57,504 nucleotides of DNA, taken from positions 1 through 57,504 of IMG/VR virus record IMGVR_UViG_3300027822_000014; one strand, given 5' to 3'. Made by a program: the position numbers and the translations under genes. This document shows positions 1-57,504 of this stretch, one piece after another (positions within the stretch are counted from its first letter, which is position 1; each line of letters starts with the position of its first letter). This DNA comes from a virus (lineage: Duplodnaviria > Caudoviricetes). The notes beneath the pieces were generated by a model that saw nothing but the letters and a program-made list of their open reading frames with translations, did not search any database and was not told where the DNA came from.

Positions 1-134
1 GTGTCGGGCTGGCCAGCGGTGATCACCCAGGCCACATATAGTGAAACCGACGGCCAAACAGCCAGACGGTGACGTACAGCCGGAACCCCTGCCCGCGCGT
101 GATCAGATGAGCCCGCCCAGGCAGGGTGCAATTC
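1..134. repeat. Terminal direct repeat, left copy (assembly circularity overlap)
   Basis: 1-134 is identical to 57371-57504 except one base (127 T vs 57497 G). It cuts through early hairpin element E6. Confidence 0.95.
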
Positions 135-435
135 AATCGCATTCGGTGTGGAACCGCTGCGACACGTCCAGCTTGGTCAAGCGCCCTTCGCATTCCTGCT
201 CCACCAGCTTGGCCTTGAACTGGCGGAACCCGTTGTTGCTAACGCCTTCAGAGCGGTAGATCAGGAACCGGGCGAACTGTGACGGACGGCAGGTGATCTC
301 CGCACAGTTGAACCAGAGCTTATCGGCTTCGTGGTGTTTCAGCTTGAAGGCTCGCATGGCCGCGTCCATAGCGGCCCGCTTGTTGCTGTCGCAATCGGTG
401 AACTTGAATTTTACACGGTCACGTGACTGTGGCAT
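133..435 (-). CDS. Early hypothetical protein (100 aa, MPQSRDRV...)
   Basis: Start moved to the ATG at 435, which follows a strong AGAGGAGAGAGAC RBS. The longer ORF-track start runs through hairpin E1. Confidence 0.75.
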   Translation of the reverse strand: MPQSRDRVKFKFTDCDSNKRAAMDAAMRAFKLKHHEADKLWFNCAEITCRPSQFARFLIYRSEGVSNNGFRQFKAKLVEQECEGRLTKLDVSQRFHTECD

Positions 436-453
436 GTCTCTCTCCTCTTGTTG

Positions 454-526
454 TCGTGCAGGTGCGCACGGTAGGGCCGCGCCGGACGGTCTAGACCGTG
501 CTCGGCGCGACCCAGCGGTGTGCACC
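454..526 (-). ncRNA. Early structured element E1
   Basis: GGUGCACAC-CGCU-[stem-loop]-UACC-GUGCGCACC-UGCACGA, then RBS. Same architecture as E2-E7. Confidence 0.75.
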
Positions 527-535
527 TAGTCCAGG

Positions 536-1600
536 TTAGGCAGCTTCAGCGAACGCGTGCCACTGTGAGCGGTCCAGCTCCAGGATTTTACCGCCCAGCT
601 CTTCAAGCTCGGTTGACCGGTCATAGCTCTCAACCGTCTGGGCCGTGGCCGTGACGGCGTTCAACAGCCCGTAGCGTGTCAGGTCACCGTTTTCGATGAG
701 TGACGTCAGCACGCCGTTTTTCTCGGTCTCATTGAGCTGGTGCGATTTGGCCAGCACCTCGACAGCTTCCACCGGGCGCACGATCTTTTCACCCTCGGCA
801 GCTTCGCGGAACTTGTTGACCTGCTGATCAAAGAACGCTTGCTCCAGCGACGCCTTCACAACGTCGCGCATCTTGAGCATGATCGCATTGTCATCGGCCC
901 GCAGGGTTTCGTCCGACAGCATCGCGTAAACGCTCTCTGACGTGTCAGCCTGTGCGCCGACATGAGCCTTGCGGAACTTGGCGTCATTGATCACGCAACC
1001 GTTCAGGCACCAGAGACGATGCACGATCGGTGTCACGCATGCCGCGCCAAAACCGATTTCGGAATTGGTGATCATCACGCCAGCCTCGACAACATCATCC
1101 TTGCGCACATCAGCCCGCAACCGCTCATTGACTGCCTTGATGTACAGCCGCCGCTCGGTCACCTCGCAAGAGGCGATAGCAATGCCCGGCGTGTTCATCA
1201 GGACCGGCAGAATGGCCTCGGCAATGTGTTCGTTGTCAATCCGCTGGTAGCGGTCAGACAGGAATGCACGCGCCTTGCCGTCCAGGGTGCGCACCATGCG
1301 CCGCTCGGCGTTGTTCTCAAACCAGTGATTGACGTTGGTTGCGAGCAACTCCGGCGCGGTCTCGCGCATGCGGTCATAATACGCCGCCGGGATATTGGTG
1401 CGCTGGCCAATCTGGCGGTGTGCAGTCTGCTGGATAGGAAACGTCTGCACCTCACCGGCCACCGGCACCACAAGAGCGGGCGCGGCGTCTGCCGTGGCAC
1501 GCATCTGCAGTTGCTGGGTGTCTGCAACGAAGTCCGCTTTCGCGTCCTGACGGCGCTGGATTTCGTTAGCCAGTTCAACAATCGTTTTTCCATGCTTCAT
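536..1600 (-). CDS. DUF932-like phage protein (354 aa)
   Basis: ARAFLSDRY..IDN, ITNSEIG, RLWCLNG and GLLNAVT motifs are typical of this family. AGAGGAGAG RBS. Confidence 0.75.
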   Translation of the reverse strand: MKHGKTIVELANEIQRRQDAKADFVADTQQLQMRATADAAPALVVPVAGEVQTFPIQQTAHRQIGQRTNIPAAYYDRMRETAPELLATNVNHWFENNAERRMVRTLDGKARAFLSDRYQRIDNEHIAEAILPVLMNTPGIAIASCEVTERRLYIKAVNERLRADVRKDDVVEAGVMITNSEIGFGAACVTPIVHRLWCLNGCVINDAKFRKAHVGAQADTSESVYAMLSDETLRADDNAIMLKMRDVVKASLEQAFFDQQVNKFREAAEGEKIVRPVEAVEVLAKSHQLNETEKNGVLTSLIENGDLTRYGLLNAVTATAQTVESYDRSTELEELGGKILELDRSQWHAFAEAA

Positions 1601-1624
1601 ATGTCTTACTCTCCTCTAGGGTTA

Positions 1625-1679
1625 TCGTGCGGTGTGCACGGTAGGACCGCACCCAGGGTGCGGCCCAGCGGTGAACACC
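1625..1679 (-). ncRNA. Early structured element E2
   Basis: GGUGUUCAC-CGCU-GGGCCGCACC(CUG)GGUGCGGUCC-UACC-GUGCACACC-GCACGA. It begins within the upstream TAG stop. Confidence 0.75.
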
Positions 1680-1903
1680 TAAGCAAACCAGACAAAGCCA
1701 TTAAAGCGCGGTTCATTGTTGCCGCTGGTGCGCTGGTACGGCGTGTACCGGGCAACACCCCAGCTTGCAGGCTTGTTGCCTTCGTACCATGAATGCGGCA
1801 TGACCTTGTACGTCGCGTCCGCAGGTTCATCACGGTTGCAATGCCCCGCCTTGACGTTGCGCATTGCCTGCCGTGCTTCGTCTCTGGTCTTAAACCCGTA
1901 CAT
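1679..1903 (-). CDS. Early hypothetical protein (74 aa)
   Basis: AGAGGAGAGAAAA RBS. Overlaps the end of the upstream gene, and its stop abuts E2. Confidence 0.7.
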   Translation of the reverse strand: MYGFKTRDEARQAMRNVKAGHCNRDEPADATYKVMPHSWYEGNKPASWGVARYTPYQRTSGNNEPRFNGFVWFA

Positions 1904-2579
1904 TTTTCTCTCCTCTTGTGACTGCCGTCACCTTCAGACGCTGTGATCCGTGCGCCGGGAACCCGACAACCGTCTCGCGCTGGCGCTGGCAAAGCTGGCA
2001 CGTGGCACAGCTCACATCGTCACGCGTGACCGCCGGGCAGATGACGATTGTCCGACCTGCCGGTGTTTCGCTGTTGGTCGTCTGGTCAGACGGCAGCACA
2101 GTGACAACCGGCCCGATCTCCAGCGCGGCCAGCTCGTCAGCGTGCGCGGGCGAGTTGGCAGACAGATTAATGGTGAACCCGTCACGGTTCGCCCTAGCGA
2201 TGGCGTCACGCTCGCGCTGTGTGGTCAGAGGCTTGTGCGTGTAGGTGAACCCGCGCGAGCGGCCATTGGCACTCGTCAGCTCGTCAACACACATCACGCC
2301 CAGGTTATCGCCAGTGCCGGGCAGGTCACCTGCCTGATTATGCCGCCAGAGCTGGCCAGCCGGCAGCGCGCGCACCTTGGCCACGAACGTCTGCCAGTCA
2401 CTGCCGACATTCGGCTGTTTCATCATCCGGCCCCACCACAGCGACAGCGGCCCGCCTTGCGCATAGCACCCGGCGTCCAGAAACGGGCAGGACGTCGGGC
2501 AGGTGTCGCGGTGGCTGGTGCTGACCGGTATCGGGCCGACCTTGCGGTTACGTGACACGGGTGTCAGGTGGTACTTCAT
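1890..2579 (-). CDS. Cys-rich conserved phage protein (gp88/DUF7227-like, possible Fe-S protein)
   Basis: N-K-x-GPIP, TCPxSCPF...CYAxxG, RHNQAGD, FTYTH and CATCQLC...GFPAHG motifs. Confidence 0.65.
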   Translation of the reverse strand: MKYHLTPVSRNRKVGPIPVSTSHRDTCPTSCPFLDAGCYAQGGPLSLWWGRMMKQPNVGSDWQTFVAKVRALPAGQLWRHNQAGDLPGTGDNLGVMCVDELTSANGRSRGFTYTHKPLTTQRERDAIARANRDGFTINLSANSPAHADELAALEIGPVVTVLPSDQTTNSETPAGRTIVICPAVTRDDVSCATCQLCQRQRETVVGFPAHGSQRLKVTAVTRGEKNVRV

Positions 2580-2752
2580 ACAGCCTCACAATCCAGCGCG
2601 TGACGCTGTGCATGGTGAAACTGCACCATTGCCGCGTCTATCTCGCCCAGTGCAAAGGTCTTGACGTCAAGCCCGTATCGCACATGCAATTGAAAGCTGG
2701 TCTTGATCAGCGCGACATCATTAACGGTGTCGTGCGCCAGAAACTGCAACAT
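2576..2752 (-). CDS. Early hypothetical protein (58 aa, MLQFLAHD...)
   Basis: AGAGGAGAGAACCAC-ATG at 2752. ATGA overlap with the next gene. Confidence 0.7.
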   Translation of the reverse strand: MLQFLAHDTVNDVALIKTSFQLHVRYGLDVKTFALGEIDAAMVQFHHAQRHALDCEAV

Positions 2753-2769
2753 GTGGTTCTCTCCTCTTG

Positions 2770-2832
2770 TCATGCGGGATTGCATGGTAGGGCCGCACCC
2801 AGGATGGCAGGGTGCGGCCCAGCGATGCAATC
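2770..2832 (-). ncRNA. Early structured element E3
   Basis: GAUUGCAU-CGCU-GGGCCGCACCC...GGGUGCGGCCC-UACC-AUGCAAUC-CCGCAUGA, then RBS. Confidence 0.75.
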
Positions 2833-2837
2833 GCGGT

Positions 2838-3239
2838 CTAGTCGTCCGCTTCGTCAGTCTCGGCGCTGTTCAGGTATCCGCCGAATGCCTTCCACGTGAA
2901 ATCGCGGCAATCGATCACGCACACCCCGGCGTCGCCGTGGCTTTCGCTGGCCAGCACGCTGGCCGCTGCCTTGCTGGTCGGGTCCGCTGTGATCTGCAGG
3001 ACTGCAGCTTGCAGGTCGGCGTCCGCATTCCAGATACCCAGCGAAAGATTGCCGCTGATCTGTTCATGCGCAAGGCCAACGAAGCGAGCGGCGGCATACT
3101 GCACATCGCCCTTGCGGTCGGCCATCAGCTTTTCGTGTGCTGCCGCGAGCTGCGGCACCTCGCTGCCTGACCAATGCAGGTAAATCACCGGTGAAACGGT
3201 GGTGTCATCGTGAAAAATTACAAGTGCGCGGTCACCCAT
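2838..3239 (-). CDS. Early hypothetical protein (133 aa, MGDRA...IYLHWSG family)
   Basis: Strong RBS. The MGxRA...YxHW N-terminus recurs in phage early proteins. Confidence 0.75.
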   Translation of the reverse strand: MGDRALVIFHDDTTVSPVIYLHWSGSEVPQLAAAHEKLMADRKGDVQYAAARFVGLAHEQISGNLSLGIWNADADLQAAVLQITADPTSKAAASVLASESHGDAGVCVIDCRDFTWKAFGGYLNSAETDEADD

Positions 3240-3257
3240 GGGTGTCTCTCCTCTAGT

Positions 3258-3313
3258 TCATGCAGGATTGCATGGTAGGCCAGCCGGTTGCCCGGCTGGC
3301 CAGCGATGCAATC
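3258..3313 (-). ncRNA. Early structured element E4
   Basis: GAUUGCAU-CGCU-GGCCAGCCGG(GCAA)CCGGCUGGCC-UACC-AUGCAAUC-CUGCAUGA, with a GNRA tetraloop. Confidence 0.8.
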
Positions 3314-3491
3314 AGCAGGAATAGATTGACGGATCGACGCAGCGGCAGAACCGCACGGCGTTCAGGTCCACACATTCAAAATGCACCCGGAAGGCGTCCA
3401 GCGCCTCGCGGTCACTGTCGCTGATCTGCTCGGCGCGGTGTGCATCTTCCAGCGCTGCCCATTCGATCAATTCAGCTTGCAAGTCAAACAT
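3312..3491 (-). CDS. Early hypothetical protein (59 aa, MFDLQAELIEW...), not in ORF track
   Basis: Manually translated. AGAGGAGAGAGAACG-ATG, and the ORF exactly fills the gap between E5 and E4. Confidence 0.7.
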   Translation of the reverse strand: MFDLQAELIEWAALEDAHRAEQISDSDREALDAFRVHFECVDLNAVRFCRCVDPSIYSC

Positions 3492-3509
3492 CGTTCTCTC
3501 TCCTCTAGG

Positions 3510-3570
3510 TCATGCGGGGTTGCATGGTAGGCCAGCGCGCCGTTGCCGGGCGCTGTCCAGCGATGCAATC
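3510..3570 (-). ncRNA. Early structured element E5
   Basis: GAUUGCAU-CGCU-GGACAGCGC..CG(GCAA)CG..GCGCUGGCC-UACC-AUGCAACC-CCGCAUGA. It overlaps the upstream TGA stop. Confidence 0.75.
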
Positions 3571-4252
3571 AAGCGGTGGCCATTGGCGAGCTGCCAACGG
3601 GCGGGAAGTCATAGACGGCGTTCAATGCAGCGCCACCCCATTGCCGTGCCATGGCAGCGGCCATGCCGGGGAAAAAGCGGCTACGCTCGGTTGCACGGTT
3701 CGCGCCGGGCGCTGCCTTGTGGACGCTGTCGCGGGCCGTGGTGCCGTCAAGCTGGCCGGTGGCTGTCAGTTTGGGCAGGTTCTTCAGCCAGAAGCATGTG
3801 CGCTTTTTCTCATTGTCGGCGCTGTCTTCAGACTGGGCGAATTGCCACGGCTGAACGGACTGGGCAAACGGCTGATAGTTGGTGATGCGGGCTTTTGCAT
3901 ACTTGTGCATCACCGGGTTCTCGACAGCGATGCGCGGCACGTCTGCATTCCAGCACGCGGAGAACAACGCAGCGCCTTCGTCAAGGTCGGCCCACATCTC
4001 GCCAAGGGTGCGGCCCGGTGGTGCTTTCTTCAGCCAGCGCACGCCGGAATTGCACAGCCGCGTGCAGGGCGGATGCATGACGGCGAGCAAGTCCCATTGG
4101 CTGAAGGCGAGCACGTTGCGCACATCGTCTTGAATGTGCCGGTTGCTTGGTGTCTCGGATGGTTTCAGGTCGCATGACCACGCGTCATGGCCAAGTGCCA
4201 GAAACGCGTCGCGGACCGTGCCGCTACATTCGCATGCTATCAGGACTTTCAC
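3569..4252 (-). CDS. DNA cytosine-5 methyltransferase-like protein
   Basis: VLIACECSG (SAM-binding-like), DAWSCD, catalytic HPPCT, AVENPV and KKRTCFWLKNLP motifs. First gene after the early promoter. Confidence 0.7.
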   Translation of the reverse strand: MKVLIACECSGTVRDAFLALGHDAWSCDLKPSETPSNRHIQDDVRNVLAFSQWDLLAVMHPPCTRLCNSGVRWLKKAPPGRTLGEMWADLDEGAALFSACWNADVPRIAVENPVMHKYAKARITNYQPFAQSVQPWQFAQSEDSADNEKKRTCFWLKNLPKLTATGQLDGTTARDSVHKAAPGANRATERSRFFPGMAAAMARQWGGAALNAVYDFPPVGSSPMATA

Positions 4253-4332
4253 GGTTGTCTCTCCTCTAGGTGCACCAGATGGTGCGATACGGTATCAAAT
4301 CGGCATGTGCACGGCATGTGCGCCGTGTGCAC

Positions 4333-4362
4333 ATTATATGCACAAATGCATGTAAAGTGCAA
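4333..4362 (-). promoter_or_regulatory. Sigma70-type early promoter
   Basis: TTGCAC-N18-TATAAT on the - strand, upstream of the early operon. Confidence 0.65.
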
Positions 4363-4610
4363 GAAAAAACGCACGAAGCTATAAGTTGTTGATATTGCTG
4401 GGCTTTTATCCAGGGTGGCAAAATGTGAGCGATGGCGTGATTTCGGGTCCGAAAATGGCCGTTTGCTGTGAGCGTGATTACGGCAGGAATGTGACGAAGT
4501 GTAACGGGTGCCAGTTGTGCACGTCTGGGTTGTGCTAGGTCGCACGGATCGTGCAATCTGGCAAAATACATATTCAGTTGTCGGCATGTATAATATGGCT
4601 AAAAAGTGTT

Positions 4611-4812
4611 GGCTCACACCCTGGGTGCCAGAATGTTCAATGATTTCAGTAAAAATAAGGGTGTGAGCTGTGAGCACTGTTCCAAAAAGTTTGACAAAAT
4701 CCGAAAGGGGGGTTCAGGAATTACTAAATAGTTTTGAACCATGGCTCACAGCTCACACCCCTCACACCCTGTTCGGGTAGCGTCACCGTTTGCGGCACTG
4801 ATATTGTGTGAG
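4611..4812. repeat. CTCACA(CCC) iteron-like repeats with a perfect 17-bp inverted repeat (putative origin or packaging site)
   Basis: GGGTGTGAGCTGTGAGC (4659-4675) and GCTCACAGCTCACACCC (4744-4760) flank an AT-rich spacer. Extra copies at 4611-4621, 4761-4769 and ~4806. Confidence 0.65.
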
Positions 4813-5247
4813 TTAACCACATTCCCGTTAACGTGGCGTACGCGCAAAATCGCGCCGGTTTCTGGTCGCCGTGTGGCACGTGGCTAGTTTGCACGGATTT
4901 TGCAATGTAGCAAAACGGTACTCCAATACCACATGACTTGCACGCCGCACGGCGACGCTGTAGGCTCGCGCACGTGGCATATTCCACTGCAGAGCGTGTT
5001 TATCGACGCAACGTGATCATTACGGCCATCGCGGCGGACCTGACGGCCAGCAACACCACGTTTGCGCGCGCCCGGCGCGCGCGCCACTAGGAAAAACGTG
5101 CGAAGCTCCATACAGAAAACCATATATAGCGGTGCCCCCTTTTAGAAAGTTCAGTGCCCATTGACCCACACAACAAATACGGATCAAAATCGAAAATAAC
5201 AGCTTCCAGTTGCACTGTCGGTGCATCTTAATTTTTTCCAAACAGAT

Positions 5248-5276
5248 TTGACATTTTAAGCTTTAAGATGCACGTT
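5248..5276 (+). promoter_or_regulatory. Possible promoter for the packaging operon
   Basis: TTGACA-N17-CACGTT (weak -10) just upstream of terS. Confidence 0.35.
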
Positions 5277-5299
5277 TCGTGCAAAGTAGGATTCAGCTC

Positions 5300-6319
5300 A
5301 TGACCCAGGCCCCGAGCCCGAATAATTTTTTGAAATCAGCCGGCACCCCAAAACCCCCGCGGGGCAAACGGGCCAAGGCCCCGCCGCCCGAAATTGACGA
5401 CGAGCAAGTCGAAGAAGACGGCGATGATGGTGAGCCAAAAACTGCCATCCAGCGCATGCGCGAGTTCATGCACGAGCAAAGCTCCGACATCACACGTTTC
5501 TGGGATGCGCGCTCGAGTTATGGTGACGCACCGTTTTTTGCCCTGCCTGACCAGCTGTGGGAGGCCTCTCGCGAGTACTTCGCTTGGTGTGAAGAGCACC
5601 CGCTGTGGGAGGCGAAAGTCGTCAGCTACAAGGGCGATGCCAGCATTGTGCCGCTGAAGAAGATGCGCGCGATGACCATGACCAGCCTGCTGAATTTCCT
5701 CGATATCTCGGCAGATACGTGGGAAGGCCTGCGAAAAAAGCCCGAATTTCTGCCAACCGTCACCCGCGTGGAGAGTGTTATCCATGACCAGAAGTTGCAG
5801 GGTGGCCTGGCTGATCTGCTGAATGCGAACGTGGTGGTCCGTGATTTGAAGCTGAAGGACCACAGCGAAGTCAGCAACACGGGCGTCGTGCCAATGAGCG
5901 GCACTGACGTCACCACCCTCGAGCTGGCGAAAGCCGTAGCCCTGCTGCTGACTAAGGGCGTCTCAGTGCTCGACATACCGGCACACCCGTCGGATAACGC
6001 AAAGGATGTGACACACCATGCCCAGGATGAAAACGAAAGTAAGCAACCGAAACCGCAGACAACTGCCGAAAAAGAGGAACAAGAACCGCCTCGGCAAACA
6101 GAAGCAGGGCCTCGTGCACTCGAGGGCGAAGTCGGAAACCCCGGCCAAGGGCAAGACAGCGCAGGCCAGAGCGGCGATGGCGAACCAGCCACAAAAAGAC
6201 CCGGACGATCTAAGGCCCGGCGGATCGCTGGACCCGGCGAAGAACCCGATCCCACAGACAAATACGGACCCGGGGCTTCAAGAAAACTCTCTGAACACGG
6301 CACAGACGGGAAACTCTGA
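5300..6319 (+). CDS. terS: Terminase small subunit (P22 gp3-like) with a long disordered C-terminal extension
   Basis: LWEASREYFAWCEEHPLWE...KMRAMTMTSLLNFLDIS..TW...LLNANVVVRDL matches the P22-type packaging protein. Lies directly upstream of TerL. Confidence 0.8.
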   Translation: MTQAPSPNNFLKSAGTPKPPRGKRAKAPPPEIDDEQVEEDGDDGEPKTAIQRMREFMHEQSSDITRFWDARSSYGDAPFFALPDQLWEASREYFAWCEEHPLWEAKVVSYKGDASIVPLKKMRAMTMTSLLNFLDISADTWEGLRKKPEFLPTVTRVESVIHDQKLQGGLADLLNANVVVRDLKLKDHSEVSNTGVVPMSGTDVTTLELAKAVALLLTKGVSVLDIPAHPSDNAKDVTHHAQDENESKQPKPQTTAEKEEQEPPRQTEAGPRALEGEVGNPGQGQDSAGQSGDGEPATKRPGRSKARRIAGPGEEPDPTDKYGPGASRKLSEHGTDGKL

Positions 6320-6614
6320 TGACGATCGACCCGGACAAGCGCCGGCAGGCCAGAGCGGAACGCAGGCAGACGAAGGCGCAGCCAACCCGGCGCACCTCCA
6401 CCCACGCTTCAGAGGCGTTGACGCTGGAGCCGATGCGGAATCTGGCAGCGACGGTGACGGGGCCGGAACCGATAACACCGGAACCGTTCTCGCCAACGCA
6501 GACCGAGGCCCTGACAGCGGGCCAGACAGCCTTGCCGGAGACGCCGAAAGCGACGGAGATACCGCCGACGCCGATGGCGCAACTGCCGCAGCAGATACCA
6601 CTCGACTTAGGTGA
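6018..6614 (+). CDS. Possible overprinted gene (198 aa, basic N-terminus, acidic C-terminus) across the terS/terL junction
   Basis: Open alternative frame with AAGGA upstream. It ends where the conserved TerL domain begins. Confidence 0.4.
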   Translation: MPRMKTKVSNRNRRQLPKKRNKNRLGKQKQGLVHSRAKSETPAKGKTAQARAAMANQPQKDPDDLRPGGSLDPAKNPIPQTNTDPGLQENSLNTAQTGNSDDDRPGQAPAGQSGTQADEGAANPAHLHPRFRGVDAGADAESGSDGDGAGTDNTGTVLANADRGPDSGPDSLAGDAESDGDTADADGATAAADTTRLR

Positions 6615-8316
6615 TCTGACGAAGGTCATCGACGCGCTCAGCGCCGATGACCGCACTGCGCTGGTCCAGATGACCCAACAGATTCTGGCCCAGCCGTTTA
6701 TCTCCTCTGTGGGGCCGCAAACCAATGCGCTCCACTCGGAGGCAGACTTGCTGCTGTACGGTGGGGCTGCCGGCGGCGGCAAGTCAGCTCTCGAGGTCGG
6801 GTGCATGGCGCTCGAGCACCGCGAGGGCATCGTTTTCAGGCGTGAGGCGACGCAGCTCGACGGCCTGATCGAGTTCAGCCACGAGGTGCTGGGCGAGATC
6901 GGCGACTACAACAAGGTCGAGAAGCTGTGGGTGTTTGAACGCCCAGGCCAACCCACCCCGGACAAGCCGGACCCGAAGCCAGAGCGCTGCAGGCTGAAAT
7001 TTGCAGGCCTGCCGCAGGAGCTGGACTGGCGAAAGCACGCCGGTGTGGCCCGCGATTACATGGCATTCGACGAGGCCGGTGAGTTTACCCGCTCACAGGT
7101 GTTCAGCCTGCTCGCATGGCTCAGAACTACCACTGAAGGACAGCGCACCCGCGTCATTCTGGGCTCGAACCCGCCACGTGGTGGCGAGGGCGAGTGGATG
7201 ATGCAGGAGTTTGCGCCATGGTTGCAGCCGAAACACCCGTTTGCCGCCGCTCCGGGCGAGTTGAGGTGGGCGATCGTGGTCGGAAACGAGACCGAGTGGG
7301 TTGACGGGCCGGGCGTGTACGTCAGGAATGGTGAGGAATATGAAGCACTTAGCAGGACGTTCATCAAAGCCCAGCTCGACGATAATCCCTATCTACGAAA
7401 CACTCAGTATCGAGCACAGCTTCAATCGCTCCCGGAACCGCTACGATCTCAGCTTTTGTATGGCTCCTTCACGGCGGGTCGTGATGATCACGAATGGCAG
7501 GTCATCCCCAGCCACTGGATTACCCAGGCGCAGGAGCGCTGGGTGGACCGGCCCGAGGCTGGAAAACTCATGACCGCGACCGCAGCCGACATGGTGCAGG
7601 GCGGCAACGACAAGTTTCAGGTGCAGTCGAGATACGATGACTGGTTCTCGCGCTTCCTGTCGAAGAAAGGCCAGGAGATACCGGATGGGCCAACCGCGGC
7701 TGCCGAGATCGTCAAGGTCATGCGCGATCGCTGCAGGGTTGTGCTCGATGCCGGTGGCGGTTACGCTGGCGACGCACTGACACAACTAGCGCACGCTGAT
7801 ATTGACTGTTTCGCCTTTGATGGGTCACGGAGTGCATCGGGAAAATCACGCGATGGGTTGTTCACGTTTCGTAATTTCAGGGCTCAGGCCGTATGGTTGC
7901 TGCGCGAAGCGCTCGACCCGGCATTCAACTCTACGATTATGCTGCCGCCAGACCCGGAACTCTATGCGGACCTTACTGCGTATCGCTACGAGGTCAAAGG
8001 CACCCGGAAAGCCGGTGGCGAGATCACGGTGGGGCCGAAGGAAGAGATGAGGGAACGGTTGGGGCGGTCGCCTGACAAGGGCGACACCACGATCATGCTT
8101 CACGTGAGCCACTCGGGTGTGCTAAAGAGGCCGAAGGCCGCACAGGACCGCCAGTCGCGGAAACCGACGCAGCTCAAGGCGATAACATCGTCGAAGACGA
8201 AGATGGACCCCCGCGGTAAGAGGCGGAAAAAGTTCAAACGGAAGGATCACGATCATGTCGAAACTGTTCGCCCCGGACATTCCAGAGCAGGAAGATCCCG
8301 CACCTCTCCCAGATGA
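6319..8316 (+). CDS. terL: Terminase large subunit (true start may be later, e.g. 6574)
   Basis: Walker A YGGAAGGGKS, Walker B MAFDEAGEF, coupling motif SNPP, and nuclease motifs AADMVQGGND and RSPDKGD. Confidence 0.95.
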   Translation: MTIDPDKRRQARAERRQTKAQPTRRTSTHASEALTLEPMRNLAATVTGPEPITPEPFSPTQTEALTAGQTALPETPKATEIPPTPMAQLPQQIPLDLGDLTKVIDALSADDRTALVQMTQQILAQPFISSVGPQTNALHSEADLLLYGGAAGGGKSALEVGCMALEHREGIVFRREATQLDGLIEFSHEVLGEIGDYNKVEKLWVFERPGQPTPDKPDPKPERCRLKFAGLPQELDWRKHAGVARDYMAFDEAGEFTRSQVFSLLAWLRTTTEGQRTRVILGSNPPRGGEGEWMMQEFAPWLQPKHPFAAAPGELRWAIVVGNETEWVDGPGVYVRNGEEYEALSRTFIKAQLDDNPYLRNTQYRAQLQSLPEPLRSQLLYGSFTAGRDDHEWQVIPSHWITQAQERWVDRPEAGKLMTATAADMVQGGNDKFQVQSRYDDWFSRFLSKKGQEIPDGPTAAAEIVKVMRDRCRVVLDAGGGYAGDALTQLAHADIDCFAFDGSRSASGKSRDGLFTFRNFRAQAVWLLREALDPAFNSTIMLPPDPELYADLTAYRYEVKGTRKAGGEITVGPKEEMRERLGRSPDKGDTTIMLHVSHSGVLKRPKAAQDRQSRKPTQLKAITSSKTKMDPRGKRRKKFKRKDHDHVETVRPGHSRAGRSRTSPR

Positions 8317-8449
8317 GGCGACAGCGTCAAAAGCGCGCCGGCGCCGGATTACCGCGCTGCGCACACGCCGTGGGCGTGCTTCAACCGCCCTGACGGGTGA
8401 TGGTGGCAAGGGCTTCGGTACGGAGTTTTCGCGCACGTTGCTTGGCTGA
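8255..8449 (+). CDS. Small virion-associated protein upstream of the portal
   Basis: P..D....RRR...RRGRAST.LT...LLG pattern typical of the small gene before BPP-1/T7-like portals. GGAAGGA RBS. Confidence 0.7.
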   Translation: MSKLFAPDIPEQEDPAPLPDEATASKARRRRITALRTRRGRASTALTGDGGKGFGTEFSRTLLG

Positions 8450-8453
8450 GCTG

Positions 8454-8630
8454 ATGCACGGTCACTCAAGACGCGGGCCGAAGACCCCTTTCGAGCTGCC
8501 CAGCACCGGGTGCGTGATGTCTTTCGTGGCGTTGGTGATCATCTGGGTGTTCGCGGCTGCCTACATGAAGGGCGAGTTCGCGTCTGAGCCCACGGAAACG
8601 GCGATGCCGGAGCAGGAGAGCCAACAATGA
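8454..8630 (+). CDS. Small membrane protein (58 aa)
   Basis: One hydrophobic segment (VMSFVALVIIWVFAAAYM). ATGA overlap with the portal. Confidence 0.5.
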   Translation: MHGHSRRGPKTPFELPSTGCVMSFVALVIIWVFAAAYMKGEFASEPTETAMPEQESQQ

Positions 8631-10285
8631 GCCAGCAAGGCAAAGACCTCCTGTCGCTATGTGACCGGATGTTCGGGCAAAAGGAAACGTGGGACAGTCT
8701 CTGCCAGGAGATTGGCTACTTTTTTGCCCCGCACAAGGCCGACTTCACCGACGAGATTTATCTCGGCGAGGAGTTCGCCTCGCATATCACCGACCCCACG
8801 CCACTGATCATGGCGCGCGACTTAGGCGACAGTTTTGGCACCATGCTGCGCTCCGAGGAGTGGTTCAAGATCGCCGTTGACGACGATCGGATCATGAACA
8901 AGCAGGAAAACCGCGTTTTTCTGGACTATATGACCGAGGTTACCCGGTCGATGCTGTACGACAAGCGTGGTGGTTTCACCCGCATGGCCAAGGAGCACGA
9001 GCATGACTTCGCCCAGTTCGGCGGCGGGGTCTCGAGCATCAATCTGAACAAGCAATACGACGGGTTCACGTGCCGTAACTGGCACATGCGCGACACCGCC
9101 TTCAACACCAACGACGACAACGAGATCGACCGGCTGGGGCGCAAGATCAACACCACCGCACGCAACTGCGTGACGAAATTCGACGGTGCGCCGCGCGCAA
9201 AAGTGCCGCAACACTTGAAAGAAACCTACGACAACGACGCCGACGCCAAAGTAAAACTGCGACATATTGCCATACCTCGGGATATGTATTCCGAAGAGGT
9301 GCGCAACATTCCCAACGATGCCAAATTCGTGAGCGTTTACCTGTCCGATCAGGGCGAAGTCATCCAGGAACTGCCGGAAATGGAGTTCCCGTACATCGTC
9401 TCACGCTGGCGCACAGTCTCAGGCTGGGGCGCCTACCCCTTCTCGCCGGCCACAATGGCTGCTCTGCCCATGTCTCGGGGCCTCCAGACCATGATGCAGA
9501 CCTTCATCGAGGCTGGCGAGAAGCAGGTCGACCCACCGCTGATTGCTACCAGCGAGGCGATTTCTTCTCCAGTGGACATCACTTCGGGCGGCATCACGTG
9601 GGTCGATGCTGAATACGACGAGCGCATGGGAGCGCCGCTGGTGCCGCTCGAGCTGGGCAAGAACGTCAAGCTCGGCGAGGCCATGCTGATGACCTTCCAC
9701 CGCCTCATGGGCGAGGCCTTATACATTTCGAAGCTGAACATGCCGCAGGCTGCCGGCGAAGGCACTGCCTACGAGATGAGCCAGCTGATCCAGCAGAACA
9801 TCAGGCAGCTGGTGCCGATCTTCGAGCCCGCGCAGGACGAGATCGTGTACCGCTACCTTGACCGCATTGTCACCACGGCCATGCGGCTGGGGGCATATGG
9901 CCCGATCGAGAACATCCCACGCGACCTGCTGGCTCAGAACATCACCTACACCTTCAACAATCCGCTGCAGGCCGAGCGTGATCGCAAGAAAGCGGCCCAG
10001 TTCCAAGAGGCCATGGGCATCGGCAGCGCTGCGCTGCAGCTCGATCCGAGCCTCGCTACCGAGCTGAACCCGATTCAGTGGGTCAGGGACGCCATGCAGG
10101 GCATTGGAGCACCTGCAGACTGGCTGAAGCCTGAAGAAATCGCCATGCAGGAGCGCATGCAGATGGCCGCACAGCAGCAGCAGCAGCAGGAGCAGCAGCA
10201 AATGGCCCAGATGGCCGACACCCTGCAGCGTGGCGGCACCGGCGTGAACCAGATCGCGCAAGCTGAAGCGGCTGGTGCGCAATGA
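8627..10285 (+). CDS. Portal / head-to-tail connector protein
   Basis: 552 aa. FPYIVSRW...YPFSPA, EKQVDPPL and TAYE motifs, with a Q-rich tail. T7 gp8/BPP-1-like. Confidence 0.9.
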   Translation: MSQQGKDLLSLCDRMFGQKETWDSLCQEIGYFFAPHKADFTDEIYLGEEFASHITDPTPLIMARDLGDSFGTMLRSEEWFKIAVDDDRIMNKQENRVFLDYMTEVTRSMLYDKRGGFTRMAKEHEHDFAQFGGGVSSINLNKQYDGFTCRNWHMRDTAFNTNDDNEIDRLGRKINTTARNCVTKFDGAPRAKVPQHLKETYDNDADAKVKLRHIAIPRDMYSEEVRNIPNDAKFVSVYLSDQGEVIQELPEMEFPYIVSRWRTVSGWGAYPFSPATMAALPMSRGLQTMMQTFIEAGEKQVDPPLIATSEAISSPVDITSGGITWVDAEYDERMGAPLVPLELGKNVKLGEAMLMTFHRLMGEALYISKLNMPQAAGEGTAYEMSQLIQQNIRQLVPIFEPAQDEIVYRYLDRIVTTAMRLGAYGPIENIPRDLLAQNITYTFNNPLQAERDRKKAAQFQEAMGIGSAALQLDPSLATELNPIQWVRDAMQGIGAPADWLKPEEIAMQERMQMAAQQQQQQEQQQMAQMADTLQRGGTGVNQIAQAEAAGAQ

Positions 10286-10470
10286 CAGTACCAACGAGAC
10301 CAGCAATACAACCCAGTTTGGTAACATCACGTGACGATGACGGCATGTGGCAAGCGGGGTGGCGGCACAGAGCATGCGGTTTGCCGCTAGACATGAAGTC
10401 GCCAACACCGTTCATCGCGGGCTGGACAGCCCGCGCCATGGCGGGGAAACGTAACTCAAATGGCCGTTGA
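10282..10470 (+). CDS. Hypothetical protein (62 aa)
   Basis: ATGA-coupled to the portal and overlaps the next gene. Confidence 0.45.
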   Translation: MTVPTRPAIQPSLVTSRDDDGMWQAGWRHRACGLPLDMKSPTPFIAGWTARAMAGKRNSNGR

Positions 10471-10867
10471 CCCAGACAAAAAGCGCCCTGGCGGCGATAA
10501 TAAACCAGTGCGGGTGGCGCCGAGCCCCCGCGCTGAAGGCGCTACCACGCCCCCGAATCGGGCGTGGAAGCCGTGTGTCGTGTCCGCTGAGCCCTCTTTG
10601 AGGGATTTACCGGGAGTTTTGCACACGGCGGATGTCCGGGCTCTCCACGCCGTCGCGTGTGGCAGGGCGAACGCGGACCAACAGAAGCGTGCGATACTGG
10701 CAGTTCATAAAATCTGTCAAACGCACGACATCAGCTATCGACCCGACGATCACGGCGGGGAGCGGGATACTGTGTTTGCGGAAGGCAAGAGATTTGTCGG
10801 CCTACAGATGCAGAAGTTCATCCAGCACCAGTCGAAATTCGTCTCCGATGAAACCGAACAGGCGTAA
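10460..10867 (+). CDS. Conserved protein between portal and scaffold (Bbp19-like)
   Basis: SYRP..GGERDT.FAEGKRFVGLQ motif and position. Confidence 0.7.
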   Translation: MAVDPDKKRPGGDNKPVRVAPSPRAEGATTPPNRAWKPCVVSAEPSLRDLPGVLHTADVRALHAVACGRANADQQKRAILAVHKICQTHDISYRPDDHGGERDTVFAEGKRFVGLQMQKFIQHQSKFVSDETEQA

Positions 10868-10893
10868 GCCTTTGACATTTTAGGAGATTTGTC

Positions 10894-11970
10894 ATGACTT
10901 TTCAGCTTCGACGCTGGCCATTTATGCCGGTGTATGCACCACCAGACCCACCTGCCGGTGGTGATCCTCCAGCCGGCGACCCTCCGCCCGCCGGAGATCC
11001 GCCACCTGCAGGCGATCCACCGCCCGCCGGTGACCCACCTCCAGCCGGTGACCCACCTCCAGCCGGTGACCCGCCATCTGCAGGCGACCCGCCACCAGCC
11101 GGTGACCCACCGCCCGGCGGCAGCCTACTCGATGACCCAGGAGATCCGCCCGGCCCCGGCCCTGCGGCGTTCCCGGACGACTGGCGCGAGCAGATGGCTG
11201 GCGACGACACTGCCATGCTGACGCAGCTCAAACGGGTGAAGACCCCTGCTGATCTGGCCCGGCGTGTCGTGGACCTTCAGGCCAAAATATCCAAGGGTGT
11301 CAAGCCTTTGGTGGTGGATGCTGAGAGTTCGGATGAAGATGTGGCCGCATATCGCGAGGCCGTCGATATCCCTGATGAGGTCACAGACTACCGTGAAAAC
11401 ATCAACTTCTCTGAGACCGTTCAGCCGACAGAGCGTGATACCGCCCTGCTGGAATCGTTCACTCAGACGACGCACGACTTCAACATTCCGGCAGAGCAGG
11501 CCCAAGGCATGCTCAACTGGTATGAAGAGACCGTCGAAGCCCAACAGCAAGATCGTGCTGAAGGCGCTGTCAGAGCCCGTGCCGAAACTGCGGATACCCT
11601 GCGTGGTGAATGGGGCGGCGAGTATGCCGGCAATGTCAACGCCGTGAAAACATTTCTCGATTCCCAGCTGGGAGAAGAGGGCGCCACCGGTCTGGTGCAG
11701 AAGCAGTTCACGGACGGGACATTCCTGGGTGACAATGTGCATTTCCTGCGCATGATGGCTCAAGTCGCCACCGACACTCTCGGTCCGAACGCCATCTTCT
11801 CAGGAGACACGCAGCAAATGAGCACTGATCTCAACGCCCGTAAGGACGAATTGCTGAAGCTGCGTGGCGGTGACAAGGACCAGCAGGCCGAATACAAATC
11901 GGACAAAGTCCAATCCGAACTCACCGAGATTTACGCCAAGCTCGATCGTCTGAAGCAGCGAGAGGCTTGA
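10894..11970 (+). CDS. Capsid scaffolding protein
   Basis: Acidic. FPDDWRE and LRGEWGGEYAGN motifs. Directly upstream of the capsid gene. Confidence 0.8.
   Translation: MTFQLRRWPFMPVYAPPDPPAGGDPPAGDPPPAGDPPPAGDPPPAGDPPPAGDPPPAGDPPSAGDPPPAGDPPPGGSLLDDPGDPPGPGPAAFPDDWREQMAGDDTAMLTQLKRVKTPADLARRVVDLQAKISKGVKPLVVDAESSDEDVAAYREAVDIPDEVTDYRENINFSETVQPTERDTALLESFTQTTHDFNIPAEQAQGMLNWYEETVEAQQQDRAEGAVRARAETADTLRGEWGGEYAGNVNAVKTFLDSQLGEEGATGLVQKQFTDGTFLGDNVHFLRMMAQVATDTLGPNAIFSGDTQQMSTDLNARKDELLKLRGGDKDQQAEYKSDKVQSELTEIYAKLDRLKQREA
10954..11115 (+). repeat. 18-bp tandem repeat encoding (AGDPPP)x9
   Basis: Nine degenerate units with synonymous variation. Confidence 0.9.
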
Positions 11971-11996
11971 CATAAATCAAGGACGGGGGTTACATT
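11967..11996 (+). promoter_or_regulatory. Sigma70-type promoter for the capsid gene
   Basis: TTGACA-N18-TACATT. Confidence 0.55.
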
Positions 11997-12008
11997 TGTC
12001 ACTGCATC

Positions 12009-12175
12009 GTGACGAAGACCCCCGTTCACACGGCCCTTTCGTCACCCCGAACTTGATACGCAGACCAGCGTTGCCCAGACTTACAGCGGCAGAGCCCCGG
12101 AATACCGGACCCCCTCAGAGCAGCTGTCCCGTCTGATTCCCAATGAGCGTTTTCGTGAACGTTAACCTATTGGGA
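12009..12175 (+). ncRNA. Structured 5' leader of the major capsid gene (three hairpins)
   Basis: GTGACGAA/TTCGTCAC, then CAGAC..ACAGC..CCGG(AATA)CCGG..GCTGT..GTCTG, then TCCCAAT/ATTGGGA, which covers the RBS. Confidence 0.55.
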
Positions 12176-12182
12176 GAGCATA

Positions 12183-13019
12183 ATGGCTTACCAAATCACT
12201 AGGGAACAGTACCGCGATGAATGGATCGTGGCGTTCCAGCGTGGTGAAACAGCCTTGCGTCATGTCACCACTCCCGAGATGATCATTCAGGGCAACCAAG
12301 CGGTCTTCCCGATCCAAGGTGCCTCGAATGGTGCGACATCTCGCGGTGTGAACGGCCTGATCCCGTCAGACAATCCGACGGATACGCAGGTTACGATTCC
12401 TCTCGAGGAACGTCACCGCAAGGAAACCCAGACGGGTTTCAATATCTTCACCGCTCACGGTAATCTGCGTGAGGCTATGCAAAACCGCGGCGCACTCGCC
12501 CTGGCTCGTGAAGTGGACGACAAGATCATCGCTGATGCTCTGCAGTCTGCCACCAACGAGTACAACGGTGGTGCCGCTATCACGGTCACGTATAACCACA
12601 TTCAGACCATCATGGCTGAGCTGCTTGAAAACAACGTTTTCGCCATGGACCAGCTCTGCTTTGTCTGGACCCCAATGGCATGGGCTCGCCTGTTGACGTT
12701 TTCCGAGTGGACCAGCTCTGACTACGTCCAGGACAAGTTCCTGCTCGGCGGAGCCACCCAGCAGCCTCGTATGTGGAACGGTGCAATGCACATGGTTCAC
12801 ACCGGCCTGCCGAATATCGGCCTTGCTACTGCAGAAAGCTTCGTTTTTGCGAAGTCGTCCGTGGGTTATTGCATGAACACTGGTGGCATCGACGTCGCGA
12901 TCGGTTATGATGAAGAGGACGACTACAGCTTCGCCCGCCATACTATTTTCCATGGCTCGGAAGTGCTGCAGCAGGCCGGTATCATCAAAATCGTCCACGA
13001 CGACACCGCGGCCATTTAA
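12183..13019 (+). CDS. Major capsid protein (278 aa)
   Basis: Position after the scaffold. ATSRGVNGLIP, ALAREVDDKII and HTGLP motifs of this podovirus capsid family. Confidence 0.9.
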   Translation: MAYQITREQYRDEWIVAFQRGETALRHVTTPEMIIQGNQAVFPIQGASNGATSRGVNGLIPSDNPTDTQVTIPLEERHRKETQTGFNIFTAHGNLREAMQNRGALALAREVDDKIIADALQSATNEYNGGAAITVTYNHIQTIMAELLENNVFAMDQLCFVWTPMAWARLLTFSEWTSSDYVQDKFLLGGATQQPRMWNGAMHMVHTGLPNIGLATAESFVFAKSSVGYCMNTGGIDVAIGYDEEDDYSFARHTIFHGSEVLQQAGIIKIVHDDTAAI

Positions 13020-13033
13020 CGGAGGACTGACGA

Positions 13034-13345
13034 ATGGCATATAATTCCGAAGGCCTCAGCCTTGTTAACGGCTCTCTGTCCGGTGGCGGTCCCAACCGCT
13101 GGCTGCTTCAGACTGCGGACGCCTTGACGGCGGTTCGTGTATCTGGGTACGTCTCGGACGGTGAAGCTCGCGGCATGCAGGTTGGCGACATGGTTGACGT
13201 GGTTCAGTGGACGTCGTTCACTGACCAGTACACCAAGGCCTCCCCGATCCTCGGCTACAGCACGACTATCGTGTTGTCTGTGGAATCGGACGGCTCCGTC
13301 GATCTGGCTGATGGCACAGGCTTTACGATCACTGACACCGACTAA
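13034..13345 (+). CDS. Putative capsid decoration/cement protein
   Basis: Follows the capsid gene. VRVSGYVSDG..RGMQVGD motif. GGAGG RBS. Confidence 0.65.
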   Translation: MAYNSEGLSLVNGSLSGGGPNRWLLQTADALTAVRVSGYVSDGEARGMQVGDMVDVVQWTSFTDQYTKASPILGYSTTIVLSVESDGSVDLADGTGFTITDTD

Positions 13346-13368
13346 GGTGCCGGCGATCGCGACGAACC

Positions 13369-13395
13369 GGGTGCTCTGCTCTAGCAGGGCACCTT
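13369..13395 (+). terminator. Possible terminator or stabilising hairpin after the head genes
   Basis: GGTGCTCTGC-TCTA-GCAGGGCACC stem with a weak U-tract. Confidence 0.4.
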
Positions 13396-13426
13396 CAATC
13401 ATTTGCCAATTTTAGGAGTTTGACCT

Positions 13427-13963
13427 ATGGCACGAAAAGTAATCAACCGCGTCGCAGCGGAAAAAGGTAAACTGCTTCCGGGCGGCTGCCTAAAAGAATC
13501 TGACTATCTGGTTCGCCGGTTCACGGCGAAAGTACCAGTCACCCACACCCTCAAGGATATTGAAGCGCCGAACTACTTCCAGTTCTACGCCGACACCCTG
13601 GCCAAGGCCCGCGGTTTCGGTCCTGTGAAACTCGAGGTGATCTCGGATGACTGCTCGCTCCATGCGGAATATCTGGTCCTCGAGGCCACGCGCGGTGGCG
13701 TGAGGCTGCGTCGGATCACAGTGCACTACGACGCCAGCCAAATCCCTGAAGCCCCTGAAGGGTCGCTTCAGGATACGACAGGCAATGACCTCGAGTTCAC
13801 TAAAAACTGGTCAGCGAAGGAAAAAAACCGCATATTGCAGCACGGCAAGGTTGTCTTGCAGAATATCCAATCAAAGGATATGTGCGACGAAATCCTTGAT
13901 CGGCTCAACGCCGGCACGCTTGATCTGGACGACGTAGCGACGGAATACAGCGTGTCTGCCTGA
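13427..13963 (+). CDS. Hypothetical protein (178 aa)
   Basis: AGGAG RBS, within the structural operon. Confidence 0.75.
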   Translation: MARKVINRVAAEKGKLLPGGCLKESDYLVRRFTAKVPVTHTLKDIEAPNYFQFYADTLAKARGFGPVKLEVISDDCSLHAEYLVLEATRGGVRLRRITVHYDASQIPEAPEGSLQDTTGNDLEFTKNWSAKEKNRILQHGKVVLQNIQSKDMCDEILDRLNAGTLDLDDVATEYSVSA

Positions 13964-13977
13964 CAATGAGGTAGGCC

Positions 13978-14667
13978 ATGGCCACTAAACTGCAACTCTA
14001 TAACAGGGCTCTATATCACCTTGGGGAAGGCCAGATTTTTGACACCGATCCGGCTGTTGATGACACCGAACCCACGCATGTGCTTGACGAGATATGGCCG
14101 ACAGTCATCCTTGATGCGCTATCCAGATCAGATTGGAACTTTGCTACCGTCACGGCTGAGATCAGCCAATCTGGCAGCACCACTGTTATCGCCAACTATG
14201 AATACGCGTTCGATCACCCCGGTGACTGGATCAGGACGGTAGCGTTCTCGTTCGATGGTGATTTTACTGACAGTGCGGCTTACGATATTGATTCGTTCGA
14301 TGTATACGACGAACGTGGATCGTGGTTCACCAACTCCGACACGCTCTACGTCCGCTACATCACAACTGATGCTGCTGCTGATGCCGAGATCGACAGCTAT
14401 CCCCCGAGCTTCTTCGAGTTTTGCGCACTGCTGCTGGCGTACCAGAGTTGCGAACGCATTACCCAAGGCACAGACAAACAAGATGATCTCGAAGCGCGCA
14501 TGGATAAGCAGCTCTTAAAGGCCAAGTCCAACGACGCCCGAAACATGCCGAAGACGGCGATCCGTCAGGGCAAATGGTTGCGCTCGTTCCGTGGCGCCGG
14601 CTGGCGCGGCAACCGCGAAGGCACGCTGGTGGGCGGTGAGATTAACACCACCGAAGGCAACACCTGA
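13978..14667 (+). CDS. Tail adaptor / tubular protein A
   Basis: TKLQLYNRAL..LGE, WNFA, YEYAF..P.DW.R and F....ALLLA motifs (T7 gp11-like). Confidence 0.85.
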   Translation: MATKLQLYNRALYHLGEGQIFDTDPAVDDTEPTHVLDEIWPTVILDALSRSDWNFATVTAEISQSGSTTVIANYEYAFDHPGDWIRTVAFSFDGDFTDSAAYDIDSFDVYDERGSWFTNSDTLYVRYITTDAAADAEIDSYPPSFFEFCALLLAYQSCERITQGTDKQDDLEARMDKQLLKAKSNDARNMPKTAIRQGKWLRSFRGAGWRGNREGTLVGGEINTTEGNT

Positions 14668-14737
14668 CAGTATCACCCTTGCGTCGTTGCGCTTTTCGGG
14701 TAGATTTGCATTCTAGCAATGTTGAGAGGATCTACTC

Positions 14738-17446
14738 ATGGCCCGCGCTCAGGCTCCAGTCTATGCGTTGAACGGTGGCGAAGTCGGCAAAGAGAGCGTG
14801 CAACGCCTCGACATCGACAAGATGCGGTTCAGCGGCGAGCTGTACGAAAATATCTTCCCGAAGGTGATCGGCTCCTTCCAGTTCCGGGGCGGGTTCGGCT
14901 ACAAGGCCGACGCCCCGGTCAACGAGGCCGACAACATATTCCTCAAGTTCATCTTCGGCTCTTCGCAGAACGCGCTGCTGCACTTCTCATCGGACGGCAT
15001 GCGGATTTTCGATGCCGACAGCGACAGCTACCTGACGCGCGCGGCGGTCTCCACCACGATCAGCGAGGGTGATTTCGATGCCCAGGGTGAATGGACCGAC
15101 GAGAGCGATGCCGGCGCCACGGCTGTCATCAGCGGTGGTAACTGCACGCTGACCGGTGCGTCCGGGTCTGAGGCGTCCATCGAGCAGGACATCGCCGTCT
15201 CCGGCACTGATGACACGACCGAGCACGCACTCGAGATAGAAGTGCTTGCCGGTCCGGTCGGCCTGTCCATCGGCACCACGTCAGGTGGCGAGGAGATCCT
15301 CGGCTACACTGGTCTAGAAGAAGGCTTCCATTCGCTGGCGTTCACGCCCGGCGACGGCGTCAGCACGGTTTACATCCGGCTCACCAACGCCGAGGAGAAG
15401 GAAGCGGTGGTCACAAAATGCGACATTGCTCCGTCCGGCACCATTGTCGTGGAACATCCATGGGCTACCGCGGATCTCCGGGGCCTCAACTATGCTCAGT
15501 CGAGCGACGTGATATTTGTCGCGTCCGACGGCACCTACCAGCAGCGCCGCATCGAGCGCCGTAGCACCACCTCGTGGTCGGTGGTGCGCTACAAGGTGGA
15601 CGACGGCCCGTTCGACATCCTGCCTGATGAGAGCGTGTCGCTGACGTCTGACGGGCTTTCAGGCAACGTCACGCTCACTGCGGATACCCCGATTTTCTCC
15701 GAAGACGATGTTGGTTCGCTATTCCGGCTAGTCCACTATTCCCAGTTCGTCGAGGCCTCCTTCACGGCTGCCGCCCAGACGTCCAACAACATTGTCGTCA
15801 CCGGCTCCGGCGGCAATGACCGGCGGTTCGACTATGCGATTACCGGCACGTGGGTCGGCTCAGTTGCGATTGACCGGGCCATCGGCAACGACGTCTCGTT
15901 CTCGAGGTACGTCACATATACGGCCAACATCACAGACGATCTCAATGATGGGCTCGACAACTCGACGGTTTACTACCGCTGGCGCGCCGTTGACATAACC
16001 AGCGGTCAGGCCGACGTGGAGCTGGACTTCGAGGGCGGTGTCACCTACGGCGTCCTGCGCATCACTGCCTACACTGACGAGAGCACACTTGAAGCCGAGG
16101 TGCTATCGCCGATCGCGGAGACTGACAGCACGACACAATGGGACCGGGGAACGTGGTCCGACCGCAACGGGTGGCCTTCATCAGTCACGTTCTTCGACGG
16201 ACGTTTGTGGTGGGGCAGAGGAGGAGTGGTTTATGGATCGACTTCGGATGCTTTTGATGTCTACGACGACCTGTCGGAAGATGATGCCGGAGATTCCGCG
16301 CCCGTCGTCCGCTCTATCGGTACTGACACCAGCCAGGGTGTCCTCTGGCTGCTTGGCCTTCAGCGCCTTATCGCCGGCACTGACACGGCAGAGATATCTA
16401 TTCGTGCCTCCTCATTCGACGAGCCGATTACAGCCTCTAGTTTCGTGCCGCGTGTTGCCTCAACGCGCGGTTCCGTCGATGTGCAGGCCGTCCAGGTCGA
16501 CAGTGAGGGGATTTACGTCCAGCGCTCCAATGCGCGGGCCTACCGGTTCGCTTTCGACAGCGGTCGCAATGACTACTTCTCATTCGAGCTAACCAAGCTG
16601 CACCGCGAGATCATCGAGGACGGCGTCGTCAAGATGGACGTGCAGCGCCATCCTGACACACGGGTATGGTTCCTGCTCGAAACCGGCGAGGCGCGTGTGC
16701 TTACGCTTGAGGTCGAGGAAGGGGTCGTGGCGTGGTCACGTGTCACCACGGAGAACGGCATCGTAGAGGATATTGCCGTCCTGCCGTCAGCAGGCGAGGA
16801 CCGGGTGTTCGCGATAGTTAAGCGCACCATCGACAGCAGCGAAGTCCGCTACATCGAGGAACTGGCTCCACTCAGCGAGAGTATCGGCAGCGCTCATAAC
16901 TGCATGGCCGACAGCTACGTGAAAGGCACCCAGGTGGCCTCGACCACCATCAGCGGACTGGACCATCTCGAGGGCGAAGAAGTGGTTGTCTGGGCTGACG
17001 GCGCTTCACTGCACAATCAAGATAACATGATGACGGTGTCCGGCGGTGAGATCACGGTCAGCGAGGCAGTGACAGACTATGTTGTCGGCCTCGCGTACAG
17101 CGGTTACTGGACATCCACCGATCTGGCATATGGCTCCGATCTCGGCACTGCACTCACGCAACGCAAACGCGTGTCGCACCTGGGTCTGGTGATGAACGAC
17201 GTCGCGCTCGACGGCCTCCGAATCGGCAAGTCGTTTGACGACCGGGATCTGCGGCGTATCCGGCAGGAGAAAGGCGGCAAACAGATAGACGGTGGTGAAG
17301 TGCTGGCCAAATACAATTACGATGCGACCTCGTTCCCCGGCGGCTGGGACACGGAGAGCCGCGTGAACATTCAGATGAAAGCACCGTATCCTGCGACGAT
17401 CTCGGCTATGGTGTTGAGCATGAAAACAAAGGACATGGCGGGATGA
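14738..17446 (+). CDS. Tail nozzle / tubular protein B
   Basis: NGGEV, YAQSSDVIF, GWPSSVTFFDGRLWW, VAWSR and GLDHLEGEEVVVWADG motifs (T7 gp12-like). Confidence 0.85.
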   Translation: MARAQAPVYALNGGEVGKESVQRLDIDKMRFSGELYENIFPKVIGSFQFRGGFGYKADAPVNEADNIFLKFIFGSSQNALLHFSSDGMRIFDADSDSYLTRAAVSTTISEGDFDAQGEWTDESDAGATAVISGGNCTLTGASGSEASIEQDIAVSGTDDTTEHALEIEVLAGPVGLSIGTTSGGEEILGYTGLEEGFHSLAFTPGDGVSTVYIRLTNAEEKEAVVTKCDIAPSGTIVVEHPWATADLRGLNYAQSSDVIFVASDGTYQQRRIERRSTTSWSVVRYKVDDGPFDILPDESVSLTSDGLSGNVTLTADTPIFSEDDVGSLFRLVHYSQFVEASFTAAAQTSNNIVVTGSGGNDRRFDYAITGTWVGSVAIDRAIGNDVSFSRYVTYTANITDDLNDGLDNSTVYYRWRAVDITSGQADVELDFEGGVTYGVLRITAYTDESTLEAEVLSPIAETDSTTQWDRGTWSDRNGWPSSVTFFDGRLWWGRGGVVYGSTSDAFDVYDDLSEDDAGDSAPVVRSIGTDTSQGVLWLLGLQRLIAGTDTAEISIRASSFDEPITASSFVPRVASTRGSVDVQAVQVDSEGIYVQRSNARAYRFAFDSGRNDYFSFELTKLHREIIEDGVVKMDVQRHPDTRVWFLLETGEARVLTLEVEEGVVAWSRVTTENGIVEDIAVLPSAGEDRVFAIVKRTIDSSEVRYIEELAPLSESIGSAHNCMADSYVKGTQVASTTISGLDHLEGEEVVVWADGASLHNQDNMMTVSGGEITVSEAVTDYVVGLAYSGYWTSTDLAYGSDLGTALTQRKRVSHLGLVMNDVALDGLRIGKSFDDRDLRRIRQEKGGKQIDGGEVLAKYNYDATSFPGGWDTESRVNIQMKAPYPATISAMVLSMKTKDMAG

Positions 17447-17823
17447 GACCGGAGATACACGACGCTGATGACACTGATTTCGCCCGGTTTTTTAAAACAC
17501 AGGCACCGGCCACGCGGTGGCGCGGCAAGTGTATTCGGAAGGGTGATCTGGTCAAAGCCATGGCGGGGGTGGTACTAAGTGACGACGGTCGTTATTTTGC
17601 ATTTATGGAATTGCGCGGGGCCGGGCGCTTCCCGTTGGTGTTTAGACGCGTTTTACGTTTTCTCGAAAACACGATAGAAGACTTCGAAATTGATGAGGTT
17701 TTTGCATTTTGCGATGACCGCTACCCACGCGCGCATCAGTTCATTGAACGCCTCGGTTTCGTGAAGACCGAAGAAGAACACGATCAAGGAAAGGTTTGGA
17801 GATGGCGGGCATCGGAACAATAA
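17443..17823 (+). CDS. GNAT-like protein (T7 gp13 position)
   Basis: RAHQFIERLGF C-terminal GNAT motif and synteny. Confidence 0.6.
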   Translation: MRPEIHDADDTDFARFFKTQAPATRWRGKCIRKGDLVKAMAGVVLSDDGRYFAFMELRGAGRFPLVFRRVLRFLENTIEDFEIDEVFAFCDDRYPRAHQFIERLGFVKTEEEHDQGKVWRWRASEQ

Positions 17824-18290
17824 TGACGATCGCATCCACCGCCATGGGGGCGGTGGGCACGTTAGCTGAGATGAGTTCAAAAGCTGCGCAGCACAAGATC
17901 CAACAGCAGCAGCTCGAGCGTCAGGCGACTGAGGCCCGGGCTATCGGCACCCAGAAGGCAGCCGAGCGTAAACGCGAGGCCAACCTGCTGTTCTCCAACC
18001 AGATTGCCAGAGCAGCAGCATCGGGTGGCGCCAGCGATCCCTCGGTGGTCAAACTGTTCGGCGACACGGCAGCTGAAGGAGAACGCAATGTCCAAACGGA
18101 ACTCGCGCTTGCGGAGAACACGGCGCAAAACTACGACTACGCAGCCCAAGCCGAAGCTTACTCGGCGAAGAGCGCAAAAACGGCGGGCCTCGTCGGTTTC
18201 GCTTCGTCGATCCTAGGTGGGGGGTCTTCGCTCTACACGAAGTTCGGGCAGCGCTCGACAACCCAGCAATCCAGTTACATGTACGGGTGA
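17802..18290 (+). CDS. Internal virion (ejection) protein, gp14-like
   Basis: Ala/Gly/Gln-rich, hydrophobic ends, ARAAASG motif. Confidence 0.7.
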   Translation: MAGIGTIMTIASTAMGAVGTLAEMSSKAAQHKIQQQQLERQATEARAIGTQKAAERKREANLLFSNQIARAAASGGASDPSVVKLFGDTAAEGERNVQTELALAENTAQNYDYAAQAEAYSAKSAKTAGLVGFASSILGGGSSLYTKFGQRSTTQQSSYMYG

Positions 18291-18296
18291 CGTCTG

Positions 18297-21143
18297 ATGC
18301 CAGCATTCCCAGGACCACCGGTCAGCACACAGGCTCGCCAGCAGGGCGGCGGCGCACGCGTCGCACGAGCTGACGAGAACATCAACCGGGTAGAACCGCG
18401 TGCTGCGGGCCGGGCGACAGCGAGGCCGGTAAATTATATGGGCTCGGCTCTGAAGCAGGCTAGCAGCGCGCTGAACAAGTTCGCGGTCACAGTTGAGAGC
18501 CAGGAGCAGAGCAAGTCCAACTTCGACACTCAAGCCAAGTATATCGAGTTCTCGAATGCCGAGCGTCGGCGCGTCGTGGAAAGTTCCGAGAACGTGAACG
18601 GCCTCGGTGCAGCTGCGTTCGAAACCGACACCCTGAAGGAGTTCGATACGCAGGCCCGTACGTACTTCAACGGCGTGCCTGACGATCAGAAGCCAGCGGT
18701 TGATTTGAAGCTGCGCAAGCTGCGCTGGACGCTGTCGAATGCGGCCTACGCCAAGCAGACCGAGGCGGTGCAGCAGTACTATTCCGAGAGCATCACCACG
18801 AATGTGAACAACAGTCTGGTGGCTGTGCGCGATGACCCGACCATTTTGGAGGGCCAGTTCGAGCAAGTCTCGGAGCTGATCAACGCGGCTGACATTGACG
18901 ACAGCAAGAAGCGGCAGGCCATCTCGGCTGCGCGCTCGGAGATGGTCGAGCAGGCCATCTACGGCCACGCGGCCAAGGGCGATTTCAAAGCGGCCACCGG
19001 GCTGATGAAGAGCTTCACCGCTGCAGCGATTCAGAACGGCACCGGCGTGACCAAGGATCAGGGTGGCCTCGTTGACAAGATCATCGGTATCGAGAGCGGC
19101 GGCAAGGCCAACGCCAAGAACCCACGCTCCACCGCGACAGGCGCAGGCCAGTTCATCGACAGCACGTGGCTGAACATGATGGCAAAGCATCGCCCCGGCT
19201 TGGCGCGCCGGATGTCCAAGGACGCCCTGCTGGAGCTGCGCAAGAACCCCGGGCTGGCCCGGGAGATGACGGCCCGGTATGCCGAGGAGAACGTGTCGGT
19301 GCTCAAGGCTGCGGGCATCGAGCCCACTGCTGGCAACGTCTATCTCGCCCACTTCCTCGGCCCGGGCGGTGCCAAGACAGCGCTCAAGAACAGCGATGAC
19401 ACAGCGCTCAGCGCGATCCTGCCGGCAGACGTGATGAAGGCGAACCCGTTCCTGAAGGAGCGCTCTGTCGGGTGGCTGCGGAACTGGTCGTCCAAGAAAA
19501 TGGGCAAGGCCAGCGTTACCACTAACGTGGAGATCGGCCCGAAGTGGGTCGACCGCGTGAACAGGAAAGTCGAAGCGATCCGCACGAATACCGTGAACGA
19601 CGCGTCTACCGCGGCGCGCGACACTGGTATGCAGGCGATTTTGATGACGCCCGAGGCCGTGACCGAGGAATCGATCCTCGCGACCGAAGACCTGACCACC
19701 GCGCACAAGAACGAACTGATCAAGGCGCTGCGCAGCGAACTGAAGAAGGGTAACGATCTTCGCTCTGGTCGCATCAGGCTCGAGCAGGGTGACGATGCCA
19801 GTTCATTCTTCAACGAACGCGACCCTGACGACAGAAAAGCAGTTGACGCGCTCGCTACCGATCCAGAGACTTTGCCGGGTATTAAGGTCGGGTCACCCGA
19901 GCGCGCCATAGAGCTGACCCGGCGCACGGGCATTGCCGACAGGCAAGCAGTGCGCACCTCCCTCTCTGGGCTCAACTCCCGAGACCAGGGTGAGTTCCGG
20001 TCATCGATAGAGTTCGCCGCCCAGCTCTATGGTGTGTCGAACCGGGCTTTTGACGGAGTAGACGGCGCGGGTCAGCTTAAAGATTATGTGCGTGATTACA
20101 ATGAGTTCCGCCGTAACGGGTACAGCCCAGAGGAGGCCGCACAGTCGATTTTTGACGTGCGACATCCCGAGGGCCGCGGTAACGTTACCCAGCTCACGTC
20201 ATCGGCAAACGAATACCTGAAGGCGCAGGAGCTGACGCCGACTGCAGTTGTGTCTGCGGTCGGCGAGACCACTCTCGGCATGAGCCCCGATGCCGCACTC
20301 GACGGCCAGTTCGGCCCCGGGATCGTGGCTGACTACAAGCGGATCTGGAAAGATCAGTACATCAAGTCGAACGGCAGCACTGAGTATGCCTCGCTCAGCA
20401 CGAAGCAGAAAATGAGCCAGCTCTACGGCACCAGTCAGGTGGCCGGGTCTTCGCTGTTCGGCATGCAGGGCGACTTCGTTAAGTACCCGTTCGAGAATTA
20501 TTACAAGCCGATCGATGGCGCCCACAACGTGTACCGGGCCGATGCAGCGACGCACCTATCAAAGGCGCTTGGTCGGGACATAAAGCCTGATGACGTGGCA
20601 ATCATCGCGGACCCCCGTGTCACCGGCGACGACATCCAGAGTAACAAGCAGCCACGCTTCCGGCTCTACTACCGCACGGAGATCGATGGCGACGAGATGA
20701 TGCACACGCCGGTCGGCGATGTGTTCTACCAGCCTGACCAGAGCGCGCTGGTTAAGCAGAGCTATGCGTCCAAGACTGCCGAGCGGTTGCGCCGCCAGCG
20801 CCTCGAGCAGGCACCGGACGATGTCACCATCGCGATCGACAACAACGGCAACGAGGTGCTCGTTGATGTCATGTCTCGCGAGGTGGTGCAGGATAACGAC
20901 GGTGTGATCACACCGACTGGCGAGGTATACGTCCCTCCAACCACCGTCAGGACGCCGAACCGGCGCGCCCAGACAGTCAACCAGGAGACCGACTTCGTGC
21001 AGCCATCGTCACGGGGCATGCGACTGCGCAAGCCGTCCGATTTTGGGGATGATCAGCGCACGCGCTGGAACGAACAACAGAAAAGCCTTAAGAACAGACC
21101 GTCTATGGGTGATGCTGTTGGCGGCACCGGGGGAACGCGGTAA
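18297..21143 (+). CDS. Internal virion protein with an internal lytic transglycosylase domain
   Basis: IIGIESGG.ANAKNPRSTATGAGQFIDSTW and YLAHFLGPGGA lysozyme-like motifs. Confidence 0.8.
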   Translation: MPAFPGPPVSTQARQQGGGARVARADENINRVEPRAAGRATARPVNYMGSALKQASSALNKFAVTVESQEQSKSNFDTQAKYIEFSNAERRRVVESSENVNGLGAAAFETDTLKEFDTQARTYFNGVPDDQKPAVDLKLRKLRWTLSNAAYAKQTEAVQQYYSESITTNVNNSLVAVRDDPTILEGQFEQVSELINAADIDDSKKRQAISAARSEMVEQAIYGHAAKGDFKAATGLMKSFTAAAIQNGTGVTKDQGGLVDKIIGIESGGKANAKNPRSTATGAGQFIDSTWLNMMAKHRPGLARRMSKDALLELRKNPGLAREMTARYAEENVSVLKAAGIEPTAGNVYLAHFLGPGGAKTALKNSDDTALSAILPADVMKANPFLKERSVGWLRNWSSKKMGKASVTTNVEIGPKWVDRVNRKVEAIRTNTVNDASTAARDTGMQAILMTPEAVTEESILATEDLTTAHKNELIKALRSELKKGNDLRSGRIRLEQGDDASSFFNERDPDDRKAVDALATDPETLPGIKVGSPERAIELTRRTGIADRQAVRTSLSGLNSRDQGEFRSSIEFAAQLYGVSNRAFDGVDGAGQLKDYVRDYNEFRRNGYSPEEAAQSIFDVRHPEGRGNVTQLTSSANEYLKAQELTPTAVVSAVGETTLGMSPDAALDGQFGPGIVADYKRIWKDQYIKSNGSTEYASLSTKQKMSQLYGTSQVAGSSLFGMQGDFVKYPFENYYKPIDGAHNVYRADAATHLSKALGRDIKPDDVAIIADPRVTGDDIQSNKQPRFRLYYRTEIDGDEMMHTPVGDVFYQPDQSALVKQSYASKTAERLRRQRLEQAPDDVTIAIDNNGNEVLVDVMSREVVQDNDGVITPTGEVYVPPTTVRTPNRRAQTVNQETDFVQPSSRGMRLRKPSDFGDDQRTRWNEQQKSLKNRPSMGDAVGGTGGTR

Positions 21144-24100
21144 TGGCCCTCGTAGGAGCCGACGGTGGAACCATCACGGACTTCACTCTCCAACAAGCGA
21201 CGGATCCGCCTGCGCTACAGAAGGCGCTTGCGCCGGCGCCTCTCCCGGAAAGTCCCGGCGTGGGCGAGACGCTGGGCTCGGCATTCCGCACGGAAAATAT
21301 CGTGGGCTCATATATCTCTAATTACCGTGGTGATGTTGATTACGATGCTGTCGATCCTGACTGGACTGATCGTTGGAGCGAGCTGAAGGGCACGCCCTAC
21401 GAAGAGCACTCCGATCTGTTCATGGACATCTTCAACAACGACGCGTGGGAAACCCGAAAAGCTCAGCTCGACCAAGAGATGGGCGACCGCGAGACCTTGC
21501 AGAACGCAGGGTGGATGGGGATGGCAGCATCAATGGCCGGAGGGCTTGTAGACCTGCCGTCCCTCATTCCCGGCTCCGTGGTGCTTCGCGGCGCGCATGG
21601 CGGCATCAAGGTGGGGCGCACGGCGCTGTCCACCGCTACGCTCGGCCTGGGCGCGTCTGCCGGCACTGAAGTCGCGCTGCATAACCAGCAGCAGCTCAGG
21701 ACGCAGGGCGAGAGCGCGTTCGCTATCGGGGGCACCACCATCGTGTCAGCGTTGCTCGGCGCTGGCGTGGCCCGCTCGCTCAGCAAGGGCGAACAGAACA
21801 GGTTGGCTGCATCATTCATGGACGAGCTGGCCGACGCGCCGGATGGCGTCGGTATCGACGACGTGCAAGAGGCAGTTCGCCAGTATTATGCCACCGGGTC
21901 ACTGTCCGCTGGCGCTGCGGCTCCTGGCAAGGCCAACTCTACGTTCTCGAACACGATCCAGAAAGCCCTCGGGACACTGCAGAAGTGGTCGCCCGGCATG
22001 CGTGGCATCGGCTACGAGAACAAGGTCGGCTCCGACCTGACGGCCCAGCTGGTCGAGGTGCCGTCGCTGAAGATGACCAACGTCGAGGAAGGCTCGATCA
22101 GCCAGCCGCAGTCGGTCGAGACGCTGATGAACCTGCAGATCGATGGCCGGGGCAACGCCCTGCGCGCTGACGTCCAGACGATTTTCAAGGAAGCCCGGAG
22201 CGCAGGGCAAGGCATGGCAGAGCGTGAGTTCCACAAGCGGGTGGCGTTCGCTATGCGGCGCGGGGATATGGACCCGGGCGGCAACGAGTTCGTGAACAGG
22301 GCCGCAGCACGCAACCGCGAGGTACTGGACTACTTTGCCGAGGAAGGCCAGAAACTAGGCCTCCTGCCTGAAGACCTGACACCGACGACTGCCACCAGCT
22401 ACCTGTCGCGGGTCTGGGATGTAGACAAGGTCACTACCGGGCGGTCCAGGTTGCGCGGCATCGTTGCCAAAAACATACACCGCTCAGTGCGCGCACTGGA
22501 ATCGAAAGGGGGCGGCTCGCTGAGCGAAGCGGACCTCGAAGAATATGTGCTGGACGTCGCCGACGAGATTATCGACAAGCTGGAAGGAGGTAATTACGAC
22601 CTGACGAAACTTGACTACCTGCGCACGACACGCAATGGCCCGCTGAGGGGCCGCACGCTTAACGTGCCCGACGAAGAGGTCGAGGAGTTTCTGGTCAACG
22701 ACGCCGAGTTCCTGATGAGCCGATACATCCGTGTGATGGCCGGCCACACCGAGTTCCAGCGCCGCTTCGGCACCACCAACATTGAAGAGATCCTCGAGGA
22801 CACGAAGATTGAGATGGAGAAAATGCGCGCCGACGCCGAGCAGATGGTCGAAGGCAAGAAGCGCGACAAGCGCCTGAGCAAGATCAAAAGCGACTGGCTG
22901 CGGTTCGAGAAGGACACAATTGCCCTGCGCGACAGGCTGTTCGGAACACTTTACCTGAACGAACGGACGAGTAAGGTTGGCACGATGGTCGATGCGGCCA
23001 ACACCCTGGCGTATGTATCTTTCGGCGGGTTCTTTTCTCTCGCCTCGCTGCCGGAGATGGGCGCCATGGTCCTACACGACATGGTTCGTCCGTTCACCAA
23101 ACAGGGCGTTGGCAAACTCGCCAAGGACGTTAGCGCGCTGAAGCTAGTCAGGTCCGAGCTGCATGACCTGGGTGTCGGCATCGATCTGGTGCGCGACCAC
23201 AGGTTGTCGATCCTGACGGGCACGGCTGACATACTCGATCGCGGCAGCCCGATCCGCAACTTCTCACGCGAGGCGCGCCGTGTCTTCTCCCGGGCCAGCG
23301 GCCTGACCTACTTCACCCACGCGATGAAGTCGGTGGCTGGCGTGTCGGTACACCAGCGCGTGCTGCGCAACGCGATCGACGCCAACGGCAAGGGTTTCGA
23401 TGCACTGCCTGACTTCGAGAAGCAGTGGATGGCCAGCCTCGGCCTCGGCAGGGGCGATGCGGAAAAGCTGGGCAAGCAGTTTGGCGTGGCGGGCGAGACC
23501 TCTGAAGGGGGCGCGTTCATCCCACACACTAACCAATGGGACGCAACTGACGAGGCCACGCAGGACTTGGCGCGCCGCTTCCATGCAGCTGTGAAGAAAG
23601 CCACGGACCAGACGATCATCACGCCCGGCGCTGGTGACATGCCGATCTACGCCGACAGCAACCTGGGCCGTCTGCTCTCGCTGTTCACCTCGTACACCTT
23701 CGCCTCGCTGTCACGGCTCAGCATGAACGCGACCAATAGCTCATCCTACGGCATCATGTCGGGGCTCATCGTCATGTCGGGCCTCGGCACGCTGTCCTAC
23801 GTGCTGCGCGAGAAGGCCAAGGGCCGCGAGATCACGAATAACCCTGGCACGCTGATCGCCGAGGGGATCGACCGCGCTGGCTTTTCGGGAATGATCAGCT
23901 ATGGTAACAATGTTTTTGAGAGGGTATCGGGCCTGCCGGGCATGACAACCGGCGCATCGGCTCTATTCCCTAAGCATGATCAGTCGCCGCCTGCTTCACG
24001 GTTTGTGGGGCGTCGAGGGGTCTTCAGCTCACTTGCCGGCCCTGCGGTCGGATGGGGAGAGGATGCCTTCGCAACGTGGCACGCGCTGCTTGACGATAAT

Positions 24101-24199
24101 CCTATGAGCCCAGGTGAGAGAAAAAGGGCATTGAAAATGCTCCCGGGCAACAACCTGTTCTACCTGCAGGGGACGTTGCAATCGAGCATCGAGGAATAG
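21143..24199 (+). CDS. Large internal virion (ejection) protein, gp16-like
   Basis: 1018 aa, helical. YLSRVWD, EFLVND and IITPGAGD motifs. Position before the tail gene. Confidence 0.75.
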   Translation: MALVGADGGTITDFTLQQATDPPALQKALAPAPLPESPGVGETLGSAFRTENIVGSYISNYRGDVDYDAVDPDWTDRWSELKGTPYEEHSDLFMDIFNNDAWETRKAQLDQEMGDRETLQNAGWMGMAASMAGGLVDLPSLIPGSVVLRGAHGGIKVGRTALSTATLGLGASAGTEVALHNQQQLRTQGESAFAIGGTTIVSALLGAGVARSLSKGEQNRLAASFMDELADAPDGVGIDDVQEAVRQYYATGSLSAGAAAPGKANSTFSNTIQKALGTLQKWSPGMRGIGYENKVGSDLTAQLVEVPSLKMTNVEEGSISQPQSVETLMNLQIDGRGNALRADVQTIFKEARSAGQGMAEREFHKRVAFAMRRGDMDPGGNEFVNRAAARNREVLDYFAEEGQKLGLLPEDLTPTTATSYLSRVWDVDKVTTGRSRLRGIVAKNIHRSVRALESKGGGSLSEADLEEYVLDVADEIIDKLEGGNYDLTKLDYLRTTRNGPLRGRTLNVPDEEVEEFLVNDAEFLMSRYIRVMAGHTEFQRRFGTTNIEEILEDTKIEMEKMRADAEQMVEGKKRDKRLSKIKSDWLRFEKDTIALRDRLFGTLYLNERTSKVGTMVDAANTLAYVSFGGFFSLASLPEMGAMVLHDMVRPFTKQGVGKLAKDVSALKLVRSELHDLGVGIDLVRDHRLSILTGTADILDRGSPIRNFSREARRVFSRASGLTYFTHAMKSVAGVSVHQRVLRNAIDANGKGFDALPDFEKQWMASLGLGRGDAEKLGKQFGVAGETSEGGAFIPHTNQWDATDEATQDLARRFHAAVKKATDQTIITPGAGDMPIYADSNLGRLLSLFTSYTFASLSRLSMNATNSSSYGIMSGLIVMSGLGTLSYVLREKAKGREITNNPGTLIAEGIDRAGFSGMISYGNNVFERVSGLPGMTTGASALFPKHDQSPPASRFVGRRGVFSSLAGPAVGWGEDAFATWHALLDDNPMSPGERKRALKMLPGNNLFYLQGTLQSSIEE

Positions 24200-24202
24200 A
24201 CC

Positions 24203-26755
24203 ATGTCAGCAGCCGCATTCGACTATACCACAGACATGATGGTGATCATCGATACCACGCTTGGTACGACGCTTACCAACAACAACGTTTTCAGGCTCCC
24301 GGTCGGGGAAGCTGCGGTGGCCGCGTTTATCCAGAACGGGCTGTTCGCCACCCGGTTTGCGGACCCCAGTACCGTGGCGCCGGTCGATACGACCCAGATC
24401 TGGCCCGACACCAACTCGAATCCGACAATCTACAGGCATTGGGATGGTGCAGCGTGGTCGCAAGCCGACTGGTATGACATTTGGTCATCTGCTTCGCCGC
24501 TCACCACAAAAGGTGACATGTACGGGTTTAGCACTTTCGATGCTCGCCTCCCTGTAGGCGCAGACGGACAGGTAATCGTTGCTGACAGCACCGAAAATCT
24601 GGGTGTGAAATGGGACGACACTCCTTTGCCGTTTTACGCCGACCGTGCGACGGCCATTGCAGCCACCATTTCTACTGGCGTGAACCAGATAAGCGTCGTG
24701 GCTCCGAACGGAGACATACTCAAGTATCGGCGAGACACCACGAACGGAACGGCACTGACAACCAACGGCGGCACTGTAGATTGGTCGCCAGATGGCATTA
24801 TAACGCCTGACCACTGGGGCGAAAACACGACGCCTGGCACCACCGATATGCAGGCCGCCGCTCACAGCGCCATTGATTACCTCGAGGCCACAAGCGGCGG
24901 TGTTCTGGTCTTGCGCAGCGGTATTGATTATTATTTCGGGTCATCAGTTCCGGTTGCGGCAAGTGACATCAAGGTTTATGCGCACGGCGCAAGCATTACA
25001 GCAGCTGCCACTCTCGGGTCGGAAACTCAAAACCGACCTGACGGGGTGTTCAACTTCATCGGAACCGAAGCGGCGTCTACAACCTTGTCTGCAGATGTCG
25101 CGCTGTACGCTGAGACCGTTTCAGTCACCAGTGCAGCCGGCATGGCTGTAGGTCAAGTGATCCGTTTCTACGCCGCAACCGATCTGTGGTACACCGAGAA
25201 CGTTACCACTATTGGCCGCAATCACGTCAACCGCATCAAAGCCATCTCGGGCACAACCATCACGTTGGATACGCCTGTCCCGCGAGCTTTCACTGCTTCG
25301 ACTTTCACATGTGATGTGAGCACATGGGATGGCTTGAGTAATGTCGGCATCGAAGGCGGTAGCTGGGAAGGCGGCGGTTTCGACCACAACCTCAATAATG
25401 GCATCGGCACCGCGGCTGTATTCTTCGAATACGTCCAGAATGCTGTGTTCAAGCCCGAGTTTGTCGGCGGATTTTCTGGCGCTCAGATGTGGGCAACCAT
25501 GTGGTACGGGCTTTACGCCGAAGTACCGAATATGCGGGGGCATGTTTTGGGTTATGCTGATGCTATTGTCGAGGGTCAAAACTCTGGGTTCTATGGACTG
25601 CGTGTTGATGATGGGCGATCCGCCGCATTGTATGGCGGCGTCTCCATAAATATACGCCACACGACAGACGGCACGCGCGCAGAAGACGTGAAGTGCGATG
25701 GCTGGAGCACCTACAACAACCACAGACCACCACATGGCTCGCACAGCGGTTGTACTGACTGGAAGTTCACTAACTGTAACAGTGAAGGCCCGTTCGGGAT
25801 GGTGTTGTGGCGCGGGTTTGACGCGATGATGGACAACTGTAGTCTGGTTTCTCCAAACAGCGTCACACCTATTTTCTACGATGTGGTTGGCGCTGTTGGC
25901 GATTTGGCTCGCACTTATAACTTTTCGAACCTCAAGGCTATCGTTGCCAGAGAATGCTTGCGGCTTGAAGCGGTAATAGGCACCTGTCATCTCACCGCGC
26001 CTGATTTCGAAGGTGCGATAGAGAGTGTAGGCTTCGCAGCGATCACGATCAACACGCCTGACATCGAGGCATTCATATGCACAGGCGGGCACCTCAGGGC
26101 TAATGACGCCAACCATGCCGTCAAGGTGGCCAGCTCACCTAACCTCAGAGACCTGATCCAGTTCAACGGCACCCGGTTTTCTGACTACACGAGCGCTGCG
26201 GTCCAGTGTTACGCTGTAACCGACGAGACTTCGTTGATCATGCAGGGCGTGACATTCAATGACGGAAACTCGGTCACTGATCATGTTGACGATCAGGGAA
26301 CATTCGATCATCTAGACGTTTACGGGTTTGACTACGCGGGAGCAGTTTATGCGCTTGGCAACCAAGGTAGCTATGATCCAGTGTTCGGGGATTCAACAAT
26401 AGATTGCACGCTGGATGCTGTGTCAGAAATATCATGGACCAGACGCGGCGAGCGTGTGTGGATCAACGGAGAGATCAGACTTACCAGCACAAACAGTGTG
26501 GCTGGTAATTTGTTGCTAAAAAATCTGCCTTTCCCTATAGCGCCGTTAAATCGAGCGGGCGCTGGCGGGCTTGTCACATGGTCCTCCGGCCTGTCTCTCT
26601 CTGCGGCCTCGATAATCACGTTGCGGGCGCTTGCAAGCGGTACTGAAATGGGGTTCTACGTGGCAGGCACGGCAGGAGGAACCAGCCTTGCATCTACCGA
26701 TATCACAGCTACCTCGCGCTTCTTGATTGCCGCTCAGTATGTGACGGACGAATGA
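24203..26755 (+). CDS. Tailspike / tail fibre, probable beta-helix depolymerase
   Basis: LTTKGD..RLPVGADGQV module, then a PDHWG..TDM..A..AID..GG entry into a beta-helix and a C-terminal LKNLPF domain. Confidence 0.8.
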   Translation: MSAAAFDYTTDMMVIIDTTLGTTLTNNNVFRLPVGEAAVAAFIQNGLFATRFADPSTVAPVDTTQIWPDTNSNPTIYRHWDGAAWSQADWYDIWSSASPLTTKGDMYGFSTFDARLPVGADGQVIVADSTENLGVKWDDTPLPFYADRATAIAATISTGVNQISVVAPNGDILKYRRDTTNGTALTTNGGTVDWSPDGIITPDHWGENTTPGTTDMQAAAHSAIDYLEATSGGVLVLRSGIDYYFGSSVPVAASDIKVYAHGASITAAATLGSETQNRPDGVFNFIGTEAASTTLSADVALYAETVSVTSAAGMAVGQVIRFYAATDLWYTENVTTIGRNHVNRIKAISGTTITLDTPVPRAFTASTFTCDVSTWDGLSNVGIEGGSWEGGGFDHNLNNGIGTAAVFFEYVQNAVFKPEFVGGFSGAQMWATMWYGLYAEVPNMRGHVLGYADAIVEGQNSGFYGLRVDDGRSAALYGGVSINIRHTTDGTRAEDVKCDGWSTYNNHRPPHGSHSGCTDWKFTNCNSEGPFGMVLWRGFDAMMDNCSLVSPNSVTPIFYDVVGAVGDLARTYNFSNLKAIVARECLRLEAVIGTCHLTAPDFEGAIESVGFAAITINTPDIEAFICTGGHLRANDANHAVKVASSPNLRDLIQFNGTRFSDYTSAAVQCYAVTDETSLIMQGVTFNDGNSVTDHVDDQGTFDHLDVYGFDYAGAVYALGNQGSYDPVFGDSTIDCTLDAVSEISWTRRGERVWINGEIRLTSTNSVAGNLLLKNLPFPIAPLNRAGAGGLVTWSSGLSLSAASIITLRALASGTEMGFYVAGTAGGTSLASTDITATSRFLIAAQYVTDE

Positions 26756-26769
26756 AGCAGACCGTCTCC

Positions 26770-26997
26770 CTATTTGGAATTATGAATTTTGTGCATAGCT
26801 TCAACATCCAGCACGCCGATGGTGCCGCCGCTTTCACATGTCAAAGATGGTTCCCACAATTTAACGCGCCGTTGAAGGTCTTCAATCTCCCTTTTGGCTT
26901 CGCGCAAAAACCAAGCGGTATCAGTGTCGCCCTCGCGTGGTGAGAGTTTCGATAAATGCTCTTGAATGCGATCAACGATATTCACCGGCAGTTCCAT
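26770..26997 (-). CDS. Island left-arm small protein (75 aa)
   Basis: LREAKREIEDL motif is common in small phage proteins. The stop is followed by GGAGAC. Confidence 0.6.
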   Translation of the reverse strand: MELPVNIVDRIQEHLSKLSPREGDTDTAWFLREAKREIEDLQRRVKLWEPSLTCESGGTIGVLDVEAMHKIHNSK

Positions 26998-27003
26998 TAA
27001 TGG

Positions 27004-27171
27004 TTAAACATTTTTCACAATTGTTGCTTCAGGACATCCCCTATAAAACACATCAACCCCAAGGCGCGGCCTAGACAACAATTTTATTCCAGCGTCTCGC
27101 ATTGCCTGTAAACGGTTCAGTCTATGAATTAACTTTGATGCCATTTCTTCCGGTGACAAATCTTCTGGCAT
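27004..27171 (-). CDS. Island left-arm small protein (55 aa, MPEDLSPEEM...), not in ORF track
   Basis: Manually translated. TAGGAG RBS, and it tiles between its neighbours. Confidence 0.55.
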   Translation of the reverse strand: MPEDLSPEEMASKLIHRLNRLQAMRDAGIKLLSRPRLGVDVFYRGCPEATIVKNV

Positions 27172-27182
27172 GCGAAATACTC

Positions 27183-27428
27183 CTATTTTGTCGGTACTAT
27201 TTTAAAGCCGCTCTCATCAATCGCGTCCAAAACCTTTTGCGCATACGGATCGCAACCACATGCAGGCCAATCACAATCGGATTGCTCGCCCGCATGGTTG
27301 TTGCCCGCCTTTGCCTTGCAAACAAAATCGGCAAGAATATATCTGTTGTGATTATCCATCGCAAAAGTCTCGAATTTGCGTTTGCCGTGAAGTTCACGCG
27401 CCCAAATCTCAACTGGCAATTCGCTCAT
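27183..27428 (-). CDS. Island left-arm Cys-containing protein (81 aa)
   Basis: GGGAGACGTT-ATG and a DCDWPACGCDP motif. Confidence 0.65.
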   Translation of the reverse strand: MSELPVEIWARELHGKRKFETFAMDNHNRYILADFVCKAKAGNNHAGEQSDCDWPACGCDPYAQKVLDAIDESGFKIVPTK

Positions 27429-27437
27429 AACGTCTCC

Positions 27438-27824
27438 CTACTTGCTCATTCTATTTTTGACAGTGGTCCGGTCGGCAATGTTTTGACATGGGCAATAATC
27501 GTTACTACCGAAACAACTACACCGACCTGCCTGCTGCACCTTCTCACTAGTCGAAAGGATTTCTGATGCCACGTCTGATATTTCATCGCATCCGATGCCG
27601 TCACACTCGGGACACTTGCCGCGATTGATCTCATAATACGGATCATCGTTTTGAGGGTGGTGTTCGTATAACGTGCCTTCTACACAGCGTTGATCGCACT
27701 TCATGATCATGTCTCCTAAATTACAAGTTGAACAATCTTTTACTTCTTCCGAATTATCGCGCCCGAGATATCGTAAGTAGCCGGTGCCACCGCAATCTGA
27801 ACATTCCTCTGATGAAACCTGCAT
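27438..27824 (-). CDS. Island left-arm multi-zinc-finger protein (apparent in-frame fusion of small modules)
   Basis: CxxCxGxG..CxxC, then CxxxC..CxxCxG.G, then CxC..CPC. An internal GGAGAC-ATG lies at 27710. Confidence 0.6.
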   Translation of the reverse strand: MQVSSEECSDCGGTGYLRYLGRDNSEEVKDCSTCNLGDMIMKCDQRCVEGTLYEHHPQNDDPYYEINRGKCPECDGIGCDEISDVASEILSTSEKVQQAGRCSCFGSNDYCPCQNIADRTTVKNRMSK

Positions 27825-27853
27825 CGACCACGTCTCCATTAATGGTGTTTCTT

Positions 27854-28006
27854 TTATTGCAAATATGTATGAATGAAACTGTTGATGATTGAAACCATAC
27901 TGTCTGCAACTATAGCTACCGTTATCACCCAAAAACACCACCTTGGTGCCGAAAAAACGCACGTGTATTGTACTCTAAGTGGTGTATCATCATTCATGTC
28001 ATTCAT
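27854..28006 (-). CDS. Island left-arm small membrane protein (50 aa, MNDMNDD...), not in ORF track
   Basis: Manually translated. GAGAGACGTTGAGCG-ATG and a hydrophobic WVITVAIVA stretch. Confidence 0.5.
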   Translation of the reverse strand: MNDMNDDTPLRVQYTCVFSAPRWCFWVITVAIVADSMVSIINSFIHTYLQ

Positions 28007-28037
28007 CGCTCAACGTCTCTCTGTTTTTGTTATCCAA

Positions 28038-28217
28038 TCATGTGGCTTCCGTGAATTCCCCTGTGTCGATATCGAATGTGTATCTAGCCACCATTTTTAC
28101 AGTGTAAACGTATCTTTTGACACTTGGTGTGGACGACCAACCTTCACCAAGTGTGGACGGCCAAACTGCAGTAGCTGCTACTGAGCAAAACAAAAAGTTC
28201 CGTCTACTTAAATCCAT
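28038..28217 (-). CDS. Island left-arm small protein with a twin-arginine motif (59 aa, MDLSRRNFL...), not in ORF track
   Basis: Manually translated. S-R-R-x-F-L Tat consensus followed by a hydrophobic stretch. GGAGAC upstream. Confidence 0.55.
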   Translation of the reverse strand: MDLSRRNFLFCSVAATAVWPSTLGEGWSSTPSVKRYVYTVKMVARYTFDIDTGEFTEAT

Positions 28218-28229
28218 AGCTCATGTCTC

Positions 28230-28883
28230 CTATTGCAACAGTTTGGGCCGAGGCCCTTTGACATTGAACCCGGCGTCTGCGAGCGCCTTTGCGCGCACAC
28301 CGGGGAAGTGATTGTTCAGAGTTGTCACCGATTTATACCCATGCATTTCTGCGACTTTCTTGAGTGGTATGGATACGTCCTGAATGTCCGCCAGCATGGC
28401 TTGACGCTTGTCGCCTACAATCTTACTCGGACGGCCAAAGGTCGCGCCACGCGCCCGCGCAGCCGCCATACCGGCTTTTGTGCGCTCTTTGGTCATGTCA
28501 CGCTCCAGTGTTGCCAGACTGGCCAGCAGATGGAACATGAACTTGCCCATCGGCGACTTTGTGTCGATCTGCTCAGTGATGCTCTTGAACTCGATGTTCT
28601 GAGAATTCATGACATCTGACAATTGGATCAGTTCACCAATGTTACGGCCCAGACGATCAAGTTTCCACACGACAAGAGTGTCACCGGCCCGAATGCTTTT
28701 CTTCAACAGTTCAAGCTGCGCTCGATGCATTGACGCACCTGACGTTTTCTCTTTGAAGATGTAGTGACAACCGGCTTTTTCCAGTGCCTGGATTTGCATA
28801 TCAAGGTTCTGGTCTTCCGTGCTGACACGGGCGTACCCGTACATCACTGATGTGTCTTTTTGTTCTTTTTCTGAATTATGCAA
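28230..28883 (-). CDS. Small serine recombinase (resolvase/invertase family) with C-terminal HTH
   Basis: YGYARVST (catalytic Ser), GDTLVVWKLDRLGR, ERT.AG..AARARG..FGRP. Start is TTG 28883 (GAGG RBS) or ATG 28844. Confidence 0.95.
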   Translation of the reverse strand: MHNSEKEQKDTSVMYGYARVSTEDQNLDMQIQALEKAGCHYIFKEKTSGASMHRAQLELLKKSIRAGDTLVVWKLDRLGRNIGELIQLSDVMNSQNIEFKSITEQIDTKSPMGKFMFHLLASLATLERDMTKERTKAGMAAARARGATFGRPSKIVGDKRQAMLADIQDVSIPLKKVAEMHGYKSVTTLNNHFPGVRAKALADAGFNVKGPRPKLLQ

Positions 28884-28999
28884 CTGAAAACCTCTTGACT
28901 TAATGGTGTCGAATGTGACTGTATAGACGAATAGCCACAAAGGCAAACACTATTTATACCAGAGAAGGCCGGTTTGGCCGCAACACAAGGAACGATGAA

Positions 29000-29605
29000 A
29001 TGAAAGTTTACATGCTGATAGATCAATCAGGATCGATGGCAACCAATTGGGCTGAGACCGTAGGCGCGGTGAATTCCTACGTTAAAAAGATGACGAGTGA
29101 CAAGCCCAAGAAACTGCGCCTGAACGTTGCTGCTTTCGATGCAGACAGTGGGTTGAATTTCACCGAATTGCGCAGAGATGTGAAAATCAAAGATTGGACG
29201 GACATCACTAATGATGACGCCACCCCAAGGGGATCAACACCGCTGTTTGATGCGATTGGCAAGCTGTGCACATGGATTGATGTAGACAAACCAGACCGAG
29301 CGCTCATCGCAATAATCACGGACGGTCATGAAAACTCTAGTCGCGAAGTATCCAAGGATGCAGCCAAAGCAATGCTGGATAAGTTTCGTGAAAAGAAATT
29401 CGACATTGTGTTTATTGGCGCAGATTTTGACGCATTTGGACAGGCTGCAACTTTGGGTAATGCCAGGGGTCAAACCTTAAACATGAGCCCCGGTAACTAT
29501 GCTGCGGCCAGTGCTTCTCTGGCCTCTAGAACAACAGCATATGCCGCGTCTGGCGCTGTGATGGATTGGTCTGATGAAGACCGTAAAGCTGCGAGTGAAA
29601 AGTAA
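29000..29605 (+). CDS. von Willebrand factor A (vWA) domain protein
   Basis: MIDAS DQSGSM, TPLFDAIG, IITDGHENSSRE and FIGAD motifs. Confidence 0.85.
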   Translation: MKVYMLIDQSGSMATNWAETVGAVNSYVKKMTSDKPKKLRLNVAAFDADSGLNFTELRRDVKIKDWTDITNDDATPRGSTPLFDAIGKLCTWIDVDKPDRALIAIITDGHENSSREVSKDAAKAMLDKFREKKFDIVFIGADFDAFGQAATLGNARGQTLNMSPGNYAAASASLASRTTAYAASGAVMDWSDEDRKAASEK

Positions 29606-29625
29606 CACCACGAAAGGCCACGAAA

Positions 29626-29958
29626 ATGTATGGACTATGCCTAAACATGATGCGAGACCGGGCTGAACGGGTCGATTTGGTTGCCACGGCAGCTACGCCA
29701 GAGGCTCTGTGCGCGTTTATGGATCAGCATAAGGTTGAGGAATACTCAGACGGGTCAACTAGTGCGTTCAGTGGAACGCTGAGAAAAACTTTTGCCGCTG
29801 GAAGTCCGCTTGAATATTACAACCCACCGTTTTCCATTGAAGTCGATAACCCTGGCGTTTTCGGTGACGGCATTATCTCAATCATGTCCCGTGAAGATGC
29901 AATCCAACGTGCGGCAGAAAATTGGGATAACGAAGTCGCGTCAAAGCGCATAGATTAA
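29626..29958 (+). CDS. Island right-arm hypothetical protein (110 aa)
   Basis: Flanked on both sides by CACGAAAGGCCACG. Confidence 0.7.
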   Translation: MYGLCLNMMRDRAERVDLVATAATPEALCAFMDQHKVEEYSDGSTSAFSGTLRKTFAAGSPLEYYNPPFSIEVDNPGVFGDGIISIMSREDAIQRAAENWDNEVASKRID

Positions 29959-29981
29959 TACCAACACGAAAGGCCACGCAG

Positions 29982-30161
29982 ATGCACACTATGAAAAAGC
30001 TGTTCAGCACATTGAAGATTTGCGCAACGCTTTTTGCTGCAAGAACCTTCGGAGAATATGAGCACTCAGGATTTTATGTGGATTTTGAATACGCCAGATA
30101 CAGGCTATTCGGTAAGAGTTGGTGCATCCCGAAAACACCATTCATAGAAACAACAGAATAG
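29982..30161 (+). CDS. Island right-arm small protein (59 aa, MHTMKKLF...), not in ORF track
   Basis: Manually translated. Lies between two junction motifs. Confidence 0.6.
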   Translation: MHTMKKLFSTLKICATLFAARTFGEYEHSGFYVDFEYARYRLFGKSWCIPKTPFIETTE

Positions 30162-30170
30162 GCCGGGATC

Positions 30171-30365
30171 ATGAAAGAGCAATGGGTAGCGTTCTGGAAT
30201 GGCAGCACAATGCACTGCATCACAGGAGCCACAGATGTCACATATGACAGCTTGAAGCACTGCAAATCTATCAACTCTGGTGCAGAAGGATTTGCTAAGA
30301 TTGCCATCAATGACGGCGTTCTGAAAATAGTAGAGCAGGTTAAAAATGAAAGAAGGACAACATGA
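30171..30365 (+). CDS. Island right-arm small protein (64 aa)
   Basis: Follows the GAATAGGCC junction. ATGA overlap with the next gene. Confidence 0.6.
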   Translation: MKEQWVAFWNGSTMHCITGATDVTYDSLKHCKSINSGAEGFAKIAINDGVLKIVEQVKNERRTT

Positions 30366-30574
30366 CTGACTTGGAAAGAGAGATTGCCGCCGTGCTGAAT
30401 ACACACAGTGCGGAGAATGACAGCAATTCACCAGACTGGTTGCTGGCTCAATTCCTGACGAATTGCCTAGCCGCATTTAATGGTGCAGTTCAGAAGCGTG
30501 AAAATTGGTACGGGCGAGACCCTAGACCGTCTCATGTTGACGGACCAAAACCACCTGAAACAAATACACAGTAA
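30362..30574 (+). CDS. Island right-arm conserved small phage protein (70 aa)
   Basis: LN.HS.EN.SN.PD..LA..L..CL..F..AV..RE.WYG pattern recurs in phage hypothetical proteins. Confidence 0.7.
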   Translation: MTDLEREIAAVLNTHSAENDSNSPDWLLAQFLTNCLAAFNGAVQKRENWYGRDPRPSHVDGPKPPETNTQ

Positions 30575-30583
30575 AGGCCCGAC

Positions 30584-30799
30584 ATGAAACCGAGAAACTG
30601 CAGAACCACAGAAGATTTGCTCAAGTGCCGGACTGATAATTTCCCAGGCATTGGTGATCGTTGGTCAATACTCAATCAAGAACAATGTGTGTCTCTTCAC
30701 CAGCCCAACGGCGGTGGGTGGGTCACAATCCCGCGCAAGGACTTCAATGCAATTGTTGACTGGTATAATCGGGACCAGAAACCAGCAAAGCGTAAATAG
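30584..30799 (+). CDS. Island right-arm small protein (71 aa)
   Basis: TAAAGGCCCGAC-ATG junction. Confidence 0.65.
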   Translation: MKPRNCRTTEDLLKCRTDNFPGIGDRWSILNQEQCVSLHQPNGGGWVTIPRKDFNAIVDWYNRDQKPAKRK

Positions 30800-30815
30800 A
30801 TATAAAGGGCCGGTT

Positions 30816-31073
30816 ATGAAACGTCAGCCAATAGATACGGCACCCAAAGACGGTACAGTAATATTGGTCTATGGCGAAAATTCAAACAGGTCTCATAAAT
30901 GTATATGGAACCCAGAAATGAACTCATGGAATGAAGATTGTTCCGATCTGGTTGATTCTGGATGTTGGGAAACTCTTTGTTGCCACGGATGGTTTGAACC
31001 GTCAGAAGTAAAGTTTTGGCAACCGCTTTCAAAGTCTGGAAAGTGTGGATGTGAATTAGAAATTTACTACTGA
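30816..31073 (+). CDS. DUF551-like protein (85 aa)
   Basis: QPIDTAPKDGT.IL....WQPL. AAAGGGCCGGTT-ATG junction. Confidence 0.7.
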   Translation: MKRQPIDTAPKDGTVILVYGENSNRSHKCIWNPEMNSWNEDCSDLVDSGCWETLCCHGWFEPSEVKFWQPLSKSGKCGCELEIYY

Positions 31074-31111
31074 AATGAACCAACCGATTAACGCCAGAAA
31101 GGGCCGAGAAC

Positions 31112-31369
31112 ATGGACTGGAACCCGATTAAAAGCATGCCATATCAGGAAATCTGTTGGGTGAAAAATTCGATTATGAAGAAACCAGTGTTGGCCACTAG
31201 GGGTCATGACACCCCAGCAGGAGTTCATCCAGACAACACGTTCTGCACTACTGTTTTCACTCCAGACAAGATGTTCCCCACCCCTTCTGGAAATCTTGTC
31301 TGTCCTGATTTGTGGCGGAAGGTTGAAGAAGATTACCAACCGGAAGCAGATATCAACGGTGACTTCTAA
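31112..31369 (+). CDS. Island right-arm small protein (85 aa)
   Basis: WNPIKSMP N-terminus. GAAAGGGCCGAGAAC-ATG junction. Confidence 0.65.
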   Translation: MDWNPIKSMPYQEICWVKNSIMKKPVLATRGHDTPAGVHPDNTFCTTVFTPDKMFPTPSGNLVCPDLWRKVEEDYQPEADINGDF

Positions 31370-31452
31370 ACACACAGAAAAGGCCCAGGCCTTGCATATT
31401 TCACGCGAATGGCGATGATGACGGCGTTTGAAATTTTACAAGGAGAGCCAAC

Positions 31453-31869
31453 ATGGCCACGAAAGCCAAGTCCGCTGCTGTGCCGAATCGCCAGCAGCGC
31501 CGCAAGACCGCCGCCACCAAGAAAAACTCCACCCCGCAGAAGACCCCTGCTGAGACAGGCAGTCAGCCCAATCAGCTCCTGCAGAACTTCGACATGGTCC
31601 ACAAGGCCATTGCCGACAACCAGATCAACTGTGTCGTCGGCGTCGCTGTGCTACGCAATGGCGTCATGATCGACATGTTTGGCACTGCCGGCGAGTTGCT
31701 CGGTGAATGCGCTGCGCTCGTGCAACTACAGAACCTGGGTGACAATATGCGAGGGATGCAGCAGCGCCGCATACAGGCTCAGCAGCAGGCAGCGCGTGAC
31801 GCTCAGGCGAAGATCACCCCGCCGGGGGTGAACGCCGGGAAGCCTCCGAAGAAGGCTGCTCAGACGTAG
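31453..31869 (+). CDS. Hypothetical protein (138 aa)
   Basis: AGGAGAG RBS. Backbone-like GC resumes here. Confidence 0.7.
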   Translation: MATKAKSAAVPNRQQRRKTAATKKNSTPQKTPAETGSQPNQLLQNFDMVHKAIADNQINCVVGVAVLRNGVMIDMFGTAGELLGECAALVQLQNLGDNMRGMQQRRIQAQQQAARDAQAKITPPGVNAGKPPKKAAQT

Positions 31870-32098
31870 GCTGGACGCCGCATATTGTATCGCGGGCGGC
31901 GTTGCCCTCGCGAATCTGCTCAATAGTTGGAAGGGTGTCCGATATCTCCGGGCGCCCTTTTGTGTAAGTGAAGTCGATCTCGGGTGCCTGGGTACAGTAC
32001 AACCGTTTTGCCACGAGGGCATCCACGGCTTCGTTCAAGGCCTCGCTGCTGGTGCAGCCTGACAGCCCAATGGCTACCACTACCAGTGCATACCGCAT
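31814..32098 (-). CDS. Lipoprotein, probable o-spanin (Rz1-like)
   Basis: Lipobox LSGC after a hydrophobic leader, DTxxTIxQIxxxNAARDTIC C-terminus, GGAGG RBS. Confidence 0.6.
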   Translation of the reverse strand: MRYALVVVAIGLSGCTSSEALNEAVDALVAKRLYCTQAPEIDFTYTKGRPEISDTLPTIEQIREGNAARDTICGVQPTSEQPSSEASRRSPPAG

Positions 32099-32169
32099 GT
32101 CGTCCCTCCGTGCTCGACTTGTAAACAACGCCCATAATTGGTACTCATTTCACAGGAGAAAAGCATACC

Positions 32170-33033
32170 ATGGCCAGCATTAGCAACCACAGACTGCTCT
32201 CAGGAACGCCCGGCAACCCCGTACCATTCGTTCAATCACCGCACACGAGCCGAACGTTCGCGCCCGAGGGCATCGTCCTGCACGACACCGCAGGGCGCCT
32301 GAAGCCGTTCTCAGCCACGCTGAACTGGTTCGCCGACCCGTCAGCCAAGGCGTCCGCCCACTTTACCGTGGACCGGGCGGGTGGCGTCGGCCAGTCGGCG
32401 CTGACCAACCAGTGCGCATGGCATGCCGGCAAGTCGCAATACAAGGGCCGCAAGTCCGTGTCGCGGTTCACGTTCGGCATCGAGATGGTCAACCCGGGCC
32501 GTATGGAGGTGGTCAACGATTTCACTGGCAAGGCGTGGTACGGCCAGAAGTTCAAGAGCAGCGACGAGTATGACGTGTCGTACGTGGAGACCCCGGAGCA
32601 TGGCGCCGGCATGTGGATGGACTACACCGACACCCAGATCGATTCCGTGGTCACCCTGTGCCGGACGCTCGTCAAGGAGTTCGACCTTGATTTCATTACC
32701 ACCCACTGGGCAATATCGCCAGGGCGTAAAGTGGACCCGAACCCGCTGTTCCCGCTTCAGCACGTCCGCGATACGGTGTTCGGACGGGTCGAACCGCCAG
32801 TGGATGCAGTCGAGAAGTTCGGCGACGCCACGACGATTGTGGACGCCAACGTCCGGCCATGGCCACACCGGACATCCGAGCCGACAGGGCTTGCAAAATT
32901 CGGCACACGGGTAGATGTTATTCGTAGTGGGGTCTGGAACGACCCCAACTTCGGCCAGGAGCAGTGGCATTTGTGCCGCTGCGAGGACGGCAGTGAGGGG
33001 TGGATCTTCGCCCTTCTGATTGACATGGACTGA
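32170..33033 (+). CDS. Endolysin: N-acetylmuramoyl-L-alanine amidase with an SH3b-like domain
   Basis: IVLHDT, ASAHF, AWHAG.S, GIE.VN and H..ISPGRK.DP motifs. C-terminal NVR..P....W......EGWI. Confidence 0.9.
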   Translation: MASISNHRLLSGTPGNPVPFVQSPHTSRTFAPEGIVLHDTAGRLKPFSATLNWFADPSAKASAHFTVDRAGGVGQSALTNQCAWHAGKSQYKGRKSVSRFTFGIEMVNPGRMEVVNDFTGKAWYGQKFKSSDEYDVSYVETPEHGAGMWMDYTDTQIDSVVTLCRTLVKEFDLDFITTHWAISPGRKVDPNPLFPLQHVRDTVFGRVEPPVDAVEKFGDATTIVDANVRPWPHRTSEPTGLAKFGTRVDVIRSGVWNDPNFGQEQWHLCRCEDGSEGWIFALLIDMD

Positions 33034-33049
33034 TCGAAAGGAAACACCC

Positions 33050-33298
33050 ATGGCTGAAACTCAAACATCTAAATGGATTGGCAAATCGCTGACCGTGTGG
33101 GGCGTTATTGTCACTGTAGCTTCCACACTCTCCCCGGTTTTCGGTCCGATTCTCGGCTGGGATATCAGCCCGACAGACATCCAGGCCGCCGGCGCTAGCA
33201 TCACTGACATGCTATCCGCTATAGGCTTCGGTATCGGCTCTCTTATGACGATCATCGGTCGCATGCGGGCGCAGGGACCAGCTACCCTTCTGGGCTGA
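33050..33298 (+). CDS. Putative holin (2 TM)
   Basis: Follows the endolysin. KSLTVWG and IGRMRA with two hydrophobic segments. Confidence 0.65.
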   Translation: MAETQTSKWIGKSLTVWGVIVTVASTLSPVFGPILGWDISPTDIQAAGASITDMLSAIGFGIGSLMTIIGRMRAQGPATLLG

Positions 33299-33308
33299 TA
33301 TGACTACT

Positions 33309-33342
33309 GGCGCCGCCTTCCCGGGCGGCGCCTTTATATTTT
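33309..33342 (+). terminator. Rho-independent terminator
   Basis: GGCGCCGCC-ttcccg-GGCGGCGCC followed by TTTATATTTT. Confidence 0.75.
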
Positions 33343-33395
33343 GACCATTTGCATATTTGTGCTGGGAAGGGGAGCAACTAGAGAAAGTATGCACA

Positions 33396-33611
33396 ATGGA
33401 CAAAGCACTAGAATGGGTGTTCAGCCAGGACACCGTCGTCGTCATCCTAATCGCGATCAACTATATACAGTACCGTGAGCGAGGACGACTATTGGCCAGC
33501 GCCTTAGAGACGGCACAATATCTGGGCACAGTGGACCGGTCACTTAACCATCTCGTTCAGATCCACCAAATTCGGACCGGACTGGTCCAGGATGGAGAGA
33601 AAAAGGACTGA
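33396..33611 (+). CDS. Small membrane protein (holin-like, 71 aa)
   Basis: N-terminal TM segment, in the lysis neighbourhood. Confidence 0.55.
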   Translation: MDKALEWVFSQDTVVVILIAINYIQYRERGRLLASALETAQYLGTVDRSLNHLVQIHQIRTGLVQDGEKKD

Positions 33612-33613
33612 CT

Positions 33614-33865
33614 ATGTGGAAAGCCGTTACCGCTGCGCTGGGAATGTTCAAACACCTGTTCAGCTGGCTCAATGAGCGCACTGTGAACGAGCGCCTGAAG
33701 GGCGCTAAAAAAGCCGGCGCTGATGAGGCTGCGATCAAAGGATCGCAGGAAGTTGACCAGCTGATACTTGACGCAGAGCGTACGAAAGGGCAAATTTCTC
33801 ATACAGAAGACGCCATCCTTAATGACCCACGAAACAGGGCGCGCCAGCGCTCGGAGGAATCATGA
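33614..33865 (+). CDS. Putative i-spanin (Rz-like)
   Basis: N-terminal membrane anchor, coiled helix, C-terminal DPRNR. Confidence 0.55.
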   Translation: MWKAVTAALGMFKHLFSWLNERTVNERLKGAKKAGADEAAIKGSQEVDQLILDAERTKGQISHTEDAILNDPRNRARQRSEES

Positions 33866-34080
33866 TGTGTTTGCAGAGATTGCTAGGATTCGGGCGCACC
33901 AAGGCCGAGGCGGACGTATCGAAGAAGCTGCACCAGCTGGGTGACAGCTTGTCACGTACACGGGCCGCATTGAAGGCCGAGAACGCCCGTTTGAGATCAC
34001 GCAGTGCCAAGGCCAGAGACGAGCAGCATGATCAGCCTGTTTTCATCGGCCCGAAATTGGTCAACGGTTCTGGTGGGTAA
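33862..34080 (+). CDS. Hypothetical protein (72 aa)
   Basis: GGAGG RBS and ATGA overlap. Confidence 0.5.
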   Translation: MMCLQRLLGFGRTKAEADVSKKLHQLGDSLSRTRAALKAENARLRSRSAKARDEQHDQPVFIGPKLVNGSGG

Positions 34081-34303
34081 CGCCGGTTTCCTCGTCTTAT
34101 ACTTGACATCGGATGCGAGACCGGCGATACATAACACACTCAGAACTCACAGAACGTGTGTTTTCTCTCCGAACAACGCACAGTGGATCAGGCCCGCCCC
34201 CGGGAAACCGGGACGTGGGCCTGATCTCGTTTTGGGCGCTCTTTGCGATCCGCGCTTATTGTGCTAAACGAGGTACAGTCATTTTCGCACGGAGGAGATA
34301 AAC

Positions 34304-34603
34304 ATGGCCAGCGTCTGGGTAACCGAATATAGAGGTCTTGCCGAAGGCGGGTTAGGGCAGCTCATCCAGGCCAAGAGCTGGCCGGCCATCAAGACCACCT
34401 TCCTGGATTTCACCGGCGAAGACAGCTCGATCACCATCGATAACACCACCCGGATAGTCCGTATATACGCCGACGCGGCAGTTTACGTGGATCTCGACAA
34501 CACGGCGGATGATACCAGTGAACCGATCAAGGCCGATACGCCGACTGATCGAACGCTGGCGACGGGCGGACAGGTGCTGCATATCAGCGATGGAACCAAC
34601 TAG
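34304..34603 (+). CDS. Small structural-type protein (99 aa)
   Basis: GGAGAG RBS, beta-rich, abuts the second RBP gene. Confidence 0.65.
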   Translation: MASVWVTEYRGLAEGGLGQLIQAKSWPAIKTTFLDFTGEDSSITIDNTTRIVRIYADAAVYVDLDNTADDTSEPIKADTPTDRTLATGGQVLHISDGTN

Positions 34604-37396
34604 GTGGGCGAGGAACTGCAAGTCGAAACGCTTGATACGCTGTTCAACGGGGGGCATGGCGGCTCTCCACTGTCTATCTCTGCGCCAAGTGTATATGTTG
34701 ATCTAATTACCGCATACCCAAAGAACATCGGCGGGACGATCAGCTTTTCTGACATCGAGGATGTGGGCGGGACATATGTAGCCACGCTTACAGTCGCAGC
34801 CGGAACAACTCTGACAGTCACGCAACCGGGTTGGACAGGCAGCGGCACCAATGTGCTAACCAAAACCGCCACACTGTCAGTTCTCAATGCAGACATTGAC
34901 CTGCTGTCGGAACTTGTTCTGGATATCGCTGCTGCCGGTAATGACACGTTGAATATCACTCTGGTTCGCAGTGCTGATGGCGAAGCTGCTTCACCTAGAA
35001 ACACCAGCATCTCAGCATATCCACCGCTCGCGCTTACTGGAACTGTTCCAATTGACAATGCGACCGGTGTTTCTGACCACGCCGACCTTGCTGCTACTTT
35101 CAGCAGGCCAATTCAATTCGGAACGGGCAACATCGTTTTACGCAAAAATGACGGAGGTTTTGCGGACTTTGAGACGTTTGATGTCTCAACGGCAGTTGGG
35201 GGTGTCGTCACTGGATCGCCCAATGGGTACACGCTAACTCTAAATAATGACACAAACACAATAAGCACCAATGGCCAAGACATGGGGGACCTCACGGAGT
35301 TCGCCATTAGGATTGCCGCCACTGCTATAGATGGTGCCTTGCTTGGCACGTCAGACAGCTATGCAGGCATTGCCGACGACACGTCTTGGAGCTGGACGAC
35401 TGGTATCGACATGACGATCGCCATCACTGCGATGGAGGAAAACAAGGTCTGGCAGCGTGAAGCTGGTACGACAAGCGCGACCGTTACATTTTCCGGCACA
35501 TCAGCAGACGGAACGCCTACAGCAGTGCAGATAAGGGTTCTGGATGCAAGTGATGATAGCGTAGTCGTAAACTGGACAACTGTTGATGCATCACCTGACG
35601 TTAGCACTTGGTCCGGAACATTGTCAGTTCCCGAAGGTGCGACGGCTGCGACTAAATACTATGCGCAGGCGAGAGACAGTGTTGAGACCACGATAACTGA
35701 TGAAGATTTGACAGAGTGGGCCGTTGGTGTAGTGATTGCTGCTTACGGGCAAAGCAACATGAACTTCATGTTCTCAACTGCGTCCAGTCCTGCTGTCGCA
35801 TCTGCGGGCACGTACTATTTCAACGGGTCGAGTTGGACTACTGTACCGTCTGCAAACGGTGTGCGCGAACTTTGTAATACATTCGTTGCCAAATCAGACA
35901 TCCCGGTTGGTATTTTGAACGGGTCCGTCCCGGCAACTCCAATAGCTTTGCTGGCAAAGGGTGCAGCGAATACTAATTATTCTGATTTCATCCAGCAGAT
36001 AACCGATAGCGGTGGAGACGTCGAGTTTATTATCTGGCACCAAGGTTCTGGTGATGCTGCGAATGGCACTGCGGCTGCAACTTATCAAACAGCAGTAGAA
36101 ACGATGCATAGTGACATTGTTGGTGATATAGGCAGGACTGGTGCCCAATGCCCGTTTGTTCTTGCTTCACTTGGCATTGAAAACGACGCCATATACACAG
36201 AGCCGAATTGGATGCTCATTCAGCAAGGCTTGAGGGGGGCGGCAAATGATAATGCAGATATTCATTATTCCCATTCAAACGAAGATGTAACGCTATCTGA
36301 TAGTGTTCATTGGACTGCTGCAGGATATGGAAATGCAGGCAAGAGATATGCTCAAACCTTGGCATTTTTGTTGGGCGATGAAACCGGTCCTGCAGCATGG
36401 TTCGTGACGAGTGCGCAGAGCATAAGTGGCACTCAAACGGATGTTACGGTTGCCCACGGTAACGGTTCCACATTCACACCAACGTCTGGAATAACGGGCT
36501 TTGAAATCGCAGATGGTGGTGCATATGAAAGCCCATCAGCGGCGGTCCTGCAAAACTCAACAACCATTCGGCTCACTCATTCTGATCTCGGGGTGGACGC
36601 CAAATCGTTGCGCTATTTGTGGGGAAGTGATGCACATGATACGTCAGACATAGTTTATGACAATTCATCAGAGCCGTATCCGTTGTGCCAAATTCCAACT
36701 GATCTCACTGTTGCTGCTGTTGTTTCTGCAGACCCACCAGTTGTTGAGGGAACTATTGCTACAGGATTTAATTTCAATTCTTCAAGCTACAATGCCCCGC
36801 TACCGGCTTCGATTGCATCTGGTGAATTGTTGGTTCTCGGGGTTTCTGTTCATGATCAATCGTCAATAACAAGCATAAACACTCCAAGCGGATGGACGCT
36901 ACTTGCTGATCCTGGGGTGGTCGTCGATGCAGAGGGTGTTTACACTGCGATATTCTATAAAACGGCAACCGGTAGTGAAGGCTCAACCGTAAATGTATCT
37001 TGGGTTGGTGGGAATGGCAGGCCGAAAACCTGGTCTGCACGTATATCAGGCTGGAATGATATTGAGGCTGAGCAGGGCTCACATGCTTCGGGAATAGTTG
37101 ATTGGACACCACCAGCTATTACACCAAGCTGGGGCAGCAATAAAAATCTTTATATTGTGTTTGGTGTTGCAGATAGTAATTCTGTGTCTGGAAGCGGCTG
37201 GATTAGTTCTTATCCTTCCGGTTACGCAGATAATCAACTGACTGAGGCTGATGCCAACAGTGATGCGGTAGGGCTAACACTCGCAACACGGGAAGCCTCT
37301 ACAGCGCAGACAACAGAAACGCCGGGTGTGTTTTCTTGTTCGAATGCCGCCATGACCGCTGGCCACACATTTACTATAGCGATTGAGCCTGCGTAA
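34604..37396 (+). CDS. Second receptor-binding/tail protein: Ig-like domain plus SGNH sialate O-acetylesterase domain
   Basis: P.DNATGV...ATFS..I..GTG.I (Ig-like). GQSNM, WHQG and DxxH (DSVH) form the SASA/CE6 catalytic motifs. Confidence 0.8.
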   Translation: MGEELQVETLDTLFNGGHGGSPLSISAPSVYVDLITAYPKNIGGTISFSDIEDVGGTYVATLTVAAGTTLTVTQPGWTGSGTNVLTKTATLSVLNADIDLLSELVLDIAAAGNDTLNITLVRSADGEAASPRNTSISAYPPLALTGTVPIDNATGVSDHADLAATFSRPIQFGTGNIVLRKNDGGFADFETFDVSTAVGGVVTGSPNGYTLTLNNDTNTISTNGQDMGDLTEFAIRIAATAIDGALLGTSDSYAGIADDTSWSWTTGIDMTIAITAMEENKVWQREAGTTSATVTFSGTSADGTPTAVQIRVLDASDDSVVVNWTTVDASPDVSTWSGTLSVPEGATAATKYYAQARDSVETTITDEDLTEWAVGVVIAAYGQSNMNFMFSTASSPAVASAGTYYFNGSSWTTVPSANGVRELCNTFVAKSDIPVGILNGSVPATPIALLAKGAANTNYSDFIQQITDSGGDVEFIIWHQGSGDAANGTAAATYQTAVETMHSDIVGDIGRTGAQCPFVLASLGIENDAIYTEPNWMLIQQGLRGAANDNADIHYSHSNEDVTLSDSVHWTAAGYGNAGKRYAQTLAFLLGDETGPAAWFVTSAQSISGTQTDVTVAHGNGSTFTPTSGITGFEIADGGAYESPSAAVLQNSTTIRLTHSDLGVDAKSLRYLWGSDAHDTSDIVYDNSSEPYPLCQIPTDLTVAAVVSADPPVVEGTIATGFNFNSSSYNAPLPASIASGELLVLGVSVHDQSSITSINTPSGWTLLADPGVVVDAEGVYTAIFYKTATGSEGSTVNVSWVGGNGRPKTWSARISGWNDIEAEQGSHASGIVDWTPPAITPSWGSNKNLYIVFGVADSNSVSGSGWISSYPSGYADNQLTEADANSDAVGLTLATREASTAQTTETPGVFSCSNAAMTAGHTFTIAIEPA

Positions 37397-37470
37397 TGAA
37401 GCGGCCCGCCTGACTGCGCAAACAGATCAGACGAGCCTAACCGCAACAAAGGTGCGCCGCGTCATCTTGT

Positions 37471-38040
37471 TCATGCACCGGGCCTCTTGGCGTCCAGCAT
37501 CTTGCTGATGCTGGGCAATGTCTCGACCTCCTGCTGCTGCACCAGAATGTCCGTGACCGCTTCCGCTGCCTCGATGATGTACAGCCAGTTGCTCAGCTGG
37601 GTCACACCGCCGGCCATGATGCGGGCAACGGACTGACACAGGGTATCCAGCGCCTCACGCTGGAGAGGCGAAGCGGCTGCCGCGGCCTCCGGGTCCATGT
37701 TCTTAGCGATGAACACCTTCAGGGCCTGCGAGTAGTCCGCCACGGCCTCAAAACTGGGCGATGCTGGCTCGTATGTGCTGTCCTTACTGTTGTAGACCAG
37801 CTGGGCATAGCCGCCGATGTCGCGCCAATGGTCAGGCTCGGCGATTCTCCCGCTCAGGATCCGGCTCATTTTGAGACAGATCATGTCGATGGCTTCCCGG
37901 GCGACGAAGCTCCAGGAGCCGTCGATCGACGGGTAGATCAGCGACTTGAGTTCTTGCGACAGCTGCGCGTTGCGCTCGAAGCTGCCGTGGGTTGAGTTAC
38001 GTGGACCAGCTTCGCTGACCAGTTCCTGTGATGTGCTCAT
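37471..38040 (-). CDS. DUF6378-like protein with a degenerate internal duplication
   Basis: THGSF..NA..SQ.LK...REAIDMI..K.SRI.SG....DHW.DI.GYA.L, echoed by REALDTL..ARI..G....W..I. Confidence 0.7.
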   Translation of the reverse strand: MSTSQELVSEAGPRNSTHGSFERNAQLSQELKSLIYPSIDGSWSFVAREAIDMICLKMSRILSGRIAEPDHWRDIGGYAQLVYNSKDSTYEPASPSFEAVADYSQALKVFIAKNMDPEAAAAASPLQREALDTLCQSVARIMAGGVTQLSNWLYIIEAAEAVTDILVQQQEVETLPSISKMLDAKRPGA

Positions 38041-38064
38041 GGTTCTCTCCTCTTGCACGGTTGA

Positions 38065-38379
38065 TTAATCGCCGACTGTTATATCGGTGTTGTTCCAGAT
38101 GAACTCGTCAAGCGGGAAGTGCTTTTGGCAGCCCACGCAGAACGTGCCGCTATAGAACTTCGGGTCTCTGGCGAACGTCTCCGCAATGGACTGCCCGATA
38201 ACGGTGGCCGTGCCACAGGTCTTGTGAACATACTTCCGGCGCACCGGGCGCACGAAGCCTTTGGCCCGCTCCTCTTCGGATAACACCACGTAGCCTTTCT
38301 GCTGGCCGTCAGGCCTCAGTTCGCGATGATCGTCAGTGACAGGCGAACCGTCTGTCAGGGTTGTTTTCGCTTTGGTCAT
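38065..38379 (-). CDS. Conserved Zn-binding phage protein (104 aa)
   Basis: YVVLSEEERAKGFVRPVR..Y.H..CG..T....AET.AR.P.FY..TFC..C. AAGGA RBS. Confidence 0.75.
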   Translation of the reverse strand: MTKAKTTLTDGSPVTDDHRELRPDGQQKGYVVLSEEERAKGFVRPVRRKYVHKTCGTATVIGQSIAETFARDPKFYSGTFCVGCQKHFPLDEFIWNNTDITVGD

Positions 38380-38399
38380 TTGGTCGTTCCTTTCGATGA

Positions 38400-40751
38400 T
38401 TAGAGCATTTCGATACCATCCGGGCTCCATCGTTTGAACCCGATTCCTCTCCCTGATTTGGCCAACTCGCCCTTGATCATCTCGGCGTCCGGTGAGCCAT
38501 TGTTTAAATCTCTGCGCCAATGATCGCTTCGTCTCAGGGCACGTATTTCTTCTGGTTGCCCGCCCCTTGCGCGCGACCTGAAGCCGTTCTTTTCGCTGCT
38601 TCCCAGCCGGGGCAACGACTGCCACAGCTTGTCCACCAGACGGCGCTGCATGTTGTTGGTTATGCTGTTTTCCAGATGCTCGCATCGTTCGGCTTCCTCC
38701 CATAGATCGAACAGCATGTGCCGGGTGACCAGCTCGCCTTGCGCGCGTTCCTTGATGACGTCGGCGATGATCTGGCCCGGTGCTGCCGAGCGCTCGATCA
38801 TCAGTTTCTTGGCTTCAGTCTCTGGCGGGGTCGAGTGCTTGAACTTTGACACGTCACGCTCGATCAGAAACTTGTACACGGCTGACGCCAGCTCTTCAGG
38901 ATTGTTGCTGTAGGTGTTCCAGAGCGTGGTGTAGTAGTCCTCGCCCAGCTTCTGGGTGGGGTTGGCGTAGACGGCCAACCGCCGCTCGCCCCGAGGCAAG
39001 TTGAAGGCGTCGGCGTGGTTGGAGAACACCAGCAGGTTGAACCACACACGCTCCTGGCGCTTCGATCCGTACTTGGCGTTGATCTGCATCATGGTGACAC
39101 GCGGATCGACCAGCGTCTTGATCCGTTCGTAGGCCTTGAAGTGGGTTTGGTTGTCGCTGTCGTGGGCCTCCTCGATGATCACCACCTGAGAGCCTGACGC
39201 CCAGTCGTTGAACCCGGAAGACGCGCCGTGGCCGGTGAGGTCGCCGATGTCGACAGCCTGGACATTGCCAGACGTCCACACTGCTCGCAACACATCACCG
39301 AGCCACGACCGTCCTACCCCAAACGTATCCTCGGCGACCATAACGACACCGTAGGACCGCTTGCGTGGGTTCTGTAGCTTGAAGGCCAGCCAGTCGAGAA
39401 ACAACTCGTTGTCGGTGTTGTCAGGCAACAGGTAGTTGATGTGTCTGAGGAACACCTCGAGCGATTTCTCCGACGGTTTGGCGTCATGCGCCGGTGGCCG
39501 GTAGGTGTTGATAATCTTCTCCCCGACCTCGTCGATGATGATGCCGGCGTATTTCTTCTCGCCCAGCGTGTGCGGAATGACGTCATAGCGCCGGACCTTG
39601 GGGGTGTTCTCCTCTTCCATAAACGCCGTCTTCACCTTCACGTAGCGCTTCTTGTCCTTGGGCGTCGGCATGTGGATATTCATATGGGCGTAGATGTCGC
39701 TGAACTCATCCAGCGAACAGTCATACAGCCCGCCCCGGGACAGGCTCTGCATGTCGCAAATGCGGCGCCCTTCCTGTATGTAGGTGTAGCGCTGCTGCAG
39801 GAACGGTATCGGATCATAGCGCCGGGCGAACGGCCCGCCGTGCTCTTTCACCCAGCCGAGGAAATCGAAGTCGGCGCAGTGTTCGTGGAAACATTTGAAG
39901 CCACGCTGCATCTGCCACTTGTCACCGCCCCGGCCCAGCGGGGAGTAGCGTGCGGTGTCGTCACCGGTGGTGTGGGAATCACAGTTCGGGCACTCGATGG
40001 TCAGCCACTCGTCGTCGTCATCGATGACCATGGCGTTGTCGAACATCCAGTCGGCCACCGGATCATCGACCTCGAGGTCCAGGACTTCCATCGCCGAGAC
40101 CTTGGTGTGCCGCTCGCGTGCCTTGACCACGCCGATCTCGACATCGAACGCCTGCGCCAGATCATCGACGGTGCCGAACGACAGGTCGGGATTCCACGCA
40201 TGGATCACAGCCTTGAAGTTGTCGCGCCCGGGCTTGGTGTTCACCGAGCCGGGGATGCGCATCAGACGGTTGAACCCTTTGGCACCGCCGTCCGTGTACA
40301 TGGCGTCCGCCATGGTGTCCATTAGCGCAGAGAAGCGCGACAGCTCCTCGGTGGGGTCGATGATGTAGCCCCACTGGAAGTTGCCGGGCGACGTCTCCAG
40401 TATCCATGACGGCTCGACCTTGATGGGCGGGCCTATGAACTCTTTGCCCTTGCGCAGTTTGTAGAAGCACCCGTCCTCGTTGATGTCATCCAGCACCATG
40501 CAGTAGACAGCCTGACAGTCCTCCGAGCGGCGGCGCAGGTAGTCATCCTCGTCGTCCTCGTCAGGCACACGCACGGTGGCGATGTTGAAATATAGTGCAG
40601 CCTTGCCTCGGTTGAGCCAGCTCTCGAACGCGCGGCCCGGGTGCGTGGTGTTGCTGAACCCCTGACCGCGTTGCTTCGCAATGAGAACCGTCTCACCTTC
40701 AGGAACATCTGCGAACACTGTGTCGAGAAATTCTTGGGCATCAACGGTCAT
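38400..40751 (-). CDS. Primase-helicase (RepB-type primase plus DUF5906/SF3-like helicase)
   Basis: VLDD, PSWILETSPGNFQWGY and RLMRIPG (primase); CP....HT Zn motif; GVGRS P-loop, IIEEA and FSNH (helicase). Confidence 0.85.
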   Translation of the reverse strand: MTVDAQEFLDTVFADVPEGETVLIAKQRGQGFSNTTHPGRAFESWLNRGKAALYFNIATVRVPDEDDEDDYLRRRSEDCQAVYCMVLDDINEDGCFYKLRKGKEFIGPPIKVEPSWILETSPGNFQWGYIIDPTEELSRFSALMDTMADAMYTDGGAKGFNRLMRIPGSVNTKPGRDNFKAVIHAWNPDLSFGTVDDLAQAFDVEIGVVKARERHTKVSAMEVLDLEVDDPVADWMFDNAMVIDDDDEWLTIECPNCDSHTTGDDTARYSPLGRGGDKWQMQRGFKCFHEHCADFDFLGWVKEHGGPFARRYDPIPFLQQRYTYIQEGRRICDMQSLSRGGLYDCSLDEFSDIYAHMNIHMPTPKDKKRYVKVKTAFMEEENTPKVRRYDVIPHTLGEKKYAGIIIDEVGEKIINTYRPPAHDAKPSEKSLEVFLRHINYLLPDNTDNELFLDWLAFKLQNPRKRSYGVVMVAEDTFGVGRSWLGDVLRAVWTSGNVQAVDIGDLTGHGASSGFNDWASGSQVVIIEEAHDSDNQTHFKAYERIKTLVDPRVTMMQINAKYGSKRQERVWFNLLVFSNHADAFNLPRGERRLAVYANPTQKLGEDYYTTLWNTYSNNPEELASAVYKFLIERDVSKFKHSTPPETEAKKLMIERSAAPGQIIADVIKERAQGELVTRHMLFDLWEEAERCEHLENSITNNMQRRLVDKLWQSLPRLGSSEKNGFRSRARGGQPEEIRALRRSDHWRRDLNNGSPDAEMIKGELAKSGRGIGFKRWSPDGIEML

Positions 40752-40890
40752 CTTGCATCCTCCGCTTGGCATCCTCCAGCTGTTTCATCAGCTTCTCGCC
40801 GTGATTTCCAGGCTGGGGCTCACCAGTCAGCGCGCCAATGCAATCGCATGGCTTGGTGAGATCTTCCTCTCCACAAAAATCGCACTTCAT
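40741..40890 (-). CDS. Small Cys-rich protein (49 aa, MKCDFCGEE...), not in ORF track
   Basis: Manually translated. ATGA overlap with the pol stop, and it overlaps the primase start. Confidence 0.5.
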   Translation of the reverse strand: MKCDFCGEEDLTKPCDCIGALTGEPQPGNHGEKLMKQLEDAKRRMQDDR

Positions 40891-42896
40891 TTTTTGTACC
40901 TCGGTCCTGTCCAGACTTTGCAGTTGAGAGGCAGGTTACCAGACCAAGCGGTCGGTGTCTTCATCACCCAGTTCATGTGCGCCACGCATTCATCGACATC
41001 CTCGTCATCGACCTCGGCCAGCAGCTCATCGTGCGTGTGGCCGACGACCGGCCAGTCGTAGTCTTCCATGCGGTGCATACCGCAGAGCAGGATCTCGGCG
41101 CTGACGGCCTGGGTGGCGTTCTCGCACAGCAGCCCGCCATAGAGATCGACGCGCGGCCACTTGGTTTCGCCCGCTGCAGGTGACCAGTTGGCCTTGATGC
41201 AGGTGAGCGTGTCGTCCTTCAGCCGTGGCCGTGGGTAGGCCAGCGACTTGCCGGACGGCAGGATGCACCACAGCACGTCCCAGTCCTCGTCATAGACATA
41301 GTACAGTTTCTTTGCCTTGTAGGCGTGGCCGGGATACTTCACCGCTTTCTTGGCAGCAGCTTCAGCGCTGTACCAGAACGACGACGCCCACTTGTTGGCG
41401 GCTCTCCACTTTTTCTTCACGCGATCAGCGACCGCGTCTTCCACATGCACCTTGTAGTTCAGCGCCATCGACTGGAAGGCCTTGACGCCACCCTGGTAGC
41501 CGAGGCTCAGCTCAGCCACCTTGCCGAGCTGGCGGTCGCCCATACCCATGGAAGCGGCGGTGCGTTCATACATGTCGGGCGCGTTGGGATCGGCGAACAC
41601 CTCGCGCCACTCGTCGAGCCGGGCCTCGGCATCAGCCAGCCACGGCAGCACCACGGCTTCGATGGACGACCAGTCACCGCACACGAATGTCTTGCCCACG
41701 TCGGCCATGATGGCAGGGCGCAGCATCGAGGCCAGCGTATCCATCACATTGTTGAGCGGAGTGCCGCTCAAGATCAGTTCACGTGTGGCTTCAGGGTCTT
41801 CAGCACAGTCGCGGGTGAAGTTATGGACCTGGAGTCCCACCGAGCTGAAGCGGCCTGTCTGGACAGCTCCGTTGCACATGTAGGCACCACGCACGCGGAC
41901 GTCCTCGGCGTCAGCACGCATGCACATGGCGGTGAACTTGGATGTGGAGCTGCGCCCGGCCTCATCGATCAGGCTCACCAGCGGGCGGACCTCGGGGTCG
42001 AACTCGTGGTCGGACCCCATGATGTTGGCGCGTGCCGTCTTGTCGAGGGTGATTTTTTTGGTGGTCTCTTTGGTCTTCCGGTCGGTCTTGTACCGCGTCA
42101 TCATCTTGCGCAGCACATCGTCCTCTTCCATCAGCGGTGCGAAGTAGTCCTTCAACCGCTGGAACTGGCGAGGCCGGGTGATCTCACCATCGGTCAACCT
42201 GTCCAGCTCCTCGCCGATGGCGTCAGTCTCTTCCGCAGCGTATTCGGCGGCAGCTTCAGCCAGCTCGAAGTCGATCAGCAGGCCGCGGTCGTTGATCTTC
42301 TCGGCCACGATGTAGTCAGCGAACTCCTCGTCGGTGAGCGGCGGCGACATCTGGGCAGCGGCACGCTCCACTTCCACGTCGATGGCACAGTACTCATAGA
42401 ACTGGCGCAGCAGCTCGGGGTCTTCATTGAACTCGCCGTTCTCGAAATCAATCTTGCCGTTGAGCCACGGGATGCAGAGCTTGCGGATCAGTTGCTTGCC
42501 TGCCAGTGACTTCTGCATGTCCAGCTTCAGCGCCTTGCCGAGCTTGTCCAGCCCGCCCGGCAGTGCACGACGGCGAGCCTGGGTGGCAGTGCAGTAGAAC
42601 GACGCCAGCGGTGGCTCGGGCAGGTCCAGCTCAGGGCACATAACATACCATGTGATCAGCCGCTCGAACGCTGCGTTGTGTGCGTGGTTGGAGCGGTCTT
42701 CGCCCTTGTGCCAGTGGTCCTTGATGCGGTCGGGGAACTTGTCGCCCGGCGTCCACATCGCAACGTCCTCATCGTTGAAAGCCCAGCCGACGCAATGCGC
42801 CTGCGTGCTCTCGTCCATTGCGTAGTTGTAGACACCCTGGGTCAGCAGATCGACACGGCTGCGGGTCTCGTAGTCGAAGTGTAAAACGTCTTGCAT
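40887..42896 (-). CDS. polA: DNA polymerase, family A
   Basis: Exonuclease motifs DYETRS, AHNAAFER and YCAIDV. Motif A DWSSIE, motif B RQLGKVAELSLGY, motif C HTHDE. Confidence 0.95.
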   Translation of the reverse strand: MQDVLHFDYETRSRVDLLTQGVYNYAMDESTQAHCVGWAFNDEDVAMWTPGDKFPDRIKDHWHKGEDRSNHAHNAAFERLITWYVMCPELDLPEPPLASFYCTATQARRRALPGGLDKLGKALKLDMQKSLAGKQLIRKLCIPWLNGKIDFENGEFNEDPELLRQFYEYCAIDVEVERAAAQMSPPLTDEEFADYIVAEKINDRGLLIDFELAEAAAEYAAEETDAIGEELDRLTDGEITRPRQFQRLKDYFAPLMEEDDVLRKMMTRYKTDRKTKETTKKITLDKTARANIMGSDHEFDPEVRPLVSLIDEAGRSSTSKFTAMCMRADAEDVRVRGAYMCNGAVQTGRFSSVGLQVHNFTRDCAEDPEATRELILSGTPLNNVMDTLASMLRPAIMADVGKTFVCGDWSSIEAVVLPWLADAEARLDEWREVFADPNAPDMYERTAASMGMGDRQLGKVAELSLGYQGGVKAFQSMALNYKVHVEDAVADRVKKKWRAANKWASSFWYSAEAAAKKAVKYPGHAYKAKKLYYVYDEDWDVLWCILPSGKSLAYPRPRLKDDTLTCIKANWSPAAGETKWPRVDLYGGLLCENATQAVSAEILLCGMHRMEDYDWPVVGHTHDELLAEVDDEDVDECVAHMNWVMKTPTAWSGNLPLNCKVWTGPRYKK

Positions 42897-42918
42897 GGTT
42901 CTCTCCGATGTGTGAAGT

Positions 42919-42965
42919 CCGGGCAGCCATCCAAATATGGGGGGCTTGGAACACGGCTGCCCGGG
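42919..42965 (-). other. Hairpin between ssb and pol
   Basis: CCGGGCAGCC...GGCTGCCCGG inverted repeat. It may be an attenuator or stabiliser. Confidence 0.45.
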
Positions 42966-43012
42966 TCTTGGCGTCAGATCACTCTGACCTTCCGGCGATA
43001 GTCCGCCGGGTG

Positions 43013-43843
43013 CTAGGAACGGCGCCTGCGACGGCGCGGGGCTGGTGCTTCATCGGGCTCAGGCGCGGGCGCATCGCCCTCGTCGTCACCCGCGTCAGCA
43101 TCTGCATCGGCAGTCGTATCGGCATCAGGCTTTGCCTTGTGGCGGGAGCGTGACTTGGGCTCCTCCTCCGGCTCTGCCTTGTCCTTTGCCCTGCGTGATC
43201 GCGTCGAAGGCTTGGCTTCCTTCTCGGGCTCAGCGTCGTCGTCGCCTGTGGACTGGCCACTCACGTCAAGCCAGTCGACAATCTCCAGCACAGGAGTGTA
43301 GATTTTACCGTACTTCTTGTGCTTATACCAATCGTTCTTGAGCGCAATAACAGGGATCGGCGCGCCGTCAGCTTCGACCTGACCGATGATATCATCAATC
43401 AAAGCGTTCAGCTCGCGAACACCGGACTTCGAGTTGGTCTTGTAGACGACCTCGACGTCCTTGTCCTCGCCGTTCATGCACTTCATGCCGATCGACAGCT
43501 GGTCCGTCCACTCACCGCCTTCACGGTGCGGCATGTCAGCCAGGAAAGGAATGTCATCACCGGCGTCGTACATCTGCTCGTCGAGTGGACCGCCGCCACG
43601 GTCTTCCTCATTTCGCGGCCAGCAGATGTAGCCTTGCTGGACGGAGTTGGGGTTGCATGCCCACCGGCTGTCTTCCTCGGGGATCTCTTCCTCGGCACCG
43701 AATGACCACTCGCCATCCTTTGCCATCTTGAGGAAGATCGAGCCGTCGGACGACTTCGGGCGGGTCTGCTTGAACCGGCTCAGCCGATCCTGCAGTGCGT
43801 TCTTCGCGAGGGGCTTGCCCTCGAATGGTGCTACCTGATTCAT
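43013..43843 (-). CDS. Putative single-stranded DNA-binding protein
   Basis: Lies between the nuclease and pol genes. FLKM.K.G.W.FG, Y.HKKYGKIYTP..EIV.W and an acidic/basic tail. Confidence 0.7.
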   Translation of the reverse strand: MNQVAPFEGKPLAKNALQDRLSRFKQTRPKSSDGSIFLKMAKDGEWSFGAEEEIPEEDSRWACNPNSVQQGYICWPRNEEDRGGGPLDEQMYDAGDDIPFLADMPHREGGEWTDQLSIGMKCMNGEDKDVEVVYKTNSKSGVRELNALIDDIIGQVEADGAPIPVIALKNDWYKHKKYGKIYTPVLEIVDWLDVSGQSTGDDDAEPEKEAKPSTRSRRAKDKAEPEEEPKSRSRHKAKPDADTTADADADAGDDEGDAPAPEPDEAPAPRRRRRRS

Positions 43844-45033
43844 GCTTCTATACCTTTCAGTTTGCTCAGTTTCTCGTTGGTAGTTTCCACCGCCGGGCGC
43901 TTGTCAGATTCCGGCGCCAGGGTGGTGCCTGAGGAGTGACTTGTGATCAGCTCCTCAAACTTGTTGGTGCGAATGGTGGTCGCACGTCCTTCAGGCGTGT
44001 TGGCCTTGAGCCACGTCTCTGCCTGTGGTGCCGTGATGAGCTTGGCGGGGAAGATTTCCGCCTTCTTCATCCGACAGCCCTTGAGGAATTTGGCCGCTGC
44101 TTCGTCATCGATCCACTTACGGGTGGCTCGCTTGTTCACCAGCTTCCAGTTGTCGATGCGCACGCCGCGCTCCATCTCCTCGTGGGCGTATTTCTTCACT
44201 GCCTTGGCCCACTCCTCGGCGTCGGTGGCCATGGACAGCAGCTCGCTCAGGTCTTTGCCCTCGATGTATTCGTTCTCGGGCAGGCTGGTGCGCTGGATGT
44301 TAAGTGTCTGAACACGCTTGATCTTCTCGTGCTTGGCCGGGCACAGGGCCTTGGCCGGGCAGAACATGCAGTGGCTGCCTTCCTTCAGGGGGGCGTCTTC
44401 GACTTTCTGCCACGCTGCCTCCAGCTCTTCCTCGAACTGATCGACGTCGTCGTGCGTGAACTGCCACACATCGGGATCGTGACTGAAGCCGGGCTGTACA
44501 ATGATGCCGAAGATCTTGTCGCTCTGGAACATCTTCGGGTGGGTTTCACGGCCAGCCGATGCACAGAACAGGAGTTGTTTATTGTCTTCAGCCGGGACGG
44601 CCACGCCGCGCCCGAACTTCCAGTCGAGGATGGCGCTGTAGCTTTCGCCGGCGCCTTTAACGTCGAGCTGGCCGAGGACGTCAGCGGTGCCGAACGCGCC
44701 GGGCACGATGTCGTCAGGCAGGTGACAAATCTGCTCGGTCAGGTACTCGAACCGGTCATCGAACAGCTTGTCGAACGCCTTCATGGCGGGGTCGACCATC
44801 TCGTAATACAGCTCCTGGGTGACCGTGCCCCATTCGGTCTCCATGCCGATGACGTCCGTGTCTTTATCGACCCCGCCGTTGAGGATGACCTCGCATGCCT
44901 CGTGCAGCATGCTGCCCTCGGCAGCGTACGAACTCTCAACGTTGGGGATGTCTTTGGATAGTGTGAAGCTACGGGGGCAGGCGATTACGCGTGCTGCCGT
45001 CGAGCTACCGACGGTCTTCGAATGTTTCGTCAT
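43840..45033 (-). CDS. DUF2800 / Cas4-like PD-(D/E)xK exonuclease
   Basis: HS..GSS.A.R..ACP, A.EG..LH, FGTAD, ILDWKFGRG and HC.FCPAK..CP motifs. Confidence 0.85.
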   Translation of the reverse strand: MTKHSKTVGSSTAARVIACPRSFTLSKDIPNVESSYAAEGSMLHEACEVILNGGVDKDTDVIGMETEWGTVTQELYYEMVDPAMKAFDKLFDDRFEYLTEQICHLPDDIVPGAFGTADVLGQLDVKGAGESYSAILDWKFGRGVAVPAEDNKQLLFCASAGRETHPKMFQSDKIFGIIVQPGFSHDPDVWQFTHDDVDQFEEELEAAWQKVEDAPLKEGSHCMFCPAKALCPAKHEKIKRVQTLNIQRTSLPENEYIEGKDLSELLSMATDAEEWAKAVKKYAHEEMERGVRIDNWKLVNKRATRKWIDDEAAAKFLKGCRMKKAEIFPAKLITAPQAETWLKANTPEGRATTIRTNKFEELITSHSSGTTLAPESDKRPAVETTNEKLSKLKGIEA

Positions 45034-45098
45034 GTCTCTTCTCTCCTCATCTGTCTTTTCGGGTTTCGTATAGCTGATCCGTGGATCACCTTGCCCAA

Positions 45099-45127
45099 AG
45101 TCTACGAAACGCCAACAAGAATGTCAA
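45099..45127 (-). promoter_or_regulatory. Sigma70 promoter for the replication genes
   Basis: TTGACA-N17-TAGACT. Confidence 0.75.
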
Positions 45128-45137
45128 TTTAAAAATG

Positions 45138-45680
45138 TCAACTGGGCGAACTTTTTGTTACCACATTGAAAAAACCACGGTGATCCATCTGCAGGGTCAG
45201 CATGAACGGCTCAGTCCTGGACACCTGCACCGATTTGTTGAGGTGCAGGGTCCGTGTCGTCACTGCTTTGGCCAGCACACCCCGGCCCTCGAACAGGGTC
45301 TTCACGCCCCCGTTCTCGCCCAGCCACCCGGCCAGATCGGTGCCGCTGATGTCACGCTTGGCTGCTTCGCGCATGGCTGAGCAGTACCGCCAGGACGATC
45401 CCCGGTTCAGCTCAGGCTCGAACACCGCCCGGCCCACCACGATGTAGACGTCCGACTTCCTCTCGGCGTACACCCTGTTGCGGTCGGCCTTGGCCTGCGC
45501 TGCAATTTGTACGCGGAACGTCTCCTGAAGGCCGTTCTTCTCGACCTCCTCGCACAGCGACAGGGTCTCGGCCAGCACGGCGTACAGCTCTCTGTCCTTC
45601 CGGCGTTTGGCCATGAAGAACCCGGCCTTTTCCTTGATCGCATCGACCCGGGTGTTCAACTCAGCCAGATTCATCTTCAC
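45138..45680 (-). CDS. Hypothetical protein (180 aa)
   Basis: Tiled ORF in the - strand operon. Confidence 0.7.
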   Translation of the reverse strand: MKMNLAELNTRVDAIKEKAGFFMAKRRKDRELYAVLAETLSLCEEVEKNGLQETFRVQIAAQAKADRNRVYAERKSDVYIVVGRAVFEPELNRGSSWRYCSAMREAAKRDISGTDLAGWLGENGGVKTLFEGRGVLAKAVTTRTLHLNKSVQVSRTEPFMLTLQMDHRGFFNVVTKSSPS

Positions 45681-45960
45681 GCTCCGGTGGCAGGACTTCC
45701 ATCCTCACGGTGGCGCCGATCACCTTGGACAGCGCTGTCTCAGCCGCCTCGATATCGATGGCTGGCACTGTCGTGTCGATGGCCGGCACCTGTATCGTGG
45801 CCTGCAGCGATGGCCGGGTGAACAAACTGAGCGGCAGCTCCACGTTGCAGTGCATACCACGCTCGTCAGTGTGCAGGCCGGGCGCTCGCTTCGTCGCTTT
45901 CACTGAGCCGTTGCGGCCCAGCGTCAGCCAGAAATCATACTTGATCATGCGTTCAGACAT
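45661..45960 (-). CDS. Hypothetical protein (99 aa)
   Basis: GGGAG RBS and overlapping neighbours. Confidence 0.7.
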   Translation of the reverse strand: MSERMIKYDFWLTLGRNGSVKATKRAPGLHTDERGMHCNVELPLSLFTRPSLQATIQVPAIDTTVPAIDIEAAETALSKVIGATVRMEVLPPEREDESG

Positions 45961-46153
45961 GCTTCATCTCCCTTATCAATTTGGCCGCGTCGTTCGCGGT
46001 CATCGATTTGTCGATAGCGCTCGCTGCCTCCTCGAGCTTGTTGTTCACGAGGTTGTCAACCATCGCGGCCAGCGTGCGAGTGTCCGAGGCCAGCAACCAG
46101 CTCCAGTGGCTGGCGATCTCCCACGCCTCGGTGCTATGGATTTTCATCGACAT
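45953..46153 (-). CDS. Hypothetical protein (66 aa)
   Basis: GGAGG RBS, tiled. Confidence 0.6.
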   Translation of the reverse strand: MSMKIHSTEAWEIASHWSWLLASDTRTLAAMVDNLVNNKLEEAASAIDKSMTANDAAKLIREMKHV

Positions 46154-46559
46154 CGAGTGCCTCCTTCTGCAGCTGCCGTGCTGCCCTGAATGCGAGCCGA
46201 CAGTCCAGCTCGTTGTTGAGCTGGGCCGTGTGGAAGTCGTGAAACCCCAGCCGCTTACTCATCTCTCGGTAGATGGCGCTGCGATCCCACGTCCCTGTCT
46301 TCCACAGCGGGTCCAGCACACGATGAACGTCCTGGCGGAGCCGACGTATGGAGCTGGTCGGTATCGAGCCCAGCGGCTCGCCCGTGGCCCCGTGCGTGCC
46401 GACATACAGGTCGTCGAACGGGCACTGCCAGAACAGTTTCTTGTGCAGGGCCTTGCGGTGCGGGTAAACGTCCGCGCCGGTGATGCAGACAGCGTCGACA
46501 AGGCCAGCGCACGAGCAGCAGTAGATTTCCTCGGTGTCACCCGGCTTACGTATCGTCAT
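46134..46559 (-). CDS. DUF3268-like zinc-finger protein
   Basis: CxxC..G.DVYPHR..L..K.FW.C....YVG.H....PLG.....R..R...H..LDPLWK. Confidence 0.75.
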   Translation of the reverse strand: MTIRKPGDTEEIYCCSCAGLVDAVCITGADVYPHRKALHKKLFWQCPFDDLYVGTHGATGEPLGSIPTSSIRRLRQDVHRVLDPLWKTGTWDRSAIYREMSKRLGFHDFHTAQLNNELDCRLAFRAARQLQKEALDVDENP

Positions 46560-47220
46560 CGCGCACCCCCTTATGGGTAACCAACACCGTCCACGAGACC
46601 GGGAACTGCGCGCCGCACAGCGTGCTGATCCGCTCGGCAACCTGGGTGGTCTCGGGCTGGGAGTGGCTGTCGAGCCGGAGATTGCACACCCGCGCGAACG
46701 CATAGAGGGTGCCGGTCCAGACCCACTCGGTCATCATGTTCAGCGGCAGCACCATACGTGCCATCTCCGGGGCCACACCCTGCTTCAGCAGGCTGTTGTA
46801 CCCGAGGAGTGCAGTCGTGCCCACGTGGTCAAGCACCTCATCGCATAGACTCTGGTCCAGACCTGCGCCATCGCTCGAGCCTTGCTTGGCGCCGTCGGTC
46901 GGTGCTGCACGCCACTGCTCAGGCAGGAAGAACTCAGGCTCGTCCGACACGTACCGGCGGCTGACTTCGTTCCAGCTCAGGCCGATCTGGTGCTTGACGA
47001 GCTGCCGGGCCACGAAGATCGGGGCCTTGATGCGCACCGACAAGGCGGCGTGTGCGAACGGCGACCAGTGGTCGTGGTCAGCAAGGTACTTGATCAGCTT
47101 CGCATCGCTGTCCTTCATCTGCGCGACGTGCTTGCCGAACGATACGCGGGCGGCGTTGACGACGGTCAGGTCACCACCCATGTGGTCTACGTATTCAACC
47201 GCGATCGGTGCGATTTTCAT
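46546..47220 (-). CDS. thyX: FAD-dependent thymidylate synthase
   Basis: VVNAARVSF, HWSPF, APIFVARQLVKH, WNEVSRRY and APEMARMVLP motifs. Confidence 0.95.
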   Translation of the reverse strand: MKIAPIAVEYVDHMGGDLTVVNAARVSFGKHVAQMKDSDAKLIKYLADHDHWSPFAHAALSVRIKAPIFVARQLVKHQIGLSWNEVSRRYVSDEPEFFLPEQWRAAPTDGAKQGSSDGAGLDQSLCDEVLDHVGTTALLGYNSLLKQGVAPEMARMVLPLNMMTEWVWTGTLYAFARVCNLRLDSHSQPETTQVAERISTLCGAQFPVSWTVLVTHKGVRDDDT

Positions 47221-47437
47221 TTGCTCTCTCCTCTTGTTGGATCTCGCGGTCCAGATACCACCGCGCTTTCTTCAGGTCTTTCAGCCGCCCCTCGCCGGGC
47301 TTGACACCAGCGCGGCAGATGTACTTGGCGGTGTTACCTAGGCAGAAGCCCAGACCCCACGCCTCGATCACCTTGATGGCTTCGTACGGGTCGTCCTCGC
47401 CACCGTAGTGGACGGGATGGTTGACAGCCTCACCCAT
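47195..47437 (-). CDS. DUF3310 (SaV-like) protein
   Basis: VNHP.HY....E.I..I.....FCLGN..KY..RAG.K.....DLKKA.WYL.R. Confidence 0.85.
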   Translation of the reverse strand: MGEAVNHPVHYGGEDDPYEAIKVIEAWGLGFCLGNTAKYICRAGVKPGEGRLKDLKKARWYLDREIQQEERANENRTDRG

Positions 47438-47849
47438 CGTCAGGCACCCCCGGCAGCGGCGAGAACTGCGGTTTGTTGGCATTCTTCTGCCGGATACGCT
47501 TCATCACATCGGGGTGACGCACCCGATTCATCTCCTCGATGGAACAGTCGAGCATGTTCAGATCGCACGCGCCGCACAGCACAGCCAGAGTGACGCAGAC
47601 GCCACCGACTTCCTGCGACGGACGGCCTTCGTCCCGGTCAAAGACATGGTTGACTAGCTGGTACGCGTCTGTCCGGGTGAAGCCGAGAGACTGCACCAGC
47701 TCGAGCGCCTCCTCGAGGAAGCGGGCGCAGCATTCGTTCTTGTTGGCGACAGTCTCCTCGCCGAAGCAGAATTTGGCCCAGTCGTGGGCGATCTCCTGGA
47801 AGGTGGGCGGGCGGGTGTCAACCGGCGCGCCGTTCATGTCATCAGTCAT
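47430..47849 (-). CDS. MazG-like nucleotide pyrophosphohydrolase
   Basis: RFLEEALEL...QEVGGV..TL acidic motifs. Confidence 0.6.
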   Translation of the reverse strand: MTDDMNGAPVDTRPPTFQEIAHDWAKFCFGEETVANKNECCARFLEEALELVQSLGFTRTDAYQLVNHVFDRDEGRPSQEVGGVCVTLAVLCGACDLNMLDCSIEEMNRVRHPDVMKRIRQKNANKPQFSPLPGVPDDG

Positions 47850-47879
47850 GTGTTTTCTCTCCGATAGTTGGGGGTGGGT

Positions 47880-48332
47880 TTACTCGACGGTCTCCGTCGT
47901 GTCTTCGCTGGTAGACTGGATGGTAGGGTAGCCACTGCCGTCCGCCACTGGCACGCTGCCGAACCTGTTTTTCTTGATGACGGAGTTGCGCATCGTCAGC
48001 TCGAAGCACGTGTGGTAGACGGACGCCTTCCCGTTGGCGACGGCAGTCTGCACCTCCAGGTCGTGCATCTTGGCCTCGCGCTCGGCGACAGCAACCTCAC
48101 GCGCACCGCATCTCTCTTCGCGAACCGCGATCCGATCTATCTCCCGGTGGAAGTTGTCGCGCTCACGCTTGACGAGTGCCAGCCTGTTGTTGGTCTCCTC
48201 GAGCTGCTTCTCCTGCTCTTCGACCTTGTCCGCCAGCACGCTCATTTGCTTGAGCGCATCAGCCTTCAGCGATGTGCTGTTCAGGTAGTCGCGGATCGCT
48301 TGCGATACGTTTTCGGGAAGTTCTTTGCTCAT
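47880..48332 (-). CDS. Coiled-coil hypothetical protein (150 aa)
   Basis: GAGGAGAG RBS. Confidence 0.75.
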   Translation of the reverse strand: MSKELPENVSQAIRDYLNSTSLKADALKQMSVLADKVEEQEKQLEETNNRLALVKRERDNFHREIDRIAVREERCGAREVAVAEREAKMHDLEVQTAVANGKASVYHTCFELTMRNSVIKKNRFGSVPVADGSGYPTIQSTSEDTTETVE

Positions 48333-48343
48333 GTCTTCTCTCC

Positions 48344-48526
48344 TCAGTTGAAGGTTACATACATCGTCACCACGATGGCTACGACGGTCAGGATGACACC
48401 GGTTTGTATCATCAGTCCTGTGTCACGTTCGGGTTGCGGAAGGCGTTCTTCAGTATCCGCAGGCCGATGAAGATGCTTGCGCAGCATGCCAGCTCCGCCG
48501 CTGCGTGTTCTGGGCTGGTCAGTCAT
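48344..48526 (-). CDS. Small membrane protein (60 aa)
   Basis: C-terminal TM segment, tiled. Confidence 0.55.
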   Translation of the reverse strand: MTDQPRTRSGGAGMLRKHLHRPADTEERLPQPERDTGLMIQTGVILTVVAIVVTMYVTFN

Positions 48527-48743
48527 CTCCGGGCTCCATCAGCCGCCGCTTGCAAGCCTCCAGCAGCCATACCACTGTTGCGCCACTGGCTATGGATGAT
48601 GCGAAGTAGAGTTCGCCATTCTTATCCCAGCCCATGATCACGACACCATCGTCGTCGAACTCACCGATGGCCGCCTTAAGGACGCGATCGGGGGGTATGT
48701 TCAGCCGAGTGATGTTTCCGAGAGGGACTACTTTTTCGCTCAT
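48519..48743 (-). CDS. Conserved small phage protein (74 aa)
   Basis: ITRL..P.DRVL..A......V.I.G.D..G..YFASS. GGAGAG RBS. Confidence 0.7.
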   Translation of the reverse strand: MSEKVVPLGNITRLNIPPDRVLKAAIGEFDDDGVVIMGWDKNGELYFASSIASGATVVWLLEACKRRLMEPGDD

Positions 48744-48798
48744 GTTTTCTCTCCGTGTTAGTGACGCCGGGCCGGAGCCCGGCGCCACCCCCTGCCAA

Positions 48799-49455
48799 TC
48801 AGAAGTGGAAGATCAGTGCAGCCTCGACACCGTGAGACCATGTGCCGTCCACAGTCACACCCTTGTCCCCGGTTTCGTTGATGTGCTGCAACCGATAGCC
48901 GCCCCGAAAAGCGAGCCGATCAGTCAGCGGCACAGTCACGCCGGCCAGCACCTGCTGGGCAAACGCCATGTCATCGCCACTGAAAGCCAGACCACCAATC
49001 ACAGCGTCTGTGTCCACGAATGCTAACCCGACACCTGCGCCGACATACGGGGTCAGCGCGAAGGGGCCTATCGGCACCTGGATCGCATGAACATCGTACA
49101 GGACGTTGAGCATCAGCGTGGTGGCCGTGGTCTCAGAGGTAGACACCGTCGTTGCGGTGTCCGTGGCAGCTCGTGTTGCCTCGATTTCGGCACGGATGGC
49201 GTCAGTGAGTTTCACACCGACAAATGCACCGAACCTGATGCCGGGATCAACGGTCACATCATATGTGGTTCCGGCGAACTCGGCTTCCGTGTCGTGTGTG
49301 AACACACCACCGATCAGTGCCCCGCCATAGAACATAGAAGGCGCGGTGGTCACCTGTGTCTTCGGCGCCACCATGTCAGCAGCAGACGCCACGCTCATGG
49401 TGGCGAGGGCAAGTCCAGCCGCGACGGCGATAGACATCAAAGCTCTCTTAATCAT
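48799..49455 (-). CDS. Outer-membrane beta-barrel protein (8-stranded, OMP_b-brl type)
   Basis: Signal peptide ..ASAAD, FYGG..IG, RAEIE, LTPYVGAGVG, GYR and a C-terminal Phe. Confidence 0.85.
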   Translation of the reverse strand: MIKRALMSIAVAAGLALATMSVASAADMVAPKTQVTTAPSMFYGGALIGGVFTHDTEAEFAGTTYDVTVDPGIRFGAFVGVKLTDAIRAEIEATRAATDTATTVSTSETTATTLMLNVLYDVHAIQVPIGPFALTPYVGAGVGLAFVDTDAVIGGLAFSGDDMAFAQQVLAGVTVPLTDRLAFRGGYRLQHINETGDKGVTVDGTWSHGVEAALIFHF

Positions 49456-49534
49456 TGGTAATCTCCTCTCTGTGCGCCTTGGCGCGTTGCGATATTGCTG
49501 TGGTAACATCGCTCAAGCTGAGCGAATTTGCAAA

Positions 49535-49741
49535 TCACGCCTTCCCCCTCTTTGCTTCAACAAGCTCGTCCTCGAGCCGGTCAACTTCCAGCTCGAGATG
49601 CTCGATGTATTTGTAGACATCGAGATGATGCTGCCTGACCATGTCACTGATCTGGCGGCTGATGACACCGTAGCCATGCTTGTCCACCAGATGTGGAGTC
49701 TGCGGGCTGCGAAGTCTGGGGCGTGGTGCTTTGTCAGTCAT
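49535..49741 (-). CDS. Hypothetical protein (68 aa)
   Basis: GAGG RBS and ATGA overlap. Confidence 0.6.
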   Translation of the reverse strand: MTDKAPRPRLRSPQTPHLVDKHGYGVISRQISDMVRQHHLDVYKYIEHLELEVDRLEDELVEAKRGKA

Positions 49742-50091
49742 GTGAATATCCTCAGAATGTTGCGGACCTTCTGCTCCGCCGGGCCATAGATGCCTTCCTC
49801 CCACATCAGGTGCAATATCTCGAGCAGCTCGGTGCGCAGCGGGCCATACAATTCTTCCGTCATGACGTGCACGGCTTTGGCATGCCCATACTGCAGCGCC
49901 TCGCCGTCGTCCGGCAGGATTATGCGGAACTGAAACTTGGCCTCGTAGGTGATGCGGTACTGCACATCGCGCGCCACATAGGAGCCTTCCGGCTCCGAGT
50001 GCCGGCTCACCGACATGCGTGACGTCACCGGTATGACCTCACGTGCCCCGCGCAGCTCATACATTGCCTTTTTCAGTGGCAGTTCCATCAT
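49738..50091 (-). CDS. Hypothetical protein (117 aa)
   Basis: GGAGAG RBS. Confidence 0.65.
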   Translation of the reverse strand: MMELPLKKAMYELRGAREVIPVTSRMSVSRHSEPEGSYVARDVQYRITYEAKFQFRIILPDDGEALQYGHAKAVHVMTEELYGPLRTELLEILHLMWEEGIYGPAEQKVRNILRIFT

Positions 50092-50150
50092 TTTTTCTCT
50101 CCGTTGCATTGGCCGAAAAATTTTTTCCGGGATTTTGAGCTGTGTAAAAC

Positions 50151-50564
50151 CTAGTCCTTCTGGATCGCATGCTTCAATGCACGAGTGGCGCCAGCCTTGC
50201 TGAACATCGGGCCGTACAGCCGGTGCGACAGCCGCCGAGCCGTCTCTGCCAGCGCCCGGCGACGTGCCGATCGGCCACCACCTTCCATGGCGGCACGGTC
50301 GTGGTACTCCATGACATGGGCCACCAACTCCTCGTTGCGCCGGAACTGGATGTCAGTAAGGTACTTGTCCCACCACCCGGCAGGATCATCGCCCTGGCGT
50401 TCGATGTGCAGCGCCTCGTGGTTGTGCAGCACCTTCGGCAGCTCGCCGCCGCGTGGCGCATAAATGTACGGTGCGTAGGCGAAAAACACCTCCATGCCCC
50501 GCGCATGCGGGAACACTTCGAGGATCCGCTCGTAATTCGGCGGACGCTCTTTGACGATTTCCAT
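50151..50564 (-). CDS. Hypothetical protein with HExxH motif
   Basis: HEALH..RQ...WW.KYL....FR..EE..A (possible metalloprotease fold). Confidence 0.65.
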   Translation of the reverse strand: MEIVKERPPNYERILEVFPHARGMEVFFAYAPYIYAPRGGELPKVLHNHEALHIERQGDDPAGWWDKYLTDIQFRRNEELVAHVMEYHDRAAMEGGGRSARRRALAETARRLSHRLYGPMFSKAGATRALKHAIQKD

Positions 50565-50566
50565 GA

Positions 50567-50935
50567 CTACTCCTCATGTCCTGTGAGATCGCGCATCTGC
50601 TTGATGCGGTCCTGGTCTTTGGTCACCTTCGGCGACAGGTCTTGCATCGGCGGCAGCTCGGTGGTCTTCGGCGCTGTGAACCGTGGCGTGTCCAGTGTCA
50701 CGCGTGGGCCGTAGGTGGCCGACGTGCCGAACGCCATCCAGATGCACGGCACCAGCCACAGGCCGAGGAACAGGAAGTTGATGAGCCTGCGTTCTTTCTT
50801 GGTGTGCTTCATGTTGCTCGATACAGTGATGCGCCAGAACGCCCAGCGGGCCAGCGCGATGGTGAGGCCGAACAGGCTCGCGAAAATTGCGAGCCTCACG
50901 GCACCGAACCCGAGGTTCAGGAGCTGCCAGTCCAT
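50567..50935 (-). CDS. Membrane protein (2 TM)
   Basis: Coupled to the SPFH gene by TAATG. Confidence 0.65.
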   Translation of the reverse strand: MDWQLLNLGFGAVRLAIFASLFGLTIALARWAFWRITVSSNMKHTKKERRLINFLFLGLWLVPCIWMAFGTSATYGPRVTLDTPRFTAPKTTELPPMQDLSPKVTKDQDRIKQMRDLTGHEE

Positions 50936-51834
50936 TATTGACCTGCCTTTCCGACGAACACGCGCTGGTTCATGCCGACCGAGCCGAGCGCTTCCATAGG
51001 CACGAACACCGTGTTGGGGTTCTTGGCCAGCGCCTCGAGCACCTCGAGCCTGCGGTAATCCAGGTACTTGTCGGTCACTGATTCCGCATAGATGGCGTTC
51101 TCCTCGCGGGCAGCCTCGGCTTTCTCACGCCGCACTGACCGGTTCAGCTTCGCCTTTTCCAGCTCGGTCTGCAGTTGCACCAGAGCGATCTGCTTTTTGG
51201 CTTCCTGCTCCTCGATCTCGATGCGCCGCTGGGCCGCAACTTCCTTCTGCTTGGTGATCACGTCAGGGAACTGGACGTCGGCAATCGAGAACCGCTTGAT
51301 GGTGATCGGCGTGCTGCCGAGTGCCCCCGCGACGGCCTCGGTCAGCTCAGCGTTTACACGCTCGCGGCTGCTGGCCACCTCGTTGATGGAGTACTTCGCC
51401 ATGGCCGAGCGGACGACCTCGCGCATGGCCGGTTTGCCGTAGATCGCATAGATACGCTCTGTCGTGATCAGCGCTTGGTTGTAGTTCTCGTACCGCTTAG
51501 GCACGACCCGGTTGAAGACGCTGTCGATGCTGGCCTCGTCGTCCCGGATGGCCAGGATGAACCGCACATCGAAGCTCATGTTGAGCTGGTCGCGCGGCAT
51601 GAACAGCCGGAACGTTTCCTTGATGCCCTCATCACCGGCCTGCATCAGTATCAGCTTGTCGCAATACGCCCAGCACGGTGCCAGCCTGAACTTGCTGGGT
51701 GTCACCGTCTCCGGTGCATAGCCGTTCTTGGTCAGGATCTTGCCCTTGTGGGCCGGTGGCACCTGCACGCTCTCACCGCAGGCGGCAAGGGCAAGCAGAC
51801 TGCCCATCACAATCATTGTCATAATACGTTTCAT
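50935..51834 (-). CDS. SPFH/Band-7 domain lipoprotein
   Basis: Lipobox LAAC, VPPAHKGKILT..GY, and VQFP..IT followed by a coiled coil. Confidence 0.8.
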   Translation of the reverse strand: MKRIMTMIVMGSLLALAACGESVQVPPAHKGKILTKNGYAPETVTPSKFRLAPCWAYCDKLILMQAGDEGIKETFRLFMPRDQLNMSFDVRFILAIRDDEASIDSVFNRVVPKRYENYNQALITTERIYAIYGKPAMREVVRSAMAKYSINEVASSRERVNAELTEAVAGALGSTPITIKRFSIADVQFPDVITKQKEVAAQRRIEIEEQEAKKQIALVQLQTELEKAKLNRSVRREKAEAAREENAIYAESVTDKYLDYRRLEVLEALAKNPNTVFVPMEALGSVGMNQRVFVGKAGQ

Positions 51835-51900
51835 CTAGTCTCTCCTCTGGCCGTTACTGTGTGCCGATCTGCGCCTCGGCCATGGCGCAGCTCGCATGTG

Positions 51901-53256
51901 TTACTGCCTGCTCATCTCTTCCTGCAGGCCTTTCATCATCTCTTCATCGAACAGCCGCTCCTGCTCGACACGATCCATGGCATCCTGATCGACGGTGTCC
52001 TCGGCCATGATCACGTGGCTGAACACCGGCTTGGTCTGGCCGGAGCGCAGCAGTCGCTTGATCACCTGCGAGAACTCCTCGTAGGACCACGTCAGGCCGA
52101 GCCACACCAGCACGTTGCCGCCATACTGCAGGTTCAGGCCGTGACCTGCGCTGCGCGGGTGGACGTACAGGTTGGTGATGGCTTTGCGGTTCCACGCGTC
52201 CACCACCTCTTCAGGGTCTTCCTCGTTCATGACCGTGCCGGGGAAACGCTTCATCATGGCGTCCAGCTCGTGCTTGTAGCGGTAGACGATCATGGTCGGC
52301 GCGCCCTGCTGGCTGTCGATGATCTCGTCCAGCGCATCAAGCTTGGCGTCGTGAATTTTGACCGCGGTCACCGGTGATTTCTTACCCGTCTTCGGATCGA
52401 AGACACCGCCGGCATACGCCCAGCCGTTAGCAATCTGCTGCAGCTTGTTGTTCAGCGCCGCCGCGTTGGGTGTGAACAGGATGTCCGGCCCGTGCGTGGC
52501 GATGTATTCCTTCATCAGCTCGCTGTAGGTCTCGCGTGCTTCCTTCGGCAGTTGCACCTTGATGATGTTAGGCACCAATGGCGGCAGCGTGGACAGGTAT
52601 TCCTCGTCGGTCACCGTGAACGCGATGTTGGCGACCCGCTTCATAATCTGGCGCAGCGAGAACGGTTTCGGCTTCCAGTCCCAGTCCATGAAACCTTTGA
52701 TCATGAACGCGGCACGGAACGCGGTCAGCGTCTTGCCCAGCCGTTTGCCGCCATCGATGGCGCGCACCTGGGCATAGGTATCGATCACGCCCTTGGCTGT
52801 GAACGTGCCGGTCAGGCCGATGAACCGCTCGAACTTTTTGCGGCGCTTGATGTAGGCCTTGAAGCGTTTCGACTTCCAGTTCTTCATGCCGGTCAGCTCG
52901 TCGAAGATGATGGCATCATAGTCCAGCACCTGGGTCTCGAGAAACCATGTCAGGTTGTCGTAGTTGACGATGGTGACCTCGGCATCCTGCTCCATGGCAC
53001 GTTTGCGCTTGCGCAGCTCGCCGTGGACGACGCGATGAGTGACGCCCGGCGCCCAGAAGTTCAGCTCTTTCGGCCACACCGTCAGGCACACGCGTAACGG
53101 TGCCACCACCAGCACGCGGATGTCCCAGTCGGCGATCCAGTCACAGCAGATCGCCGTCTTGCCAGCGCCCATGGGCAGTAGCATCAGGACGAAGCGGCGC
53201 GCTACGATCCACGCCTTGCCGCGCAGTTGGTATGGTCTGAGCTTAGGCGTCTTCAT
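51901..53256 (-). CDS. SNF2-like SF2 helicase
   Basis: LRPYQ, MGAGKT, VVAPLRV, FDE, GLTGT, SAGHGLNLQ and RLLRSGQ motifs. Confidence 0.9.
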   Translation of the reverse strand: MKTPKLRPYQLRGKAWIVARRFVLMLLPMGAGKTAICCDWIADWDIRVLVVAPLRVCLTVWPKELNFWAPGVTHRVVHGELRKRKRAMEQDAEVTIVNYDNLTWFLETQVLDYDAIIFDELTGMKNWKSKRFKAYIKRRKKFERFIGLTGTFTAKGVIDTYAQVRAIDGGKRLGKTLTAFRAAFMIKGFMDWDWKPKPFSLRQIMKRVANIAFTVTDEEYLSTLPPLVPNIIKVQLPKEARETYSELMKEYIATHGPDILFTPNAAALNNKLQQIANGWAYAGGVFDPKTGKKSPVTAVKIHDAKLDALDEIIDSQQGAPTMIVYRYKHELDAMMKRFPGTVMNEEDPEEVVDAWNRKAITNLYVHPRSAGHGLNLQYGGNVLVWLGLTWSYEEFSQVIKRLLRSGQTKPVFSHVIMAEDTVDQDAMDRVEQERLFDEEMMKGLQEEMSRQ

Positions 53257-53408
53257 TTGTCGGTTATCTCCTCATCGAACAGACGCTCGTAAACTCCCCG
53301 ATCTATATCGCCGTTGGCTCGAGCATACTCGATAGCCAGTTGCTGCAGTCTGCTGCGCCCGATGGTGCGCGGCTGTAAATGGGGTTTGCTGAGCTTAGGC
53401 GTCGTCAC
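53253..53408 (-). CDS. Small hypothetical protein (51 aa, GTG start)
   Basis: Tiled. Its N-terminus duplicates the helicase N-terminus. Confidence 0.5.
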   Translation of the reverse strand: MTTPKLSKPHLQPRTIGRSRLQQLAIEYARANGDIDRGVYERLFDEEITDK

Positions 53409-53536
53409 CGGCCATACCCCCAGTACTCCTCGAGACAGTCCTCGCACAGGCCGTAGCCGTTGATCCGCATCAGGCTGTGGCAGACGTCACAAGGCATGTA
53501 TCGCGGGGTATGCAGCAGGCCTCTCAGCCATTCCAT
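53405..53536 (-). CDS. Small Cys-rich protein (43 aa), not in ORF track
   Basis: Manually translated CxxC...CxxC. GTGA overlap with the next gene. Confidence 0.4.
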   Translation of the reverse strand: MEWLRGLLHTPRYMPCDVCHSLMRINGYGLCEDCLEEYWGYGR

Positions 53537-53835
53537 GAACCTTCCCATGTTTTCTCTCCGTTGTTGTCATCCAGTAGTGCGTTGAACTCCTCAACAGAGG
53601 TGATCGTGGCCACCTCCATCCCGAACACGTTGCGCAGCACGTCTGCCCAGTACTGCTGTATCTTCTCAGGCCTTCCGCCCGGCGGCTTGAACTCTATGAA
53701 CGTGACCCTGCCGGGCCTGAGCAGTATGCGATCCATCACCCCCCGGTTGCCGGGGCTCGACCACTTCGGCATCAGGTAATCACGAGCCTCGGCGAGCTTG
53801 AGGCATTTGCGCTCCAGCTCGCCTTCAGCGGGCAT
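53524..53835 (-). CDS. VRR-NUC domain nuclease
   Basis: E..LE......K..SPG.RG..DRI......FIEFKPPG.....Q. Confidence 0.85.
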   Translation of the reverse strand: MPAEGELERKCLKLAEARDYLMPKWSSPGNRGVMDRILLRPGRVTFIEFKPPGGRPEKIQQYWADVLRNVFGMEVATITSVEEFNALLDDNNGEKTWEGSWNG

Positions 53836-54050
53836 TACAGGTCCGCTTGCTCGACCGGTATGCAGGTAGTCAAGCTTTTCCACACGCGTACGTTCATGCT
53901 CGTCGAGAACTCGGCGTCCACGCGCTTGACCATGTCGGCGGCACGTTCCATGCACCCGACCAGGGTGGTGGAGTAAAACTTCGGCTCGTCCTGCATGTTG
54001 ATCGAGATTCCGTTCGACAAGCCTATGGTCATCAAGAGTTTAAACAGCAT
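53835..54050 (-). CDS. Hypothetical protein (71 aa)
   Basis: TAATG coupling. Confidence 0.55.
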   Translation of the reverse strand: MLFKLLMTIGLSNGISINMQDEPKFYSTTLVGCMERAADMVKRVDAEFSTSMNVRVWKSLTTCIPVEQADL

Positions 54051-54059
54051 TGCATCCCC

Positions 54060-54359
54060 CTATTTACCGCGCAGCTTGGCCTGCTGCTCGGCAAGTTGTT
54101 GTTCCTGTTCAACCAACTCACGCTTGCGCGCGATGGCATCCAGCTCGGTCAATTCCATTTCGCCCAGACCATGGCCAATTCGACGAACAAGGTACTTCAG
54201 CGGAATGCCGGTTACCTCGTGCACCTTCTCGATGTACGGGGTCCGCAGGTACTCGCGATTGAGCATCTGGGACACACCCGATCGTGTCAGGTTCAGATCG
54301 TGCGATAGGGCGAGCCGTCGTCCTTGCTTGGCGTCCAGCCAGCGAATTAAAGCATCCAT
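54060..54359 (-). CDS. Cro-like HTH transcriptional regulator
   Basis: LALSHDLNLTRSGVSQML HTH and IEKV..VTGIP. First gene after a promoter that carries an inverted repeat. Confidence 0.7.
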   Translation of the reverse strand: MDALIRWLDAKQGRRLALSHDLNLTRSGVSQMLNREYLRTPYIEKVHEVTGIPLKYLVRRIGHGLGEMELTELDAIARKRELVEQEQQLAEQQAKLRGK

Positions 54360-54385
54360 TTAGTTTACCTCGTTTCTGTAAGGTG

Positions 54386-54419
54386 GACGTAGTTTACGCT
54401 ATGTGAAAAGCTACGTCAA
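54386..54419 (-). promoter_or_regulatory. Sigma70 promoter with an overlapping operator-like inverted repeat
   Basis: TTGACG-N17-TAAACT, with GACGTAG (54386-92) and CTACGTC (54411-17). Confidence 0.7.
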
Positions 54420-54433
54420 TCACCTTGTTGCGT

Positions 54434-55021
54434 TTACCAGTACAAATCGCCCGGGTTTTCGTCCGTGACCATGCCGACAATGTCAATCGGAATCAGCGCC
54501 TTCAGCCGCTCATCCTTGTACATGGCGGTGATGATCTCTTTCGCTGGCCAGCCCTCAACCGGCGTCTGCGCCAGATGATACCAGCCGCGCACGTCCAGGC
54601 CGTGGCCGATCAGCGTGAAGAACGCCGCCGCCTCGCTGGACCACTCAACGTCCAGCGTGATCTCATCCTCGTAGGCTGGCGGCGGCGGGCCGTGCTGCAT
54701 GAAGTGACCGGTGCCGTGCGGCACATAGGCTGTGGCCTCTGGCGTCATCGACAGGGCCACGTCGATGTGTGGCTCGGTCCACTTGGGCCTGTAGCTCCAC
54801 AGCGTGGCGTCGTAGATGGTGGCATTCCGGTCATATGGTGAGCCGGTGGTCACCCATGAGTGCTGGCTGTAGCCAACAACAGGGTGGTGTCCACGCGCCA
54901 CGCGTGAACCTTCAGGCAGCAGGCCGCTGCGGATCATGGCAAGGCTTGCCGCGTGGCATTGCTTGCTCCATTTCTCAGCACCGCCAATGGCGGCTGAAAG
55001 TGTCGTGAGGTTCACGTCCAT
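54434..55021 (-). CDS. Early hypothetical protein (195 aa)
   Basis: GGAGAG RBS. CH.AS...RVARG....QHSW....D (possible Cys-His-Asp, transglutaminase-like fold). Confidence 0.7.
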   Translation of the reverse strand: MDVNLTTLSAAIGGAEKWSKQCHAASLAMIRSGLLPEGSRVARGHHPVVGYSQHSWVTTGSPYDRNATIYDATLWSYRPKWTEPHIDVALSMTPEATAYVPHGTGHFMQHGPPPPAYEDEITLDVEWSSEAAAFFTLIGHGLDVRGWYHLAQTPVEGWPAKEIITAMYKDERLKALIPIDIVGMVTDENPGDLYW

Positions 55022-55051
55022 GTTGATCTCTCCAAAATTTTTTTAACGGGG

Positions 55052-55261
55052 CTATGTTGCAAAAACGGCTTGTGGCGGTTCCTGCTTCCCTGCTTTCTTA
55101 AACACTTGAGCCCTGAACTCGTTGCAAAGCCGGTCCAGGGTCAGCGGGTCCAGGTCTTTGATTGATATGGCTGTCCCCTCTTCGTCATTGCTCAATGATT
55201 TGGTACGCACGAAATTGGGTACTGAAAATGCTTCAAGGTCTATTTCGATGGTCGCTTTCAT
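55052..55261 (-). CDS. Hypothetical protein (69 aa)
   Basis: VPNFV....L..LC..FR..VF.KAGK pattern. AAGGA RBS. Confidence 0.7.
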   Translation of the reverse strand: MKATIEIDLEAFSVPNFVRTKSLSNDEEGTAISIKDLDPLTLDRLCNEFRAQVFKKAGKQEPPQAVFAT

Positions 55262-55324
55262 GGCCCGGTCCTTTCTGGGTATGGGCGGGGAAAACAGGGG
55301 GCCGGAACCCCCCGCTCAGGATCG

Positions 55325-56215
55325 TCAGGCTGACCAATGCAGATAGAACTGCTCCGGCGTGTCATGCTTCAGGACGAACTCGCACATCTCCGCAGTGATG
55401 CGCAGGCTGTCCACGTAGGACTTCAGCCGGTCATCCGAGCCACGGCACACCAGATAGGTGCACGGCTTGGAACCCGCGCCGCCAACCAGTGACGCCATGA
55501 TGTTGTCCGAGCCACCGTGGATGATGCCGACAAGCTGCAGCGGATCGTTGATGTAGAACTCGCCGATGCCGTTGCTGTAGCCGCCACCGCCGAACGGCTC
55601 GCTGTCTTTGTTCTTTTCCAGCTCGTCCTTGAATAGCTTCAGCGCGTCCTCTTTCGACGAGCATCTGGCAGCCACCTCGGCAGGGTCCGAGAACATATTG
55701 ACCGACGCCTCCATGACGATCAGGTCGCCGCCGTTCGCTTCGGCGTTGGCTTCCAGCTCGCGGGCAAGCTCCAGCGCCCGCATGTGCGACTGATTCCAGT
55801 CAGGCTGGAACCGGTATTCCTCGTCGCGCTCGCGGTCGAAAATCCAGTACAGCCCGTCCTTGCCGGTGGCGATCTTGGCCACGTGGTTGACCCCGCCCTC
55901 GTTGTAGCTGGAACGCAGATAGTTCAGCTTGAACATATGCTCGGGGTCGATCTCGGAATCCGGCACCACGGCCTCGCGCTGGATCGTGTCCGGGATAGAA
56001 TGCCAGCCGTACTCGCCTTTGACCATGCCCAGCTTGTCACCCAGCTCGGCAGACTGCTTGCGCGCTTCGTCCTTTTCGGCGTCGCTGCACTTGTCGTAGC
56101 CCTTGCCGCCGGTGATCTTGTCCCAGATAGCGGTGGTGCCTTTGTCGTAGGCGTCCTCCATCTCGTCGGCTTTGGCCACGTCGAAATACTGATACAGATG
56201 TACGTCTAAACCCAT
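55325..56215 (-). CDS. Early hypothetical protein (296 aa, MGLD family)
   Basis: CAGGAGAG RBS, downstream of E7. Confidence 0.8.
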   Translation of the reverse strand: MGLDVHLYQYFDVAKADEMEDAYDKGTTAIWDKITGGKGYDKCSDAEKDEARKQSAELGDKLGMVKGEYGWHSIPDTIQREAVVPDSEIDPEHMFKLNYLRSSYNEGGVNHVAKIATGKDGLYWIFDRERDEEYRFQPDWNQSHMRALELARELEANAEANGGDLIVMEASVNMFSDPAEVAARCSSKEDALKLFKDELEKNKDSEPFGGGGYSNGIGEFYINDPLQLVGIIHGGSDNIMASLVGGAGSKPCTYLVCRGSDDRLKSYVDSLRITAEMCEFVLKHDTPEQFYLHWSA

Positions 56216-56239
56216 GATTTTCTCTCCTGGTTAGTGGGG

Positions 56240-56295
56240 TCATGCTGGCGCATGGAAACGGGGCAGGGGTGGGGCCTGCCCGTAACGATGCGTCA
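56240..56295 (-). ncRNA. Early structured element E7 (divergent copy)
   Basis: UGACGCAU-CGUU-ACGGG..CCCGU-UUCC-AUGCGCCA-GCAUGA. It keeps both alternative pairings. Confidence 0.6.
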
Positions 56296-56305
56296 TCACC
56301 TTGGG

Positions 56306-56314
56306 TTAGCGCAT
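56306..56314 (-). other. Minigene ATG-CGC-TAA
   Basis: Preceded by the full phage RBS AGAGGAGAGAAAC. Confidence 0.5.
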
Positions 56315-56387
56315 GTTTCTCTCCTCTAAAAACGTTACATTTGCAGTATCAACTATGTTCACACATTGTGGACTATGGTGTCAATGC

Positions 56388-56720
56388 CTACCAGTCGAAT
56401 TTTTTCGTCCGTGACGTGAAAGCCACGTTACAGAACGGCACCTCCGCCTTGATTTCCACGTCCACGTCCGGCCCGATATCGTCGTGCACGTCCTTGCCGT
56501 TGATCTCTTCGGCCATGCGTTCGGCAATGAAATGCATGACGCCGGAGCGGCACACTTCCAGCGCCTCGTTTGTCGAGCTGGTGTGCTGCCGTGCCATGTG
56601 CAGCAGGTTGCCGATCATGTCACCGATCTGGGTGGTGATCTCCTCGTCCTGGGTTCCCATGGTGTTGGCGAACTCGGCCAGATGGCCCTCTATGCTTTCG
56701 ATTCTCTGCTCGTTGTTCAT
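56388..56720 (-). CDS. Early hypothetical protein (110 aa)
   Basis: GAGGA RBS and a D.IGNLLH motif. Confidence 0.7.
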   Translation of the reverse strand: MNNEQRIESIEGHLAEFANTMGTQDEEITTQIGDMIGNLLHMARQHTSSTNEALEVCRSGVMHFIAERMAEEINGKDVHDDIGPDVDVEIKAEVPFCNVAFTSRTKKFDW

Positions 56721-56935
56721 GCGTCCTCGCTTTCATCGATTTTCCAGTGGTGCGCCGGGAACGATACCCAGCTATGGGTTAAGTCGAGCGGCAGGTCGGT
56801 GACATTATCGAACTGCGCGCGCAGGTGACCGCCCAGGCCAGATGGCTGGAGCAAGGCGGTCTGCCCTTTGAGTTTGATGGTCCGGCCATGCCGGGCCACC
56901 ACGGTTTCGTTGCCGGTGTACGTGCCGTGCATCAT
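56717..56935 (-). CDS. Early hypothetical protein (72 aa)
   Basis: ATGA overlaps at both ends. LKG.TAL......AQFD. Confidence 0.65.
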   Translation of the reverse strand: MMHGTYTGNETVVARHGRTIKLKGQTALLQPSGLGGHLRAQFDNVTDLPLDLTHSWVSFPAHHWKIDESEDA

Positions 56936-57315
56936 TCGCTGGCCTTCGCTTTGTCATCACCGATCCACAGCCACGCCTGCACATAGGCACCGCCGTCAGC
57001 ACTCGGCGACACCAAAGCCTCGCCGTCGATTTCGATCTTGCCATCCTCCGCCCAGTGTTCGCGCGCAGCGTCGCGGTAGTTGTCGTCCGCGATGGCATCG
57101 TCATCGATCAGGTCCAGCTCTTGCCAGTCGTGGCTCAGGCTCAGCTCTGTTATCCGAACCCCTTCGTCCATCTTGCTGTTGTACCCGGTCAGGAAATTGT
57201 CGTCGGGCTCGCAGCAGTCCAGCACCTCGCTGGCCAGCTTGCGGGCGGCGTCTTCATTCACAGCCGTCACCCTGACCACAGCGTTCAGCCTGCAGTCGAA
57301 TCCAAATTGTTTCAT
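56932..57315 (-). CDS. Early hypothetical protein (127 aa)
   Basis: AGAGGAGAGAC RBS and a DG.IEID..A.VS....GAYVQAWLW motif. Confidence 0.75.
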   Translation of the reverse strand: MKQFGFDCRLNAVVRVTAVNEDAARKLASEVLDCCEPDDNFLTGYNSKMDEGVRITELSLSHDWQELDLIDDDAIADDNYRDAAREHWAEDGKIEIDGEALVSPSADGGAYVQAWLWIGDDKAKASE

Positions 57316-57333
57316 GCGTCTCTCCTCTTGTTG

Positions 57334-57398
57334 TCATGCGGGTGTGCACGGTAGGCCAGCCTGACACGTTGTGTCGGGCTGGCCAGCGGTGATCACCC
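57334..57398 (-). ncRNA. Early structured element E6
   Basis: GGUGAUCAC-CGCU-GGCCAGCC..GACAC(AAC)GUGUC..GGCUGGCC-UACC-GUGCACACC-CGCAUGA, then RBS. Confidence 0.75.
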
Positions 57399-57504
57399 AG
57401 GCCACATATAGTGAAACCGACGGCCAAACAGCCAGACGGTGACGTACAGCCGGAACCCCTGCCCGCGCGTGATCAGATGAGCCCGCCCAGGCAGGGGGCA
57501 ATTC
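57371..57504. repeat. Terminal direct repeat, right copy
   Basis: Matches 1-134. Confidence 0.95.

Follow-up and report, generated by a model that had tools for sequence, protein, structure and literature searches.

Seven copies of a hairpin element lie between small early genes of an uncultured 57-kb marine podophage, all on the minus strand. The window, i.e. the whole 57,504-nt stretch of DNA that was analysed, carries them in an ORFan-rich early block, and a covariance model search found none elsewhere in its 57.5 kb. The original prediction had placed copies E1 to E5 in one stretch, E6 at 57334 and E7 at 56240, and all were located there (Table 1). E1 to E6 are near-canonical copies (n = 6) and E7 is a diverged one (n = 1). 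The motif GGTAGG..CCAGCG occurs seven times against 0.23 expected, a count reached in none of 100 shuffles, and six of the seven occurrences are E1 to E6; the seventh, at 9404-9437, is without stems and was set aside as a chance occurrence. A covariance model seeded with E1 to E6, from which E7 was left out, recovered E7 independently at the score given in Table 1, the best non-element match in the window reaching 13.9 bits (E 0.12). The repeat family in the early region of this phage is real.

Table 1. The seven elements and their neighbouring genes. Coordinates run from the tail through the 5' end of P1; bits are covariance model scores.
Element	Position	Strand	P1	Internal loop	Upper stem	Tail	Folding	Bits	Upstream side	Downstream gene
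E1	454..527	-	AGGUGCACAC/GUGCGCACCU (one A.C)	CGCU/UACC	40-nt stem-loop	GCACGA	MFE -48.9, z -5.22	72.7	8 nt past stop of gene 536..1600	133..435, ATG 18 nt beyond tail
E2	1625..1679	-	GGUGUUCAC/GUGCACACC (one U.C)	CGCU/UACC	10 bp, one G.U, CUG loop	GCACGA	z -4.11	70.3	P1 start overlaps stop UAG of gene 1679..1903	536..1600, ATG 24 nt beyond tail
E3	2770..2832	-	GAUUGCAU/AUGCAAUC	CGCU/UACC	11 bp, 9-nt loop	GCAUGA	z -5.95	83.9	5 nt past stop of gene 2838..3239	2576..2752, ATG 17 nt beyond tail
E4	3258..3313	-	GAUUGCAU/AUGCAAUC	CGCU/UACC	10 bp, GCAA loop	GCAUGA	z -7.85	72.9	P1 start overlaps stop UGA of gene 3312..3491	2838..3239, ATG 18 nt beyond tail
E5	3510..3570	-	GAUUGCAU/AUGCAACC (one A.C)	CGCU/UACC	mismatch and bulge, GCAA loop	GCAUGA	z -2.92 (2/200 shuffles as good)	72.3	P1 start overlaps stop UGA of methyltransferase gene 3569..4252	3312..3491, ATG 18 nt beyond tail
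E6	57334..57398	-	GGGUGAUCAC/GUGCACACCC (2 mismatches)	CGCU/UACC	8+5 bp (one C.A)	GCAUGA	z -5.62	79.0	104 nt past stop of gene 133..435, across contig-end overlap	56932..57315, ATG 18 nt beyond tail
E7	56240..56294	-	GACGCAU/AUGCGCC (one A.C)	CGUU/UUCC	~9 bp	GCAUGA		21.9 (E 0.0011; outside seed)		55325..56215, ATG 24 nt beyond tail

The elements are intercistronic. E1 to E5 start 0-8 nt past the upstream stop codon, and all seven end 17-24 nt ahead of an ATG preceded by an AGGAGAG site, the spacing from tail to ATG being 17-18 nt in five copies and 24 nt in the other two. The proposal that all seven share one operon was not demonstrated: E7 comes after a 93-nt spacer, part of which is AT-rich, an intrinsic-terminator-like site (55297-55313) follows its gene, and E6 is preceded by a 104-nt gap. 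A 2-codon mini-ORF (56306-56314) with its own AGGAGAG also precedes E7. The possibility that the elements are themselves intrinsic terminators was rejected, as no T-run or terminator-like site falls on any of them in 1-5600 or 55000-57504 and their tails are GCAYGA. Neither a T7-type RNA polymerase (the T7 positive control was detected) nor an RNase III domain was found in the phage, which makes long host-made transcripts and a host enzyme plausible.

Every element is built from four parts: P1, a lower stem of 7-10 bp; an internal loop of 4x4; a GC-rich upper stem that varies between copies and spans at least 10 bp; and the tail GCAYGA. The order P1, CGCU, upper stem, UACC, P1', GCAYGA, AGGAGAG and ATG, originally ascribed to every copy, was found in E1 to E6 but not in E7, where the loop is CGUU/UUCC, P1 has about 6 of 7 pairs and the minimum-energy fold of the sense strand is without P1. 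Covariation of P1 was borne out: P1 and the upper stem pair in 92.6% of 108 cells, both sides have changed in 9 of 18 pairs, and the covariation score was reached by none of 500 shuffles, whereas in slid-alignment controls 28-40% of cells pair. Folding z-scores range from -2.9 to -7.9, and in six of the seven copies none of 200 shuffles folded equally well. The gap between the P1 halves varies from 23 to 40 nt. In E1 to E6 the loop columns are invariant (8/8), in contrast to 16/36 stem columns (Fisher P 0.004), and invariant G-C pairs (GG/CC) border the loop.

The GCAA tetraloops described for E4 and E5 are present in both copies, and these GNRA loops appear on the mRNA strand only. The wobble pairs give the mixed picture that had been reported for them, with 2 G.U against 3 A.C/C.A on the sense strand, and the antisense strand folds more stably than the sense strand in six of the seven copies. 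The copies are also mosaics: by P1 they group as {E1,E2,E6} and {E3,E4,E5}, and by the upper stem as {E1,E2,E3} and {E4,E5,E6}, which points to recombination between copies rather than to independent compensatory evolution.

A second hairpin, in which the P1' strand pairs with the tail, can be formed in all seven copies (35 of 35 cells), as had been predicted. The further claim that this hairpin covaries is weaker than stated. Only one of its five pairs varies (4 A-U, 2 G-C, 1 G.U, the last in E6), and the covariation was matched by 63 of 500 shuffles (exact count P = 0.14), so it is not significant. In 3' fragments that start inside UACC, the 5-bp hairpin is predicted at a probability of 0.67-1.0 in six of the seven copies and of 0.23 in E6. 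With about 12 nt of extra flank on each side, the long-hairpin and alternative states are predicted to lie 1.5-6.4 kcal/mol apart, the alternative being the predicted minimum in E2, E5 and E7. The ribosome-binding site is free in both predicted conformations.

On the best reading, a tentative one that is plausible though short of probable, these elements may be processing or stability sites of a host RNase III-type enzyme, comparable to those of T7. This reading draws on a fold supported by covariation, a loop that does not vary, placement between cistrons and a geometry that matches T7. Folding of the T7 early intergenic regions gave lower stems of 8-9 bp, an ACUC/UAUGA loop (letters taken from the folds computed here), upper stems of 9-13 bp and GCAA loops, and the elements fit the geometry of a T7-type RNase III signal, a hairpin of roughly two helical turns with an internal loop in an intercistronic region. 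The T7 sites R0.3, R0.5, R1, R1.1 and R1.3 are, according to passages of PMC6121014 and PMC1540722, likewise paralogous intercistronic hairpins in an early polycistronic region. In both sets the lower stem measures about 8-10 bp and the upper stem about 9-13 bp, the sequence of the internal loop is conserved, some copies carry a GCAA loop, and the hairpins lie just upstream of the ribosome-binding site of the next gene. Internal loops limit RNase III to a single phosphodiester cut that leaves a protective 3' hairpin, as a section of PMC1540722 describes. The likeness is one of architecture: no sequence homology to the T7 sites was found, the model (R1) scoring at most 7.2 bits (E 0.86) on T7 400-8200 (7.8 kb). 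The loop is a symmetric 4x4 CGCU/UACC, whereas that of T7 R1.1, between genes 1.0 and 1.1, is described in part of PMC6121014 as an asymmetric 4/5-nt loop. The pairs flanking the loop are G-C rather than A-U-rich as in T7, the stems are far more GC-rich, and a conserved tail able to re-pair with P1' is a feature of the phage elements, unlike the T7 sites.

If the elements are processed, they would be transcribed within a minus-strand early mRNA and would act as punctuation separating the small early genes. Each would form a quasi-continuous double helix of about 22-30 bp, comprising P1, the 4x4 loop with one central G-C and the upper stem of at least 10 bp, to which the double-strand-specific RNase III of the host could bind. 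The internal loop would limit cutting to one strand, probably on the UACC side. The upstream cistron would then be left with the stable upper hairpin at its 3' end, blocking 3' exonucleases, and the 5' end of the downstream cistron would lie a few nucleotides ahead of P1'. Released from the cut helix, P1' may fold with the GCAYG tail into the 5-bp hairpin, leaving the ribosome-binding site just clear of it, with 19 nt up to the start codon (25 nt for E2 and E7). The original prediction of T7-like sites, in which a cut in UACC frees an mRNA that refolds into a 5' hairpin, stands as far as the match to T7 folds and the predicted refolding (at least 0.67 in six of seven copies) are concerned, but not in the covariation of the second hairpin.

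Several observations count against RNase III. G-C pairs within the proximal box of E. coli substrates are inhibitory to binding or cutting (part of PMC1540722), and the invariant G-C pairs beside the loop are unfavourable under this rule, although the enzyme of the host may differ from that of E. coli. The sense strand is not favoured by the wobble pairs or by the relative stability of the two strands, the second hairpin lacks significant covariation, the copies are mosaic, and the elements are absent from the three nearest retrievable relatives. The repeat-enclosed Correia elements of Neisseria differ from the phage elements in being longer and mobile, as insertions in the chromosome. Like the phage elements, Correia elements have inverted repeats at their ends and are transcribed together with adjacent genes, and an excerpt of PMC2649163 describes them as bound by RNase III and either cut or protected by it, which alters the expression of adjacent genes.

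The stability of these GC-rich hairpins and their position right behind stop codons would also suit passive stabilisers or insulators of the REP type, which would bar the way to 3'-to-5' exonucleases and decouple neighbouring cistrons, no specific cut being made. This is an unlikely explanation. On the plus strand, E1 to E6 read G-GTAG-G followed by a GC-rich palindrome, with GTA unpaired, then G and a palindrome of 23-40 nt, the last G of the tag being the first base of the stem. REPs, as portrayed in portions of PMC3733652, are 20-40-bp palindromes that carry an unpaired tag (GTAG or CGTC); most sit downstream of coding regions, and many are believed to work as RNA. GTAG-tagged REPs and the elements share GC-rich imperfect palindromes (23-40 nt) with GTA(G) at one end, a place downstream of coding regions, G.T pairs and a plausible action as RNA (same portions of PMC3733652). 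However, a passive barrier needs neither P1 nor the invariant 4x4 loop, both of which are conserved; the palindrome here, unlike that of REPs, lies inside a second conserved stem, with a conserved tail behind it; and E7 is without GTAG. There are seven copies in a phage, against more than 100 in a chromosome for REPs. Unlike REP systems, the window holds no RAYT gene (no PF01797 match for a Y1 transposase in its six frames), and no matching high-copy family was found in the genomes sampled: the covariance model had no match at E <= 0.001 in 151 genomes of one family, and the pattern GTAGGCCAGC..GCTGGCC had at most 4 matches per genome in 301 genomes of one class. An invariant loop between freely varying stems would suit an operator, in which a sequence-specific phage or host RNA-binding protein reads CGCU/UACC and governs how each early gene downstream is translated, antiterminated or degraded. 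The fixed spacing to the start codon and the confinement to the ORFan-rich block fit such a role, yet both predicted conformations leave the ribosome-binding site accessible, and a scan of 40 proteins (30 with Pfam, including 10 that were run on PHROGs too, and a further 10 on PHROGs alone) turned up no recognisable RNA-binding or nuclease domain, a negative result that is weak because many of these proteins are ORFans. An operator seems rather improbable.

Wobble pairs without strand preference, an antisense fold as good as or better than the sense fold and exchange between mosaic copies could also be accounted for if the inverted repeats work at the DNA level, where single-strand hairpins or hot spots of recombination would form cassette boundaries and shuffle small early genes, any RNA effect being incidental. 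The elements flank ORFan or accessory genes, e.g. DUF932, DUF7227 and a methyltransferase, and the ribosome-binding site and 2-codon mini-ORF ahead of E7 resemble a deletion scar. Such a role would be akin to T4 PeSL cassettes or to hairpin-recognising transposition. Excerpts of PMC2839356 and PMC4122927 present PeSLs as repeated promoter-terminator stem-loop motifs with a proposed role in modular shuffling; they border small ORFan early genes of a variable region, much as the elements do. PeSLs are composite promoter-terminator motifs, whereas the elements have no promoter-like or terminator-like site and, unlike PeSLs, combine two stems with an invariant internal loop. Covarying stems around a fixed loop are expected from selection on a folded strand, and plain homologous recombination does not need them; all seven copies share one orientation relative to the genes, two with GCAA loops on the mRNA strand only; the variable spacing of the P1 halves argues against a duplex-DNA dimer site; and the window has no integrase and no Y1 transposase. 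A DNA-level role is doubtful. Integron attC sites, which carry R-box core sites at the hairpin base, were rejected as an identity for the elements because the tyrosine integrase is missing (no PF00589 match in six frames). A cut-and-refold module is of similarly low probability: an endonuclease, or the RNA itself, would cleave the CGCU/UACC loop and P1' would snap onto the GCAYG tail, so that the upstream cistron gains a 3' hairpin and the downstream one a 5' hairpin bordering the ribosome-binding site, in a portable, two-sided mRNA-stability cassette spread by recombination among early genes. The enzyme could have a new specificity instead of being RNase III. The suggestion of a self-cleaving ribozyme, or of a switch that a ligand flips between the long hairpin and the short one of P1' and tail, gained no support and is very improbable. 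It would accommodate the two mutually exclusive pairings in all seven copies and their closeness in predicted energy, but there are only about 14 conserved unpaired nucleotides, the second helix does not covary significantly, and a ribosome-binding site free in both states leaves a switch with no obvious output. A search of the whole window against 4227 Rfam families, which the original prediction had proposed, gave no match at the gathering threshold and, at E <= 5, only sub-threshold miRNA-hairpin and lncRNA noise (best mir-4018, 29.7 bits against a threshold of 66).

Searches of viral, metagenome and genome collections found no homologue of the element. Among sequencing runs, the phage was listed in its source DNA run only and in no RNA run. 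The nearest relatives that could be retrieved, three in number and with a helicase about 58-60% identical, share the AGGAGAG sites and have no such element, so the element is dispensable for this kind of phage. Were the elements only passive hairpins or recombination scars, the finding would be an ordinary one. If they are processing sites, the strategy of T7, in which a long early transcript is cut at internal-loop hairpins so that each small gene obtains its own stable mRNA, would have arisen independently, with unrelated sequence, in a GC-rich marine podophage dependent on the polymerase of its host, and the invariant 4x4 loop would indicate what is recognised by an RNase III from outside the enterobacteria or by another nuclease. 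The module is compact, with hairpin, tail and ribosome-binding site at fixed spacing in 55-75 nt, and could serve as an operon insulator.

The repeated early-region element was located by its conserved parts and by a covariance model. On the mRNA (minus) strand, six copies (E1-E6) read, from 5' to 3', the 5' strand of the lower stem P1 (8-10 nt), CGCU, an upper stem-loop of 23-40 nt, UACC and the 3' strand of P1, followed after 0-2 nt by a GCAYGA tail, a further 2-7 nt, AGAGGAGAG and the ATG. The core motif occurred seven times in the window against 0.23 expected, and six of these occurrences were the elements; the seventh, at 9404, had no stems and was set aside as a chance match. The covariance model, built from the E1-E6 alignment and run over the whole window with its filters off, scored its six seeds at 70-84 bits and recovered a diverged copy from outside the seed, E7, at 21.9 bits (E 0.0011); leaving aside the echoes of these palindromes on the reverse strand, the next-best score was 13.9 bits (E 0.12). 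The window therefore contains exactly seven copies, all within the ORFan-rich early block. The original prediction is thus borne out in the number of copies and in the architecture of E1-E6, and less so for E7, in which the loop is CGUU/UUCC, P1 has approximately 6/7 pairs and the minimum-energy fold of the sense strand comprises three separate hairpins, not the long one. Extension of P1 by pairing of the 5' flank with the tail was inconsistent among copies, and a tRNA-like reading was rejected, as ARAGORN returned no tRNA for the element or anywhere in the window.

Coordinates of the repeat copies and of other features in the window
Feature	Position	Strand	Remark
E1	454-527	-	
E2	1625-1679	-	
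E3	2770-2832	-	
E4	3258-3313	-	
E5	3510-3570	-	
E6	57334-57398	-	
E7	56240-56294	-	diverged copy
Full-strength AGGAGAG and two-codon ORF (AUG CGC UAA)	56306-56327	-	11 nt before E7
Intrinsic-terminator-like hairpin (GGGGG..CCCCC then TGTTTT)	55297-55313	-	after E7's gene, 55325..56215
Plus-strand genes	5279 to ~37400	+	terminase, portal/adaptor, tail proteins, SASA-esterase fibre
Minus-strand genes	~5250 down through 1, across the overlap, to ~37470	-	SNF2-type helicase, DNA polymerase, primase, exonuclease, ThyX
Outer-membrane beta-barrel protein (PF13505)	48799-49455	-	phage-encoded
ThyX thymidylate synthase (PF02511)	46546-47220	-	phage-encoded

The fold is real. Standard pairs filled 92.6% of the 108 paired cells in E1-E6, and pairing was only 28-40% when the 3' partners were slid by 1-3 columns. 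Both sides changed in 9 of the 18 pairs (upper stem, 5/10; P1, 4/8, as had been claimed for that stem), and none of 500 column shuffles matched the covariation score. The copies are paralogues and not independent, and so represent few independent compensatory events. Folding z-scores for E1 to E7 were -5.2, -4.1, -6.0, -7.9, -2.9, -5.6 and -4.4, with no shuffle of 200 folding equally well in six copies and 2/200 doing so in E5. Within E1-E6, all eight loop columns were invariant compared with 16 of 36 stem columns (Fisher one-sided P 0.004); the loop is constrained in sequence, the stems in pairing only. These counts of the main structure cover E1-E6 because MAFFT misaligned the 5' half of E7, which was counted solely for the 3' helix, in its own alignment.

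The copies group differently by module. P1 divides {E1, E2, E6} from {E3, E4, E5}, the upper stem divides {E1, E2, E3} from {E4, E5, E6}, and the tail separates {E1, E2} from the rest. E3 consequently combines the P1 of E4/E5 with the upper stem of E2, and in E6 a P1 of the E1/E2 kind is joined to E4's upper stem and the E3/E5 tail. The discordance between P1 and upper-stem groupings indicates that copies have swapped their lower and upper modules, with the conserved loop as the point of exchange.

The wobble-pair evidence on the transcribed strand was mixed, as originally described: the modelled helices of the sense strand hold 2 G.U against 3 A.C/C.A, and the antisense strand was the lower in energy in 6/7 copies, partly because its loop reads as G.G, G-C, U.G and A.A. 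In support of the sense strand, the local genes all lie on the minus strand and the seven elements are all oriented alike with respect to them; the GCAA tetraloops reported for E4 and E5 are present, on minus-strand RNA only.

It had also been proposed that the 3' strand of P1 re-pairs with the tail in a covarying second hairpin that is mutually exclusive with P1. The last C of UACC and the adjoining RUGC can pair with GCAYG in all seven copies (35/35 cells), and to that extent the proposal stands. Its covariation does not: four of the five pairs are invariant and the fifth is A-U in four copies, G-C in two and G.U in one, a pattern equalled by 63 of 500 shuffles among these copies; the exact chance of both C's landing on G's is 0.14. 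The G.U, in E6, coincides with a mosaic of type-B P1 and type-A tail. The second hairpin alone is weak (-4.4 to -6.2 kcal/mol). In a 3' fragment starting inside UACC it was the dominant predicted fold, with pair probabilities of 0.97-1.0 in E1, E3, E4, E5 and E7; the values were 0.67-0.69 in E2 and 0.22-0.23 in E6. With approximately 12 nt of extra flank on each side, enforcing it was free in E2, E5 and E7, where it already formed part of the unconstrained minimum-energy fold, and cost 0.5-6.4 kcal/mol over the unconstrained minimum in E1, E3, E4 and E6, a result that hinges on arbitrary pairings with the flanks. Between the end of the tail and the ATG there are 17-18 nt in five of the seven copies and 24 nt in E2 and E7, so the second hairpin would sit just outside the ribosome-binding site. 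It is possible and well placed, but without covariation support.

E1-E5 each lie between consecutive genes, and the flanking genes encode small ORFans, a DUF932-like protein, a DUF7227 protein and a DNA methyltransferase. Opening of P1 by terminating ribosomes is not general: the upstream stop codon runs into the start of P1 in E2, E4 and E5 but is 5-11 nt away in E1, E3 and E7 (8 nt before P1 in E1, 5 nt in E3). E6 is situated 104 nt downstream of the previous stop codon; E7 is 93 nt downstream of the stop codon that precedes it, behind an AT-rich stretch and the AGGAGAG site with its two-codon ORF, which may mark where a cassette was deleted or may be a start-stop leader. The terminator-like hairpin suggests that E7's gene is monocistronic, and E7 is probably in its own transcription unit. 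Given these distances and that site, the placing of all seven copies in one operon exceeds the data. The original observation was largely right, and its stress on a single operon and a covarying second hairpin goes beyond what was found. An extended ribosome-binding site, (A)GAGGAGAGA, is common to nearly all minus-strand genes.

Homologues were sought widely. No Rfam family matched the element. In viral contigs a loose pattern matched at 80 loci, every one of which proved to be coding or a stemless chance occurrence. The strict pattern CGCTGG..CCTACCRTGC..GCAYGA matched at 7 loci in viral, 38 in metagenome and 42 in genome collections, and the structure was absent from all 87; the best scored 26.0 bits with its pairs broken, compared with 70-84 bits for true copies. 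Single-protein searches with a 354-aa protein and the helicase found no close relatives; screening a large protein set with the helicase yielded relatives at 66, 58, 59, 57 and 47% identity, and an alignment of these five led to nine viral loci, three of which were true relatives. In these three, the nearest relatives with DNA to search (helicase approximately 58-60% identical), the model made no match (at most 16 bits, E 0.03), and their intergenic regions showed no other repeated hairpin. Within what was searched, the family is confined to this phage, which implies a recent expansion on which the lineage does not depend. The repeat is real, structured and constrained in sequence; it belongs to no described family and has no known homologue. 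The three relatives share AGGAGAGAA ribosome-binding sites with the phage, and one of them (L175, 2328-9109) likewise uses AAGGAGAGAA; the extended site is therefore a trait of the lineage, independent of the hairpins.

The element most likely acts in post-transcriptional punctuation of early mRNA. For comparison, five T7 early intergenic regions (upstream of 0.3, 0.4/0.5, 0.7/1, 1/1.1 and 1.2/1.3) were folded from the public record. All followed one plan, which the phage family matches: 8-9 bp in the lower stem, an internal loop in which ACUC (5' side) and UAUGA (3' side) recur, and 9-13 bp in the upper stem, with AAGGUC.../...GGCCUU recurring; GCAA loops were present in two. On the T7 sites the model reached no more than 7.2 bits, too little to recognise them, and the likeness is therefore one of design, not of descent. 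RNase III substrates are described as typically spanning two helical turns, and internal loops as able to restrict cleavage to a single phosphodiester, leaving 3' hairpins that protect against exonucleases (PMC1540722). T7 R1.1 is described as an RNA of 60 nt from between genes 1.0 and 1.1, with an internal loop of 4/5 nt and a primary site that is cut in vivo (PMC6121014). RNase III-type cleavage in the internal loop is the most specific reading, a tentative one held at somewhat under even chances. According to the source on substrates, E. coli RNase III is inhibited by G-C pairs at certain positions of the proximal box (PMC1540722), and in the phage elements an invariant GG/CC adjoins the loop; this is a point against the RNase III reading, or at least a sign that an enzyme of different specificity would be needed. 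No RNase III domain was found in the phage.

A purely passive or REP-like stabiliser is a less probable account, at perhaps one chance among several. The plus strand of E1-E6 reads G-GTA-G followed by a GC-rich palindrome, which resembles GTAG-tagged REPs in general form; such REPs are described as palindromes of 20-40 bp that carry an unpaired tag, usually lie 3' of genes and in many cases are believed to function as RNA (PMC3733652). The upper stem may be of REP origin, but this would leave P1, the second loop half and the tail unexplained, and the phage has no RAYT gene (searches found neither a Y1 transposase nor an integrase). No matching high-copy family was found: the model matched none of 151 genomes of one family, and a sequence pattern occurred at most four times per genome across 301 genomes of one class, a negative that applies to these samples of two clades, which were picked independently of host identity. 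The other main rivals are a protein operator, which is unlikely, and a DNA-level recombination repeat, which is slightly more doubtful again. A ribozyme or switch is very improbable and had no positive support. Promoters were rejected, since the elements carry no sigma-70-like site and no T7-type RNA polymerase was found in the phage by a search that was positive on the T7 control.

The window is the whole or nearly the whole phage record. Positions 1-134 repeat 57371-57504 with a single mismatch (position 127, T vs G), so the record is a closed circle or a terminally redundant genome; it is labelled linear, with 85% completeness, despite this repeat. The contig is present in full in one marine metagenome run, and the runs recorded as containing the phage comprise its probable source DNA run and no RNA run. 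Identity of the tail protein to those of isolated phages reaches no more than 29%, and these phages are thus only distantly related, and DNA-level matches in phage records were confined to the methyltransferase gene (Paracoccus, Sinorhizobium and Agrobacterium phages among others).

Upstream of that methyltransferase gene, GTGCAC/TGTGCACA palindromes cluster at 4265-4345 (-), together with a tandem CACATGCCG repeat and a hexamer resembling TATAAT. Across the genome GTGCAC is rarer than expected (15 vs 28.9 expected); 7 of the 15 sites are in the early block, three of these inside E1, E2 and E6. The cluster may be an operator/promoter region or reflect restriction-site avoidance. The surrounding stretch of approximately 1 kb next to the divergent junction with the structural genes (4249-5250, -) is lower in GC (54%); its ribosome-binding sites are weak or missing and its ORFs all doubtful, and it may serve as a regulatory or origin region instead of encoding protein.
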